Assembly (NCBI RefSeq): GCF_004010195.1
Contig: NC_057718.1
Location: 104,866,158 to 104,930,157, forward strand
Reading direction: 5' to 3'
Source: Chiloscyllium plagiosum
Taxonomy: Eukaryota
DNA: 64,000 nucleotides
Made by a program: the position numbers and the translations under genes. Under the pieces are notes generated by a model. It was not told where the DNA came from. It was given only the letters and a program-made list of their open reading frames with translations, and did not search any database. Below are positions 1 to 64,000 of this stretch, piece after piece (positions within the stretch are counted from its first letter, which is position 1; the number at the start of each line of letters is the position of its first letter).

Positions 1-285
1 GCACCTTTCCACAATCTGTTTCCCCATCTGTTTCTCCACATCTCTGCTGCTATTGGGGGGCCTATAGTAAACACCCAACAAGGTGACTGCACCTTTCCTA
101 TTTCTGACTTCAGCCCATACTACCTCCAGAGGCAGATCCCCCTCAAACTTCCTTTCTGCAGCCGTTATACCATTTCTAATTAGCAACGCCACCCCCCCTC
201 CTTTTTTACTACCCTCCCTAATCTTACTGAAACATCTGTAACCAGGAACCTCCAACAACCATTCCTGTCCCTCTTCTATCCACGA
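1..285 (-). mobile_element. CR1-type LINE, APE endonuclease fragment
   Basis: Minus strand reads WLLEVPGYRCFSKIREGGKKGGGVALLIR...VWAEVRNRKGAVTLLGVYYRP. Confidence 0.85.
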
Positions 286-429
286 GTCAGTTACTAGAAA
301 ATAGAGTTATGATAATTGATTAAAAACAGGAGGTAATAAAGACAATTACATAGTGAACTACTGGGATCAGAAAGCAGAGACTGAAAAGGATGGGCAGGAT
401 GTGGCCTGGGATGGAGCGTCCTTTAGTGA

Positions 430-820
430 TGAGGAGGTGCTGGATAAGCTCAGGCTGTTTGGAGCAGAGAGAGCCAAAGGGGAACCTGATCGATGTGTAA
501 GATTACGAAAAGCATGGAAACAAAGCAGCTGATTGCCCAAGTTGAAGGGTCACTAACAAGGGTGTATCAGTAAGGTGAAAAGCAAGAGGGTTAGAGGGGA
601 TTGGAGGAAAATGTTTTTCACCCAGAAGATGATGGGAGTCTGGAATGCGCTGCATGGGAGGGGAGTTGAGGGAAACCTCAACTTTTGACAGTATTCAGAG
701 GAATGTCATAACATTTAAGGCTATGGGCCTACTGTTGGAAAACTGGGCCGAGTGTGGATTTACAGTAATCTTTGTCAGTACAGAGTCGATGGGCTGAAGG
801 GCCTTCACTGTATGATTCTG
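430..820 (+). mobile_element. Degraded CR1 LINE 3' end
   Basis: Similar to the FFTQRVV..WN.LP region and the gatgggctgaagggcc tail of other CR1 copies in the window. Confidence 0.6.
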
Positions 821-1006
821 AGTAGAGCAATTAGAGAGCACTTCCAAAAATCCAACCCAGACTCAATGGGCCGAATGGTCTGGTGTTGCATCTTGGATTT
901 TGAAGAGCAGATTGCCTGTTGCAGCAGTTAGTAGCTGTCAATCATGTGCATAACAAACCCTGGATCCTTAGCAAGTTCCCAGTATTACTAACATTTTGGA
1001 TTTTAG

Positions 1007-1207
1007 TTTGCAGAATTGTCTATGACAGAGCTGGAGTCACTGGTCACATCGAAGGAAATAAAAAAGGTTACTTTCTCTTCAACTCTTCTCCAAGTAGGCC
1101 AGGCTTTCCAGATCTTTCACTTTGGACTCTATAGAGATTTTCTGGGAGTTCACCGAAACTGCTTATCCGCTGTTGTAAGGACACAATGCAGTAGAGAGCC
1201 AATGTGA
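1007..1207 (+). CDS. Putative terminal coding exon of an unidentified convergent gene
   Basis: Perfect branch point TACTAAC 986-992, T-rich tract and AG acceptors at 1005-1006 or 1012-1013. Open frame ...LSMTELESLVTSKEIKKVTFSSTLLQVGQAFQIFHFGLYRDFLGVHRNCLSAVVRTQCSREPM* is non-repetitive; protein not recognised. Confidence 0.5.
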   Translation, partial: FAELSMTELESLVTSKEIKKVTFSSTLLQVGQAFQIFHFGLYRDFLGVHRNCLSAVVRTQCSREPM

Positions 1208-2294
1208 CATTTTTTTTTAAAGTTGTATTGAAGTAGACATCAGGATTTATGGTGTGATTGCTGTCTTATGTGGAAGAATTCACTCTCTGGCAAATGGCGC
1301 ATGTCGCACTGACTGAAACTTGTTGCAATGACTCATGACGATGGCAATGGCAGGTTCTGCTTGAAATGTTATCGACGTCTGAGTGGCAATGTAAACATTC
1401 TGGGCTGGAAATGGGAGTATTAAGTGAGAACAACAAGATGAAACAGCAAGTGGGAGAAGCATGTTGGAAAGATTGAGGATGCACTGCTTTTGCTGTGTGT
1501 GGAGTGACTGGTAACTGGCCACCAACCACTTCAGTCTGCTCAGTTTGGCTGAAAACTCAGAAAAACAACATTCAACCATTTCCCAAGGCAACAAATACTT
1601 TCTTAACTCAAAAATATTCAACTCTAAATGTGCTTGTCAGATGTGAAATATAATGTAATCTGAGTTTGGCAGATTTTAATCAGTGATAGGCCATTGCAGC
1701 TCACAATTCGAACCTCAACTGGTTTTGTTGAAAGGTTTTATGGATGATGCTGCATGACAGAATCTGCACACCAGAGGGCAGTGTTACTCCACAGGATGAA
1801 CAATGCTGTCCAGCCACAGAATGGCCATCATCAGGTTAAAGGAAAATGGTCCCCATTAGCAGCTATTGATTCTCAGTCCTTTGTTTGCCCAGCTGTTGTT
1901 CTTGCTCTCTCTGGTCTCTATTCCCAACTATTATTTACTCCCTCCACACCACCTTCAGTGTTTATATCAACCTTATCCCTACCTCTGAGCCAGGTTCAAG
2001 TCCCATCTGCTTCCGAGAGGGGTCATGACATCCCTGAACAGACAAATTAGAAAACATCTCCAATGCAATTATTCACTTTGCTGTTTAAAAGCCAGTGTCC
2101 AGTCATTCGCTAATTGCATCAGAACTATAAACTGTTTTCAAAAAATGGCCATGGACTGATTTCACTGTCCTAATGTGGAAGGGACAGGTTTTCAAACAAA
2201 GGCTTCAGTTTCTGAGCAGCACCATTAAAGATACTGTCTTCACACCCAGGTTAGAGTTAACACTGACCCTGCAACATCTACATAAGATGCGAAT

Positions 2295-2620
2295 GGCAGT
2301 GGGGTAATGGATTTGTTGCTGGATTAATAGTGCAAAGGCACATGATCTAGGGTTCAAATCCTTCCATGGCAACTGGGGAATCTAGATGCTATTGAAAGCT
2401 CGTATGATTAATGGTGAGCAGGAAACAGTCATTGATTGTTGTAAAAACCCACCCGAGTTTATTAGTATCCTTTAGGGAGAGAGATCTACCATCCTTATCC
2501 CGATCTGGCCTATGTGACTCCAGTCACACAGCAACATGGTAGACTCTTACACGGCCCTCCGAAATGGCCCTGCAAACCTCTCAGTTCAAGGGCAATTAGG
2601 GATTAGCCTTGCCGGTGACA
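2295..2620 (+). mobile_element. Old tRNA-headed SINE (shark SINE type); related copies at ~4295-4610 (+), ~55430-55800 (-), ~57500-57810 (-)
   Basis: B-box-like ggttcaaatcc; shared core aaaacccatctgg...tcctttagggaaggaaatctgcc...tgactccag..cacagcaa; gggcaat tail. Confidence 0.6.
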
Positions 2621-2681
2621 AAATCACAGCACTTACTGTCACTGAAAAACCACAGAACAACTGATTTTCAAATCATCTCTC

Positions 2682-2687
2682 TTTATT
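2682..2687 (-). terminator. Probable AFTPH poly(A) signal (AATAAA), giving a ~0.97-kb 3'UTR
   Basis: TTTATT on +, followed on the minus strand by a GU/U-rich tract (gttgttctgtggtttttc). A proximal AATAAA also exists at 3562-3567. Confidence 0.65.
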
Positions 2688-3630
2688 TCTGTATATTCTA
2701 AAAGGAAATGTACATTCTACAGTTATAAAAGAACCTGGGCATGCACATCAACCTATACAGCTTCCTCTCTGTACCAGAATTTTTCCATAGGAATTTCACC
2801 AACATTTACAATTCATAGTTATTACTGTACATACAGCTCAAATCATTGCAAACTATTATGTCCACCTTGTCTTTACACTGTGCAAAATCCTCAATAGATG
2901 CATTGGCAAAATAAAGCAGAAATAATAATAAAGATCAGGTTTCACCTCAAGAATCTGAATAAGACATTTAGATATTGGTCCCTCACCCCCCAAATGAGCT
3001 CAGGTTTGTGGGATACAGCATCACTTTGGAGACCAGCTGAACTGGTGCCTGTATTGTTCTGAGATAGTGGTTTCCTAAATGACCAAGGCCATTTCAGCTC
3101 TGTCGTGTCTCGAAAGGTGGTTGCATCCCTGCTATTTGGCTCTGTATGAGACAGACCACCGGCTTGATGTGGAAAATGGCAGTGCCCGAAATGCCGAGAA
3201 CCAGTGATGCTTTACTGAACGGGCTTGGAAACCATCCAAACCTCCACAAAAAAAAAACTAAACAGGAAACAAAACCCAACATTCACCAGGATCCCGCCGT
3301 TGGTCAGAATCGGAATAGTTACATCAGTTTGCAATCATTTTCTGCAAGTCCCTGACAGATTAGCTGACATGAGAGAAATTTATAAACCCAGCACAGCAAA
3401 AGATAATTAACCTGCAAAGAAAAACTTGATATTTACAGATTCTTCTCTAATATAAACACTTAAATCACCTTGGTATAAATAAATAAACATCAATGTATTC
3501 TCTGTGGAACTCTCCAGAAACTGGCGAGCAACAAATCATCTGAATGACTGATTAGTTTCATTTTATTTTGAGAAAGCCAAAATTAGACTGATTTTAAAAT
3601 GTTCAGAAAAATAAAAGTGGGATCCTTGGC

Positions 3631-3769
3631 TCAGTCTGTGTGGCAGCTTACCAAAGGTGTTAATGTGGTTGGGAACATCAGCACTTTGGCGTGCATGAAT
3701 GACAGGTCAGGAAGGCTCGCTATCACTTTGGCTGCTTCTGTACTGAGAACTTCCTCCTGTCTTGGTTTC
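3631..3769 (-). CDS. AFTPH: AFTPH last exon coding part (KPRQEEVLSTEAAKVIASLPDLSFMHAKVLMFPTTLTPLVSCHTD*)
   Basis: ttttcgttag| acceptor, TGA at 3633-3631; conserved LPDLSFMHAKVLMFP terminus. Confidence 0.97.
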
Positions 3770-4934
3770 CTAACGAAAATAAATAATTATTATAAATTTG
3801 AATACTTCAGCCAAGGAATACTAAAAAACATTCAACATTATTTTTGAAAGTCAGAGTGATGCATAAAGTCCAGAAGTCAAATATTCAAAGATCAGTGTAA
3901 AACAACATCAAAAGCTTTACTCCCTCGAAAAAGCTGGAGATTATAAACAGTGTTTACACAGCACCTTCACCTGCCAAAGCAATTCACATGCCTGGATAGA
4001 AAGCAGTCTCTCCGATCCAATAACTCAGGCACAGGGATAGATTTTGGGAAGTGGGGGGGGGGGCAAGAGGGTGGTGGAGAAAAGATTAAGAATCCAAACA
4101 GGTGAATTTACAGGAGTCAAATGGTGGAGTGATCCAAATGGGATCTGCAGCATCAAGGCAAAACAAGGAGAATGTAGAGACCAGAGGCTGAGGGCAAGAA
4201 CTGGGGAGCTTTAAAATCAAGCCACTGATGATCTGCAATTCACAGGTCAGCAAGGAGAGGGGGGGCATGGAGAATCAGGAAGGGAAGGCAATGGCCAAGT
4301 GCCATTATCACGAGACTATTCATCCAGAAACTCAGATCATCTCCCAGCCCCAGTCCCCACTTGAATTCAATAAACAAATTCTGAAATCAAGGATTTACTG
4401 AAGATCATGAAATCACTGTCGATTGTCTAAAAACCCATCTGGCTCAATTATCTCCTTCAGGGAAGGAAATCTGCCTTCCTTACCTGATCTGACCTCCATA
4501 TGACTTCAGACCCACAGCAATGTGGGTTGACTCTTAACTGCCCTCTACGCAAATGGGGATGGGCAATAAATACTGACCTAGCAGCGACACCTCATCCTGC
4601 AAATGAATGAAGAAAGGAGCTAAGCAGCAAAACATTGGATCAACTCAAGTTCACACTGGGTGGGAAACAGGAAGCTGCCGGAGAAAGCTTTGTAATAGCC
4701 AAACCTAAAGGAGCAAAGGGAAGGGTGGACAAATGTGGCAGGGGCAGGGGCAGGGGCAAGGGCCGGTGATGCTGCACCTACTGGAACACTCTTTCTTGCT
4801 GATGGGGAGGATACCGAGATCAAAAACATAGCTCAGGGCCTAAACAGCTTGGCATGGCCTGGGACAATGACAGAACTATTGAACAGGGAATGGAGATCAA
4901 GGAGAGTCAGAGACTGGGCACACTGCACTGAATA

Positions 4935-5405
4935 ACTCCCTAAAGCCTGTCCACCATCTGCAAGGCACAAGTCAGGAATGTGATGGAATACACCCTACTT
5001 GCTCCATCAACACTCAAGAAGCTTTATACCAACCAGGACAAAGCAGCCCACTTGATTGGCACACCACAAATATCCACTCCCTCTACCACTGACACTTAGG
5101 AGTGTGCACCACTTTCAGGATGCCCTGCAGAAAGTCACTAAGCTGTCTTAATAGCAGGTTCCAAACCCCACCAACTCTATACAGAAGGACAAGGCAGCAG
5201 ATACATGGGAATCCCACCACCTGCACATTTCCCTCCTAGCCACTTACTTGGCACTATGTCATGCTCGGTCTCCCTAACAGCATGCCAGGGTTACTACAGC
5301 ATATGGTCTCTGGCAGTACAAGGCAACAGCTCAGCACCACTTTCTCAAGGAATTCAGGATGGGTAGCAGATGTTGGCCCAGCCAGCAATGCTCATATGTC
5401 AGGAA
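4935..5405 (+). mobile_element. L2/CR1-clade LINE 3' fragment; related copies ~9510-10485, ~17110-17770, ~36480-36850
   Basis: Recurrent ctccccaaagcctgtccaccatctacaaggcacaagtcagga (PQSLSTIYKAQVR-type RT C-terminus) and gggcaataaatg.tggcccagccagc tail. Confidence 0.65.
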
Positions 5406-6376
5406 TTAATCAGAAAAGGCAATAGTCTTGGCCTTTTAATGTGACATAGGAGGAATACTATATTCACCAAGGGCTGGAGGCATCAGCCATGGTGATATGA
5501 GAGAGATAGCAGAGGAACCGAAAGCTGCAGTGAGGGATGTGACAGTGGCAAATGTTGGCAGCTCTCTATGAAACCTGCTGAGTGGGCAGTGCCATGGAAA
5601 AGAGGGGGGGAAGGTATAAGGGAAGAATGCTGTAGTTAAGTCTGTTTAAACGTAAGTGACAGGGGGTGTGTCAGGAACAAAGAGCAAGGATAGTGCACTG
5701 CGATCACAAACACATCACAGATTACTGCTGAGTTTTAATTGCAGTGATGAGTGAGGTGAAATAAGCAGAAAAGGGATTGGAAGGCATGTGACACCAGGTT
5801 ATAGCCCTCCAGGGGGTTTATTCGCTGCTTCTTCACAATTTCACCTGAAGGGAGTGCTCCAAAAGCATGAGAATTCAAATATAACCTGGTGTCATGTGAC
5901 TTCCAAAACCATCCACCCCAGTCCACCATTGGCATCTCCACAAGGAAGAGGTGAGACACAAGGCTATAGATAGGAAAGAATGTGAAATAAACAGGTCCCA
6001 TCTTCAGAGCAGCTACAAATATTGGAAATGCAACTGTGTCTGAATTGGATGAAAGATGATCCCACTGAAGACAGCTGTGCACTGTCAACACGGAATTCAC
6101 TTCAAAACAGAATTACATTGGAGAGTCTTTGTTCAGCTATTCACAAAGAATATCTCCAGTTCAAAGAAAATAAACTGGGTTACACTTGAGACACTTTCAA
6201 GAAGCAGTTCATTGTCAAGGTTCTGTTTCTGGGGAACATCATGTAGATTAAGCACCTTAAATATTAATACAAAAGTATATTTTAATTTTTAATCAGATAC
6301 CCAACTGTTGTGTACACTGCACCATCCCTGGTAAACCTACCTGCTGGATGGGATTTCAAATAATGCGATTCCTTAC

Positions 6377-6500
6377 CTGGTGGATGTGCTAGTCTTCTCT
6401 GCTGTCAACATGAGCCGAGCAAATGCATCAGTCATTCGGTTTACTGTACCAGAGTCTTCCAGTTTACATGTAGTCAGCTCATACAGTTCTGGGTCAACAC
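6377..6500 (-). CDS. AFTPH: AFTPH exon 9 (GVDPELYELTTCKLEDSGTVNRMTDAFARLMLTAEKTSTSTR)
   Basis: ccttgcag| acceptor, AG|GTAAGG donor, 124 nt, phase 1 to 2. Confidence 0.97.
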
Positions 6501-7951
6501 CTGCAAGGTAATGTGGAACAGAATCAGAGGAACCTTGCTACAGCCACATGGAACTCAGCTACACAGCTACCAATATAGCTCCAAGCCCAGGGTTCCGATT
6601 TCTGTAAACATCTGAAATATTTATATCAAAATTACCAAACTGTTAACAAGTTTCAATCCTTATTATGCCAGCTGCAATCTCACTGAAGTTTCCAATCGCG
6701 CACAGAATTAGCCAAGTCACCGCTGAGGAGTTTAAATGGCGACATTGTTTTGCATGACAGAACAGATTCTCTGTAAAAATGTGGCCCACGTTTGCATACA
6801 CAGTGCAGATTGCTTGAAATTTAAAGGAAACTCTCCATATTGAACAGTTTCCACATCGCTTTCTTCCCGATAGATAAATACTATTTTGGTTAGTGATAGT
6901 CATTGCAACTTAGCTGCAGCTGAAACCTGGCCTTTTAAATACCTTGTACAATATTGATTAAATGATTTGAAATACAGTCAGAGTTGTACAGCACAGAAAT
7001 ACCCTTTGCAACTGATAGCAAATGAGTTCTTCCTATTTTGCAAACTCTTGATCTTGGGACTACCACTAAAAATGCAGACACTGAATAAATTTTACCTGGC
7101 AAAGTATTACATGATTAATCCAAACTACAGAAATGAAAATTACTGCTGACCGCAGAAGCAAATTTATAATCTTTGAAAATGGGTCATCTAAGATTAGAAC
7201 AGTACATCAGAAAGAATGTAAAGTGACAAACTGTAAGAAAGTTCAGTCACCGAGAAGCCAGAGTTACAGGCTGACTTGAAGAAAAGTCAGGCTATTCATG
7301 TGTAAAGGCCAATATTTGTAGAAACACAAGAACTAGGAGGAGTGAGTTGTTCAGCCTCTTAAGCCTGCTCTGCCAGTTCAGGAGGTCATGGCTGGCTTCA
7401 TCTCAGCTTCAACTTCTTAACCCTTTAACCCTTCTCCAATTTCCCAACATCCCAGCACATGCCACACACTGTGGGAGGAGTGAATCTCTCACATTCACAT
7501 TCCTTTGAGAATCAATTGCTCTTCATCTTTGTCTTAAATCCGCTATCCCTTATCCTGAAACCAAGACCATTTGTTCTAGATTGCCCTGAAAACAAAGCAT
7601 GCTGGGTGATCACAGTGGGTCAGGCAGCATCCATTAGCTTGTTCTCTCTCCATGGATGCTGTCTGACCCGCTGTGATTTCCAGCACTTGCTGTTTTCAGT
7701 ACAGATTCCAGCATCTGCAGTAATTTGCTGCTATGTTCCAGATTGTCCCATGTAAGGGAACATCCTCTCTGGGTCTTCTTTAGAAATCTCCTTTCCGATT
7801 TTATATATGTCGAATATACTTCCTCTCATTTTCCTAATCTCTAGACAGTACAGGCTTAAACTGCCCAATCTCTCTTCATAAGAGAAAGTCCTCTTCTCTG
7901 GAAACAATTTAGGGAATCCTCTCTGAGCTGCCTCTGATACGAATACATCCC

Positions 7952-8530
7952 TCCGTGACTCCCTTGTCAGATCCACACCCCCCACCAACCCAACCTCCAC
8001 TCCCGCCACCTTCCCCTGCAACCGCAGGAGGTGCAAGACTTGCGCCCACACCTCCCCCCCTCACCTCCCTCCAAGGCCCCATATCCGCCACAGATTCACC
8101 TGCACCTCCACACACATCATCTATTGCATCCTCTGCACCCGATGTGGCCCCCTCTATATTGGGGAGACGGGCCGCCTACTTGCAGAGCGTTTCAGAGAAC
8201 ACCTCTGGGACACCCGGACCAACCAACCCAACCACCATGTGGCTCAACACTNNNNNNNNNNNNNNNNNNNNNNNNNNNNNNNNNNNNNNNNNNNNNNNNN
8301 NNNNNNNNNNNNNNNNNNNNNNNNNNNNNNNNNNNNNNNNNNNNNNNNNNNNNNNNNNNNNNNNNNNNNNNNNNNNNNNNNNNNNNNNNNNNNNNNNNNN
8401 NNNNNNNNNNNNNNNNNNGAAACGTCGATTCTCCTGTTCCCTGGATGCTGCCTGACCTGCTGCGCTTTTCCAGCAACACATTTCCAGCTCTGATCTCCAG
8501 CATCTGCAGACCTCACTTTCTCCTCAAAGA
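7952..8530 (+). mobile_element. Penelope-like element: GIY-YIG endonuclease fragment plus 3' terminus, split by an assembly gap
   Basis: Reads CNRRRCKTC...FTCTSTHIIYCILCTRCGPLYIGETGRLLAERFREH; after the gap comes the gaaacgtcgattctcctg...cctcactttc terminus shared with 32374-32479. Confidence 0.85.
8252..8418. other. Assembly gap (167 N)
   Basis: Run of N. Confidence 1.
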
Positions 8531-9947
8531 ATTCAATAGTCTTACAAGCAGGTTCGAGTAAGCCCATTCACTGAAACAGTGTGTTTTTCAAAGTAAAGAA
8601 AGCAAAGAAACAGCTCTGACCTTTCCAACCTACAAGTTCAACGTATTGTAAATCATTTGTCAAACCTATTTTCCAGGGAATTTATGTGCACACACTGGCA
8701 AATGTACAAAACCATTAATTTTCATTCATCACAGTCTTGAATATCGAAGTCTGCAACTTTCAATAGAGCAAATAATTTCAGAATTCATCTCAAGGTTATC
8801 AGTCTGCTTTCAACTTCATTAAACTAAATTTGCTGAGGAGACAAAAATGTGAACCCGCCCCAAGATGAAGATCACTTCGACTAAACTAAGTTAGAAACAT
8901 AAGCAAGATGATGGTCCCTGGAAGTGGCAGAAATGCTCTTTGAAAAATAGTCAAAAAGTTATTTAAGTACATAGACATATCCACCATTTAAAATGGTACA
9001 GCTTTGTACAATATCTCCTGAATAAAACAACAAATTGTGCAACCTGTAGTTCAGCAGACTCCACTCCTTAGTCAGCAGGAGCATCACTTGATATTGCACA
9101 CAGTCAGACTGAGACCCAAACGGTCCCAGCTTGTATTCCCAATATCCCACAGTAAGCAAGCTGATCCAAGACATGGTTCTGGCAGAAATACCTCCGTGCC
9201 TCAAAGTGAAGGAATAACAAAAGGGTAAGTTTCTACTTCCTAAATTGGAGACAAAATGTTTCGAATTGTTTGTTTTGCCGTCATGGCACATGCTCGTGAG
9301 TGTCTGTCATGATATTTTTGTTCCCAACTGTTTCTCTGTACCCCCTCTCCGACCTACCACAGAAATATCCTTCAGTACAGAATAAGAGGAATTGATATAA
9401 AGGATAATTATATTCCATTTTTAAATGTGTTTGTTCCTCTGAGCTACTTAACACGGGACCTAATATTAAACATTCACGCCACACAAATACCAGCAATGAC
9501 CACCTCCAATAAGAGATAATCAACCATCAGCTCTTGGTAATCAACTATGCTCCCATTACTGATTTCCCAACATCAACATCCTGGAGATTACCATTGAACA
9601 AAAACTGAACTGGATTAGCCACTTAAATACTGTGGCTTCATAAGCAGGTCAGAGGATAGGAATCCTGCGGCAAACAACTCACCTCTTGACTCCCCAAAGC
9701 CTGTCCATCATCTCCAAGGTACAAATCATATTTGCCCGAATGGGTGTAGCTCCAACAACACTTGAGAAGTTTGACAATCCAGGAGAAAGCAGTCCACCTG
9801 ATTGGCGCCACATCCACACAATCACTCTCTCCACCACTGATGCTCAGTAGCAATAGTGTGTACTATTTACAAGGTGCTCTGAAAATATTTAGACAGCATC
9901 CTTCCAAATCCATTACCACTTCCACATGGAAGGACAAAGACAGCAAA

Positions 9948-10248
9948 GGTCACTCAGTGTTTAGCACTGCTGCCTCACCGCGCCAAGGACCCAGGTTCAA
10001 TTCCAGCTTCGGGTGACTGTGAGTTGTTTGCACATTCTCCCCAGTTTCCTCCGGGTGCTCCAGTTTCCCCTCTCAGTCCAAAGATGTGCAGGTTAGATGG
10101 ATTGGCCATGCTAAAATCGCCCGTAGTGTTCAGGGATGTGTAGGTTAGGTGCATTAGTCAGGAGTAAATGTAAAGTAATAGGGTGGGTTACTCTTCAGTG
10201 GGTCAGAGTGAGTTGTTGGGGGCCTGTTTCCACACTGTAGAGATTCTA
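9948..10248 (+). mobile_element. HE1-type tRNA-derived SINE nested in an older LINE
   Basis: ttagcactgctgcctcac...ggttcaattcc head, tttgcacattctcccc...attggccatgctaaa core, gggcctgtttccacactgta tail. Confidence 0.85.
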
Positions 10249-13200
10249 TCAAATACTTGGGAACATGACCACCTGCAAATTCCCTCTAAGGCACTCTCCA
10301 TCCTGATTTGGAAATATATAGTCATTCTGTCAAAATCCTTGGACTTTCTGCCTCATAGCATTATGGGTGTCCCTAAATCAAATGGAACTGGAGCAGTTCA
10401 TGGAGGCAGTTCACCCCCACCTTCTCAAGGGCAACTAGGAGTGGGCAATAAATGTTGGCCCAGCCAGCAATACCCATACCCATGAACAAAAACAAAACTA
10501 TGTCCAAGAAAGGTGAAAACGAGTGGACAGTGGCATATCATCACTGATCCCCTGCCTACCTTATTTGTAAGATCACCTGGTCAAAGTTACCCCTGACAAA
10601 ATGCCAAACATGAGCTTCTTGACATGGCAGTGTGATGCTTCTCTGCAAACACTTGCAGCATGCTGTGGTACCTTGAAAGGAGCAGACTGCTGTTTGATTG
10701 TACAATCAAGCCAAATGGCCAAGTCAGAAACTGCAACTGTATATTGTTACTCATCTCTCCATCAGGAGATGGAGCATTCAGAATAAAGAAGTATTCACTG
10801 TAAAGCTGCATGGCTGCTCTCACAGGTAAATACATTCTCAATATAGGTCTAAAAATAGCTATGCTCCAAAAATATTCAAAGAATTAGGCCACGTATAAGG
10901 GCAAGTAAACCCAAAACCAGTAAAGCAGAGGCAGAACAAAGATCAACTGCCACCTGTAGAATTTCTAGATTACTGAGAAAACTGGAAGATAATTTTGCCT
11001 CAGTATCCAAAACCAAAAGGTCAGGTAGTGCAAGTTACACTGAATTGGAATGAGCTAATAAAGTAAGTTCAGTTCAGAGAGAATGAGCTTAAATCAGCTC
11101 CTCCAATAGCTTGCACGTGTTTCTAGTTAGCTGCATGGGTACATGTATCTGCCCAACAGCAAGTAATATTAAAGGTAGTTCGGTTTTAATTTCAACCCTT
11201 ATGAACATCTAGAAAAGTTGTGAAATATTTCAGCAGCTATTCGTATTCAGACTTTTCTCTAAGTGCAAGGCAATTATCATTTCTACATAAGCAGCAGTGA
11301 CCAACTGTCGTCTTGCATCAAATCAAAATGGCACTTTTCAATTACATGACAACAACTCAGGGGAATTCAACACCCTCTTGAGATTGCATTCACAGAATTC
11401 ACCTGAAGAAGGAGCATCGCTCCAAAAGCTAGTGTGCTTCCAATTAAACCTGTTGGACTCTAACCTGGTGTTGTGTGATTTTTAACTTTGTACACCCCAG
11501 TCCAACACCGGCATTACCAAATCTTCACAGAATGCGGTGGTGTTGGATTTAATTGCTCACCCTAATTACCTTTAAGTTGTAATACAACTCAGTTACTTGG
11601 AAATAATTTCAGCGCAGTGAACAACATATCGGTGTGGGACTGGAACCTCTATCCTAAATAATTGATGGGACACACACAAAATCAGAACATCTACCCTTTC
11701 AGAATCTTGAATGTGTCAAAGTTCATTCAGCCTATCACAGAATAAGCCTCATATGTAGGGCCAACCTAGTGAACCTTCACTGTACTGTCTTTAACGCAAG
11801 CATATCCTTCCTTAAATGTAATGACAAACACTGAACACTATTCTCATTGTCACCTTGCAACCTTGTAGGGAGGCTTCTTTATTCTTGCATTCCAAGCCCC
11901 CTGCAAACAAACAGCAATATGCCTCTAGCCTTCCTAACAGTACCTGTTTACTAGCTTTGTTTTCCTTGCACATTGTCTCTGAACACTTATGATATCTCAA
12001 TAGGAAAGTAACTGTTTTATTTTGCTAGATACAATAACATTTCAGAAAGTTAATAAATTAAATAAACTACAGAGACTATTCCAAAACTAATCCTGGATGA
12101 CGATCAGGGGCTATATGGCTTCTTCCTACTCCCAATCCAAAGGGCTTTCATTGGTGCCATGGTAAAGCCATTGCATTACTTTCAAAATACTCCAAGCATC
12201 TCATTTGTAAACCCCATACAAAGCATGGTTTCCAAAATCTTCTGTTGCATTTGAAGCAGCAGTTCCTAATTCCGGTAGTGGAGAGAAAGATAGGCTGCCC
12301 CTTTGCAATAGCAGTAGAGTTTGTGTGGCTAGCCCTCAGACACTAACCACCTGAATCAGCAGCCAGGATATAGAATGAATCATTTTTTAAAATGGAAGCA
12401 CGTAGGTCCATGACATGTGTTTTAAACTTGAATAAAGGCCATCATGACACCGTGTGACTACAGTGACCAGGAAAGCTAGGTCAAAACATAGGAAAATAGA
12501 TTTGCTATGGAAGACTTTGAAGAAGATATTTAATTACTTTCAGTAAAGATTTATCCTAATTAGAATGAAAGAGAAGGATCCATGGCTAAGAAAGAGATCA
12601 AAAGAAACACTGTACACATTTCCAAAGATGAATAGTGGGTGAGAAAATTGGACAGAGTTTAAACAAACAAAGCCTGACTAAAAAGAATAGAGAGACTTAA
12701 AGCAGACTGGGAGACAAAGCAAACAAGTAATAAACATATTAAGAGCTCCCACAGGACCAAATGGCTAGCATCTTAGTGCCTTAAAAGAAGTGGCCTCACA
12801 GAGAGGAAATGAATTGCTTTTAATCTTCAAAAATTCCTTCGATCCCGGAGTGGCTCCAGCAGATTGGAAAATAGCAAATGCAACCCCTTTATTTAAGGAA
12901 GGAGGGAAGCAACAGTCATAAGTATTAGAATCCAATGCTGAGGTTACAGCAGAATACTCAAATTCACAACATTATCAGAGTCAACGTGACTGCATGTAAT
13001 AGAAAACCGATTTATCTACTCATTACAGTTTTTTTGACAAAGTAACATCTGATGAAGAGAGGGAAACTAGTGGATGTGGTGTACGTGGATTTTCAATAAG
13101 TGTTTAAAATATATCAGATCAAAGGATTTTGCACAAGATAAATGCATATGATACAGAGTAACATGTTTGTTACTATGAGTTCATTGGATGTGGATATCAC

Positions 13201-16200
13201 TGGTTAGACTAGGTACTGGCAGCTGAGTCTTTACATTTATTCAGGAGTAAGTTAAGTTCAGAGTTATGAAGAACTGACAGGAAAGGTGGAGATTATGTCA
13301 CAACGAGATCAGCTCGGATCTTATCGAATGGCCAACTCCTGCTCCTAAGTCTCTAGATGTTTGTTAGGAATGAAATTCAAACCTGCTAACTACCCTCAGT
13401 ATTGCACGCTGTAGGGCAGATATAGGCGAGGTACCCATGCAACTAACTAGAAACAAGTGCAAGCTTTTGGAAAAGCTGATTTATGCTCATTCCTATTTTC
13501 TTGAGCTAAGGCTAAGGCTAAACTTGTGCAGCTGTTAAGCAATAGTATAATGCTATTTTGCAATGGGAAAATGTAATTAATTGCAATTTTGAAAGATGTC
13601 ACTTATTTTTATTGCACAGTAGTCATATTTCAGTAAGTGAACAGGATGGTAATGCTAGTTTCAATCACAATGCATTTAACTTCCTTGTTTGGGCTACATT
13701 TCAGTGAATTATCCAAAATGCTATCCCTTCAATAATTCACAATTTACTTTCTAATCATGAATAATGTTTAAAGAAAAACAGACAGCATCAGCCAATTGTT
13801 TGACATTAAAAGGGAGTTGCATCTTCAATTACCACCCTTCTTTTGAAACAGGAAAACCTTTGAGCAACATTTTAACAATAGATTTACTTCAGTGCCACCT
13901 TTTAATACTTTTTCAGGGAAAAATTGGCAAAATAAAATCAGAAAGCCTTCACGGAAACCATGAGCAAGAACGATATAAAGATTATCTCCTTCCCTACAAT
14001 TTTGTTACCTAACTAAACAAACTAGACAATTCGCTGGAGTTGCATTGTAAGATTTAACTGCTGTTATGGCTCAAGAAAAGGGGAATCATTAGCAGAAAGT
14101 CTGGGAATTAGCATGAGAATGTTACCAATTCTTTGGCCTGCAATGCTGTACAGCAGGCATGGGATTGGTGACGGAAATGGATTTACAATTAGTATCTACA
14201 GTATCACTAGAAAAGATTAACTACAGAATGATTCTTTTCAAACTAGACATGTTTTTGGATGGTCAATAGTGAATGTTTTATGTTTCAAGAGAAGCTGGGA
14301 GCTGAGTGAAACAGGATACAAAATGCCTTTCAGAATCGGTTTGAGGCCCACTCCCAGCACAACACATAGCGAGATGGTAACAATGATAGTTTGGGGAATG
14401 TTGGCTTTGCCATCCATTAATGTCCGGGGGGGTGGGGGGGGGGGGATAAAACTACGCCACAAACAACTATTAAAATACAAACTCATCCCAACCACTTGCT
14501 ATGTTGTAACTGTAATAGAGAGAGTAAGGCTGAATGTTCAATGAAGGTTTATATTCACTTGTTGCATCTGTTACATCTTTTGGAAAAATAAAATAAAAAA
14601 TAACTTCATTATATTGAAATAGATTATATATTGAAAATTCAGCAATGTAAAAGACAGTGGGAGCTAGAAATAAACTTCTATGGATCTTCACTTTATATTT
14701 GATATTCAATAGGATGCAGCAGAACTGGAAATGTTTTCAATTCTCAAATCAGTTTCTTCTATTCAGGTTAAGAGCAACCACTGTTATAAATATACAGAGT
14801 CAGGATTCCCTCCTCAACATTTAGTGATAACATAACTATTGCCTTAAAGGAGATAGTAACTCAAGATACTGAAGATTCATTTTACAAATGCATCAGGATA
14901 TATGGCAATGACAGGGCAGATAGGCCACCAATGAATTGGTTGATTTCAACAAATCATGATAGTGAGTCATTCCAGTTAATCTTCAGATAGCGCAGAGGAA
15001 AAGGAGGCCTAAATACATTTACAGTTGCTGCAGCTGAATGCTACTTGTTCGAGATATACATAAGACTAAAATGCTGCCTGTGTGTACAGTCGACAGTACT
15101 CACGATAGTTAGTTGGTTCACTGGAATTACACTACTTCATTCCAATTAATGTTCCCGTAAACAAAGCACAGAAACCAGAAATAAAGATAAAATGTCTTAA
15201 AACAAAATTTCAAATGGAAAACAATTAATGATTCTGCCATTTTGAGCTAATTAACTATGTTGACTTTTGTTTCTCAAACACTGATTATAAACCTCAGAAA
15301 CTATGATGGGTCTATTTGAGATCATACAATGATAACAATAAGAAGTGGCCATTCAGTTTGTCATGACTATGCTGGCTCTCAGTGAGAGCAATTCAGCTCA
15401 ACTTCTAAAGAAATGTAGGTTGAATGTTAGGAACATATGAACACTGCTGAGCTAGTGGCAATGCCCATCACTGGAGCAATGCCCATCTGAATGAAATTTC
15501 AACACTTGCTCAAATCCCCCTCTTGCGGATGTTTACAGAATATTATGATCACCAACTAGAGATGTAACAAAGCTTTCAAAGGGTTTTCTCCCCCATTCTA
15601 CACTACCTCAAAGTTGAAGCCTTCAGTTTCCAAGCTCCAATCCCTGAATGGGACTGATCCAGTATCTACCTCGCCCTAAGATAATTTCTTCAACACTAAA
15701 AAGCATGGACCCCACATTCAATTCTTGAAAGTTAATCATCTCAGGTTAAGAATGATTCCTGAAGTTTAGAAACAATGAAACAATTAAGATCCTGCTTTGT
15801 TACAGCCCTAAAGAGACAACAAACAGGCAGTGAATTAGATGCTGCAAGCTAAGCACTACAACACAGCACAAGCAGCAGCCCTTCCCTTATAAGTACAGTC
15901 CACATCACTTGAAATGTTTTAAAGAGATGGTTATTTCTATCAGCTGAAAAGTGAGAAACATTTACCCTTTGTATTAATAACAAGGTTTTAATAACAAGGT
16001 TGCACTGTGTTCATTCATTAGTTCATACCTCAGACGCACTGTACATATTAAAACAGCTTTCTAATTCTGAAATTTTCCAAATGTGAGCTCATAATTAAAC
16101 AAATGTGAAGTCATGATATTCCACTAAAATAACAAGGTGCTATGTAAATGCAGTGACCTCACCTCTTGCTTTTGACACACTTAAGGTGAGACAGTGCTGA

Positions 16201-16369
16201 AGCTCAAAATACAAATTGATTTGCTTATAATTCCAAAAACATTTAATGTGAGTTAAGAATGGATGCTAATTAATGCCTGACAAAACAGAACGAGAATATT
16301 ACTCTAATTAATACTCTTCATTCCAAGAAAAAACCTGTATTGGATAAAAGATTTTTAATGTTAATATCT

Positions 16370-16592
16370 GCCTGTGTGGAGTTTGCATGGGTTTCCTCTG
16401 GGTGCTCCAGTTTCCAAAGATGTGCAGGTCAGGTGAATTGGCCATGCTAAATTGCCCACAGTGTTCTGTGCGTTAGTCAGGGGTAAATAGAGTAGGGGAA
16501 TGGGTTTGGGTGGGTTACTCTTCGGAGGATCAGTGTGGACTTGATGGGCTGAAGGGCCTGTTTCCACACTGTAGAGAATCTAATCCAATCTA
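16370..16592 (+). mobile_element. 5'-truncated HE1-type SINE
   Basis: Same core and tail as 21736-22045, ending aatctaatccaatcta. Confidence 0.85.
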
Positions 16593-18640
16593 AAAAAAAA
16601 CTCTGCTGTGTTGTAAAGGCCATTACTTGTAGTAGAAAAATTGAATTTGTATGAATGTACCTGTTATAAGCAATGGGGACTGTTTGTCAAAAGATAAGCC
16701 ACAAGCACAAAGGTTTATTTTTAAAACCTATCACATGCACAACAATAAAAATTTCTAAGTTTTCAGGAAAGAAGTGACATGACTGTCACAAAACAACTGC
16801 GGACTGAAATTCCCAAGATGCCAAATAGGACAAAGAAAAATCACACGTTCTGTTTTCTTTTAAAGAACGTGTATAACATTGCTGCATACAGCATCTGAAA
16901 AGGTGAAGGTGGTGTGGGGACAGGGGAAAACAAGATGTTTATCAGACAAAAGTCACAAAACACATCAAGAATGAAAGGAATGAATGCATCCCAAAGAAAA
17001 AGACACACTTGAAAAGAAAATTTTTGTGTAGTTTTCTCAGAAGTGGAGTGGAAAGAAATCCAAGAACTTTTGCACCATACAAGGGACACGCTGAACATTT
17101 CCAACAAGACAGACTCTAACCATTGCTCCTTGATGTTCAGCATGACAATCGTAGAATACACCAATATCAACATCCTGAGGATTTACATTGACCGGAAACT
17201 GGACTGGAACAGCCACATATATACTATGGGTACAACAGCTAGGTCAGAAATCACATGATACCAGGTTATAGTCCAATAGGTTTATGTGAAATTACAAGCT
17301 TTCGGAGCACTGCTCCTTCATCAGGCTGAAAGCTTGGAGACTTCAAATAAACCTGTTGGACTGTAAGCTGGTGTCGTGTGACTTCTGATCTTGTCCAGCC
17401 CAGTCCAACAACTGCATCTCCACATCACAGACACGACAGCTAGCTAGAGGGTAGGCATCCTGCAGCAAACTGACCTCTTGACTCCCCAAAGCCTGTCCAC
17501 CATCTACAAAGGCACAAGGCAGGAGTGTGGTAGAATACTCCCCATCTGCCTGAATGGGTGCAGCTCCAACAACATGCAAGAAGCTTGACACCATCCAGGA
17601 CAGAGCAGCCTGTGTGATAGGCACCACATCCACATTTAATCCATTTACCAGCTATGGTCAGAGAAAGATACATTGCAGAAATTCAAGAAAGGATCCTTAG
17701 ACAGTACCTATCAAACTCAAGACCATTACCACTCGAAGGATAAGGGCAGCAGAGATATAGGAACAGCAACACTATAATATTTATAGGAAAGTGTACCATG
17801 AAGGCTCACTTCCTGACCCCTTAAAACCACTCTTCCATCCACAAGGGTCAAGTGAAGAGTGTGACAAAATACTCAGTACTTATTTGGAACAACAATTCAA
17901 CAAGCACATCATTCGGGACAGAATGTCTGCTTTAACTGTTGACCTTGCCATCAAATGATATAATTCACTCTCTCTACCATTGGTGCACTGTGTCTGAAGT
18001 ATGCATGGTACTCAGCAGGAACTAGCCAGAGGTACTTTAATAGCAACTTCCTCTTCAGGATTGTCTGAACCTAAAACACTAAGAAAGGCAAGAGCAATAA
18101 ACCACGGAAACCACACTGCCTCCTGAGCTTCCCTCCAGGTAATGCATGATCCTAATCTGGACAGGTATCCTCAATCCTTCACAGTCATTTGACTGGTGCC
18201 CTGGAAATTCCTTATAGGTGTGCCAGCTGTTCATAAGGAAAGCCCACCATTAACTCCTCAGACAACTCAGGATGTACAGGAGGAATAATCATCCCATTCC
18301 AACAAAAAAACAAGCCAGGAATCGGAAAGAAAGCCAAGATCATCTAATTTTCCTGGTCTCCGAAGAAATACATTGCTAAAGTAAATGGACTTCAGCTTAA
18401 GAATACTAAAACACATACAAATAAAGACAAAAGGAGTTAAATGCCTAAAGAAAGCATTATGTTGGTTGATTTGTGATTTGCAGCACATCAAAAAAATTAA
18501 ACTGTCGTAATTGGATGAAGGATACCATTGCTTTCAATAAAATAGATCTGATTCCAAACAGACAAACCTGGTTCATGGGTAAAGAGTCACGTGATCACAG
18601 TGTTCAAGGCCTAACCATGTAGTTAAGACAGTCTGCTGAC

Positions 18641-18724
18641 CTGGGATTATATAATTGTTGCTAGAGCTACTGCCATCTACGGGTCCAAAGAAATCGAGGC
18701 TTACAACAGTGGAACCTCCATTAG
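18641..18724 (-). CDS. AFTPH: AFTPH cassette exon 8 orthologue ((A)NGGSTVVSLDFFGPVDGSSSSNNYIIP(G)); in-frame acceptor is non-canonical
   Basis: 84-nt phase 1-1 block matching recalled human ASGGSTLLNLDFFGPVDDSSSSSSTTIP; donor CAG|GTCAGC. The bases before the in-frame start are ...catggcta, not AG. Confidence 0.75.
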
Positions 18725-20281
18725 TAGCCATGCTGGTAAGTAGTCATACAGAGGGTTAACCAGTGAAAGGAACTGATAAACGACAAGGGGACAAGACACA
18801 AACTTCAACAGGCAGATTCTCATTACCACATATTATAAGCCTAAGCATTCAAACATAAGGATTAGTTACCCAAGCTAGCTAGTCAGTCAATCAATCAGTT
18901 CTATAATGAATATTAGTTACAATACATAGGCAATAAAATGCACAAAATGCTGCAGCTTAAAAAACAATGAGGGAATGCACTTTCCTCAACAATGTGACTG
19001 ACACAGAAATTTAATTTGAAATTGAGCCTGACAAACAAGTCACAAGCACAAGGAACCAATCATGAAGTAAGCAGGAAGATTTGACTGGGTTGTTAATGGG
19101 CACTAAAACAGAGAAGATGACCCAAGCGGTCTTTCCACTTTTCGACAAGGTGTTTGTGGGATGGGACTTTGATTTGACCCACATGATTAAGCCTTGGAGC
19201 ACTGCAGGAAGACCAATAAAATAATTCTCATTTTAACTTTAGCAGTTTACTAAGTTATGATTTTATAGATCTACACGTTCAGACACACAATACTTCAAAA
19301 TTTATAAAACATTGTCATATTTGGAACCTAAATACTTCAACCACCTATGAAATTCAGTATTCAACAAGTTAAAAAAGATTACACATGTAGCCAAAATAAA
19401 GCCAAATGTTAGCAAGTCTTATATAACTACACACAAAGTAAATGCTTAAGTTGGTTTTGAGGTGTTAGATAGTATAACTGACATTAGGGACCATGCAACA
19501 TTCAAAAACTAACTTGAGCAAGCTGGTAGTCTTATTCTATTTGTTACAACAAACTTAGTTTTTCTTGCTTAAGCAATTGTGCATTAAAAAGAAATGTAGA
19601 TAACATGAGATAGAGAAAGTAGTCTGCAAGAGAAGAAGTCCTCTTGCATGTGAACTGTTAAGTTTTCAGAGATTAGTAAGTCTGACAGTCAGAATAATTT
19701 ATTATAACTTGCAATAAATTACAATGATAAAAAATGATTAATTGAACTTTCTTTTGTTCAGTTAAGTAAAGTGATTTTTTTTCCCCTACATATATACAAT
19801 TCTTTAAAAATGCACTCTCTGGTTTAGGGCAGAACTTATTTTTAAAAATTACAAGTAAACGCATTGCAGCTCTCCACAAAAACTGCAAACATTTTCATGA
19901 GGCTGTTAACGGAAAGTAAGCTTCAAATGTTGATTCGGCAAACTACTATTGTTAATGCAGTTATAAAATCAGCTATTTTAGGTAGTACAATTGAAAACAT
20001 TAATACTGCATAGTTTTGTATGATTATTATAGGAGGGAAAGAATTGAAACTGTGAAAGCAAGGATGCAATGTTAGCATTCTAATGCTCATCTACAGTATT
20101 TATTTTCGTGTTGAGGCACTTTCATAATGCACTAAACTAGGTTACAAAAAAGCCAGGATTTCCATAGTGAGAAATAAATGGAAAGCAAAACAAAAGAAAA
20201 ATCAGGAGAGAGAAGTCTGTCTGAACTTGGTAGGTTTCTTAACTCTAGCTCTGGTGCTAGAGGTTCTATGCAGGGACGTAC

Positions 20282-20342
20282 CATCAAGAGGATTAGTAAG
20301 GCCACTGCTACTCCAGTCAAACTGAACAGGTGGGACGTGCTC
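20282..20342 (-). CDS. AFTPH: AFTPH exon 7 (EHVPPVQFDWSSSGLTNPLD)
   Basis: cttttctccatag| acceptor, G|GTACGT donor, 61 nt, phase 0 to 1; not in the ORF track. Confidence 0.96.
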
Positions 20343-20928
20343 CTATGGAGAAAAGAAAACATGACATTACACAGGAACGCTGACGTGTACTGAGAGGAAA
20401 AGGGTATCTGGCTGCAAATTAATATCAAAGCAGAGAGTTTTGGTATTTCTTAGCTCCATTGCAATTGTGCATAATATTCAACTCTCCAAGTTTACATTGA
20501 GTTAAACAAAGACACTGCTATTTAAATCAGTGATGAATATGACAAAGTAAACATCTCCAGATGAAGCCACCAATCTGTTTCCCAACCTCTGTCTCATTAC
20601 TGCAGAGAGTTCTCAAACAAGCAAGGTATTTCCCATGGACAGTGAGATGACCAGATAGCAATGTCATTTGAGCAGACAGATGCAAAATAAAATAAATCAT
20701 TGTTTTCAGATTTCAATCCACCATTCAGCAAGGATGGAATAAAACATTAAGCACAGTGGAAAGTTTATTAAAAGGCTAGGCAATAATTAATCTATAGAGC
20801 AAAGTTTGCCTCGTCAATCTTCCTTCTGCTCCCTACAACTTACTACCCAGCAAATAAAGCTATTTACAAGCAAAAAAAATAAATCATTAGATATCCTTTA
20901 GTAATGAAACAAAATAATTTATAATTAC

Positions 20929-21060
20929 TTGGATTTCATCAGATGCAGAACCACACATTTCTGAGGGCGTTCCACTTGCAGTTGAAATTTGACCTATTGA
21001 CGCTATCTTCTCTGCAGCTGATATTGGTTTTACTGGTTCTTTAGTGGGTTCTAACATGCC
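20929..21060 (-). CDS. AFTPH: AFTPH exon 6 (GMLEPTKEPVKPISAAEKIASIGQ...DEIQ)
   Basis: tttgtttcag| acceptor, CAA|GTAATT donor, 132 nt, phase 0 to 0. Confidence 0.96.
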
Positions 21061-21735
21061 CTGAAACAAAAGAAATCAAGATACATAAAAAGCAGGTATA
21101 CTCTAACTGGCAAATTTTGAGATCATATGTTCTTGGAATTAAGCCTCACCAGGTGCAAGTGCATAATTGGAAATAGTGGGTGCAGAGCCCAGGTTTTTCT
21201 GCTTAGCAACAGAAATTCAAAGTTGTTGAACGCACAATTTCCTTATCGTACTTTCAAAACATGAGCACTCATGTTAGCAGCATGCACTTGCAAAATTAAC
21301 CTTTTAGGTTCTCAGCCAATGACTGAAGTAAAACTTTAAGAGCAACCGAAAAATATACTGGGTTATATTACTGATGATACTTAACCCGACTACTGAACAT
21401 TAAAGATTTCCAGACATCACTTAAATTACCACACCATCGATTGCAATACCATACCTACATAAGAGGCTTGAAATGGGGAATACAAACAAAAACTGGATGT
21501 TGTGAACTCCAAGGCAACAATGGTTACTGTGATTAAGTTAATAGCTGCAAGGTCCAGTTTAAATCCTTGCCTTTCTTTGTAAAGGCTTTGCGCATGGTCT
21601 AACTGGGGACCTGACAGGGTAGATACTATAACATGTTACCTGTGTGTGGGAGACTGGAACAAAGGCGACACCATTTAAGAATAAGAAGTCTCCTTTTCAA
21701 GACACATGGGGGGGGAATCGTTTTTGCTCAGAGGG

Positions 21736-22045
21736 TTAGATTAGATTACTTACAGTGTGGAAACAGGCCCTTCGGCCCAACAAGTCCACACCGACCCGCC
21801 GAAGCGCACCCACCCATACCCATTCCCCTACATTTACCCCTGCATCTAACACTACGGGCAATTTAGCATGGCCAATTCACCTAACCTGCATATTTTTGGA
21901 CTGTGGGAGGAAACCGGAGCACCCGGAGGAAACCCACGCAGACACGGGGAGAATGTGCAAACTTCACACAGTCAGTCGTCTGAGGCGGGAATTGAACCCG
22001 GGTCTCTGGCGCTGTGAGGCAGCAATGCTAACCACTGTGCCACCG
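21736..22045 (-). mobile_element. Full-length, little-decayed HE1-type SINE
   Basis: Minus strand: ggtggcacagtggttagc (A box)...gggttcaattccc (B box)...gggccgaagggcctgtttccacactgtaagtaatctaatctaa; many CpGs retained. Confidence 0.92.
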
Positions 22046-23194
22046 TTCTTAATTGTGAAATTTTCTTCTCCAGACAGTTGAGAAGCCCAGGACATTGTCT
22101 AATTCTGCCTTGAGGGAATTCAAATTATTGATAAACAAGGGAGTCCAGATTGATGGAGGCCAACAGGAACGTGGGGTTGCGACACTAAGCAGATCAGCCA
22201 TTCTGTCACTGAATGTGGAGCAGGCTCATGTGGCCAGATGGCCTAACCCCGCTCCCAAGTCCTGTGTTCCCATGATTGGAATGGGCGGTCTGATTCTTGT
22301 CCTGAAAAACCCAGTGAAAAAGTAAATACCTTTTTCTTAAATACTGAGCAGTCTAAAGAGACTACCCCACTGTACACACATAGCCCTGGGGTGACCTGCT
22401 GTCATAAGGCCACATGGTAAAATTTGGGAAGCCCAGTACTATGTTAATGGTTCAGGTAAAGGTTCGAGGAATGGAGCGCCATCACTGTAAAGTGCAATAC
22501 TGTATTGCAATTAGATCAGCAATGATTGAAATCAGATAGACCAACTTGATCCTTATTTCTCATGTCAAATGAAAGCTTTCAGAATGATTAGTGATCATTT
22601 GTAGTTCAATAAAAGAGTACTGCAAATAATGATTTGGTCAAAGTCTGAAGGCTTCATGATCATAAACAGGATCTGAACTGAGAATGAGAGAAAACAAGAT
22701 TTGTTTGTAATTTGCTTTTCAAATACAAAGAATGTAGGGACCAAGCTAACCCAATGCAAGAATAAAAAAAAATCACTTTCCATCTTCTATATGTACAGCT
22801 AAACAAGTATAATAATTACCATGTATATTCTGGAAATCAGCCTGTTAAAATGAAATTTATCATAAAGAACAGAAAACGTACTTTACACTGTGGGCAATTT
22901 ACACAAGATGATTCTGTCCACGACTGTAGTTTGATAGACATTTTCAGTTTACAACCAATCTACCATATCAGATTGCTAGAGGATTTCTGCATCTAGTTTG
23001 CTTGAAAATTTGAAATACCAATAGGATAAAATTTGTTGGATCCATCAGACTTGCCAAATACTTTACATTATATGAATGTTTAGGATACTTGAACAATAAA
23101 ATGATAGAATTACATGTGCAGGCCATTCTTGCTTTTGTGCTTCCATGCATAGAGATGGAATGGAGGTTATTAATGCATCATAATATAGACTTAC

Positions 23195-23251
23195 CAGACC
23201 AGATGCGTATGCAGGAACAATGACAGGCTGCTTCCTCTGCCCTGTAAACAA
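23195..23251 (-). CDS. AFTPH: AFTPH exon 5 (LFTGQRKQPVIVPAYASGL)
   Basis: ttttgaaag| acceptor, CTG|GTAAGT donor, 57 nt, phase 0 to 0. Confidence 0.96.
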
Positions 23252-24019
23252 CTTTCAAAACAGAGACAATTACAATCATTTGATTATTTTATTAAACCTG
23301 AAATGAAATGAAAATATCAGAGTTTTAGTGATAACAGTTTGCAGTTCTGTTTCTAAAGTACAATTTAAAATCTGACATTTGTTTTTAAGAATTAGAAATT
23401 GGCTTTGCACTTAAAGTTCTGACAGTTTAGCTCAGTCGGTGATAATTCTTCCACTTGGTTATGAGTTTCAGTTACATACAAATGTTTGAACTCATTATCT
23501 AAACTGAAATCTCCCTGCCGCACTCAAAACTTACCACCCTATCAGAGTTCAAACTTTAGAGGACAAAAGGCAGTTTCAAAAACAAGGTAACTCTCCTTTC
23601 CCCACAACTACCACCAAATGTATTAAATGTCTATCTCACAAACAGCAACCAGAACATTGCTACCAGAGTGACTCATTTGCCCTTACAAGAGTCAGCACGT
23701 TTCAGAAAGAATGAATTAATGAAGTATAGTTGTTTATTGGAAGTAAGCCAGCTGCATCAAAAGACAGTGACTTTTCTTTCATTTAAAAAAAAATCTATTC
23801 ATGGAAGGTGAGCATCACTGGCTGAGGCCAGTATTTCCTGCCCGTCCTAATTGCCCTGGAGAGTGTGGTGCTCTACTACCTTCTTAAACCTCTACAATCC
23901 AGGTAATTATAGGTATAGCCACAATGCTGTGAAAGAGAGTGAATGTACAGCAATATATATCAAGTCATTTCCAGGTGTGAGACTTGGAGGGGAACTTGCA
24001 CGTGGTGGTGTATCTACTG

Positions 24020-25730
24020 TTACAGATTTGCACAGCAGGGAAACAGGCCCTTCAGTTCAATTCATCCATGCCAACCAGATATCCTATATGAATCTAGTCT
24101 CATTTGCCAGTATTTGGTCCACATCCCTCTAAACCCTTCTGATTCATATACTCATCCAGATGCCTTTTAATATTCTAATTGTGCCAGTCTCCACCACATC
24201 CTCTGGCAGCTCATTCCGTACACGCCCCACAATCCGCAAGAAAACGTTCCCCCTTAGGTCTCTTAAGTATTTCCCCCCTCACCCTAAACCTATGCCCTCT
24301 AGTTTTGGACTCCCCCACCCCAGGGAAAATACCTTGGCTATTTACCTTATCCATGCCCCTCATGATTTCATAAACCTCTAAGGTCACCCCTCAGCCTCAG
24401 ACGCTCCAGTGAAAGCAGCCCTAGCCTATTCAGCCTCTCTTTATAGGTCAAATCCTCCAAACCTGGCAATATCCTTGTAAATCTTTTCTGATCCCTTTCA
24501 AGTTTCACAACATTCTTCCTATAGCAGGGAGACCAGAATTGCACGCAGTATTCCAAAACTGGCCTAACCAATGTCCTATATAGCCCAACACCTGTACTCA
24601 ATACTCTGACCAATAAAGGAAAGCATACCAAATGCCTTCTTCACTATCCTATCTACCTGCAACTCCACTTTCAAGGAGCTATGAACCTGCACTCCAAGGT
24701 CTCTGTTCAGCAACACTCCCCATAACATTATCATTAAGTGTATAAGTCCTGCTCTGAATTGCCTTTCCAAATGCAGCATCTCACATTTATCTAATTAAGC
24801 TCAATCTGTCACGCTTCGGTCCACTGGCCAACCTGATCAAGATCCCATTGTACTCGGAGGTAACCTCCTTCACTGTCCACGACACCACCAATTTTGGTGT
24901 CCTCTGCAAACTTACTAACCATACCTCCTATGTTCACATCCAAATCATTTATATAAATGATGAAAAGCAGTGAATCTAGAACCGATTCTTGTGGCACACC
25001 ACTGGTCATAAGCTTCTAATCTGAAAAGCAAACCCTCCACCACCACCCTCTGCTGCCCTTGCCCTTCTAGGTGGCAGTAGAGTCAGAGTCAGAGATGTAC
25101 AGCACAGAAACAGACCCTTCGGTCCAACCCGTCCATGCTGACCAGATATCCGAATCCAATCTAGTCCCACCTGTCAGCACCCGGCCCATATCCCTCCAAA
25201 TACTTCCTATTCATATACCCATCCAAATGCCTCTTAAATGTTGCAATTGTACCAGCCTCCACCACTTCCTCTGGCAGCTCATTCCATACACGTATCACCC
25301 TCGGCGTGAAAAAGTTGCCCCTTAGGTCTCTTTCATATCTTTCCCCTCTCACCCTAAACCTATGCCCTCTACTCTGGACTCCTCGACCCCAGGGAAAAGA
25401 CTTTGTCTATTTATCCTATCCATGCCCCTCATAATTTTATAAACCTCTATAAGGTCACCTCTCAGCCTCTGATGCTCCAGGGAAAATAGCCCCAGCCTGT
25501 TCAGCCTCTCCCTATAGCACAAATCCTCCAACCCTGGCAACATCCTTGTCAATCTTTTATGAACCCTTTCAAGTTTCACACCATCCTTCCAATAGGAAGG
25601 AGACCAGAACTGCACGCAATTTTCCAACAGTGGCCTAACCAATGTCCTGTACAGCCACAACATCACCTCCCAACTCCTGTACTCAATACTCTGACCAATA
25701 AAGGGAAGTATACCAAACACCACCTTCACT
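24020..25730 (-). mobile_element. Two adjacent CR1 LINE 3' portions (~24020-25060 and ~25078-25730)
   Basis: ORF fragments [65 protein letters not shown]. Confidence 0.92.
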
Positions 25731-25803
25731 GTAGCGACGGGTCTGGAAGGTGCAGTCAAGCTCTAACACAATTCTCCTTTATTACCCAATCCCATTAACT
25801 TAC

Positions 25804-25930
25804 GATGTTTCTGGTATCAATTCCCAGAGAAATTAGAAGCTTTTTGTTGCTGTGAGAACCACCCCACTGGTATCTCAGGCCGTGAGCATCTTCCATATCT
25901 TGTAGCTCGGTCCACAAAGATAACAACTCC
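25804..25930 (-). CDS. AFTPH: AFTPH exon 4 (ELLSLWTELQDMEDAHGLRYQWGGSHSNKKLLISLGIDTRNI)
   Basis: atgcag| acceptor, ATC|GTAAGT donor, 127 nt, phase 2 to 0; highly conserved aftiphilin C-terminal block. Confidence 0.98.
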
Positions 25931-26260
25931 CTGCATGATCCACAAGAAATAATAAAGCAATTCAGCACAATAAAACACATGACTCAGCTGATTAAGCACT
26001 TTGATTAAAATAGTCTGATTAGAGTAGATTTTGTTACAGATTTTCATTTATATTGGCTTCAGCAAGTACACATTTGGATTTAACAAATTTTTGTTGCTGC
26101 AGTATGCAAAGAACATTTCAGTTGAATCTTCATCAGCTCAATTTTTAGAGCTTTTATTCATAATAAGATTAATCAATCATTTTCAGTGCATTTAACCATG
26201 TTTTTACCAAGCTATTTCAAGTGAACCCTCAGCAATTTATGTACTTGTTCACAGTCTTAC

Positions 26261-26409
26261 CCATTGTTTGCCTTGACCTGGTCTCCCTTTTCCAGTCCAG
26301 ACTGCAGCAGTTGCCCTAGGGAGCAGATTTCTTCTTTGGTGACTTTAACAGCTGGCACTGGAGAAAAACAAGTTTGGAAAACTCGCTCCAGACGCTTTAG
26401 CAAAGACAC
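26261..26409 (-). CDS. AFTPH: AFTPH exon 3 (VSLLKRLERVFQTCF...QVKANNG)
   Basis: taatgcag| acceptor, GG|GTAAGA donor, 149 nt, phase 0 to 2; resembles recalled human LLNRLERIFEACF. Confidence 0.95.
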
Positions 26410-29400
26410 CTGCATTAAGCAAGCAACAGTTGGCATTAGTCTGAATTATCTTCTTCTCTGGTGTAACCAGATGCACAAAGTACATTTTAATCCAATTAAG
26501 GGACTAGCTATTTGTCACAGGATGCTTCAAGCCCACTGTGGAAGTATGAAGGTAATAGTGAAAATACTCAGCTTGATGTTCAGGTGGCACATTTTTGGTG
26601 TTTAATCATTCAGCATTTCACACCTCCCCAGGACACATCTTTCACTTCCTTGCTGGCTCCATTTCCATTCCTTTTGCATAATTATGTCATTTTACACCTA
26701 ATCACAGATACTTTGTTTGGGTCTTTTCATTGTTGAAAATCTAATACATTTCTAACTTTTACCAATTCTGATTAAAATTCATTGACCTGAAATATTAACT
26801 GTTTCTCTCCAGCAACTACCAGCCTCAGGAGTATTTTCAGCACCTTTTTAAAATCTTCTTGTTTCATATTGGCAGCATCTCCAGTCTTTTGCTTTGGTAT
26901 TGCCAATCCATGGCGGATTGAGCGTGTTTGGTTCACACTTTCCTAGCCATTCCAAGTACAGCTTCCATTCAGCAAAGCAGGAATACAATATCAACACTTT
27001 AGCAGTGGACTCAATACAATCAGGCTCAGAGTTACAGTCAATTTGTTTACAAAAGGACAAAAAAAAACACCATCAGCTACAATATAGATTCCTGATTTCT
27101 CTGCAAATTAGATTTTCTGGAAGCAGATACGAAAGTATGCGCCACAAGTGAGTGAGTCAATTTTCAACAGAGTAAGGGTCATTGTGGCACAGGTGGTGGT
27201 CATTTGGCTCTTCAAGGCAATGCTGGCTTTTCAAGCCCTGTGCTCACAATGAGCATTGCTTACTTTGGCAAGAGATCAAGGAACTATTGGTCATTTGCAT
27301 CACTTTACCTCCAGATCTATCACCAACTCCAGGACAAGAGTCAGGAACCACACCCTGGCATAAATGTCCCACTCTAAAACAGCTAAAAACAACATACCAG
27401 CCTCTATTTCCAGATCTCTGATGGGCTGGAACCAAAGGAGTAAAAGAATAAGGAAGTATTTCTACAATTCTATGGAGCATGGGTGACACCACTTCTCGAA
27501 TGTAAGAGACTTTGATATCCATACTTAAGGATATACTGTTATAATCCCAGCTGGGAAAATCAGCTCCCAATTAGATCATTGGTCATCATTACTCTTTGAT
27601 AAAAGCATGGGTTGCTCACTGAAAAAAACACAGAAGATTGTTGAATTGGTTTTAATAATAAAACATATGCTCATTACACACAATTAAAAATGAAATTAAA
27701 CATGCCAATCTACATTTGGAAGATTTCAAAATTTCATTGCTTTTACAAAAAAAAAGATTTTGCTTTTCAAAGAAAGCAACATCTAAAACAGGACTGATCC
27801 AAACTAGGAGGGAAATTCTTCATTGAATGGCAGATTCAAAACATATTTTCCTCTATTCATTAGATTAAGAGAAGTGAATTCCCGTAACCAACTGAGAATA
27901 GATTTCAAAAGAAAAAGACCTTCTCTAAGAACTTCTGTCTAACCTTTTCCAGCTACCACACTGGTTAAGTTCGGATGACTCCCTGTTCTTTCAGATTAAC
28001 TAGCATGGTGCATGTGCATTTTTGCCTTTAAAATCAACTTACTAAAGCTCAATCTTAATTTTGCTCTTTGCATATCAAATATTTCCATTCACTTTTGTTG
28101 CTCCAACAAAAATAATTTGCTTTCCTTTGGGATATGAGGGACTGGAGTTAAAGGACATTAAGAAATTAGAGTAGGCCATTTGGCCCATCAAGCCTGCTTC
28201 ACCATTCAAGACAATCCTGGCTGATTGGGTAGAAAAATGGAATCAAGAGTGACAATCTCCATATCCTCAATGTCCTGAAGGGCCAAACATCTGCCTATTT
28301 CAGCCTTAAATATATTCAGTGATGTAAGTACACAATGCTGTGGGGTACAGAACTCTAAAGTTAAGTGAATTTCATTGAGTGAAAGACATCCCGCGATTTA
28401 GACTCCCCATCCAGGGAAACACGTCTCAGTACTTCTAATTCGCCGTATAAGGACCTTGTGGGTTGTAATAAGATCACCTCACTCTTTTAAACTCTATTAG
28501 AGGACCAGTGCTCTGGCATGGTCATTAACTGACTTGTCCTCTCTTTTAAAATTTGGAAGCTAAAGACATGCTGTTGGAATCTTTGTTTTGTTGCCATCCT
28601 GGGTTGTGCAGTTGAGATTGATGGAATGAACAACCACCACAAACTCAACACTCGGGCTTATAAAATGTTAGAAAACTAACCTGCAAGAAATATTCATCTT
28701 GGAGGAAAAACTATGATGGCAAGCAGAAGGATTTTCAAAAATTAATTATGGCAACTTGCCTCAATTTTACTTTCTTGTAATTATGGATATGGAAACTTCA
28801 TTTTTCTACATAACATTTTCTTATGGCTTTAGTATCTGATTAATACATTTCCTACTTCTTCCTCTGTTACTACTTTGTGAACATGAAATTTAAACACCAC
28901 AACTGTAACAGACTTGTGCGTATACAGATCACAAAATGTGACACAGGAAGTATGACAGGAGTCTCAGATGCATGAATGCCTCATACAACACTATGTTTTA
29001 GCAGAACTCTTGGGCATTACAATCAACTAAAGGATGCGTCACAGACACGCAACTGTTAGCTGGCATTCAAGGAGAAATCTTACCATCTGTCGTCTTTGTT
29101 TAGCTCCTTTTAACTGGGAGATGGTGGGTGTTTGGGGGAAAGGGTGCTGCAGAGAAAATCAAGCCACGTGGCCCAATGGAAGATGCAGGGCATTTTGAGC
29201 AACAAAATTGGGTCAGCAGTACAAGGTGAGTTAAGGTTCTCTCAGGCTGCTGGTATAGGGTGACAAGTGAATTATCAAAGTCAGGTCTTTGGTGTCTAAA
29301 GCTGTTTAGTAACACAGGGCCTTTTTAAAGCAGAAATGTCTGCAATGTCCATTCACAAGGGCCAAGATTCAATCCCGCATTGCCAGCCCATCCCTCCCAC

Positions 29401-32034
29401 ATTATGTAAGACCTCAAACTCCGATCTACTGCAACAAATACTGATTGCTAACCTCTTCAGGCCTGTATTTTGAACGTAGAACAGCAAAGAAACAGGGCCT
29501 TTGGCCCACTACGTCTGTGCCAAGCATGATGCCATCATAAATTAATTCAATCTGTCTGCACATGGTCTGGATACCTCTATTTCCTGACTGTACACCTGTC
29601 TAAGTGCCTCAAACTTTGCTAATGTATCTGCTTTGACCTCCTCTCCTGGCAGTGATTATCAGGTACCTATAACCCCCCATGTGTAAAAGGTTTCCTTGCA
29701 CATCACCTTTAAACGTTACTCCTCTCACCTTAAACCTATGCCTCTAGTATTTGACATGTCCACGCTGGGAAAAAGACTTCTATTCTCCAGCCTATCCATG
29801 CTGGTCATAATTTTATATACTTCAATCAGATCGCCCCTCTGTCTCAATACCATAGCGAAAACTATCCACGTTTGTCCGACCTCTACTTAAAGCTAATACA
29901 TTCCAATCCAGACAATATCCTGGTAAATCTTTTTGCACCTGCTCACTTGTCATGATCCAACATGACACTGTCCTCAAAGGGTGCCATAAATGACTTACTG
30001 AGCACTTGTAGCAATGTAAAATTTGATAAATCTTCATTTTTCCCTCCAAGATTTTCTCAATTCTGTTTTCTCTTTACAGTTCCCTATATCATCAGACCCA
30101 ACTCAGTATCTTATTTGCTTTCCAGCTTACAGCTAGATCAAAGCACATAAGATAAAGATTAACTAGGGCAGGTTTCACCAATAGGCAGTGGCAAGATATG
30201 GCAGATTTAGGGTAATAGAATGTTAAGAAAAGAAAAGGAGGTTACTAACTTTAGGGTACAGTAGACAGAAAACATGTTTGCAGTTTGTTATTGACAGGGA
30301 TGGTAGAGAAGTCTGAGAGGGAGGGGCTTGTAATGGGGCAGAAAACAGAAAAGAGGTCACAGTGATGGAAAGGAATGGATGTATACCGCAGAATGGCAAT
30401 GAAGATGCAATTAGGCAATACTTAGGATGCATAGGATGGGGAAGGAAACTGCAGGGGATGGGCACAGTCGAAATGTGGAGCCTATTCAAGGACCAGCTAC
30501 TGCTGATTGCCAAGCCTTTGGTTTTGATCTTTATGTCATCATTGTCTACAGGAATAGTGCCAGAAGACTTAAGGATAGCAAATGTTGTTCCCTTGTTCAA
30601 GGAGAATAAAGACAACCTTGTATAATTATAGACCTGTGAGCCTTACTTTGGTTGTGGGTAAAGTGTTGGAAAGGGTAATAAGAGATAGGGTTTAAGATTA
30701 TCTAGAAAAGAATAAGTTGATTAGGGATAGTCAACACAGTTTTGCGAAGGATAGGTCGCACAGCAGGTCAGGCAGCATCCAGGGAACAGGAGATTCGACG
30801 TTTCGGGCACAGGCCCTTCTTCAGGAATGAGCAGAGAGTGTTCAGCAGGAGAAGATAAAAGGTAGGGAGGAGGGACTAAACCCATTGACTGTTCCACCGC
30901 ATGTTTTAATGTGATTATGGTTTTTGCCTGTATTACCCTTTGAACTCGTGGGTTCCAGAACCTCACCACTGATGAGAAAGTTGTTCCAGGTGTCATAGTC
31001 AATATTTTTTCAATAATTAGTACAGCATTTCTTTTTGTGGGAGCTTGCTACATGTAAATTGCCTGCTATGTGTCAACACTGACTGTACTTCCAAAGTACT
31101 TTATTGGCTGTAAAGCATTTTGGATCTTTCTGTGGCCATAACAGTTACTATATAAATGCAATTTAATTTTAATAACTCAATAGTTACTCATAGAAATCTA
31201 ATGTTATATCACTGGGATGCTTTTTTGCCATTATTATGGCAATAATGTTTTTTTCAAATTTAAAAAAAAGTTATGATATTTCAGCTACTTTAATCCCATG
31301 TGTATCACTGATGATTTGTATTTACTCTGTGGAAATTTTAATTGAGTAGAAGATTTTACTGCATTTTACTTTCTGATTTGCTGTTTGAGAATACTTCAGT
31401 GTAATTGGCTGCCAACTCCCTGCGGTGATATCACTGTTACTGTATGCCTAGTGTTTGTCTTGATCTTGCACATATCAAGAAAGGGAAACTTCATGCCTCA
31501 GAGATCACTAGATAGCAGAAAATCCCTTTAATACTTCAAAGTACTCTTTTGGTATGATCCTAGATATTGAATATTGTTAGATATTATTACTGGAGCGAAT
31601 CATAGATTTACATTTAAATAGTTCCCATTTCTGTCTTTGTTCACTCCTTTCCTCAGCAATATTTTGTGTTTGATTTTGTCTACTTTCTGTGGTTTTATTT
31701 ACCCTAATGAAGAAGAGCATATCTTCTCAACATCACAACTATTGATCTCACCCTGCTTGGCTGTTGTATGGAACCCCCTACGTGTTAACCCCTTAAAGCC
31801 AAATACATAACAATATTGTCAAATTTGATGGAATTTTAATGCATTTACTTTAGGGGAAATTTGGCATGTTAATATGCTGCAGTTTTTCTTATCTGCGATG
31901 TTTTGTGTTATGTTGCTGAAAATATTACTGATGAAATACTTAGCAGTTGTAGTAAAATCATGCGTATACTTAGGATGAAGAAGATTATGAGTACCACATA
32001 TGCTTGGTCCAGTTCTTGTTGGATTCATTTGGAT

Positions 32035-32449
32035 ATCAAAGTTGAAACTTTATTGCTGGAACAGCACAGCAGGTCAGGCAGCATCCAGGGAACAGGAGAT
32101 TCGACGTTTCGGGCACAGGCCCTTCTTCAGGAATGAGCAGAGAGTGTTCAGCAGGAGAAGATAAAAGGTAGGGAGGAGGGACTTGGAGGAGGGGCGTTGG
32201 AAATGTGATAGGTGGAAAGAGGTCAAGGTGAGGGTGATAGGTGGGAGTAGGATGGAGGCGGAGAGGTCAAGAAGAAGACATTTCCAACTCCCCTCCTCCA
32301 AGTCCCTCCTCCCTACCTTTTATCTTCTCCTGCTGAACACACTCTGCTCATTCCTGAAGAAGGGCCTGTGCCCGAAACGTCGAATCTCCTGTTCCCTGGA
32401 TGCTGCCTGACCTGCTGTGCTGTTCCAGCAATAAAGTTTCAACTTTGAT
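32035..32449. repeat. 172-bp inverted repeat (32035-32206 / 32278-32449), 2 mismatches, 71-bp loop
   Basis: Direct reverse-complement comparison; it also explains the identical C-termini of ORFs 32074-32301(-) and 32183-32410(+). Confidence 0.95.
32351..32384 (+). ncRNA. Minimal hammerhead ribozyme motif, PLE family B (identical minus-strand copies at 32100-32133 and 30794-30827)
   Basis: ttc-CTGAAGA-a-gggc-ctgt-gccc-GAAAC-GTC-gaa: both core boxes, stem II, stem I (ttc/gaa), palindromic ACGT stem III, GUC triplet. Confidence 0.75.
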
Positions 32450-33537
32450 CTCCAGCATCTGCAGACCTCACTTTCCCCTCGAAGGATAGGTCGCACCTTA
32501 CAATCCTTACTCAGTTCTTGAAAAGGTGATCAAACAGGTAGATGAGGGTAAAGTGGTTGATGTGGTGTATATGGATTTCAGTGGTGTTTGATAAGGTTAC
32601 CCACAGTAGGCTATTGCACAAAATACAGAGGCATGGGATCGAGGGTGATTCAGCGCTCATCTCCACGATACAAACACTTTTCAAGTACAAAACAGTATCA
32701 CCTAGCTTTTGAAACCAAATACTGCCAGACACAATAAATGAATTGAGCCATATTGGGGCACAACAGTATAGGAAGGGTCCTGGGTCCAGCAACAAAGATG
32801 ATAACAGACGAATACTGAGATTTAGCACAATAGGACTCCTGACATCTGATAATACAAGCAATGGATCTTACAGTTAGCAATTGGACTTGTAGCAGTGCAA
32901 CAAGCATCTGATCCCAATGGGTTAGTCTGATTCAAGGTGATGTCGTACCTAACTAATGAATTGCAAAGCATTTCTCCAGAATCAGTGAATTAAGTGCTCT
33001 CATTAAAATTAATTTATTAAACAAATATTAGAATTGCAAACTATTAATATTTAAACGGTTAGCAGAATAGTTAGCAATTTTTGCAATGTTTGGGCAAGTA
33101 TGTCATGTTAAAAGATTACATTGGAATATCTCTCTGGATATTCATGTAATATTAAAGGGTTAAACTGCACTGACTGAACATTCTGGAATTGGGTGGGGAC
33201 GACATTCAGACAGGAATGCAGACGATTTCCCCTCCATTTAGACACAGTCATTTACTACTACTCCCCTACTATTATCAAATTAAACGACCATTCAATCTCT
33301 TCCATTCAGAAATGCTTTAATCACCAACCCCGAAGCTAGGACATATCACACCGGCATTGTTTTGGGGCATCACTGAGTCAGGAAGTCGGCTGCATAACGA
33401 TTCCCCAGGATTAGGGCATTTACATTTGTATTATCTCAGAGGACAATCTAATCCTACCATTGTCCCTGGGGTAACGTGGTGGTGGTGGTGTTGGTAGTAG
33501 ATGAAGCAGAGTTGCTGTGAGCATTTCCAACTGACCT

Positions 33538-36300
33538 GTATAAATCCTCCAACATCCTTGTAAATCTTTTCTGAACCCTTTCAAGTTTCACAACATCCTT
33601 CCCAAAGGAAGGAGACCAGAAATGCATGCAATATTCCAAAAGTGGCCTAACGAATGTCCTGTATAGCCACAACATGACTTCCCGACTCCTGTACTCAATA
33701 CTTTGACCAATAAAGGAAAGCATACCAAACGCCTTCTTCACTATCCTATCTACCTGCGACTCCACTTTCAAGGAGCTATGAACCTGCACTCCAAGGTCTC
33801 TTTGTTTAGCAACACTCCCTAGGACCTTACCATTAAGTGTATAAGTCCTGCTGAGATTTGCTTTCCCAAAATGCAGCATCTCACATTTATCTAAATTAAT
33901 CTTGATTTGCCACTCCTCAGCCCATTGGCTCATCTGATCAAGATCCTGTTGTAATCCTGAGGTAACCTTCTTTGCTATCCACTGCACCTCCAATTTTGGT
34001 GTCATCAGCAAACTTACTAACTATACTTCTTATGCTCACATCCAAATCATTTATATAAAATGATCAAATGTAGTGGGCCCACTACCGACGTCAGGCTCAC
34101 TGGCCTATAGTTTCCTGGCTTGTCCTTACCACCCTTCTTAAACAGTGGCACCACGTTAGCCAACTGCCAACTTTTAGATCTGGTCTATCCCAGCAATCAC
34201 TTCACAAGCTTCCCAGAGTTCTAGGATACACTCGATCAGATCCTGGGGATTTATCTATTTTTAGGCGTTTCAAGACATCCCGCACTTTCTCCACTGTAAT
34301 AAGGACATTTTTCAAGCTGTCACCATATATTTCCTGACATTCTATATCCTCCATATCCTTTGTCACAGTAAGCACTGATGCAAAATACTTTAGTATCTCC
34401 CCCATATTGCTCCACACAAAGGCTGCCTTGCTGATCTTTGAGGGGCCCTATTATCTCACTAGTTACCCTTTTGTCCTTAAATGTATTTATAAAAACTCTT
34501 TGGATTCTCCTTAATTCTATTTGCCAAAGCTATCTCATGTCCCCTTTTTGCCCTCCTGATTTCCCTCTTAAGTATACTTTTACTTCCTTTATACTCTAGG
34601 GTTCACTCGGTCTCTCCTGTCTAGATCTTACATATGCTTCCTTCTTTTTCCTAACCAAACCCTCAATTTCTTTAATCATCCAGCATTCCCTATACCTACC
34701 AGCCTTTCCTTTCACCGTAACAGGAATATACTTTCTCTGGATTCTTATCGCATTTCTGAAGGCTTCCCATTTTCCAGCCGTCCCTTTACCTGCGAACATC
34801 TGCCCCCAATCAGCTTTCGAAAGTTCTTGCCTAATACCGTCAAAATTGGCCTTTCTCCGATTTAGAACTTCAACTTTTAGATCTGGTCTATCCTTTTCCA
34901 TCATTATTTTAAATCTAATAGAATTATGGTCACTGGCCCCAAAGTGCTCCCCCACTGACACCTCAGTCACCTGCCCTGCCTTATTTCCCAAGAGTAGATG
35001 CAAAACGTGACCTTCTCTTGAAGGTACATCCACATACTGAATTTTCAGAAAAATTCAAAAACTTTTCTTCTACACACTTAAATTCCTCTCCATCTAAACC
35101 CTTAACACTATGGCAGTCTCAGTCTATGTTTGGAAAGTTAAAATCCCCTACCATAACCATCCTATTATTCTTACAGATAACTGAGATCTCCTTACAAATT
35201 TGTTTCTCAATTTCCCTCTGACTATTAGGGGGTTTATAATACAATCCCAATAAGGTGATCATCCCTTTCTTATTTCTCAGTTCCACCTAATAACTTCCCT
35301 GTATGTATTTCCGGGAATATCCTCCCTCAGCACAGCTGTAATTCTATCCCTCATCAAAAAGGTCACTTCCCCCTCCTCTCTCGCCTCCCTTTCTGTCCTT
35401 CCTGTAGCATTTGTATCCTGGAACATTAAGCTGTCAGTCCTGTCCATCCTTGAGCCACGTTTCTGTAATTACTATGATACCCCAGCCCCATGTTCCTAAC
35501 CATGCCCGGAGTTTATCTGCCCCTTGCATTGAAATAAATGCAGTTTAATTTATTATTCCTACCTTGTCCCTGCTTGCCCTGACTGTTTGACTCACCTTTG
35601 TTCTCAACTCCTCCCATACACCAGCTCCTCAGCCATACATTGATCTGCTCTATTCTCCTATTCCTGCCCTCACTAGCTCATAGCACCAGGTGTGATCCAG
35701 ATATTACTACTCTCAAGGACCGCCTTTTTAAATTCCTGCCTAACTCTCTGTAATCTCCCTTCAGAATCTCAACCTTTTCCCTTCCTATGTCATTGGTTCC
35801 ACTGTGTACAATGGCCTCCTGCAGGTCCCTCTTCCCCCTGCGGGCATTCTGCACCCTCTGAGACATCCTTGATGCTGGCACCAGGGAAGCAACACACCAT
35901 TCTGATTTTTCACTGCTGGCCACAGAAACGTCTGTCGGTACCTTGGACTAGAGAGCCCCCTAACACAATTGATCGCTTAGAACCCAACATACCTCTCATT
36001 ACATTAGAGCTAGTCACAATACCAGAAACTTGACTATTTGTGCTATCACTCCCTACATTTTCCAAAACAGCAGTCTTGTTCGAAATGGGGATAGCCACAG
36101 AAGACACCTGCACTACCGGCCTACCTCTCTTACCTTTCCTGGAGTTAACCCATCTATGTGCATGTGAGGCTTCCCCCCCACTCCCCTTCCTATAATTACC
36201 ATCCATCATATCCCCTTGCTCTTGTAAATTCCTCATTGCCTTTAACGGCCTCTCCAACGGATCCTTTCAATCTGATAGGATTCACAACCAAAGGCAGTGA
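33538..36300 (-). mobile_element. Long decayed CR1 LINE (ORF1 with esterase-like HSGTND motif, endonuclease and RT pieces, internal deletions)
   Basis: ORFs 35910-36257, 35678-35923 (VHSGTNDIGR), 34596-35033 (EHFGASDHNSIRF), 33454-34011 ([18 protein letters not shown]). Confidence 0.92.
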
Positions 36301-38714
36301 TCAATTAGCAGGTCTAAAACAGCTTGTTCAAGTAGCTCCATAGCATGCTGTTCGGAAAAGCTGCCCCAAATACACTCTAGGAACTCATTTGATTGCAAGA
36401 TTTCTACTCTGTCCTACAATGTAGTCACTTGAAGAACTGTATTCACTGAGATAGGCTAAAAGAGTTCTACGCTTATCTGGAAGAGTCCAGTTCCAGCCAA
36501 TTCAAGCTGCTTGACATCACTCAGGACAAAGTAGCATACTTGATCAGCACCTGAAATATTCACTCCCTTCGCCACCAGCACACATGCGTTAAGATTCCAC
36601 CAATAGCATCTGGCAAACTCTACCATCTACAAGAACAATGGCTGCAGACTACCCATAAGCTCCCCATGTCACTTGTCATCCTTGGCTGTCACTTGGAAGT
36701 AAATCACTTTTTAGTAATTGTTACTGGGTTAAAAATCCCTAATAAGAGTCTGGGCATAAAACTAGCACCTCAAGGTGTCTTACCACCATCTTCAAGGACA
36801 ATGAGGAATAGGTGATGAATGATGGCCCAGCCAGCCACAATCAGAACTCATGAAGGGATTAAACCTTAGCCTGTTTACTTCAAAACAGCGCAGATTTAGA
36901 GACAATATTAGTTAGCATAATTTGAAGATAGGAGGTGTAATATTACTTGAAATAGTTACCCAATGATGGCTAACTACATAACAGCACAGGTTTTCAAATT
37001 TCTGACGGCGAAGAGCATAACCTGCAAGAGGAGCAGCATGGGAATCGGAGATTAATGGAAATCAGGACATTAAAGACAGTGGTCATTTAGTTGGATCAGA
37101 AAACATTAAATCTTTAACTTAAAAACAAAAATTTAGAAAACTATTTATGGAAAGTCTGCTCACAAATATCTAAAGTATTCGATTTCAGGTGGAAAATACT
37201 TGAAGCTGAACTGAAGGAAGAGACTTAATGGGAATAGACAGAAGTCAAAACGCAGTACATCTCTAAAAATACAAAGCTGAGCATTAAAAGAAAACAGCAG
37301 CAATAGAAAGTGTCAACAACCATAGACAGCGCTAAGCACAAGCAGACAATACTAACTTGAGTGGCAGAGATTTCTCATCCATGGCAAGTTTTAGAGCCAG
37401 TCTTTTAGCAACTATTCATCTGCCATTCCACCATCCTCCCTCAATTAGCTGCAAATAATCAAGCTTCAACCCCTTCTCTTTGAGAAAGTGTTGTGTCCCA
37501 TTCTCTGCTGAATAAGACTTAGGCCCTTTACTTTCAGCCCCTGACAAGCATGATCCCACATGCTTCTCTCTCTCTTCCCCCCCCCCAATCATTTGGGTTG
37601 AAACATATCCAGGTACAAAATAAGGGAATAGAAATGGAGTAAACAGTTGTGGACTAAAAGTCAAAAAAACAAAAAAGCTCACAAATATCAGCAAGGGTCC
37701 CAGGAGAAAAATGAATGCACGAGAACAGGAGATATAAAACACAAGCATCCATATGTCCAAATGAGAAGGAAGCAGTTTCACTCCCTATCTTCAGCCCTCT
37801 GAAGGAGATGTTACTGTCCTCCTGGTCCAGATGCAGGGACATTACCATGCACCAGAAGAGCCCCCGCCCCAGTGAGCATTCGTTGCTGCCCTTAAGCCAC
37901 ATAACTGATCAAGAGTGGAATCACCACTGGATCCCATCTACCCAGTGGTTGCATTTGCCATTCCAATGCCACCAAAGAAAGATTAAGCACTTCGCTGCCA
38001 GCTAGACATCAGAACCCAATTAAAGAACCACCACAGGTTTTTGTAGAAATCAAGTTCCATCTTCACAATGGAGAAAGGGAATGTGCCCATTTTCACAATG
38101 ACAACATCTGCTAACCTTGCGATTTGGAACTCAAACCTGGGCAGCAATGAGGGGCAGTGAGTAATCAGCAACATTAACCACAACCTACAACCATTCCATG
38201 AATTACTCAGTGATCATTCTTTTTAGCTCCTCCAAAACCCTCCACAATCTCAGACGCTAATCTTCAATGAATTTAATTCCCACTGTGTCATTAAGAAATG
38301 GCAGAGTGCCTTCAATACAACAAAGACTATGGGTCCCAATCACATCCTAGCTGCAGAACTGATGATACCCCTAGCAGATTTTTGCAGTGCAATGACAACA
38401 CCGGTTGTCACAGATAGTGTGGAAAATTGCCCTGTTGTCGCACTCAGTCTACAAACGCAGGTAACCTCCAAAATGTTGATAGTGGGAGTCAGTGTTGGTA
38501 ATACCATAGAATGTCAAGGGGAATTGGTTGGAATATCTCTTTTGGAGATAAGCACTGGAGCTATTTGCCCATTCCATCAAACATTTGCCATTCCCTTTTT
38601 ATTGACTTTTCACTTTTTTCATGCGATTAGAATAGCAAGGTTGTTGTTTCTGACTGGTATAGACACATATAAGCCAAACAAACAGTCATTTTATGTGCTG
38701 CAGATTGCCACAAA

Positions 38715-39335
38715 ATACAGGACTTGGGAGGTCATATTGCAGCTGCATAGGACATTGATTAGGCCACTTTGGAATAGTGTGCACAATTCTGGCCTCCCTC
38801 CTATATGAAGGGCATGGTGAAACTTGACAGGGTTCAGAAAAGATTTACAAGGATGTTGCCAGGGTTGGAGGGTTTGAGTTAGGAGGGTTTGAGTTAGAAG
38901 GATATGTTGGGGCTATTTTATCTGGAGCGTCAGAAGCTGACAGGTGACCTTATCGAGGTTTATAAAATCATGAGGGGCATAGATTTGGTAAATAGACATG
39001 GTCTTTTCCCTGGGGTGGGGAAGTCCAAAACTAGAGTGCATAGGTTTATGGTGAGAGGGGAAAGATTTAAAAGGGACTTAAGGGGCAACTTTTCCACATA
39101 GACGGTGGTGCGTGTATGGAATGAGCTGCCAGAGGAAGTGGAGGAGGCTGGTACAATTATAACATTTAAAAGGCAACTGGATGGGTATATGAATATGACT
39201 ATGAATAGAAAGGGGTTAGAGGGATATGGGCCACGTGCTGGTAAACGGGACTAGATTTATATAGGACATCTAGTTGGCATGGACGAGCTGAACCAAAGGT
39301 TCCGTTTCCAAGCTGTATCTCCCTATGACTCTACA
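38715..39335 (+). mobile_element. CR1 LINE 3' end
   Basis: LHRTLIRPL..., [14 protein letters not shown]..., tail ctatgactcta. Confidence 0.92.
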
Positions 39336-40797
39336 GTTAAATTTTAGTACCACTTGTGCTGAAGAATTCTATAACTTTCCTATTTATGTTTCCAGCATTA
39401 ATGCAATATTTATGATCCCGTTACCAATTTGACAATCTACACACACCATTTTGCTAGATTTGAACTCTTCAAGATCCTGTGAACCTTTTCTGCCCCTTTG
39501 CTTAGCTATAACTCATCTTCCATAAGAAAATGATCAAAAATAATCCCGCTGCAGTTTAAACAATTGAGAGATTCATTGTAATACCTTACCTTTCTATTCA
39601 TTACCTCTCAGCTGCAAAATCCTAACTCCACTCGTGTTTCATACCTCTGATCTCACTTCTGATAGTGCATTTAGACTGCAAATGCAAAATCGACGCAAAG
39701 TTGTTTTGCTTCACATTGTCTCAGCAGTCAGCATTAACTGAATCTAAACTTCAGGGTTTGTAGCTGTCCTGACACTTTAGCAAAGGCAGATAACATTCCC
39801 TGAAGCAAGCACTCCAACTCATTCTTGACTCAGTGGAGGCCTTAACTTCAAATTCACAAAATACAATTAGAAAAGTGCAGAGCAGAAAACAATCAGCAAT
39901 GTTATAATCTGTAGTTTAAATGAACCTCAAAGACACATTCTTGCCCCGCCTCTGCGCATCGAAAACATTGAAGCCCACGAGGCAGGTACATTCTCTGTTA
40001 GACTGATTATTCAACAAGCAGCTTTATCCTAACTGACATCTGTACATATCTCATATTTCAGAAGATCTGACCCATAAAACATTATAAAATACCATGGGTG
40101 ATGTTCTCAAACATCTGGAGACTTTTGCTGGCTCAATTCTCAATTTCTATCACAATACTACAAATTACTAATTAATAAGTCTTCATAATGCATTTGGAGA
40201 TACAGCATGTCAGTGCAGTTTTGTAGTAATCCACACTGGCAAGACGAACTTTGCATCCACAATTCTCAGATCCTAATTTCCCTATTACACAAACAGAAGT
40301 CAAATAACCTCTGAAGAGTCATCTAGACTCGAAACATTAGCTTGCTCTCTCTCCATGGATGCTGTCTGACCCGGTATGATCTCCAGCATTTGTTTTCAGT
40401 ACTCTCCCTCAGCAAGTGGTTAAAACTATTAGGTGAACTGTTCTCAACTACTGTTGCATAGCCCCTCATATTCAAATATAAAGCTTGGCTTTGGGACCTT
40501 CGTACAGGTTGCTCGTCAAACTGCAATTAAAAGCAAAAGAAACTGATGCAGAGTTTTAAAACGTTAATATTTGTATGTTGTGGTTCTGTTCGCCGAGCTG
40601 GGAATGTGTGTTGTGGACGTTTCGTCCCCTGTCTAGGTGACATCCTCAGTGCTTGGGAGCCTCCTGTGAAGCGCTTCTGTGTTGGTTCTTCCAGCATTTA
40701 TAGTGGTTTGTGGCTATCCTGACACTTTAGCAAAGGCAGATAACCACTATAAATGCCGGAGGAAACAACACAGAAGCGCTTCACAGGAGGCTCCCAA

Positions 40798-40837
40798 GCA
40801 CTGAGGATGTCCCCCAGACAGGGGACGAAACGTCTGC
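40798..40837 (+). ncRNA. Minimal hammerhead ribozyme motif, PLE family C (diverged minus copy 40613-40652)
   Basis: gca-CTGAGGA-t-gtcccc-cagaca-ggggac-GAAAC-GTC-tgc. Confidence 0.75.
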
Positions 40838-41006
40838 AACACAAATTCCCAGCTCGGCGAACAGAACCACAACAACGAGCACCTGAGCTACAAATCTTCT
40901 CAAACTTTGAATATTTGTATGTATCAATACTTTAAAACAAACAAAATCAATAAAATTGATTGATTTGCTGTTCAAGTGCCAACATTTCAAAATCAGCAAC
41001 ACTTAC

Positions 41007-42965
41007 TTGTGACAGAGGTTCTTCAAATGAACTTGTACTTTTAATTGTCATTTCTTCTCCAATGTGGTGAACAGGAGTAGAGTCTACCCAGCCAGTTAAA
41101 TGTTTGACAGTTGAAAGGGCAACTTCTGTCCTGCTGCATTGGCTAATTTCTTCTTTAAAGGCACCAACAGACTGTTCTTCACCAAAGGATGCCCACGATG
41201 TACTTTCAGCCACCGAATCCCCAAAAGCATTCCACTCAGTGTCTTGCTCAGTTGTAAAGTCTTCATCACTTTTGAATCCTGCAAACTCAGACTCATTGTT
41301 ACCTTCCTGAATAGACCCAAATTCTCCAAAATCCTCATCATCTGTCTTTGTAATTGTGGTGGTAGTTCCATGCTCACTAAACTCCAGGCCACTTTCATGA
41401 TAAACAGCAAGTTCTGTTTGAACATCCTTTTCTGCTGGAGATTCAGAAAAATTAGCAAATGTTTGTAGGGAGTCAGCACCCATACTGCCAAAGTCACCAA
41501 ATTCTTCTTTAACACCAGCTTCCTGAAATGTAGCAAACTCTTCTGTTGCCAACTTTGAGGATGTTTTGTTGTCAGAGTTTCTACAATGCATATTTACTGT
41601 TCCAACATCATCCACAGCAGCGGAATTCAACACTGGACTAAAAGCAGCAAAATCAACATCGCCTAAGCACTTGCTTCTTGAAATTTCAAAGTGATCTGAC
41701 TCAATTCCTTCTGTCCTTTGCCCATCAGTCACCAGTGGCTCACCATTGACTGCATGGTCTTGCTCAATCATGGAGGTTCTATGTGCAACACTGTCTGAAC
41801 AAACACCAACATCTTCCTCATTCGGAGTACAGATTTCCAAATCTATTTCTGCTCCAGCTTGCTTTTCACTATATGATTGATCTGCCCTTAATTGAACCTC
41901 TGAACTTTCTATGTTAATGGCTTCTTTCACTATTCCCAAAAATTCATGAACTGGTTGTTCAGCATTTTGGTTCTGAATTTCATTATGCTCCATTGGTTTT
42001 GATGAACTCCAGTCATGATTAGGAAAGCTTGTGTCAGCTGAAGTACTACGGTCAGAGGAGTGGCACTGGGTGTGTTCTATGGCTGCATTTGTCCCAGTCC
42101 CACCCATGCCATTTGAAGCAACTTTCAGCTTATCACCAGCCACTGTAAAGTTCGAACTGACTTGAACATCTGGTAGTTCCCCCAAAGCTGAATGATTGCC
42201 AACATTATGTTCTCCTTTGAGTGGCACTTTGCTGATAGTAGATAGAGATATACTTGATGTTTCTCCTGTTAAATCAGGTTCTTTAACATTTGAAAATGCG
42301 GAGAACTCTGTAAAGTCCTCAATTGGTCCAGGCATGGACTCTGACCAGAGATTGGAAATGTGAGCATTTGTAGCTGTTTGTGCATTTTGATCATTTGTGT
42401 TGACTATACTTTCTATTCCCTGAGAGTGTGTTCTATCATTTGTTGGGTACCCATTTGTCAGAATTTCTGGATTGGCCTTTTTATCATTGCTGAACTCTTC
42501 TGATTCTAAATCTATTGCACGAGCATCCTTGGCCAGACTATCAAATCTAGCAGCTACTTCTGTCAGTTTCATGGATTCCATTGTTTGTTCTGTTGCTGTA
42601 CAATCAAAAACATTTATTGAAGGTTTTGATAGAATTACATCCTTATCAGTACTTATAGTCATGTCATTTAACATTTCTTCTGCAGGTCTGGCGAAATCTG
42701 AAAGAAAGACTTTGCCTTTACTGGTACTTGCTGAATGAAAGTCAGCAAACCCATCTGGATGACTGGAATATGCATGGCCAGGCACAAAATGGTTCGGGGG
42801 CATAAAATTCCCATGGTGATCTTCTAAGTCAAAGTCAGAATAATCAAGCGTTGAACTACCAACTCCTGAAAAACCACCAAATTCACCAAACTCATCATCA
42901 ATTTCAGTTCCATCGTCTAGTGGCGGAGGTGAAGAAGAATACATCCTAATCACATCTGGCTCCAT
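41007..42965 (-). CDS. AFTPH: AFTPH exon 2 coding part (653 codons; exon starts at 42990)
   Basis: Acceptor cttctctttag| at 42991; ATG in aacatcATGG context; donor CAA|GTAAGT at 41006. Acidic protein with repeated FGEF/FGDF/FxxF gamma-ear-type motifs and WNAF/WASF motifs. Confidence 0.98.
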
Positions 42966-44165
42966 GATGTTTCCCCTCAGTTTGTAAGACCTAAAGAGAA
43001 GGAGAGAAGTTAAGAATATTAGAAACCTAAAACTTCATATCTGGGATAAAAATATTACATAACCACTGTTACCAAAAACAAAAATTGCTGGAGATCACAT
43101 TGGGTTAGACAGTACATGCATGGGAAGAGACAGCAAGCTAACATTTCCAGCCAAGATCAGAGCTCTGATGAAGAGTTATCTAGACTTAAAACGTTAGCTT
43201 GCACTCTCTCTCTATGGATACTGCCTGACCCGCCATGATCTCCAGCATTCTTTGCTTTTAGTACAGATTCCAGCATCTAGAGTACTTTTCCCTTCTATAT
43301 TCATTGCTAATCAGATGAGTATAAAACATAAGCATGCTGGAAGTTGACAGTACACAATATTGATATCCCACAATACACTTTCCATGTGAAACTAGGGACA
43401 AATACGACAACTAAAAACACTTAATTTTCCATTTAAATAAGCAAATGCACAACTCTGTTTGAAAGAAATAACTATGAATTCTACAAGTAAATCTTTCCAG
43501 ATAAATACTGATCTTCTGCAGAATTATACACAAAAATCAAGACTAATACTAGTTTTCAGGTGAAGTAGAGTTAAAGGATGGATATAACTGGACAAGAACA
43601 AAACAATTTTGTCTAAGATATTCACTATTAATATTCATCATTTAGCTACAAACATAACACTGATAAAAAAGCAATGTTAGTTTATTCTTTATAAATAAAA
43701 CAGATTAACAGAAAACAGACTAATTCTGTTTTAACATATTCAAAACAGCACTTGGAATTAAAGAAAATCTTCAGAGAAATCACAAGAAAATGAAATATAA
43801 AGGATGTTCTGACAGAACTTGTTATAACCCTGCATTTCTGTTCCAGAGCTACCTGCACAGTTAGTTTGCCAATTCCCATTCTAAGAGTCAAAGTGAAAAG
43901 CCCTGGAAAGGTGCATCTTGCCTGCACAAACATGTCCAAACTGCAAAACGCAGAGCAACAGTGGTGACAAAGCTCAAAACTCAGAAATACAGTCACTCAT
44001 TTGATAGGAGACTAACCAATTATAAACATTACAATCAAGAAAACTTGACAATGCTGAAGTGATAATAAATAATGTATAAACAGTCTGAAGTAATTACACT
44101 TGATAAAAGCAAAGTTAAAAATCACACAACACCAGGTTATAGTCCAACAGGTTTAATTGGAAGCA

Positions 44166-44200
44166 CACTAGCTTTCGGAGCGATGCTCCTTCATCAGGTG
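44166..44200 (-). ncRNA. Minimal hammerhead ribozyme motif, PLE family A (further copies near 11400, 17300, 50030, 51035, 59190)
   Basis: Minus strand cac-CTGATGA-a-ggagc-atc-gctcc-GAAAG-CTA-gtg; palindromic AGCT stem III. Confidence 0.72.
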
Positions 44201-44939
44201 ATTGTAAGGAGCGTCGCTCCGAAAGCTAGTGTGCTTCCAATTAAACCTGTTGGACTATAACCTGGTGTTGTGTGATTTTTAAACTTTGTACACCGGCATC
44301 TCCGAATCATTTAGAAAAGCAGTAAGGTTGGACTGGACTCTTAGTTGCAAGAAGATACTGTTAGAAGGTAAATGAGATGATAACGCTTGCAAATTAATTC
44401 AAAGTGATTTGAAGCATTTAGAGCCTAACTAATCAAAGAAAAGCAAATTAGGATGAGCAAAAGATTTTAAATTGAACAAGAAAATTGTCTAATTTTAGTT
44501 TACAAGGAGCTATTAAAATACAACTAGTTAGTGTAATGGTTAATTGCTCAATTCATATAAAATGCTGAATATCTTAGTTGCTCCGCCTACACTTTTATAT
44601 GAAATTTGTGTGTTTCTGCTGTGCTGCAATGCAAGTGGGAGACAATTTTACAAAAATGTGCCAGAAGTGCAAACTACTCTGCAAATCAGTAAAAAAAAAT
44701 CCAATCAAAACAGCTCAAACACTTCCTGTGGCAAAAACAGCATTTCAGCTTATTCAGTATGGTTATTTCAGCAACAATGTTAGAAAGAAATGCATAAACA
44801 AAGTACACAGATTCAATGAAGGCATACCCCTTTTTAATTGAATATCCTGAAATTTTACAATGCACTTTATTGATGTGATTTCATCAGTTTAGCAATGCTA
44901 AACTACATATTCCTACATTTTCTATGTCTTTTCTGCAAT

Positions 44940-46340
44940 TAGAGTCAGAGTCATAGATGTACAGCATGAAAACATACAACCCACTGTGTGAAAAAGTTGC
45001 TCCTTAGGTCTCTTTTATAACTTTCCCCTCTCACCCTAAATCTATGCCCTCTAGTTCTGGACTCCCTGACCCCAGGGAAAAGGATTTGCCTATTTACCCT
45101 ATCCGTGCCCCTCAATTTTGTAAACCTCTATAAGGTCACCTCTCAGCCTCCAACGCTCGAGGGAAAACAGCCCCAGCCTGTTCAGCCTCTCCCTATATCT
45201 CAAATCCTCCAACCCTGGCAACATCCTTGTAAATCTTTTCTGAACCCTTTCAAGTTTCACATCTTTCCGATAGGAAGGAGACCAGAATTGCACGCAATAT
45301 TCCAACAGTGGCCTAACCAATGTCCTGTACAGCCACAACATGACCTCCCAACTCCTAGGAACCAAACGCATCCCTCATTACATTACAGCCAGTCTCAACA
45401 CCAGAAACTTGGCTGTTCCCCTGAGAATCCATCACCCTCTTCATTTTCCAAAACAGCATTCTTGCTTGAAACGGGGATAGCCACAGAAGACCCCTGTACT
45501 AACTGCTTACCTCTCTTACCTTTCCTAGAGCTAATCCATCTATGTGACTGTGTCTGAGACTTTTTCCCCTTCCTATAACTGCCATCCATCACATCCTCTT
45601 GTAAATTCCTCATTGTCTCTAACTGTCTCTCCAACCGATCCATCCTCTCTTATAAGCTTCGCAACCAACGGCATTAATTGCAAATATAATCCTCAGTAAC
45701 CCGTAAACTCTCCTAAACTCCGAAGAGCATATCACTCTACTAAAGGCTATTTTTGCTTCTTTCGATCTACAGACCCAGAAAATAGCAGTGTCTTATTCCT
45801 CTACAAAACACTACTCCATGTTAAAAATATAAGACATAAATATCAATTTAAGTTTAATCAAGAGACATCTCATTATAACATTGAATCAAGAACCCACTCT
45901 ACTCACTACTGCAGACATACTGTAAAGCCATACTTAAAATATCCACTTCTGTTTCTCTGCTGTGACCTCTCCCAAACACGTTCCTCCAAGATTAGTTGCG
46001 AATTTCACTGTTTATTAATTTTCCCAGACAGACTTAGATGTCCAACAATACATGAATTCAGATAGCAAAGGCAATGAATGCACATGGTTCACTGCTGTGT
46101 CATTTAGCAATGCGAGTTCTCTCCCTCTCTCTCTCACCTGCACTGATCTCATCAAATGCTTCCTTTGTCTGTTCCTCTTCCTTTTAAACATGCTGTTTTG
46201 ATTTTTTTTGTCTCCAAAGTTCCAAAACAGTGCAATGCTCCTGGAATTCAAGGAAATCACCTCCAACACCTAAAATATCTTTGAAAAAAGCTGCTCTTAA
46301 AGCCAGAAATTTTTCTTGTCCTCCATATTGGATTACCCAG
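44940..46340 (-). mobile_element. Internally deleted CR1 LINE (5'UTR/ORF1 joined to RT 3' end at ~45355)
   Basis: ORF 45395-45643 parallels ORF1 piece 35910-36257; ORF 45099-45371 is the RT C-terminus. Confidence 0.85.
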
Positions 46341-47709
46341 AATCCTCTAGTTTATTAGAGTCTGATTTAACATACACAGATTTGGATTGCTCCGTTAACC
46401 CAGATGGCTCAGAGGCTGAGTAACTGAGTCACTCAAACAAGAAAAATCTCTAATTCAGCGTTATGCCTGTACACAATCTGGATGACTGCAGAAGTGGTGC
46501 AACTTGCCTCAATGCCCCTGCAGCAGGTTAAGGGAGGGGTTAATGTTTACCAAAATGGCCATTCTGATTGCTACTCAACAATCCATTGGGCATATGCACA
46601 GCATTGAGAACAAGATCAGCCTGGCTGTAATAGCCCATTCCTTAGGAAAGCACATGTAGATGCATTTGAAGTAAAACAATAAAACCAGGATACCAACAGG
46701 CTGTTAAATTTCTAAATATTAAAGATATCAAGGTATATGGAGATGCAGTAGGGAAATGGTATTCAGGTTGATCAGCCAAGATCTATCTGAATGGTAGAAT
46801 AGGCTCAAGGGGTTGCTTTGCTCTTGTTTCCTAAGTTCCTCCTATAAAATCAATTATTTATACACTTGCTTGTATGTTTTACATTGTTATGCAGTAGAAC
46901 CTGAAAAAAACAGATTCGAATTTACACAGTGAACTTTATAATACATAAAATGTAAATTACATATTAATCCTGATGAAAGTCAATGCAGACAAATGCACTC
47001 TTTCTTTCAGAAGAAAATTAGATGACACATAACTTCACCCTTATATATTCAAAGAGTAAGAGACAATTGCATTTATATTAAAGTGAAAGAACAAACTTGG
47101 CTTTCTATAGTTTGGTCCACATTTGTAGGATCCTCTGAAGTGCTTCATGGCCCATACTCAGTTCTGAACTGTAGTCAACAATGTAATCCAAAGAAAAACA
47201 GCAGCCAACATAAATGCAAGATCCTCCCAACAATATAAAGATAAACAACCAGATCACTTACTGTTTCTCATGGTATTGGTAAAGAATAAACACTGGCCAA
47301 ATAACAGGAATACTCCCTATCTCTTCTTTGAAGAGTCATGTGATATTGTGTTTTCAAACTGTTAGCTTCCTTACATCAACTCTGGGCATCAAGTTTCTTG
47401 TCGACAGCTTTATGCTGATTTTTGAGTCCTGGTTACAGGTTCAAGTTTGGCTTTATTGTGACTGAGAAGGTTGTGTGTTCATGCCTCATGACAGAACTCA
47501 GTCCATATACCAACCTAACAATCCAGCAGTGGTAAGGGAGTGTGGTATTGTTGGAGGTACCAAACATTTCTGTGCCTTCACAGACACAAAAGGTTTTGGA
47601 CCGTGTTTGAAGAAGAGCAGGAAATTTTTCTACAAATTTACATGGCAGCTTCGTATACGTGTTGCCTTCAACTTTGGCACAAGAGGCCAGAATCAATTGA
47701 GTGCACAAG

Positions 47710-49520
47710 TGAGCCTGACGTCGATGGTGGGCAAGTTGTTGCAGGGAATGCTGAGGGATACGATGTACATGTATTTGGAAAGACAAGGATTAGGGATAGT
47801 CAACATGACTGCATGGGAAGTCATGTCTCACATTCTTGATTGAATTTTTTGAAGTAACAGAGGATTAATGAGGGTAGAGCATTAGATGTGATCTAGATGG
47901 ACTTCAGTAAGGCGTTCGACAAGGTTCCCCATGTGTTTTAAAAAATTCTCAAGGTTTTCACCACATTCCATTGCTTGGCCCAATACATGTGTTACATTAT
48001 GATTCACACATGTATTGGGACATAATTTTAACCCTTTCACCACACCATGTGAGACTGGTGAGCAAGGTTAGATCTCACGGATTACAGGGAGAACTGGCCA
48101 TTTGGATACAGAACTGGCTCGAAGATAGAAGACAGAGGGTGGTGGAAGGTTATTTTTCAGTTTGGAGGCCTGTGACCAGTGGAGCGCCACAAGGATCGGT
48201 GCTGGACCTACTACTTTTTGTCATTTATATAAATGGATGTGACGATAGCAGATGACACCAGAATTGGAGGTGTAGTAGACAGTGAAGATGATTACCTCAG
48301 ATTACAACCGGATCTTTATCAAAGGGGCCAATGGACAGAGGAATGGCAGATGGATTTTAATGCAGAAAAAATGTGAAATGTTGCATTTGGGAACACAAAT
48401 TGTCGCAGGACCGAGATACTTTATGGTAAGATCCTAGGGAGTGTTGCTGAACAAAGATACCTTAGAGGCATGTTCATAGCTCCTTGAAAGTAGAGCTGCA
48501 GGTAGATAGCATAGTGAAGGTGGCATTGGGTATGCTTACCTTTATTGGTCAGAGCATTGAGTAGGAAAATCGACTTTTCGGGCAAAAGCTCTTCATCAGG
48601 AGAGGAAGAGAACTTCTTCAAGGTAGGCATCCTTGCAAGAGGATTCGCAGTAAGGTTAAAATCAACTAGGCAAAAAAATGAGGACTGTAGATGCTGGAAA
48701 TCAGAGTCTAGATTAGAGCATTGAGTACAGGAGTTGGGAGGTCATGTTGCAGCCGTATAGAATGATGGTCAGGCCACTTTTGGCCAATTCTGGTCTCCTT
48801 CCTATTGGAAAGATGTTGTGAAACTTGAAAGGGTTCAAAAAAGATTTACAAAGATGTTGCCAGGGTTGGCAGATTTGAGTTATAGGGAGAGGCTTGGAAA
48901 TCAGAGTCTAGATTAGAGCATTGAGTACAGGAGTTGGGAGGTCATGTTGCAGCCGTATAGAATGATGGTCAGGCCACTTTTGGAATGTTGCATGCAATTC
49001 TGGTCTCCTTCCTATTGGAAAGATGTTGTGAAACTTGAAAGGGTTCAAAAAAGATTTACAAGGATGTTGCCAGGGTTGGCAGATTTGAGTTATAGGGAGA
49101 GGCTGAACAGGCTGGGGATATTTTCCCTGGAGTGGAGGCTGAAGGGTGACCTTATAGAGGTTTATAAAATCAGGAGGGGCATGAATAGGATAAACAGACA
49201 AAGTTGTTGGAGTCCAGAACAAGAGGGCATAGGTTTAGGGTGAGGGAGGAAAAGATATAAAAGAAACCTAAGGGGCAAAGTTTTCACGCAGAGGGTGGTG
49301 CGTGTATGGAATGAGCTGCCAGAGAAATTGGTGGAGGCTGGTGCAATTGCAACATTTAAAAGACATCTGGATACGTATATGAATAGGAAGGGTTTGGAGG
49401 AATATGGTCCAGGTGCTGGCAAGTGGAACTAAATTAGATTTGGATATCTGGTCGGCATGGACAGGTTGGACCGAAGGGTCTGTCTCCTTGCTGTACATCT
49501 CTGCGACTCTATGACTCAGA
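47710..49520 (+). mobile_element. CR1 LINE RT/3' region with nested PLE terminus (~48564-48714) and an internal tandem duplication
   Basis: VSLTSMVGKLL, WRPVTSGAPQGSVL, VRPLLECCMQFWSP fragments; AGAGCATTGAGTA duplicated around the nested insert. Confidence 0.9.
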
Positions 49521-49976
49521 GGCAGAAGGGGCATCAATTTAATATCTCAATCTAAAAGTCAACCACCACCACCACCAGTTGGTGCTTTCTCAGAACTGTT
49601 CAGACTGTACGCTCAAACCTTGTGCATGGGCTCAAATCCCCAACTTCTGACCCTGAAGAGAGCACAACCTTGAGCCAAGACTAACAAAGCTGACAGCATT
49701 TCAAACACACAAAAGATGCCTGAGTAAATTAAGCATAAGCTAAATTAAATCTGAGCCAATGGAGATAGCCATGAGCGAAAGGATTGGGGTAGGAACTGGG
49801 TTTCAAGGAAGGATTCAATGGAGGTGAAGACAACGGTCAAGGAGAGATTTCTTGACTACATTAACCAGATGACTGAAGGCATGGCAGCTAACAGTGGAGC
49901 AAAAGTCAGAAGACCAGGGATCAGGATTCCACAAATGTTAATGAAGCAGAATGTTCAGGACTCTTACACAAAGACA

Positions 49977-50432
49977 CAGTTAAAGATCACAACACCAGGT
50001 TATAGTCCAACAGGTTTAATTGGAAGCACTAGCTTTCAGAGCGCTGCTCCTTCATCAGGTGGTTGTGAAAGACACAATTGTAAGGCACAGAATTTATAGC
50101 AAAGATCTACAGTGTGAAGTAACTGAAATTGTACATTGAAAAATACTTTTGATTGTCTGTTGAGTCTTTCATCTGTTCGAATACCATGATAGTTTCACTT
50201 ATTTCATGTGTAAATCACAAAACTGTTTTTAAAAAGTTGCATTCTCAGGTTAACTGTAACAATGGGTGATAGCTAGACAATATGTTGAAGGTGTTGGCCC
50301 CCGTGTTCTCTGTCTTTGCCATGATGTTTACATTGATTCTAATCTAAAAAGTGAGATAACAGAGTTTTACATGAATTCATGCAGTTTTTGAGCAAAGTAA
50401 ATGTAACTCTGCAAGTACAAATTTACCCCACA

Positions 50433-50482
<50 letters not shown>

Positions 50483-51157
50483 ATGTATGCATGTATGTAT
50501 GTGTCTGTCTGCCTGGGCTGGGGGGCTTGAGAGTGTAAGAGAGAGTGCGAGTGTAGAGTGTCTTAGGTCTGTGAGGGGGTGCATGAGTGAGTGTGGAAGT
50601 GTGTGTGTGTCTGTGTGCATGTCAGTGTGTATAGGAGTGCCTGTGTGTATGTGAGTATAGTGCAATGGTGGTCACCTGTAATGTGACATGAACCCAAGGT
50701 CCCGGTTGAGGCCCTCCCTATGGGTACCGACCTTAGCAATCAGCCTCTGCCCAGCCTCTTTTTGTTGCTGCCTGTCCTGAAGTCCACCTTGGAGGATGGT
50801 CACCCTAAGGTCCGAGGTCGAATGCCCTGGACACAAAGACCCACATGCACACATGTACATATGCATTGTTATTTCTAACCTAAAAAGTGAGATAACAGAG
50901 TTTTACATGAATTCATGCAGTTTTTCAGCAAAGTACAATGTAACACTGCAAGTACAAATTTACCCCACAAACGTATATGTGTGTGTGTGCATGTGGGTCT
51001 GTGTACATGCCTTACAATTGTGTCTTCCACAACGACCTGATGAAGGAGCGGCGCTCCAAAGCTAGTGCTTCCAATTAAACCTGTTGGACTATAATCTGGT
51101 GTTGTGAGATTTTTAACTTTGTACACCCCAGTCCAACACCAGCATCTCCAAATCATG
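49977..51157 (-). mobile_element. Penelope-like element 3' portion with inverted termini and (TG)n tracts
   Basis: GHSTSDLRVTILQGG..QRLIAKVGTHREGLNRDLGF (GIY-YIG C-terminus); inverted arms ~49977-50087 and ~51008-51118; TSD ACAAAGAC(A/G)CAG at 49968-49979 and 51158-51169. Confidence 0.88.
50435..50500. repeat. (TG)n microsatellite within the PLE 3' region; (CA)n counterpart ~61732-61772
   Basis: Visible dinucleotide runs. Confidence 0.95.
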
Positions 51158-52884
51158 ACAAAGACGCAGAGGGAGGTGCAAGTTTTCATGCAAACCATGA
51201 TTTCATTTTACCAATAGAAAATGCTGGATCACACATTTGTACTTGCACACACAATATATGTTCTTTTATATCACACTAGAATAATTCTATAGATATATAG
51301 AAGCATAATCCCCACACTCAGGTAATTCTGCAAAGTTTACAAATAAATGAATAGAACCATGTTGTGTTGTCCAAAAATCTGCATTTACATCATGAAAATC
51401 TGACTTAAAAGTCTTACAAAAATATTTAAAGGTACTACATTGCACTAAAGGATGAATGATGCAATGAACAGACACAGAAGGACCATGTGCAGGACTCCAT
51501 ATAAACTATCAGCAAAAGACTTGACAGAAAGTGCAGCATGGTAAAATCTATAAGAATCACAGCATTTACCCGATAATACCTCAACAGAAAAACTACAAAT
51601 TCACTTTGCACTGTAATCTTGCTTCCTTATGCATTAAATCTGGAATTCAATGTGTCCATGCCAAGCAGTCACTTTTAACTCAGGGAAATACTTCAGATCT
51701 TATTATTTCTTCCAAGTTCTTACATTGAAAGTAGTTGATGATGTAGGCTTCAGCTAATGTTACTCAAACCCCAACAAGAAAATACTAATGTACATTTCAA
51801 TATATCTATCCAATCCTCTTTCCTCCCTGTTCAAAGACTTCAAAAGACAAACAAAGTATGTTTTAAAAAAAAGTTACTTTTTCTTCCTCAAATGCATCGG
51901 GGAATTATTAACAGATTCCCATGAAAAATGTGTCATAGTCAAAAGGGGTGAAAAGAAATCTCAAAAGAATACTATATTTTTCTCATTTCCCTGTTTACAT
52001 TCAACTGCGTTTACAAGTGAACCACCTTACTAGACTCAAATGGCTGAGCCTGATCAGATGAGTATTACTGATTACATGATTATTTCCAGAAACTTCTGAA
52101 CCTCCTGCATTGCATGGACTTTCCAACTAAAGCTGACAAAGGGACTGGAGATGAGAAATTTGTCTTTAGCCAGCTCTGGATAAAAGAAAAACAGCAAGAC
52201 ACATTGGCTAAAATAGGGGTCAAGGCTGTACCATCACATCGCAATGGATTCTCTGATGGAGGAGGTAAAGCTACACTGTTAATTTCGCAACTTCCAAATC
52301 AGCCCAACAAGATGGACTCTCAGCACATGAAATACCAGTCTTCAACACATGACAAACTTCATGTTGTAATGCTTGATCACATAATTTTGGGATTTTTGTC
52401 ACTTATTGGGAAATGAGGATTCCAAGCTGCATGTGCAGCCTGCCTCAGACCTCCATCATTGTTTTCAAGCTGTTATCTGAAAGAAACCTACAGTTGGCTT
52501 GCCAGAAAGGAAACTACTAGATCCAGTTCACTGAGAAAATTGTTAATGGACACTGAACTCAGGACGTTGTAGTTCACACAAACTGATTTTTTTTAAACAC
52601 ACCTCTGCATTTAACAAAGTTTGTAATTTTATAACTTATCTCCCCTCTTCTGTCCCATCTTCCTTAGTTTCTTGAGTGCTTGTACGCGAATGGAACAACA
52701 AAGCAGTTTCCTTGAGTGCTGAATGCCTTGTTAATAAATTCCATCTTTGATTTAATCTTAAAAGATTTTGTTGTGCATTTATTTCAAAAGTGGGAGTCCA
52801 AAAGCCAGTGTTTGTGGGGAACCTACCTTAGGAAGGGATGGAGTTAGAAAAAATAAAGGAAGAAATAAATCAAACAATAACTAG

Positions 52885-53670
52885 CTGTGCCCGGATGGAA
52901 TTTCACATTGGCCCAAAGGTCCCGTACTTCCTGCAGGAGCCTGTGCTCCACAACCTCAGCTGCCGGAGTTTTAGTTTTGCCCCTTTAAGGGACATAAAAC
53001 GACGGGCCCTGTATAAACTGCTGCTGCACACTGTCCATCTCTTTTCCCTCAGCTACAGCCCGGACATGCCTTGGCGTGCCCATTTGCCACCGGGTGGTGG
53101 AGACCCCCAGTGGAGGGCTCTCTATGCAGTGGTCCTCTCCCTTTCTCTTGGGGATCTGGGGTGGAGGGTGCTGCACGCAGCGATCCCCTGCAACCACAGA
53201 GTGCTATGGTTCATGGACTCCCAGCCCAACTGCTTGTTCTGTGGACCATGTATATAATGGGTCTGAGCATTTGCACCCCCTTTTTGACTTAAAAATCTTC
53301 TCCTCTGCTTTTGGTTGCACTTCAGTCCCCCGCTCCTGATCTTTGGGCACCCGGTACAGGCGGGGCGGGGCGGGGCGGGGCGGCGGGGGCGAATGGCAGG
53401 TTTGAGGACCTCCTCGTGGGTCTCCTCCTGCACCTGGCCAAACTAGCCATAAACAGGTCCAGGCCCTGCCCTCTCCTTCACTGTTTGATCATGCAGCACT
53501 GCCCTGGCCACTCGGGTGTTTCCTTTCTTCCTGATGGTGGAATATTAATAAAGATTTACACACTTCTTGTTCTCCACTGTGTCCTACACCCTGCACATAC
53601 ACTACAAGGGTGCTGGTGAAAAATAAGCATTACCCCAGTTAGGTGGTAGTGTGGGGTAAGAAAAAAAAAC
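52885..53670 (+). mobile_element. Tx1/L1-like non-LTR retrotransposon 3' fragment (zinc-finger region)
   Basis: PQWRALY...LGDLGWRVLHAAIPCN...PNCLFCG, later LAKLAINRSR; followed by AATAAA and an A tract. Confidence 0.72.
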
Positions 53671-53710
53671 AGACATCCTAACATGTTTGTTTCCTAATTA
53701 CGTTAAAACA

Positions 53711-54859
53711 TATTTGTTGTCTCGGGCTTAAAAGAGGAGAAAAGCAATCAATATAAATTCAGTCCCCCTTTATTAGTGACAAATTATCAAAGATTAAAAA
53801 CATTTCTACTGTGTCTGCAATGGAAAATAAGTTCTACACTTTTTACCTGTCTACAACAAAAAATTCTAATTTGAATTAGATACAAACTAAAAAGCACTTG
53901 GATGAATAGCGAATAACATGTCATGCTTGGATTACAGAAAATATAGAATGAATTTTAGAACAAGGTAACAAAGCTTACAAGAAACAAATATTCATACAGC
54001 TGAATTCAACCCACAACACCAAGTAGTTTGCAGGTACTTTTAATGCTTTCAAAGTATAGTATAGCTTCAGATAGCAGACAATGATGAGTGCTTTGCAATG
54101 GTGACAGAGATTACATATGACCACAATAAAACCACCATCCTTCTGAACCCCCAAAATAAAATGAGGGCATGGTCATTGCCAAACATCTATGTTTTGATTG
54201 ATGTTTGTTGGTATTGTTTCTTTCCACCAACAGCAGAGATGATGAGTACAAACCAATGTGCCATTGTATAAACAATGCAGTCGTTGCAGTTTTACAAAAT
54301 AGCGACCATTAGTATATATATATATGTAGACTCAAATAGGTATTTCAACTGAACAGAATGGTGTGCAACCTGTCACAGCGAGAATGGAGGGCTACAAACA
54401 GAGGAAAACACTTGCTTAAAAATTATGCAGACTTTACACAGACATTATAAAAGATAAGATTTCGCTTAAGAAATAATTTCAACCTGTTAGATCTGACAAA
54501 GGGCAAGGTGGAAAAGGCCCAATTGTACTCAAATCGATCAGTGTACATAATTACTGCAGCATGAACTAAAAGGAAGTAGTGGGGGGGGAAAAACAGTTGT
54601 ATGAATATTTCTATTTCTTGTAAACTTTGTTAACTTATTCTAAAATTCATTCTATATTTTCTGTAATCCAAGCATGACATGTTACCTGCTATTCATCCAA
54701 GTACTTTTTAGTTTGTATCTAATTCAAATGTGTAAAACTTATTTTCCATTGCAGACACAGTAGAAATGTTTTTAATCTTTGTGTATTTGTCACTGATCAA
54801 GGGGGAATTGAATTTATATTGATTGTTTTTCTCCTCTTTTAAGCCCGAGACAGCAAATA
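53711..54859. repeat. Diverged ~270-290-bp inverted duplication (53711-54002 / 54594-54859)
   Basis: For example, tgtctcgggcttaaaagaggagaaaa and catgtcatgcttggattacagaaaatatagaatgaattttagaa reappear reverse-complemented. Confidence 0.9.
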
Positions 54860-57800
54860 CTTTTTAATTTCTAAATTTCAGTTAAGACAGTCTCCAACTC
54901 AAGCACATTCCAACAAACAATCTAGCACCCATTTCACCTCTTAGCCTCATTCTTCTTTCAAACCCAGCATATATCACATGAAAACTTACAGGCATTTAAC
55001 GCTGAAGATTGCAGTTATGTGTGACATATTTAATTGGTAAACTATGTCATAAAGTTGCAAGTATCAGTGTTATTATCTGGGCTTAAAATCTGGCAAGTGC
55101 TCTGCCCTAAAACATATTGGCCAAATTAAATTTCTATAGCGAGTTAAGAGCAGTTGTACCAATAAAAATGGTTTACCATTAGATGTAGTACAGGAGACAG
55201 GCTACTGAATTTCCAGTTGTGGAAACTGGGAGACAATTGTATGTCGCATGACCAATAATATCAAACTTAGAAACTTTGACAAGAATACCAATGACTTTTT
55301 GCGCCACTTGCAACACCAAGGAAGGCAAACCATATACTGGCAGTTTGATTGTTTCTCAATTCATTTTTGTAAGGAATTGATATGACTGACACTATAGAGG
55401 AAGGGTGCTACTCAACAAACACATGATGTATCAACTTATTCTCTCATGGAATGAGAGCATCGCTTGCAAGCCCAACACTTGTTAGCTGCCCTAACTGTCC
55501 TAGAAGCGAGTAGCTTGCTGGATCATTTCAATGGGCAATTATATTCCTGAAGGTCAGGACTCACATGCATGCCTGAGCATATAAAGACACTCGATTTCCT
55601 TCCCTAAAGGACATTAGAGAAATAGATGTATTCTTATGGCAATCAACAACAGTTCCAAGGTCACCATAACAGAGAACAGTTTTCAATTCCAAATCAACTT
55701 TGAATTCCAACAGCTACTCTGGGTAGGATTCAAACCCATGCCCATAAAGTATTATCCTACACTTGAGGATTGCTAGGCCAGCAACATCACCACACCATCA
55801 CTTCCCCTGACTTACTGAGATGACAACCATTGCTGGTGCAGCATATTGTTTAGATTCTGGTCCCATAAGACAATGTACTTTATGACTGACAGAAATACTC
55901 AAATCTAAGGAGCAATAAACAAGAAACTTTCAATAGAAATTAATTGTATTCAAAATTCCAAAGATAGCATTTCCAATGTCTGAAAATATTATGCTAATTA
56001 TTTTAATGATGCACAGCAAAGAATACACTCAGCACTTTGCGGCTAACAACCAAACTGTACAATCAATTTTCATGATTATTAAACTGTGGCCCAAACAAGA
56101 AATGGGTCAGCTGAGAAACCTTACCACATATGATCATCTACATTTTTCTTGTTCCTATTTTTCACCTTTTGCTGAAACTTCTGCAGGTTATTTTTTTTTA
56201 AACTGTAGCCTCCTTCTGAGCCCTTTTTCCTGTATTCCCAATTTTTAAAAAATGGCTCTCCTTAATTTGATCTCCCCACTACTTTTTCTTGTTTGTAAAT
56301 ATTGGGGATCAACCAACAATATTTGCTTCTCAGCTATGGTTAGATATGTCACAAAGTGACTCAACTGAAAAGACATTCTGCTCAGTTGCTTTATATATAA
56401 TATTTTGCTCATGCTTAGAGTGACTGGGCTATCTAGTTGATTCAGAATATTGAGCATAGAAACATTAAAACATAGAAAATAGGTGGAGTAGGCCATTTGC
56501 CTTTTGAGCTTCCACCACTATTAAATTATAATCATGGCTGATCACGCAATTTCAGTATCCCATTCCTACTTTCTCTCCATACCCTTTGATCCCTTTAGCC
56601 GCAAGGACCACATCCAGCTCCCTTTTGAATATATCTAATAAATTGGCCCCAATAGCACGGATGAAACATGGATCAACATACTCAAAACAATCGTGGAGAG
56701 AGCATCTCAAAATACAACTCAATCATATTAAAGGTATACGCTTTAGTTCACACACACAAGTTTTAATAATCCTACATGCAATACAAAACATTTATTTTAA
56801 ATCAATTTCCAAAACAGAAATCAAACAGCCATAACAAAAAAAAACTGTATTAAACTCCTCTGTCAGACAATTATTATTTTTCAATTGATTCAACTAGTTA
56901 TCAAGTTACTGAAAATTTCAGCATGTGTAAATATACACACTGCTCCTTCAACTGGAAAAGGAATCTTTTACAACTGCAATACTGTGTTCTGCATAAGGCC
57001 AAGTGATGCATTCAGCAACATTCTTTTTACTGCCATCAGGTCCGTATGCTGTAAAATGTCAATCACTTGTCCTATTGACAAATGTGTCACTCAGAAAATT
57101 GAAGTTTCAGTGCAATGCTCACTAATTTTGAGAATTTTGACACTTGTTGTTCTTAATCAACTGCAAGGACCTGCTTACAAACATTTCAGTTGTGCTTTTC
57201 AAGGACAAAAGATCTTCCAAAGAATTACCAGCGACACTGCTACATTTTATCCTCTACATCTCCACAAAAGCTCATAAATGGTTGGAATTCTCCCACTGAT
57301 CACCACACAGCCTTTATTCAAATATCAAGTTGCTGCAGGATGGGAGGTTAACAAAGAGTAACGCTATCCTCTACAGCCCCAAGCACTGTGCTGGTTGACA
57401 AATCCACACAGTATTTAATTTGCACTAAACTATGCTATTTGGACCTAGAACTTACATTTTGACAGGGGAGGTACACCCATAGAAATGTTTTTCTAAAAAT
57501 TGTATAATGGGATTTGGGAACCATTGGCAAGGCCAACATTTGTTACCCATTCCGAATTCCCTTGACCTGAGTGGCTAACTGGGCCATTTCTCAGGGCAGA
57601 AAAGAGTCAATCCCATTGCTGTAGCTCAAGGCACATAGAGGCCAGATCAGAGAAGGATGGCAGACTGCTGCTCTTCTGATGCTGCCTGAACTGCTGTGCT
57701 CTTCCAGCACCACTAATCCAAAATCTGGTTTCCAGCATCTGCAGTCATTGTTTTTACCTTCCTTCTCAAATGGCCCAGTGACATTACCACTATGCTAACG

Positions 57801-58489
57801 TCTCCCCACTTTCAAATTACTTTTAATTAAGTTTATACAGATAAAAATATGGATTATTCTGATCTAGTATGTTCCTCATATAGACTGAAAACGTGTCTAT
57901 TATAAAAACTGGGTCTTGTACATCACTGTCAAAAATTACCTACCTGCATACCATCAGCCAGTTTCACAATAAATTAACTAAATAAAAGTACTCATGTTTT
58001 AACACGCTGTTTGCAAAGAGATGTTGCTATTCATCAAAAAGGTGGCATTTTTAAATTTTATAAACATTCTCTAAACGACTTGAAATGTTGGGATCAATAT
58101 AAACAAAATGAACATTAAAAATACCACCGTCCCTCGAAGAGGCTGTTTGACGAAATGAAAACGTTTTTAAATTAGTTTTAACTTCTTCGTTCCGCATTTG
58201 TATAGAGACGACGACTTCAAAACTATAAAAAGGCATTTCAGGTGCACTGATCAGCACGCACCGAAAAGTATTTGTCCTGCTCGTTATTTTGGCTCTTTAC
58301 AAAGTTTATAAGTAACAGCTTCAGGGAAGTGCAACATTTTTGCAAGAAGGGATTTGATCGGAGACATCATGTAACACAAAATGTGCAATTCGTTTAAACA
58401 AAAATCAATAATTAACCTGCAAAAGCCTGATTCACACACACACACACGTTAGGTCAGGAAAAAGCCTTAAACAATAACTTGTGTAAAGG

Positions 58490-59125
58490 TTACTTTCGGC
58501 GTCACTCTCGAGCCGGGGCTCCAGGCTGAGGTGTGAAACATTTGGGTCAACTCAGCCGACAGCCCCCGGGAGACAGGCTGGATCCGGCACAGGGAGGGCA
58601 CAACCCGACAGGAGCCGAGCGCCAAGGCCCGGGGGATCCAGCGCGAGGCCCGGCGTCACTGCACAGGCCCAGGGAGTTAGGCCGCACTGACAGCCGGCCC
58701 CGGGAACGCAAGCTCGGAGGGGGCGGCTAGGCCGCGCTGCAGGCCTCAGGATGCCTTACCTCAGGATGCGGGAGGCAGCCGCCTCACACGGCGGTGGCCG
58801 CACTGGGCCCCGGGGATAGGGCAGTCCCGCCCGCTCCCATTGCCGATCTCGCCGTCTCCCTCTCGGTCTCCGACTGAGCTCCGGCCGCCCCTCCCGCACC
58901 GGCCTGGCGACCCCGTGTAGAACCGCCCACCCCTCCCAACACGCATGTCTCGCAACGCCCCCTGACGTCATGGTGACGCAACATCACCGCCCATTGGTAA
59001 TGACACGGTGTTGCCCTCCGGTTTGTGATGTCATTGACCACGCCCCCTCAACGATAAGCCCCACCCCTGCTCGGACGCGCCCCTTGTACTATACGCCCCG
59101 CCCCGCGGCTGGTCACGCCCCCTAG
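58490..59125. promoter_or_regulatory. CpG island / AFTPH promoter with CRE, CCAAT and GC boxes
   Basis: The only extended non-repeat CpG-rich tract in the window. TGACGTCA 58963-58970, TGACGCAA 58974-58981, ATTGG (CCAAT on minus) 58993-58997, TGATGTCA 59026-59033, CCCCGCCCC ~59096-59104. Confidence 0.88.
58760..58960 (-). other. AFTPH: AFTPH putative non-coding exon 1 (5' end approximate)
   Basis: Strong donor GAG|GTAAGG (intron begins 58759) inside the CpG island. Exon 2 begins with a splice acceptor 25 nt upstream of the ATG, so an upstream exon is required. Confidence 0.75.
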
Positions 59126-59131
59126 ATGGAC

Positions 59132-62100
59132 ACAGTTAAAACTCACACAACACCAGGTTAGAGTCCAACAGGTTTATTAGGAAGCACTAGCTTTCAGAGG
59201 GCTGCTCCTTCATCTGGTGATAGTGGAGTATAAGACTGTAAGACACAGAATTTATAGCAAAAGTTTACAGTGTGATGTCACTGAAATTATGTATTGAAAA
59301 AGACCTGGATTGTTTGTTAAGCCTTTTAGAATGAGCATTTCTTTCATAAGAAATCCCAGAACTTTTAAAAAATGTTATATAATCAAATGAACTTTAACAA
59401 TATGTGCTATGTCGGCCCAGATAATACATTGAAGGTGTGAGGTGCCTTGTGTGAGGCTGTTCAGACTGATTCTAATCTAAAAAAGGGATTTACAGAATCT
59501 TGCATGGATTCATGCAGTTTTTGAGGAAAATAAAATGTAACTCTGCAACTACAAATTCACCCCACAAACTTATGTGTGTGCATGTGGGTATGTGCGTGGG
59601 CGCGGTTATGAGTGTCTATGAGAGAGTATGCATGTGTGTGAGTTTAAAGGGGTAAAGGTCTGTGACAGGGTATGTGTGTGAGCAATGAGTGCATGTGTGA
59701 GTGTATGAGAAAGAGCTTGTGTATGAGAGAGGGTCTGTGTGAGTGTATGGGTCTGTAGGAGTGTCTGTGTGTGTGTGTAGTGCAGTGGGGTCACCTGTAG
59801 TGTGACATGAACCCAAGGTCCCGGTTGAGACCATCCCCATGGGTGCTGAAATTGGCTATCAGCCTCTGCTCAGCCACTTTGCATTGTTGCCTCTCCTGAA
59901 GTCTGCCTTGGAAGATGGTCATCCGAAGGTCCGAGGTCGAATGTCCCAGACTGGGAGGGGACACTCCTGTCTGTTGATTGTTGTGCGGTGCCCATTCATC
60001 CGTTGCCGTAGGCTCTGCTCAGTCTCGCCAATATACCTGCAGCATATGAGATAGACAACATTGGCCAAGTTGCCGCGCACATGGTGGGAGGTGTCCCCAC
60101 ACATAACGGTGGTATCAGTGTCAACACCTAGACACGTCTTGCAGCATCTGCTGTGAGAAGAACGTATGGTGTTGTCCTGAAAGCTGGGCAGTTTGCTGCA
60201 AACAATGATCTGTTTGATGTTTGGTTTAAAGGTGAGAAGTGGCGGTGTGGGGAAGGTCTTGGCTCATCTGCATTGATAATGTGTTACAGGCTGCGAAGAA
60301 CATGGTGTAGTTTTTCATCTCCTGGGAGGTGCTGGACAACAAAGTGTACGCTGTTGGTTGCAGCTCATGTCTGTCTCCAGAGGAGGTCATTACGGTTTCT
60401 TACTGTCACACGTCGGAACTGGCGGTTGATAAGTTGAGCATCGTACCCCGTTCTTATGAGGGTATCCTTGAGTACTTCAAAGTGCCCGTCATGTTCCTCC
60501 TCATCCGAACAGATCCTGTATATGTGTAGGGCTGGTCCATAGGGCTTATGCCCGAAACGTCGATTCTCCTGCTCCTTTGATGCTGCCTGACCTGCTGCGC
60601 TTTTCCAGCAACACATTTTTCAGCTCTGATCTCCAGCATCTGCAGTCCTCACTTTCTTCTGGTCCATAGGGGATGGCTGTTTTAATATGTTTCGGGTGGA
60701 AGCTGGAGAAGTGCAGCATTGTGAGGTTATCCATGGGTTTGCGGTAGAGTGAGGTGCTCAGGTGCCCATCCTTTTTAGAGATGTATACGTCCAAGAATTA
60801 GACAGATACTAAAGAGTAGTCCATGGTGAGTTTGATGGTGGGGTGAAACACATTGATATCACTGTGTAGCTGTTTCAGTGACTCGTCGCCATGGGTCCAG
60901 AGGAAGAAAATGTCATCAATGTACCTAGTGTATAGTGTTGGTTGGAGGTCCTATAAGAGAAGAAGCCTTGTTTGAACTTGTGCATGAAACTGTTAGCATA
61001 TTTGGGTGCAAATTTGGTCCCCATGTGTGTTCCTTGTGTCTTGTTGAAGAACTGGTTGTAAATGTTGTGGTTGAGGATAAAACAGATGAGTTGTACGACA
61101 GTACACGGAGATTGGCAGTTGTTGGTATTGAATACTGAGAATACATTGTGGGGGATGCTGGTGTAGAGTGCTGAAACATCCATTGTGACGAGGAATGTTC
61201 CTGGTTCGACAGGTCCATGGGTGCTGAGTTTCTGTAAGAAATGTGTAGTGTCATGACAGAAGCTGGGGGTCCCCTGTACAATGGGTTTCAAGACGCATTC
61301 AACATAGCCAGAGAGGTTCTCACACAGGGTCCCATAGCTTGATACAATGGGATGTCCTGGTGTGTTAGCTTTGTGTATCTTTGGAAGTCACACACTCATA
61401 TGTCTACCAACATTATCTATCTCATACGCTACAGGCAAGGATGCCAGAGGCATGATACATTGGTGAAACCAAGCAGAGGCTACCACATTGGATGAATGGG
61501 CACCGCACAACAGTCAACAGACAGGAGTGTTCCTTCCCAGTCGAGGAACACTTCAGCGGTCAGGGACATTCAGCCTCAGACCTTCATGTGACCATCCTCC
61601 AAGGCAAACTTCGGGAAAGGCAACAACGCAAAGTGGCTGAGCAGAGGCTGATAGCCAAGTTCGGTGTCCGTGGGGATGGCCTCAACCAGGGCCTTGGGTT
61701 CATGTCACACTACAGGTGACCTCATTGCACTACACACACATACAGACACACACACACACACACACACACACATTCCTACAGACCCATACACTCATAAAGT
61801 CATAGAGATGTACAGCATGGCAGCACGGAAACAGACCCTTAGGTCCAACCCGTCCATGCCGACCAGATATCCCAACCCAATCTAGTCCCACCTGCCAGCA
61901 TCCGGGCCATATCCCTCCAAACCCTTCCTATTCATATATCCTTCCAAGTGCCTTTTAAATGTTGCAAATGAGCTATGGGGAGAGCTTGAATAGGCTAGGG
62001 CTGTTTTCCCTGGAGCGTCGGAGACTGAGGGGTGACCTTATAGAGGTTTATAAAATCATGAGGGGCATGGATAGGATAAATAGACAAAGTCTTTTCCCTG

Positions 62101-62478
62101 GGGTGGGGGAGTCCAGAACTAGAGGGGCATAGGTTTAGGGTGAGAGGGGAAAGATATAAAAGAGATCCAAGTTGCAAATTTTTCACACAGAGGGTGGTAT
62201 CTGCATGGAATGAGCTGCCAGAGGAAGTGGTGGAGGCTGGTACAATTGTAACATTTAAAAGGCATTTAGATGGGTATATGAATAGGAAGGGTTTGGAGGG
62301 ATATGGGCCGGGTGCTGGCAGGTGGGACTAGATTGGGTTGGGATATCTGATCGATATGGACAGGTTGGACCAAAGGGTCTGTTTCCGTGCTGTACATCTC
62401 TATGACTTTATAACCTGGTGTTGTGTGATTTTTAACTTTGTACACCCCAGTCCAAGACGGGCACCTCCAAATCATGAC
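59132..62478 (-). mobile_element. Penelope-like element (RT + GIY-YIG remnants) with inverted 3' copy (~61390-61795, 62409-62478) and nested PLE and CR1 insertions
   Basis: FLVTMDVSALYTSIPH..QGTHMGTKFAPKYANSFM; LSTSLYRKPMD...HPKHIKTAIPYG; VVYLICCRYIGETEQSLRQRMNGHR on minus, and the same GIY-YIG region on plus at 61492-61719. Confidence 0.92.
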
Positions 62479-62499
62479 TAGTCATTCAAATGACTTCAA

Positions 62500-64000
62500 G
62501 AGAGTCAAGGGGCAGTGGTGAGTGTAATGGCCATCACTTAGGCACAGCTGGAAGGTCTGATGATGGATATATTGCCTAGATCAGATACCCCAGAGTTCTG
62601 CAGGAGATAGCTGAGGGGATTGTGGTGGAATCACTGGAATCAGGGAGGACCCTGGAGGTTGGAAAATGGCTAATGTAACACCCCTGTTTAAGAAGCATGG
62701 AAAGCAGGAAACTAGGCCAGTTAGCCTGACCTCAGTCCTTGGTAAGATTTTACAGTCTATTAATAAAGATGAGATTGCAAAGTACTTGGAAGTATGTGAT
62801 AAAATAGGGCTGAGTCAACATGGCTTCATCAAGGGAAGGTCATGACTGACAAATCTGTTAGATGTTTTGAGGAAGTAAAGAGTAAATTAGACAAGGAAGA
62901 ACGTGTGAATGTGAACTGTTTGGATTTCCAGAAGGCCTTTGACAAGGTGTCACTCAGGAGGCTGCTAAATAAGATAAGAGCCCATGTTATGGGGGAAGGT
63001 ACTGGCATGGACAAAGGATGGGCTGACTGGTAGAAGGCAGAGAGTGGAATAAAGGGATCTTTTTCAGAATGGCAGCCGGTGACCAGTGGATTCTGCAGAG
63101 GTCAGTGTTGGGATCAGAAATATTCACGTTATACATTAATGATCTGGACAAAGGAACTGACAGCATTGTTTGCAAGTTTGAAAGTGACATAAAGGGCAGG
63201 GGCAGATAGTGTTGAGGAAGTGGGGAATCTGCAAAAGGACTTGGACAGGTTGGGAGTAGGCAGAGAAGTTGCAGATGGAATACAGTTCAAGAATGTGAGA
63301 GGTTGTGCCTTTGGTAGGAAGAGTGGAGGTGTAAAGTATTTTCTAACTGGGAAAAGACTTTGAAAATCTGAAGCACTTAGGATTCTTAGTGCAAGATTCT
63401 CCTAAGGTTAACATGTAGGTTTGGTTGGCAGTTAGGAATGCAAATGCAATGTTAGCATTCTTTTCAAGAATGTTAGAATAGAGCAGCAGAGACGTACTGC
63501 TGAGACTGTGTAAGGCTCTGGTCATACTGCATTTGGAATATTGTGAACAGTTTCAGGCCCTGTATCTAAGGAAGGATGTGCTGGCATTGGAGGGATTCAG
63601 AAGAGATTTACAAAAATGATCCTGGGAGAGAATGGCTTGTCACATGAGAAGTGGTTGAGATTCCTGGATCTCTAATCAATGGAGTTTAACGGGATAAGGG
63701 CAGATCTGAATAAAACAGTTAGAATACTGAGAGGCCTGGATAGAGTAGACATGGAGAAGATGTTTCCACTGGTAGAAGAGACTATGACCTGAGGGCATAG
63801 CCACAGAGTGAAGGGACAACACTTTAGAACTGAGATGAGGAGGAAATTCTTCAGCCAGAGCGGGGTGAACCTGTGTGACTCATTGCCACAGAGGGCTATG
63901 GAGGCCAAGTCATTGAGTGTACTTAAGCCAGAGATAGATAGTTTCTTGATTAGTAAGAGGATCAAGGCTTACAGGGAGAAGATGGGAGAATGGGGTTGAG
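62500..64000 (+). mobile_element. Decayed CR1 LINE RT region running off the window
   Basis: CLDFQKAFDKVS.RRLLNKIRAH; FRTEMRRKFFSQSGVNLCDSLP. Confidence 0.88.

Follow-up and report, generated by a model that had tools for sequence, protein, structure and literature searches.

How did more than a kilobase of host DNA come to lie between the ends of PLE elements, inside a decayed LINE and within an intron? We addressed this question in a 64,000-nt stretch of the Chiloscyllium plagiosum genome, referred to as the window, whose own coordinates are used throughout. In the composite insertion described here, a minus-strand PLE end (PLE2), the host-derived cargo, a second minus-strand PLE end (PLE1) and a plus-strand PLE end (arm B) follow each other between two copies of a target-site duplication (TSD). 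The features are as follows.

26419–41000, minus strand: host intron of an aftiphilin-like gene (upper boundary approximate)
30400–30761, plus strand: decayed LINE reverse transcriptase (RT), presumably CR1-type, segment to the left of the insertion, with an approximate left boundary
30745–30761, plus strand: left TSD copy, whose final 4 nt are microhomologous to the PLE end
30758–30877, minus strand: PLE2, a 120-nt PLE end piece with a hammerhead core at 30797–30824, identical to 32064–32183
30876–32036, no strand assigned: cargo, a copy of host DNA; 2 nt are common with PLE2 at its left edge, and 2 exact nt (6 of 7) with PLE1 at its right edge
32035–32285, minus strand: PLE1, a 251-nt inverted arm with a hammerhead core at 32103–32130
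32278–32285, no strand assigned: pivot, 8 nt common to both inverted arms
32278–32479, plus strand: arm B, a 202-nt PLE end with a hammerhead core at 32354–32381 and a 31-nt tail
32480–32496, plus strand: right TSD copy
32480–32643, plus strand: LINE RT, part right of the insertion

Sequence comparison revealed that 30745–30761 and 32480–32496 are an exact 17-nt duplication, which cannot be extended in either direction. The 17-nt word occurs only twice in the window, and the chance of such a duplication is about 2e-7, even with a leeway of ±20 nt at both edges. Between the two copies lie 1,718 nt. When a shark RT protein (P0001, Pfam RVT_1) was aligned with the window, residues 65–109 aligned up to 30758 and residues 106–160 from 32482. 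Residues 106–109 are duplicated across the TSD, because they align on both sides of the insertion. These results confirm the initial annotation, which described a LINE RT broken exactly at a 17-bp duplication. The alignment itself supports an RVT_1 LINE and no finer class, and the name CR1 is a reading of the RT motifs that we assume; none of the four LINE fragments gave a Pfam match above the cut-off.

The intron holding the composite is located between a large exon (ORF 40947–43034) and the exon at 26418–26260. The ORF is the large exon of the aftiphilin-like gene, with its best match in Chiloscyllium punctatum (94%), and on the minus strand its coding exons succeed one another, complete and correctly ordered, as far as 3634 within the window.

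The three PLE pieces are nearly identical, as had been noticed from the letters at the outset. PLE2 is identical to 32064–32183 of PLE1 at 120 of 120 positions and to the plus copy at 119 of 120, and the minus and plus arms show two internal differences in 172 nt, with no A-to-G editing pattern in these two mismatches. One of them falls within PLE2, and PLE2 carries the letter of PLE1 there. The identity of PLE1 and PLE2 is weak evidence by itself, because zero differences in 120 nt have a probability of 0.25 at the divergence between B and PLE1. The order of PLE ends and cargo in the initial annotation stands, but its boundaries do not. The second minus piece covers 32035–32285, which includes the 8-nt overlap with arm B and a 71-nt upstream part of PLE1 (32207–32277) that is high-copy and unpaired with arm B, and the left PLE piece overlaps the left TSD by 4 nt. 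From left to right, the four junctions share 4, 2, 2 (6 of 7) and 8 nt.

Position 32479 is the common 3' end of the family, behind which at least 131, 75, 42 and 99 contigs have loose ends in the four runs compared. PLE1 starts 30–31 nt short of the family 3' end, which is the usual tail-less end, whereas PLE2 starts 59–63 nt short, at a non-canonical position where 4 nt match the target end. The corresponding offsets in the other fold-backs of the window are 27–30, 34 and 35 nt in the three of five for which a TSD was found, the two control fold-backs lacking a convincing TSD being left out of this comparison. The PLE1 offset fits both these fold-backs and the tail of 30–40 nt given for EN+ PLE insertions in the available text of three papers (PMC3846280, PMC8557442, PMC11167929), and it agrees with the two sites at which the RT of the Anolis element starts (PMC11167929). 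As in EN+ PLE insertions, the inverted arm is cut back, the tail is present on one arm alone (PLE1 is 30–31 nt shorter than B), and there is a target-site duplication, here an exact 17 nt duplicating RT codons. PLE1, the pivot, arm B, its tail and the TSD are an ordinary PLE fold-back unit, and PLE1 plus B look like a fold-back whose left flank is the cargo.

This geometry raises the idea of re-mobilisation with an upstream flank, that is, 5' transduction. A fold-back consisting of PLE1, the pivot and B would have landed at the right cargo end of the donor in this lineage, a plus-strand host transcript bound at the B tail would have been copied over 1.6 kb, with 1.16 kb of it upstream flank, and PLE2 would be the short inverted arm of the new event. 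The canonical tail-less start of PLE1 and the odd start of PLE2 agree with this idea. On the other hand, PLE2 carries the allele of PLE1, although B would be the only PLE-sense part of the plus-strand RNA. Weighing these points together with the donor alleles described below, we regard re-mobilisation as a serious explanation but an unlikely one.

In a motif scan, each of the three PLE pieces contained a complete minimal core of the hammerhead together with stems I and II, pointing to a putative minimal type I ribozyme in the terminal repeat. Two of the three pieces take the hammerhead as their lowest-energy form, yet no better than shuffled sequences do, and Rfam gave no match at the gathering score in the window. 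Minimal type I hammerheads with a palindromic stem III are described in the accessible part of PMC4209133. Here the stem III palindrome pairs weakly (−3.1 kcal/mol), and unconstrained cofolding did not yield a dimer hammerhead. When the full minus-strand RNA was modelled, all 28 nt of the PLE1 core were predicted to pair with B in a 172-bp hairpin, and the PLE2 core had no ribozyme fold. This hairpin also bears on re-mobilisation, in which the RT would have to pass through a 172-bp RNA stem. The two same-strand hammerheads are 1,306 nt apart and lie on the strand transcribed by the host gene.

The insert itself contains no ORF. A sister PLE end at 8419–8532 matches at 89% over 114 nt, and ahead of it, across an N gap, lies a GIY-YIG frame (7951–8250; Pfam E=7e-4, 20.2 bits, below the cut-off of 22.6). 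We assign the pieces to PLEs because of the hammerhead motif, the arm-and-tail layout and this sister end behind a weak GIY-YIG match.

The cargo proper (30878–32034) comprises 1,157 nt. It is AT-rich (34% GC), and the 64-kb window contains no other copy of it, both as initially annotated; its source is therefore more than 29 kb away. Such a distant donor would suit an RNA intermediate, as in re-mobilisation. The plus strand of the cargo is T-rich (446 T versus 319 A, p=5e-6), as the sense strand of an intron would be, and the host intron here leans the other way (−0.04 to −0.09), which also favours re-mobilisation. The cargo had been called non-element sequence. It is host DNA, but not wholly non-element, for the summed contig depth reaches 59–197 at 31090–31203, compared with 7–20 over most other cargo, and this raised depth marks an old repeat remnant near 30976–31203.

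No conserved exon was found in the cargo, its eight frames gave no Pfam match above the cut-off, and no RNA run was listed as containing cargo words. A candidate exon at 31974–32036 (plus strand, after TAG) was rejected, as each of the five differences listed for the relative changes the protein. Since the cargo shows no coding role, the effect of the composite copy is probably nil. Among public runs, the share of cargo words is 0.97 in one conspecific sample, 0.71–0.73 in three others and 0.38–0.42 in a related species; runs with a share of about 0.2 (species C, X20) were left out.

In order to locate the source of the cargo, we compared contigs from four of the 24 listed public runs, three conspecific (X1, X5, X8) and one from a related species (X11). 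Donor contigs were found in all four, with both cargo ends spanned in two and the right end alone in one more. The X1 contig (3,236 nt) matches 30876–32036 with one difference and continues for 272 and 1,803 nt unlike the window. The X11 contig (3,903 nt) spans the same interval with 34 differences and 5 gaps and continues for 935 and 1,802 nt. In X5 a contig continues 954 nt past the right cargo end, and in X8 the contigs reach neither cargo end. In these donor alleles the PLE ends are not attached to the cargo, because adjoining PLE1 or PLE2 sequence would have prolonged the match, a check that is blind to PLEs farther away or less than 90% alike.

The cargo is thus old host DNA from a locus outside the window, single-copy in the contigs of other individuals. 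It appears in single low-depth contigs in the four runs (depth 6.9–14.3, flanks 5–18.8), where depth is not a copy number. The initial annotation had named a PLE-free cargo at the orthologous position in relatives as the observation that would speak against it; the PLE-free copies sit at another locus, outside this LINE. Its proposal of a single PLE-made insertion with host genomic DNA between ribozyme-bearing ends is supported, while its suggestion that the cargo was simply transduced from a donor beside a family-B PLE is not borne out, as the spanning donor contigs carry no PLE end at the cargo edges in the sampled alleles. For 3' transduction from an adjacent PLE, likewise, no element was observed beside the donor cargo in these alleles. 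Contigs show presence, not absence, so that a PLE-bearing donor allele may exist in the source animal or in a heterozygote. As for re-mobilisation, the right donor end is PLE-free in both informative conspecific runs and in the relative, and the donor insertion would therefore have to be unfixed.

Cargo and donor differ at 1/1161, 3/1004 and 3/900 positions (0.09, 0.30 and 0.33%) in the three conspecific runs, and the flanks differ at 4/1014, 3/799 and 1/680 positions (0.39, 0.38 and 0.15%) in the same runs. The relative differs from the window cargo at 34/1161 positions, and the range for the relative is 2.9–3.2%. The cargo–donor differences are at the allele level of the flanks, and therefore the copy is very recent. 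The composite copy is probably polymorphic.

These comparisons also bear on whether the composite is one copy of a multi-copy, non-autonomous, PLE-mobilised (retrozyme-like) element. Such an element would display what is present here: direct PLE ends in two copies, 1,306 nt apart on the host-transcribed strand, each with an intact hammerhead core. Nevertheless, the single low-depth cargo contigs in all four runs, even if depth gives no copy number, the merely 1–3 changes from donor alleles, the lack of a tandem array and the predicted full pairing of the PLE1 core with B make it improbable.

Among the matches listed for the four runs, no contig bridges the composite's own junctions; the flank contigs stop at 30449 and resume at 32621, leaving the middle of the LINE unbridged, so that these matches show neither the composite nor an empty target site in another sample. 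This result, the perfect 120-nt direct repeat, and a 167-N gap at 8252–8418 in the sister PLE, where the same class of repeat broke the assembly nearby, would suit an assembly loop. The real LINE insertion would then be a simple fold-back, about 410 nt long, into which the assembler drew a loop of 1,306 nt through the identical 120-nt repeat, the loop being made up of the cargo and 147 nt of PLE that do exist at another locus. Even so, the two cargo junctions would have to exist, as products of a PLE, at a second private locus. Given also the complete and ordered aftiphilin exons across the window and the biologically canonical TSD and arm ends, we hold a loop to be very improbable.

The direct repeat of exactly the common stretch, together with the canonical start at the right cargo end, could also be accounted for by two steps via a circle. 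In such a case, a PLE event at the donor would have joined the cargo ends through 147 nt of PLE, as a circle or a tandem duplication, which then recombined into the 120-nt arm of the LINE fold-back. Two private events and a crossover within 120 nt would be required, and the matches listed show no donor rearrangement in the contigs, leaving this route very improbable.

The explanation that we tentatively prefer, although we would not put it at quite even chances, is a single recent PLE integration during which DNA synthesis moved off the PLE RNA onto a distant host template, copied it and then resumed on the PLE RNA. We infer the sequence of events and the kind of template as follows. The GIY-YIG nuclease of the PLE would cut the LINE with a 17-nt stagger, and the bottom-strand end would prime arm B from the RNA tail. 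The top-strand end would pair by 4 nt inside the PLE RNA and copy 120 nt, giving PLE2. The growing PLE2 end may then jump via 2 nt onto the host template and copy 1.16 kb. The new cargo end would be treated as a target primer, so that a restart at the usual tail-less site would produce PLE1, and the two growing strands would close on the 8-nt pivot. The host template is more likely DNA than RNA, because the template would be the minus strand, while the T-rich strand resembling intron sense is the plus strand.

Separate parts of this scheme have parallels. The Anolis PLE purified in PMC11167929 (available text), which is predicted to form a dimer, cleaves both strands and starts their extension at two internal sites of the RNA. 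L1 is documented to switch templates and to generate templated genomic inserts (PMC11702581; 10.1101/2024.08.27.596794). In our data, microhomology of 2–8 nt at all four inner junctions counts for capture during integration, and so does the allele that PLE1 and PLE2 have in common apart from B, as expected from one RNA copied twice. On the other hand, the L1 templated inserts are typically shorter than 250 bp and derive from within 15 bp, according to the accessible parts of 10.1101/2024.08.27.596794 and PMC11702581, and a donor more than 29 kb away argues against capture. The entry microhomology is only 2 nt, with a chance of about 0.07, which also counts against it. Meanwhile, the ordinary fold-back of PLE1 and B and the odd start of PLE2 both suit re-mobilisation.

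Comparison with known systems places the composite among related structures. Retrozymes, as far as 10.64898/2026.07.22.740005 is accessible, resemble it in being non-coding units akin to PLE pLTRs and in carrying hammerheads in their direct repeats. The shark composite differs: it lacks tandem ribozyme units and LTR-type features, gives no hint of a high copy number, and has one core that is predicted to be sequestered. TRF (period up to 500) detected only a 13-nt repeat and no tandem array with a hammerhead per unit, and only 120 nt of the 1,306-nt unit are repeated. Assignment as a non-LTR retrozyme was rejected, since no tandem repeats carry type I hammerheads, and so was assignment as an LTR retrozyme (type III hammerhead in LTRs, PBS/PPT, 4-bp TSD), the core here being type I and the TSD 17 nt. 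The composite is not a retrozyme by the published definitions, and the retrozyme-like layout initially suggested is not supported beyond the common hammerhead.

The most likely product is an inert, polymorphic intronic insertion. A bolder proposal is that a single PLE integration can copy unspliced DNA, kilobases long, from a distant locus free of elements and supply it with full mobilisation signals, and that the insert is a just-born non-autonomous element; we give this little credence. If it were true, a pLTR-cargo-pLTR unit with hammerheads 1,306 nt apart could be cut out as RNA, circularise and spread, capture would replace the model in which PLEs acquire genes by moving a pre-flanked unit in trans, and the locus would show how retrozyme-like families begin in vertebrates.

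The ordinary EN+ PLE unit, as described in the available text of PMC8557442 and PMC11167929, has an inverted 5'-truncated copy and a tail of 30–40 nt, the same as PLE1, pivot, B, tail and TSD here. In the shark composite the left TSD and the inverted arm are separated by an additional 1.27 kb, made up of PLE2 and cargo. In L1 twin priming with template switching (PMC11702581; 10.1101/2024.08.27.596794, in their accessible parts), as in the composite, both target ends are extended, microhomology is found at the secondarily primed end, templates are switched and the TSD is kept. Unlike L1, the composite has no poly(A), involves a different nuclease, and would have used a longer and more distant template than most L1 inserts. 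We group the tripartite LINE chimeras (PMC2104539) and TSIPs (PMC5110952), from what their available text gives, with these template-switching likenesses. LTR-mediated retroposition by a double template switch (PMC5131818, available text) likewise joins element end, host sequence and element end, with short common sequences at both switch points, but its cargo is a spliced mRNA in a virus-like particle, whereas the shark cargo is unspliced non-coding DNA in a PLE. The composite is a member of neither the L1 nor the LTR group, although it resembles both in its workings.

This shark genome contains very many PLE ends, with recent activity. None of the papers listed in our literature search, which mostly lacked subscription titles, concerns PLE capture of host DNA in sharks. 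The composite can be read to the base, including its junctions and donor alleles, and offers a clean test of PLE host-DNA capture. If capture holds, PLEs would be a route dispersing unspliced host DNA in cartilaginous fishes.

The closest system is host DNA between Penelope pLTRs in the rotifer Adineta vaga (Arkhipova, Yushenova, Rodriguez 2013, PMC3846280), where the layout is already described in the text available: two direct ends and one inverted end, a TSD and host DNA. The shark composite likewise has two direct pLTRs and one inverted pLTR around host DNA within one TSD, and the donor contigs place the source of its cargo elsewhere. The same source reports non-coding captures between solo pLTRs and host spacers of 0.9–1.5 kb in Pen1. 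The TSD is 8–10 nt in A. vaga (PMC3846280), compared with 17 nt here, and the shark composite further differs in its vertebrate host, single-copy non-coding cargo, traced PLE-free donor, and a 3' direct repeat shortened at both ends. PMC3846280 reads the A. vaga layout as trans-mobilisation of a pLTR-flanked unit, which is the model that re-mobilisation follows. Capture during integration fits the shark composite slightly better than trans-mobilisation.

The composite insertion, the TSD-bounded Penelope-like element (PLE) unit at 30745-32496, is intronic in an aftiphilin-like gene (3634-43034, minus strand), whose coding exons lie in order. Within its cargo, the copied host DNA at 30876-32036, the changes relative to the related species are unevenly spread, numbering 4, 7 and 20 across successive thirds (p ~0.001; 31 of the 34 differences listed). 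The old repeat remnant extends into the left third, which is the conserved one, so a constrained element may have been duplicated.

At three sites (30009, 30324 and 31515), the window carries letters absent from every compared run covering them, including that of the related species. Such letters are either errors in the assembly or alleles private to the source animal.

Other fold-backs and inverted-end elements in the window are the following:

5777-5940, short PLE-type fold-back insert
7584-7733, short PLE-type fold-back insert
40566-40922, fold-back of a family other than the composite's, flanked by an exact TSD of 13 nt and bearing a tail of 35 nt
43070-43290, short PLE-type fold-back insert
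44112-44312, short PLE-type fold-back insert
53869-54729, AT-rich, MITE-like element with 123-nt inverted ends, 92% alike and separated by 615 nt

The four short inserts represent at least two families, and the fold-back at 40566-40922 lies a short distance downstream of the aftiphilin-like gene's large exon.

At 48564-48983, a LINE contains a minus-strand PLE-like piece (about 48564-48707). Behind this piece, a stretch of the LINE is duplicated exactly (48695-48783 = 48895-48983, spacing 200 nt), which reflects either another PLE-linked rearrangement or an assembly slip.

The PLE at 7951-8532, split by the sole N gap of the window (8252-8418), carries a Cys-rich stretch and a GIY-YIG frame. 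Its end is 89% alike to arm B, the plus-strand PLE end of the composite. Following PMC3846280, we read this element as Neptune-like.

Follow-up and report, generated by a model that had tools for sequence, protein, structure and literature searches.

In Chiloscyllium plagiosum, the centre of a head-to-head Penelope-like element (PLE) insertion was, as our analysis supports, copied with local host sequence as the template; it shows microhomology at each end and is not the family consensus. Within the window, by which we mean the whole 64,000-nucleotide stretch of contig NC_057718.1 that was analysed, the captured patch including its junction homologies (40705..40744, plus strand; flank match E 7e-15) matches 39755-39794 at 38/40 nt in the same orientation, with 950 bp from start to start. 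This correspondence had been noticed in a sequence-only reading of the same DNA and was confirmed here: within ±2 kb the best match to the 33-nt spacer is 31/33, compared to 21/33 for the best of 40 shuffles. The same reading had called for a genome-wide search and held that its interpretation would fall if the copied segment belonged to the family consensus or to a common dispersed repeat. When the 3.56-Gb assembly was searched with up to 2 mismatches allowed, the 28-nt core occurred in 2 places, the donor and the spacer, and controls in 0, and the spacer matched none of the other loci among the 184 collected, which rules out both the consensus and the dispersed repeat.

Anatomy of the focal insertion and its donor

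The 13-bp target site duplication (TSD) and the ~133-bp inverted arms described in the sequence-only reading were both borne out by the window sequence. The two TSD copies (40566..40578 and 40910..40922, plus strand) are identical at 13/13 positions, and the left copy shares its last 3 nt with the inverted arm; the TSD also overlaps the element continuation by 2 nt. The inverted arm (40576..40708, minus strand), a pLTR without a tail, and the direct arm (40742..40874, plus strand), a pLTR comprising the end of the GIY-YIG ORF, a hammerhead and the start of the next ORF, are 133 nt each and complementary at 125/133. The inverted arm ends at arm position 133, with family sequence reaching 2-3 nt further into the spacer, and the 35-nt PLE tail (40875..40909, plus strand) is present on one arm only, beyond the direct arm.

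A minimal hammerhead core is predicted in the inverted arm by motif scan and arm comparison (40620..40649, minus strand), and a minimal core with its cleavage triplet is predicted in the direct arm by motif scan (40801..40834, plus strand). The earlier claim that the arms carry hammerhead motifs holds for the core motif, found in both, and not for a match in Rfam, which returned no hammerhead for the focal arms and only sub-threshold miRNA hairpin matches that we attribute to the palindrome. Compared with the family majority across the 133 nt common to both arms, and leaving aside one variant that both carry, 6 positions differ in the inverted arm and 2 in the direct arm. Comparison of the arms places two private changes immediately 3' of the cleavage triplet in the inverted-arm core, and one direct-arm change leaves hammerhead stem II fully paired. 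The direct-arm hammerhead has the features given in the consulted portion of PMC4209133: an extra nucleotide between 9 and 10.1, G10.1-C11.1 and palindromic 15.2-16.2. The centre excepted, the focal copy is a typical family member.

The donor (39755..39794, plus strand) is unique host sequence, presumably intronic, lying 771 bp from the target site. It was covered by contigs of three organism-A runs with zero differences inside, and it joins its unique flanks without a break in three independent runs. Both donor and insertion lie downstream of a large minus-strand coding exon (41007..42965), an open frame whose atlas look-alikes are named aftiphilin (score 0.79, a lead only); we take the host gene to be aftiphilin-like. 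A strong splice-donor-like site is found on the minus strand at 39590, ~165 bp beyond the donor segment, where no coding frame reaches it. That the donor is a coding exon was ruled out, as no open frame runs through it to this site.

The sequence-only reading had further claimed microhomology at both junctions. It is present at both ends, though on the left it spans 6-7 nt and not 4; on the right it spans 3 nt, and the non-element part of the patch is ~30 nt. A further 6-nt element-like motif lies just inside the right junction. Within 64 kb, the donor and the spacer are the only places where this 6-nt motif and the 7-nt motif co-occur, against 0 places in 80 kb of other flanks; these counts are of descriptive value only, the pair having been picked post hoc.

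Several other features of the window were recorded. About 170 bp to the left of the focal insertion, 40312-40394 belongs to a different repeat of very high copy number, present as a fragment in which a hammerhead-like stretch was identified by eye; contig depth peaks and loose contig ends occur there. Between 39400 and 40338, the organism-A runs differ at 6-7 of 940 unique bases, and organism A may represent a separate population or sister species. Further away, 48695-49104 holds a two-copy 210-bp tandem repeat overlapping an open frame that presumably represents a LINE RT fragment.

The element family and the frequency of local capture

A genome search showed that the focal arms belong to a multi-copy family. 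Longer copies carry an upstream ORF that closes with a GIY-YIG motif, CxxC lying between the motif halves, and downstream the start of the next ORF; this assignment is a by-eye reading of the longer copies against PMC8557442, the focal copy being non-coding, and the endonuclease fragment found no match in Pfam or PDB searches. An ATG at hammerhead stem II opens a frame that continues into the ORF N-terminus, and tandem pLTR-ORF junctions were found in six-locus series L145-L150. Judged by its structure, endonuclease motif and ribozyme motif, the focal unit is an EN+ PLE (Penelope/Poseidon) insertion. The clade name Poseidon is our assumption for the family, taken from its structure.

The collected family hairpins show the established PLE arrangement: in 114/128 one arm extends to the tail end, the only arm to carry it, and the other reaches position 141 at most. 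The short arm stops at 133-134 in 62/128 hairpins, arm ends overall cluster at positions 133-135 and 161/168, and the modal TSD length is 13 bp (33/128). A MITE-like family with fixed arms and a variable loop was ruled out, as the position of the seam shifts continuously across 150 nt or more; the apparently fixed hairpin length results from query bias. Two further candidates were rejected. Extra templated bases at the outer junctions, flagged in 6 cases, proved to be merely unaligned tail ends, and arms of discordant subfamily, considered as proof of two RNAs, were flagged in 5/92 cases, with L137 alone being clear. Near-identical seams were seen 0.7 kb apart (C3:63495780 and C3:63496508) and 19 kb apart (C5:31433447 and C5:31452666) and are probably local duplications.

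This family seldom captures local DNA. A first search pattern gave 201 hairpin centres, 190 of them inspected, and a second gave 228, with 84 inspected; one being shared, 273 places were judged by eye, probable duplicates on unplaced contigs included. Only the focal insertion showed local host capture (1/273, ~0.4%), which rules out capture as a routine of the focal family. Nearly all remaining centres are element-to-element joins, and 6 of the 273, the focal one included, hold at least 20 nt of other sequence. When 106 unique head-to-head pairs were tested by script against their 1.3-5-kb flanks, the focal insertion was likewise the only one to return a flank match (E 7e-15; next 0.05); several long 'foreign' runs in the scripted census were N gaps or nested pairs. 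No local host donor was found for 12 candidate loci searched with 5-15-kb flanks; the 4 other long foreign centres of the first pattern likewise have none within 15 kb. The centre at C16:15.67 Mb derives from the element's ORF (313 places), as does that at C17:40.32 Mb; the centre at C3:52.68 Mb is transduced DNA of another locus, that at C4:63.74 Mb was judged RT-coding only by eye, and that at C9:63050295-63050359 (L120:4896-4960) holds ~20 nt absent from the collected element sequence and from the surrounding 15 kb.

Three further local captures came from a second hammerhead-bearing family, in palindromes on C9, the chromosome of the focal insertion (L182:4385-4753, L183:4502-4897 and L184:4276-4643), with TSDs of 13-14 bp and centres of 92, 161 and 105 nt. 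In each of them the centre copies, in inverted orientation, DNA found ~0.2-1.05 kb leftward of the insertion. Two of the centres match nothing in the other collected loci, and the 161-nt centre partly overlaps a repeat, its full-length match being local. These cases were picked and not sampled, so that they show recurrence and yield no rate. In all four captures, focal and second-family, the donor is found to the left of the insertion; for the three in which a tail-less side is defined, left is that side. The earlier suggestion that such elements can capture local host sequence is thus sustained by the focal centre and these three cases, but not as a regular event, given one capture among 273 focal-family centres.

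Timing and mechanism of the patch

The age of the patch was gauged by comparing donor/centre identity with arm/arm identity in the same insertion. The two values are 38/40 and 125/133 for the focal insertion (95.0 vs 94.0%, the former reflecting 2 substitutions), and 83/92 and 85/94 (90.2 vs 90.4%), 157/161 and 74/77 (97.5 vs 96.1%), and 102/105 and 112/117 (97.1 vs 95.7%) for the second family. Agreement in 4/4 cases, each resting on few substitutions, favours capture of the centre at or soon after integration. A contig from organism B, which is diverged by a few percent, bridges the right junction of the focal insertion and reaches 32 letters into the element; as this junction is common to a related organism, we infer that the insertion is old and real. 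Bridging was called at 31 letters, a length reached at the right junction in one run only, and other flank-junction contigs extend only 18-23 letters into the element. The spacer is spanned by none of the contigs listed for the organism-A and organism-B runs, and none of the RNA runs on record is listed as carrying the focal sequence.

The focal unit is a Penelope/Poseidon head-to-head insertion with nearby intron DNA copied into its seam, and it appears probable to us that this copy was made at integration, as a patch primed by microhomology that linked two cDNAs of separate priming. An endonuclease would make a 13-nt staggered cut, and from each DNA end a cDNA would be primed at one or other of the two start sites on either side of the tail, the two cDNAs stopping close to one shared point. 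One cDNA end would then pair by a few bases with DNA ~0.8 kb off, extend by ~30 nt and release, after which the released end would anneal to the other cDNA end via the newly gained 6-7-nt homology, and the gap would be filled and ligated. The likeliest writer of the patch would be a Pol theta-like host polymerase acting on exposed flank DNA, with the element's RT as an alternative. The sequence-only reading had proposed that synthesis switched from the element to a nearby template and back; the templated local copy agrees with this, but the scheme is probably too simple, since the family anatomy points to the bridging of two separately primed cDNAs. According to the part of PMC11167929 consulted, the RT of Anolis Poseidon has two start sites bracketing the tail, and both strands are cleaved and extended, a pattern that the tail asymmetry, end clusters and 13-bp TSD of our family fit. 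It counts against the patch joining two cDNAs that the focal capture is single in its family and that its arm ends are near-symmetric, as cleavage of a cruciform tip could also leave them; yet 16/68 ordinary seams have arm ends within 5 nt.

The same near-symmetry would be expected if an ordinary palindrome had later broken at its centre, by cruciform or hairpin cleavage, and been patched from the nearby sequence most similar to the two broken ends. Palindromes are fragile sites, and on either side the donor has element-like sequence, the 7-nt and 6-nt motifs, chosen post hoc. Repair of this kind should give patches younger than the insertion, however, whereas the patch has diverged from its donor about as much as arm from arm in all four captures, and the seam is already a place where two ends need joining at integration, so we regard a post-insertion origin as improbable. 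Seams of this family also include jumps to the element's own ORF, which lends some weight to the idea that the element's RT jumped to a nascent host transcript, the minus-strand pre-mRNA, copied ~30 nt and then joined the other arm. A left-primed cDNA needs a minus-strand template, which the pre-mRNA would supply, the donor lying downstream of the insertion in the gene, and 'extra template' junctions made by the R2 RT are described in the accessible part of PMC11371274. The orientation is nevertheless non-discriminating, since either arm may have copied either strand; with the other three patches inverted and all four donors on the left, one exposed DNA strand suffices without RNA. Moreover, RT jumps usually take RNA 3' ends, a criterion applied in that portion of PMC11371274, and the donor is internal. 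A jump to nascent RNA appears quite unlikely to us on these grounds.

An assembly artefact, or a copy made in the reverse direction, from the element centre out into 39755-39794, has next to no credence with us. Palindromes are hard for assemblers, several centres contain N gaps, and contig support across the spacer is missing from those listed, but a mis-assembled copy should be identical, whereas donor and spacer differ at 2/40 sites, and the donor is continuous with its unique flanks in each of the three runs. Reverse polarity, for its part, would leave the origin of the spacer unexplained, there being no further copy in the genome.

Separate priming of the two cDNAs is supported by 5' transduction by the PLE pLTR, which was observed at L139-L144 (C3:52.68 Mb, C10:56.27 Mb, C12:55.25 Mb, C48:9.88 Mb, C96147 and C99998). 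The transduction source, L142-L144, has at least 1.3 kb of upstream sequence in common among its loci, which are possibly duplicates or haplotypes. The three daughters, L139-L141, on other chromosomes, carry ~60, 170 and 620 bp of the source's upstream host DNA at 97-99% likeness, and in them the inverted arm is element sequence and the direct arm is 5'-transduced host DNA. Arms taken from different templates are impossible for one folding-back cDNA, suggesting that some units consist of two separately primed cDNAs. Extending this to Penelope palindromes in general is a tentative step that we find possible though doubtful: both cut ends would copy separate RNAs, the seam would arise by end-joining, and ends without homology would borrow from one exposed flank strand on the tail-less side. 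Were this strand the exposed top strand of the left flank, copying by the right-hand cDNA would give a direct patch, as in the focal insertion, and copying by the left-hand cDNA an inverted one, as in the other three (n = 4).

Relation to known systems and significance

As described in the portions of PMC8557442, PMC3846280 and PMC11167929 consulted, EN+ Penelope/Poseidon units consist of an inverted 5'-truncated copy, a one-sided 30-40-bp tail and a TSD. The focal insertion resembles them in its head-to-head arms, its 35-nt one-sided tail, its TSD of an AT-rich target, the minimal hammerhead of its pLTR and the GIY-YIG with CxxC of its family, but differs from the units in those accounts in that its seam is host DNA from 950 bp off and not element sequence. 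Host DNA captured between pLTRs is reported in PMC3846280, in a passage that does not map it to the insertion flank and that attributes the palindromes to self-priming. Among the papers that a search of part of the literature could reach, none reports locally templated seams in PLE insertions.

Closer parallels come from other retrotransposons. Templated insertions of L1, as presented in the sections consulted of 10.1101/2024.08.27.596794 and PMC11702581, similarly take up a short genomic template (<250 bp) at integration. Those sections of 10.1101/2024.08.27.596794 count 22 such insertions among ~3,600 somatic L1 copies, a rate near that of the focal family (1/273), and place the templates typically within 15 bp; the focal donor is 771 bp off, which counts against the patch joining two cDNAs. 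The focal patch lies between two copies of one element segment, whereas L1 twin priming inverts an upstream segment. The snap-back and extra-template 5' junctions of R2 outlined in PMC11371274, where the 3' end of the cDNA primes further synthesis, mostly with the cDNA itself and more rarely with nearby target DNA as template, are likewise comparable, except that R2 joins one cDNA to the target and the focal insertion joins two cDNA ends together. Minimal priming, short extension, dissociation and re-annealing by gained microhomology are shared with the Pol theta (MMEJ) templated insertions summarized in the corresponding section of PMC12426944; those inserts are usually <25 bp and come from the break flanks, and the greater length of the focal patch counts against the model. 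The focal patch is a real, rare scar of a kind known from other retrotransposons (L1, R2).

The role of such captures in transporting host DNA is minor, with ~30 intronic bases moved, ~0.4% of inspected centres involved and nothing to indicate a function. As to how PLEs build their inverted units and complete integration, the part of PMC11167929 consulted leaves the later steps unvalidated. A patch of flank DNA shows that the centre began as two free ends, open to extension by a polymerase and close to the target site. The value of capture lies in a pooled set rather than in the single copy: patches pooled genome-wide would test dual priming against fold-back and would give the reach and side of the exposed DNA. 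If the strand rule of dual priming is true, the seams record the order of PLE integration steps and argue against self-priming.
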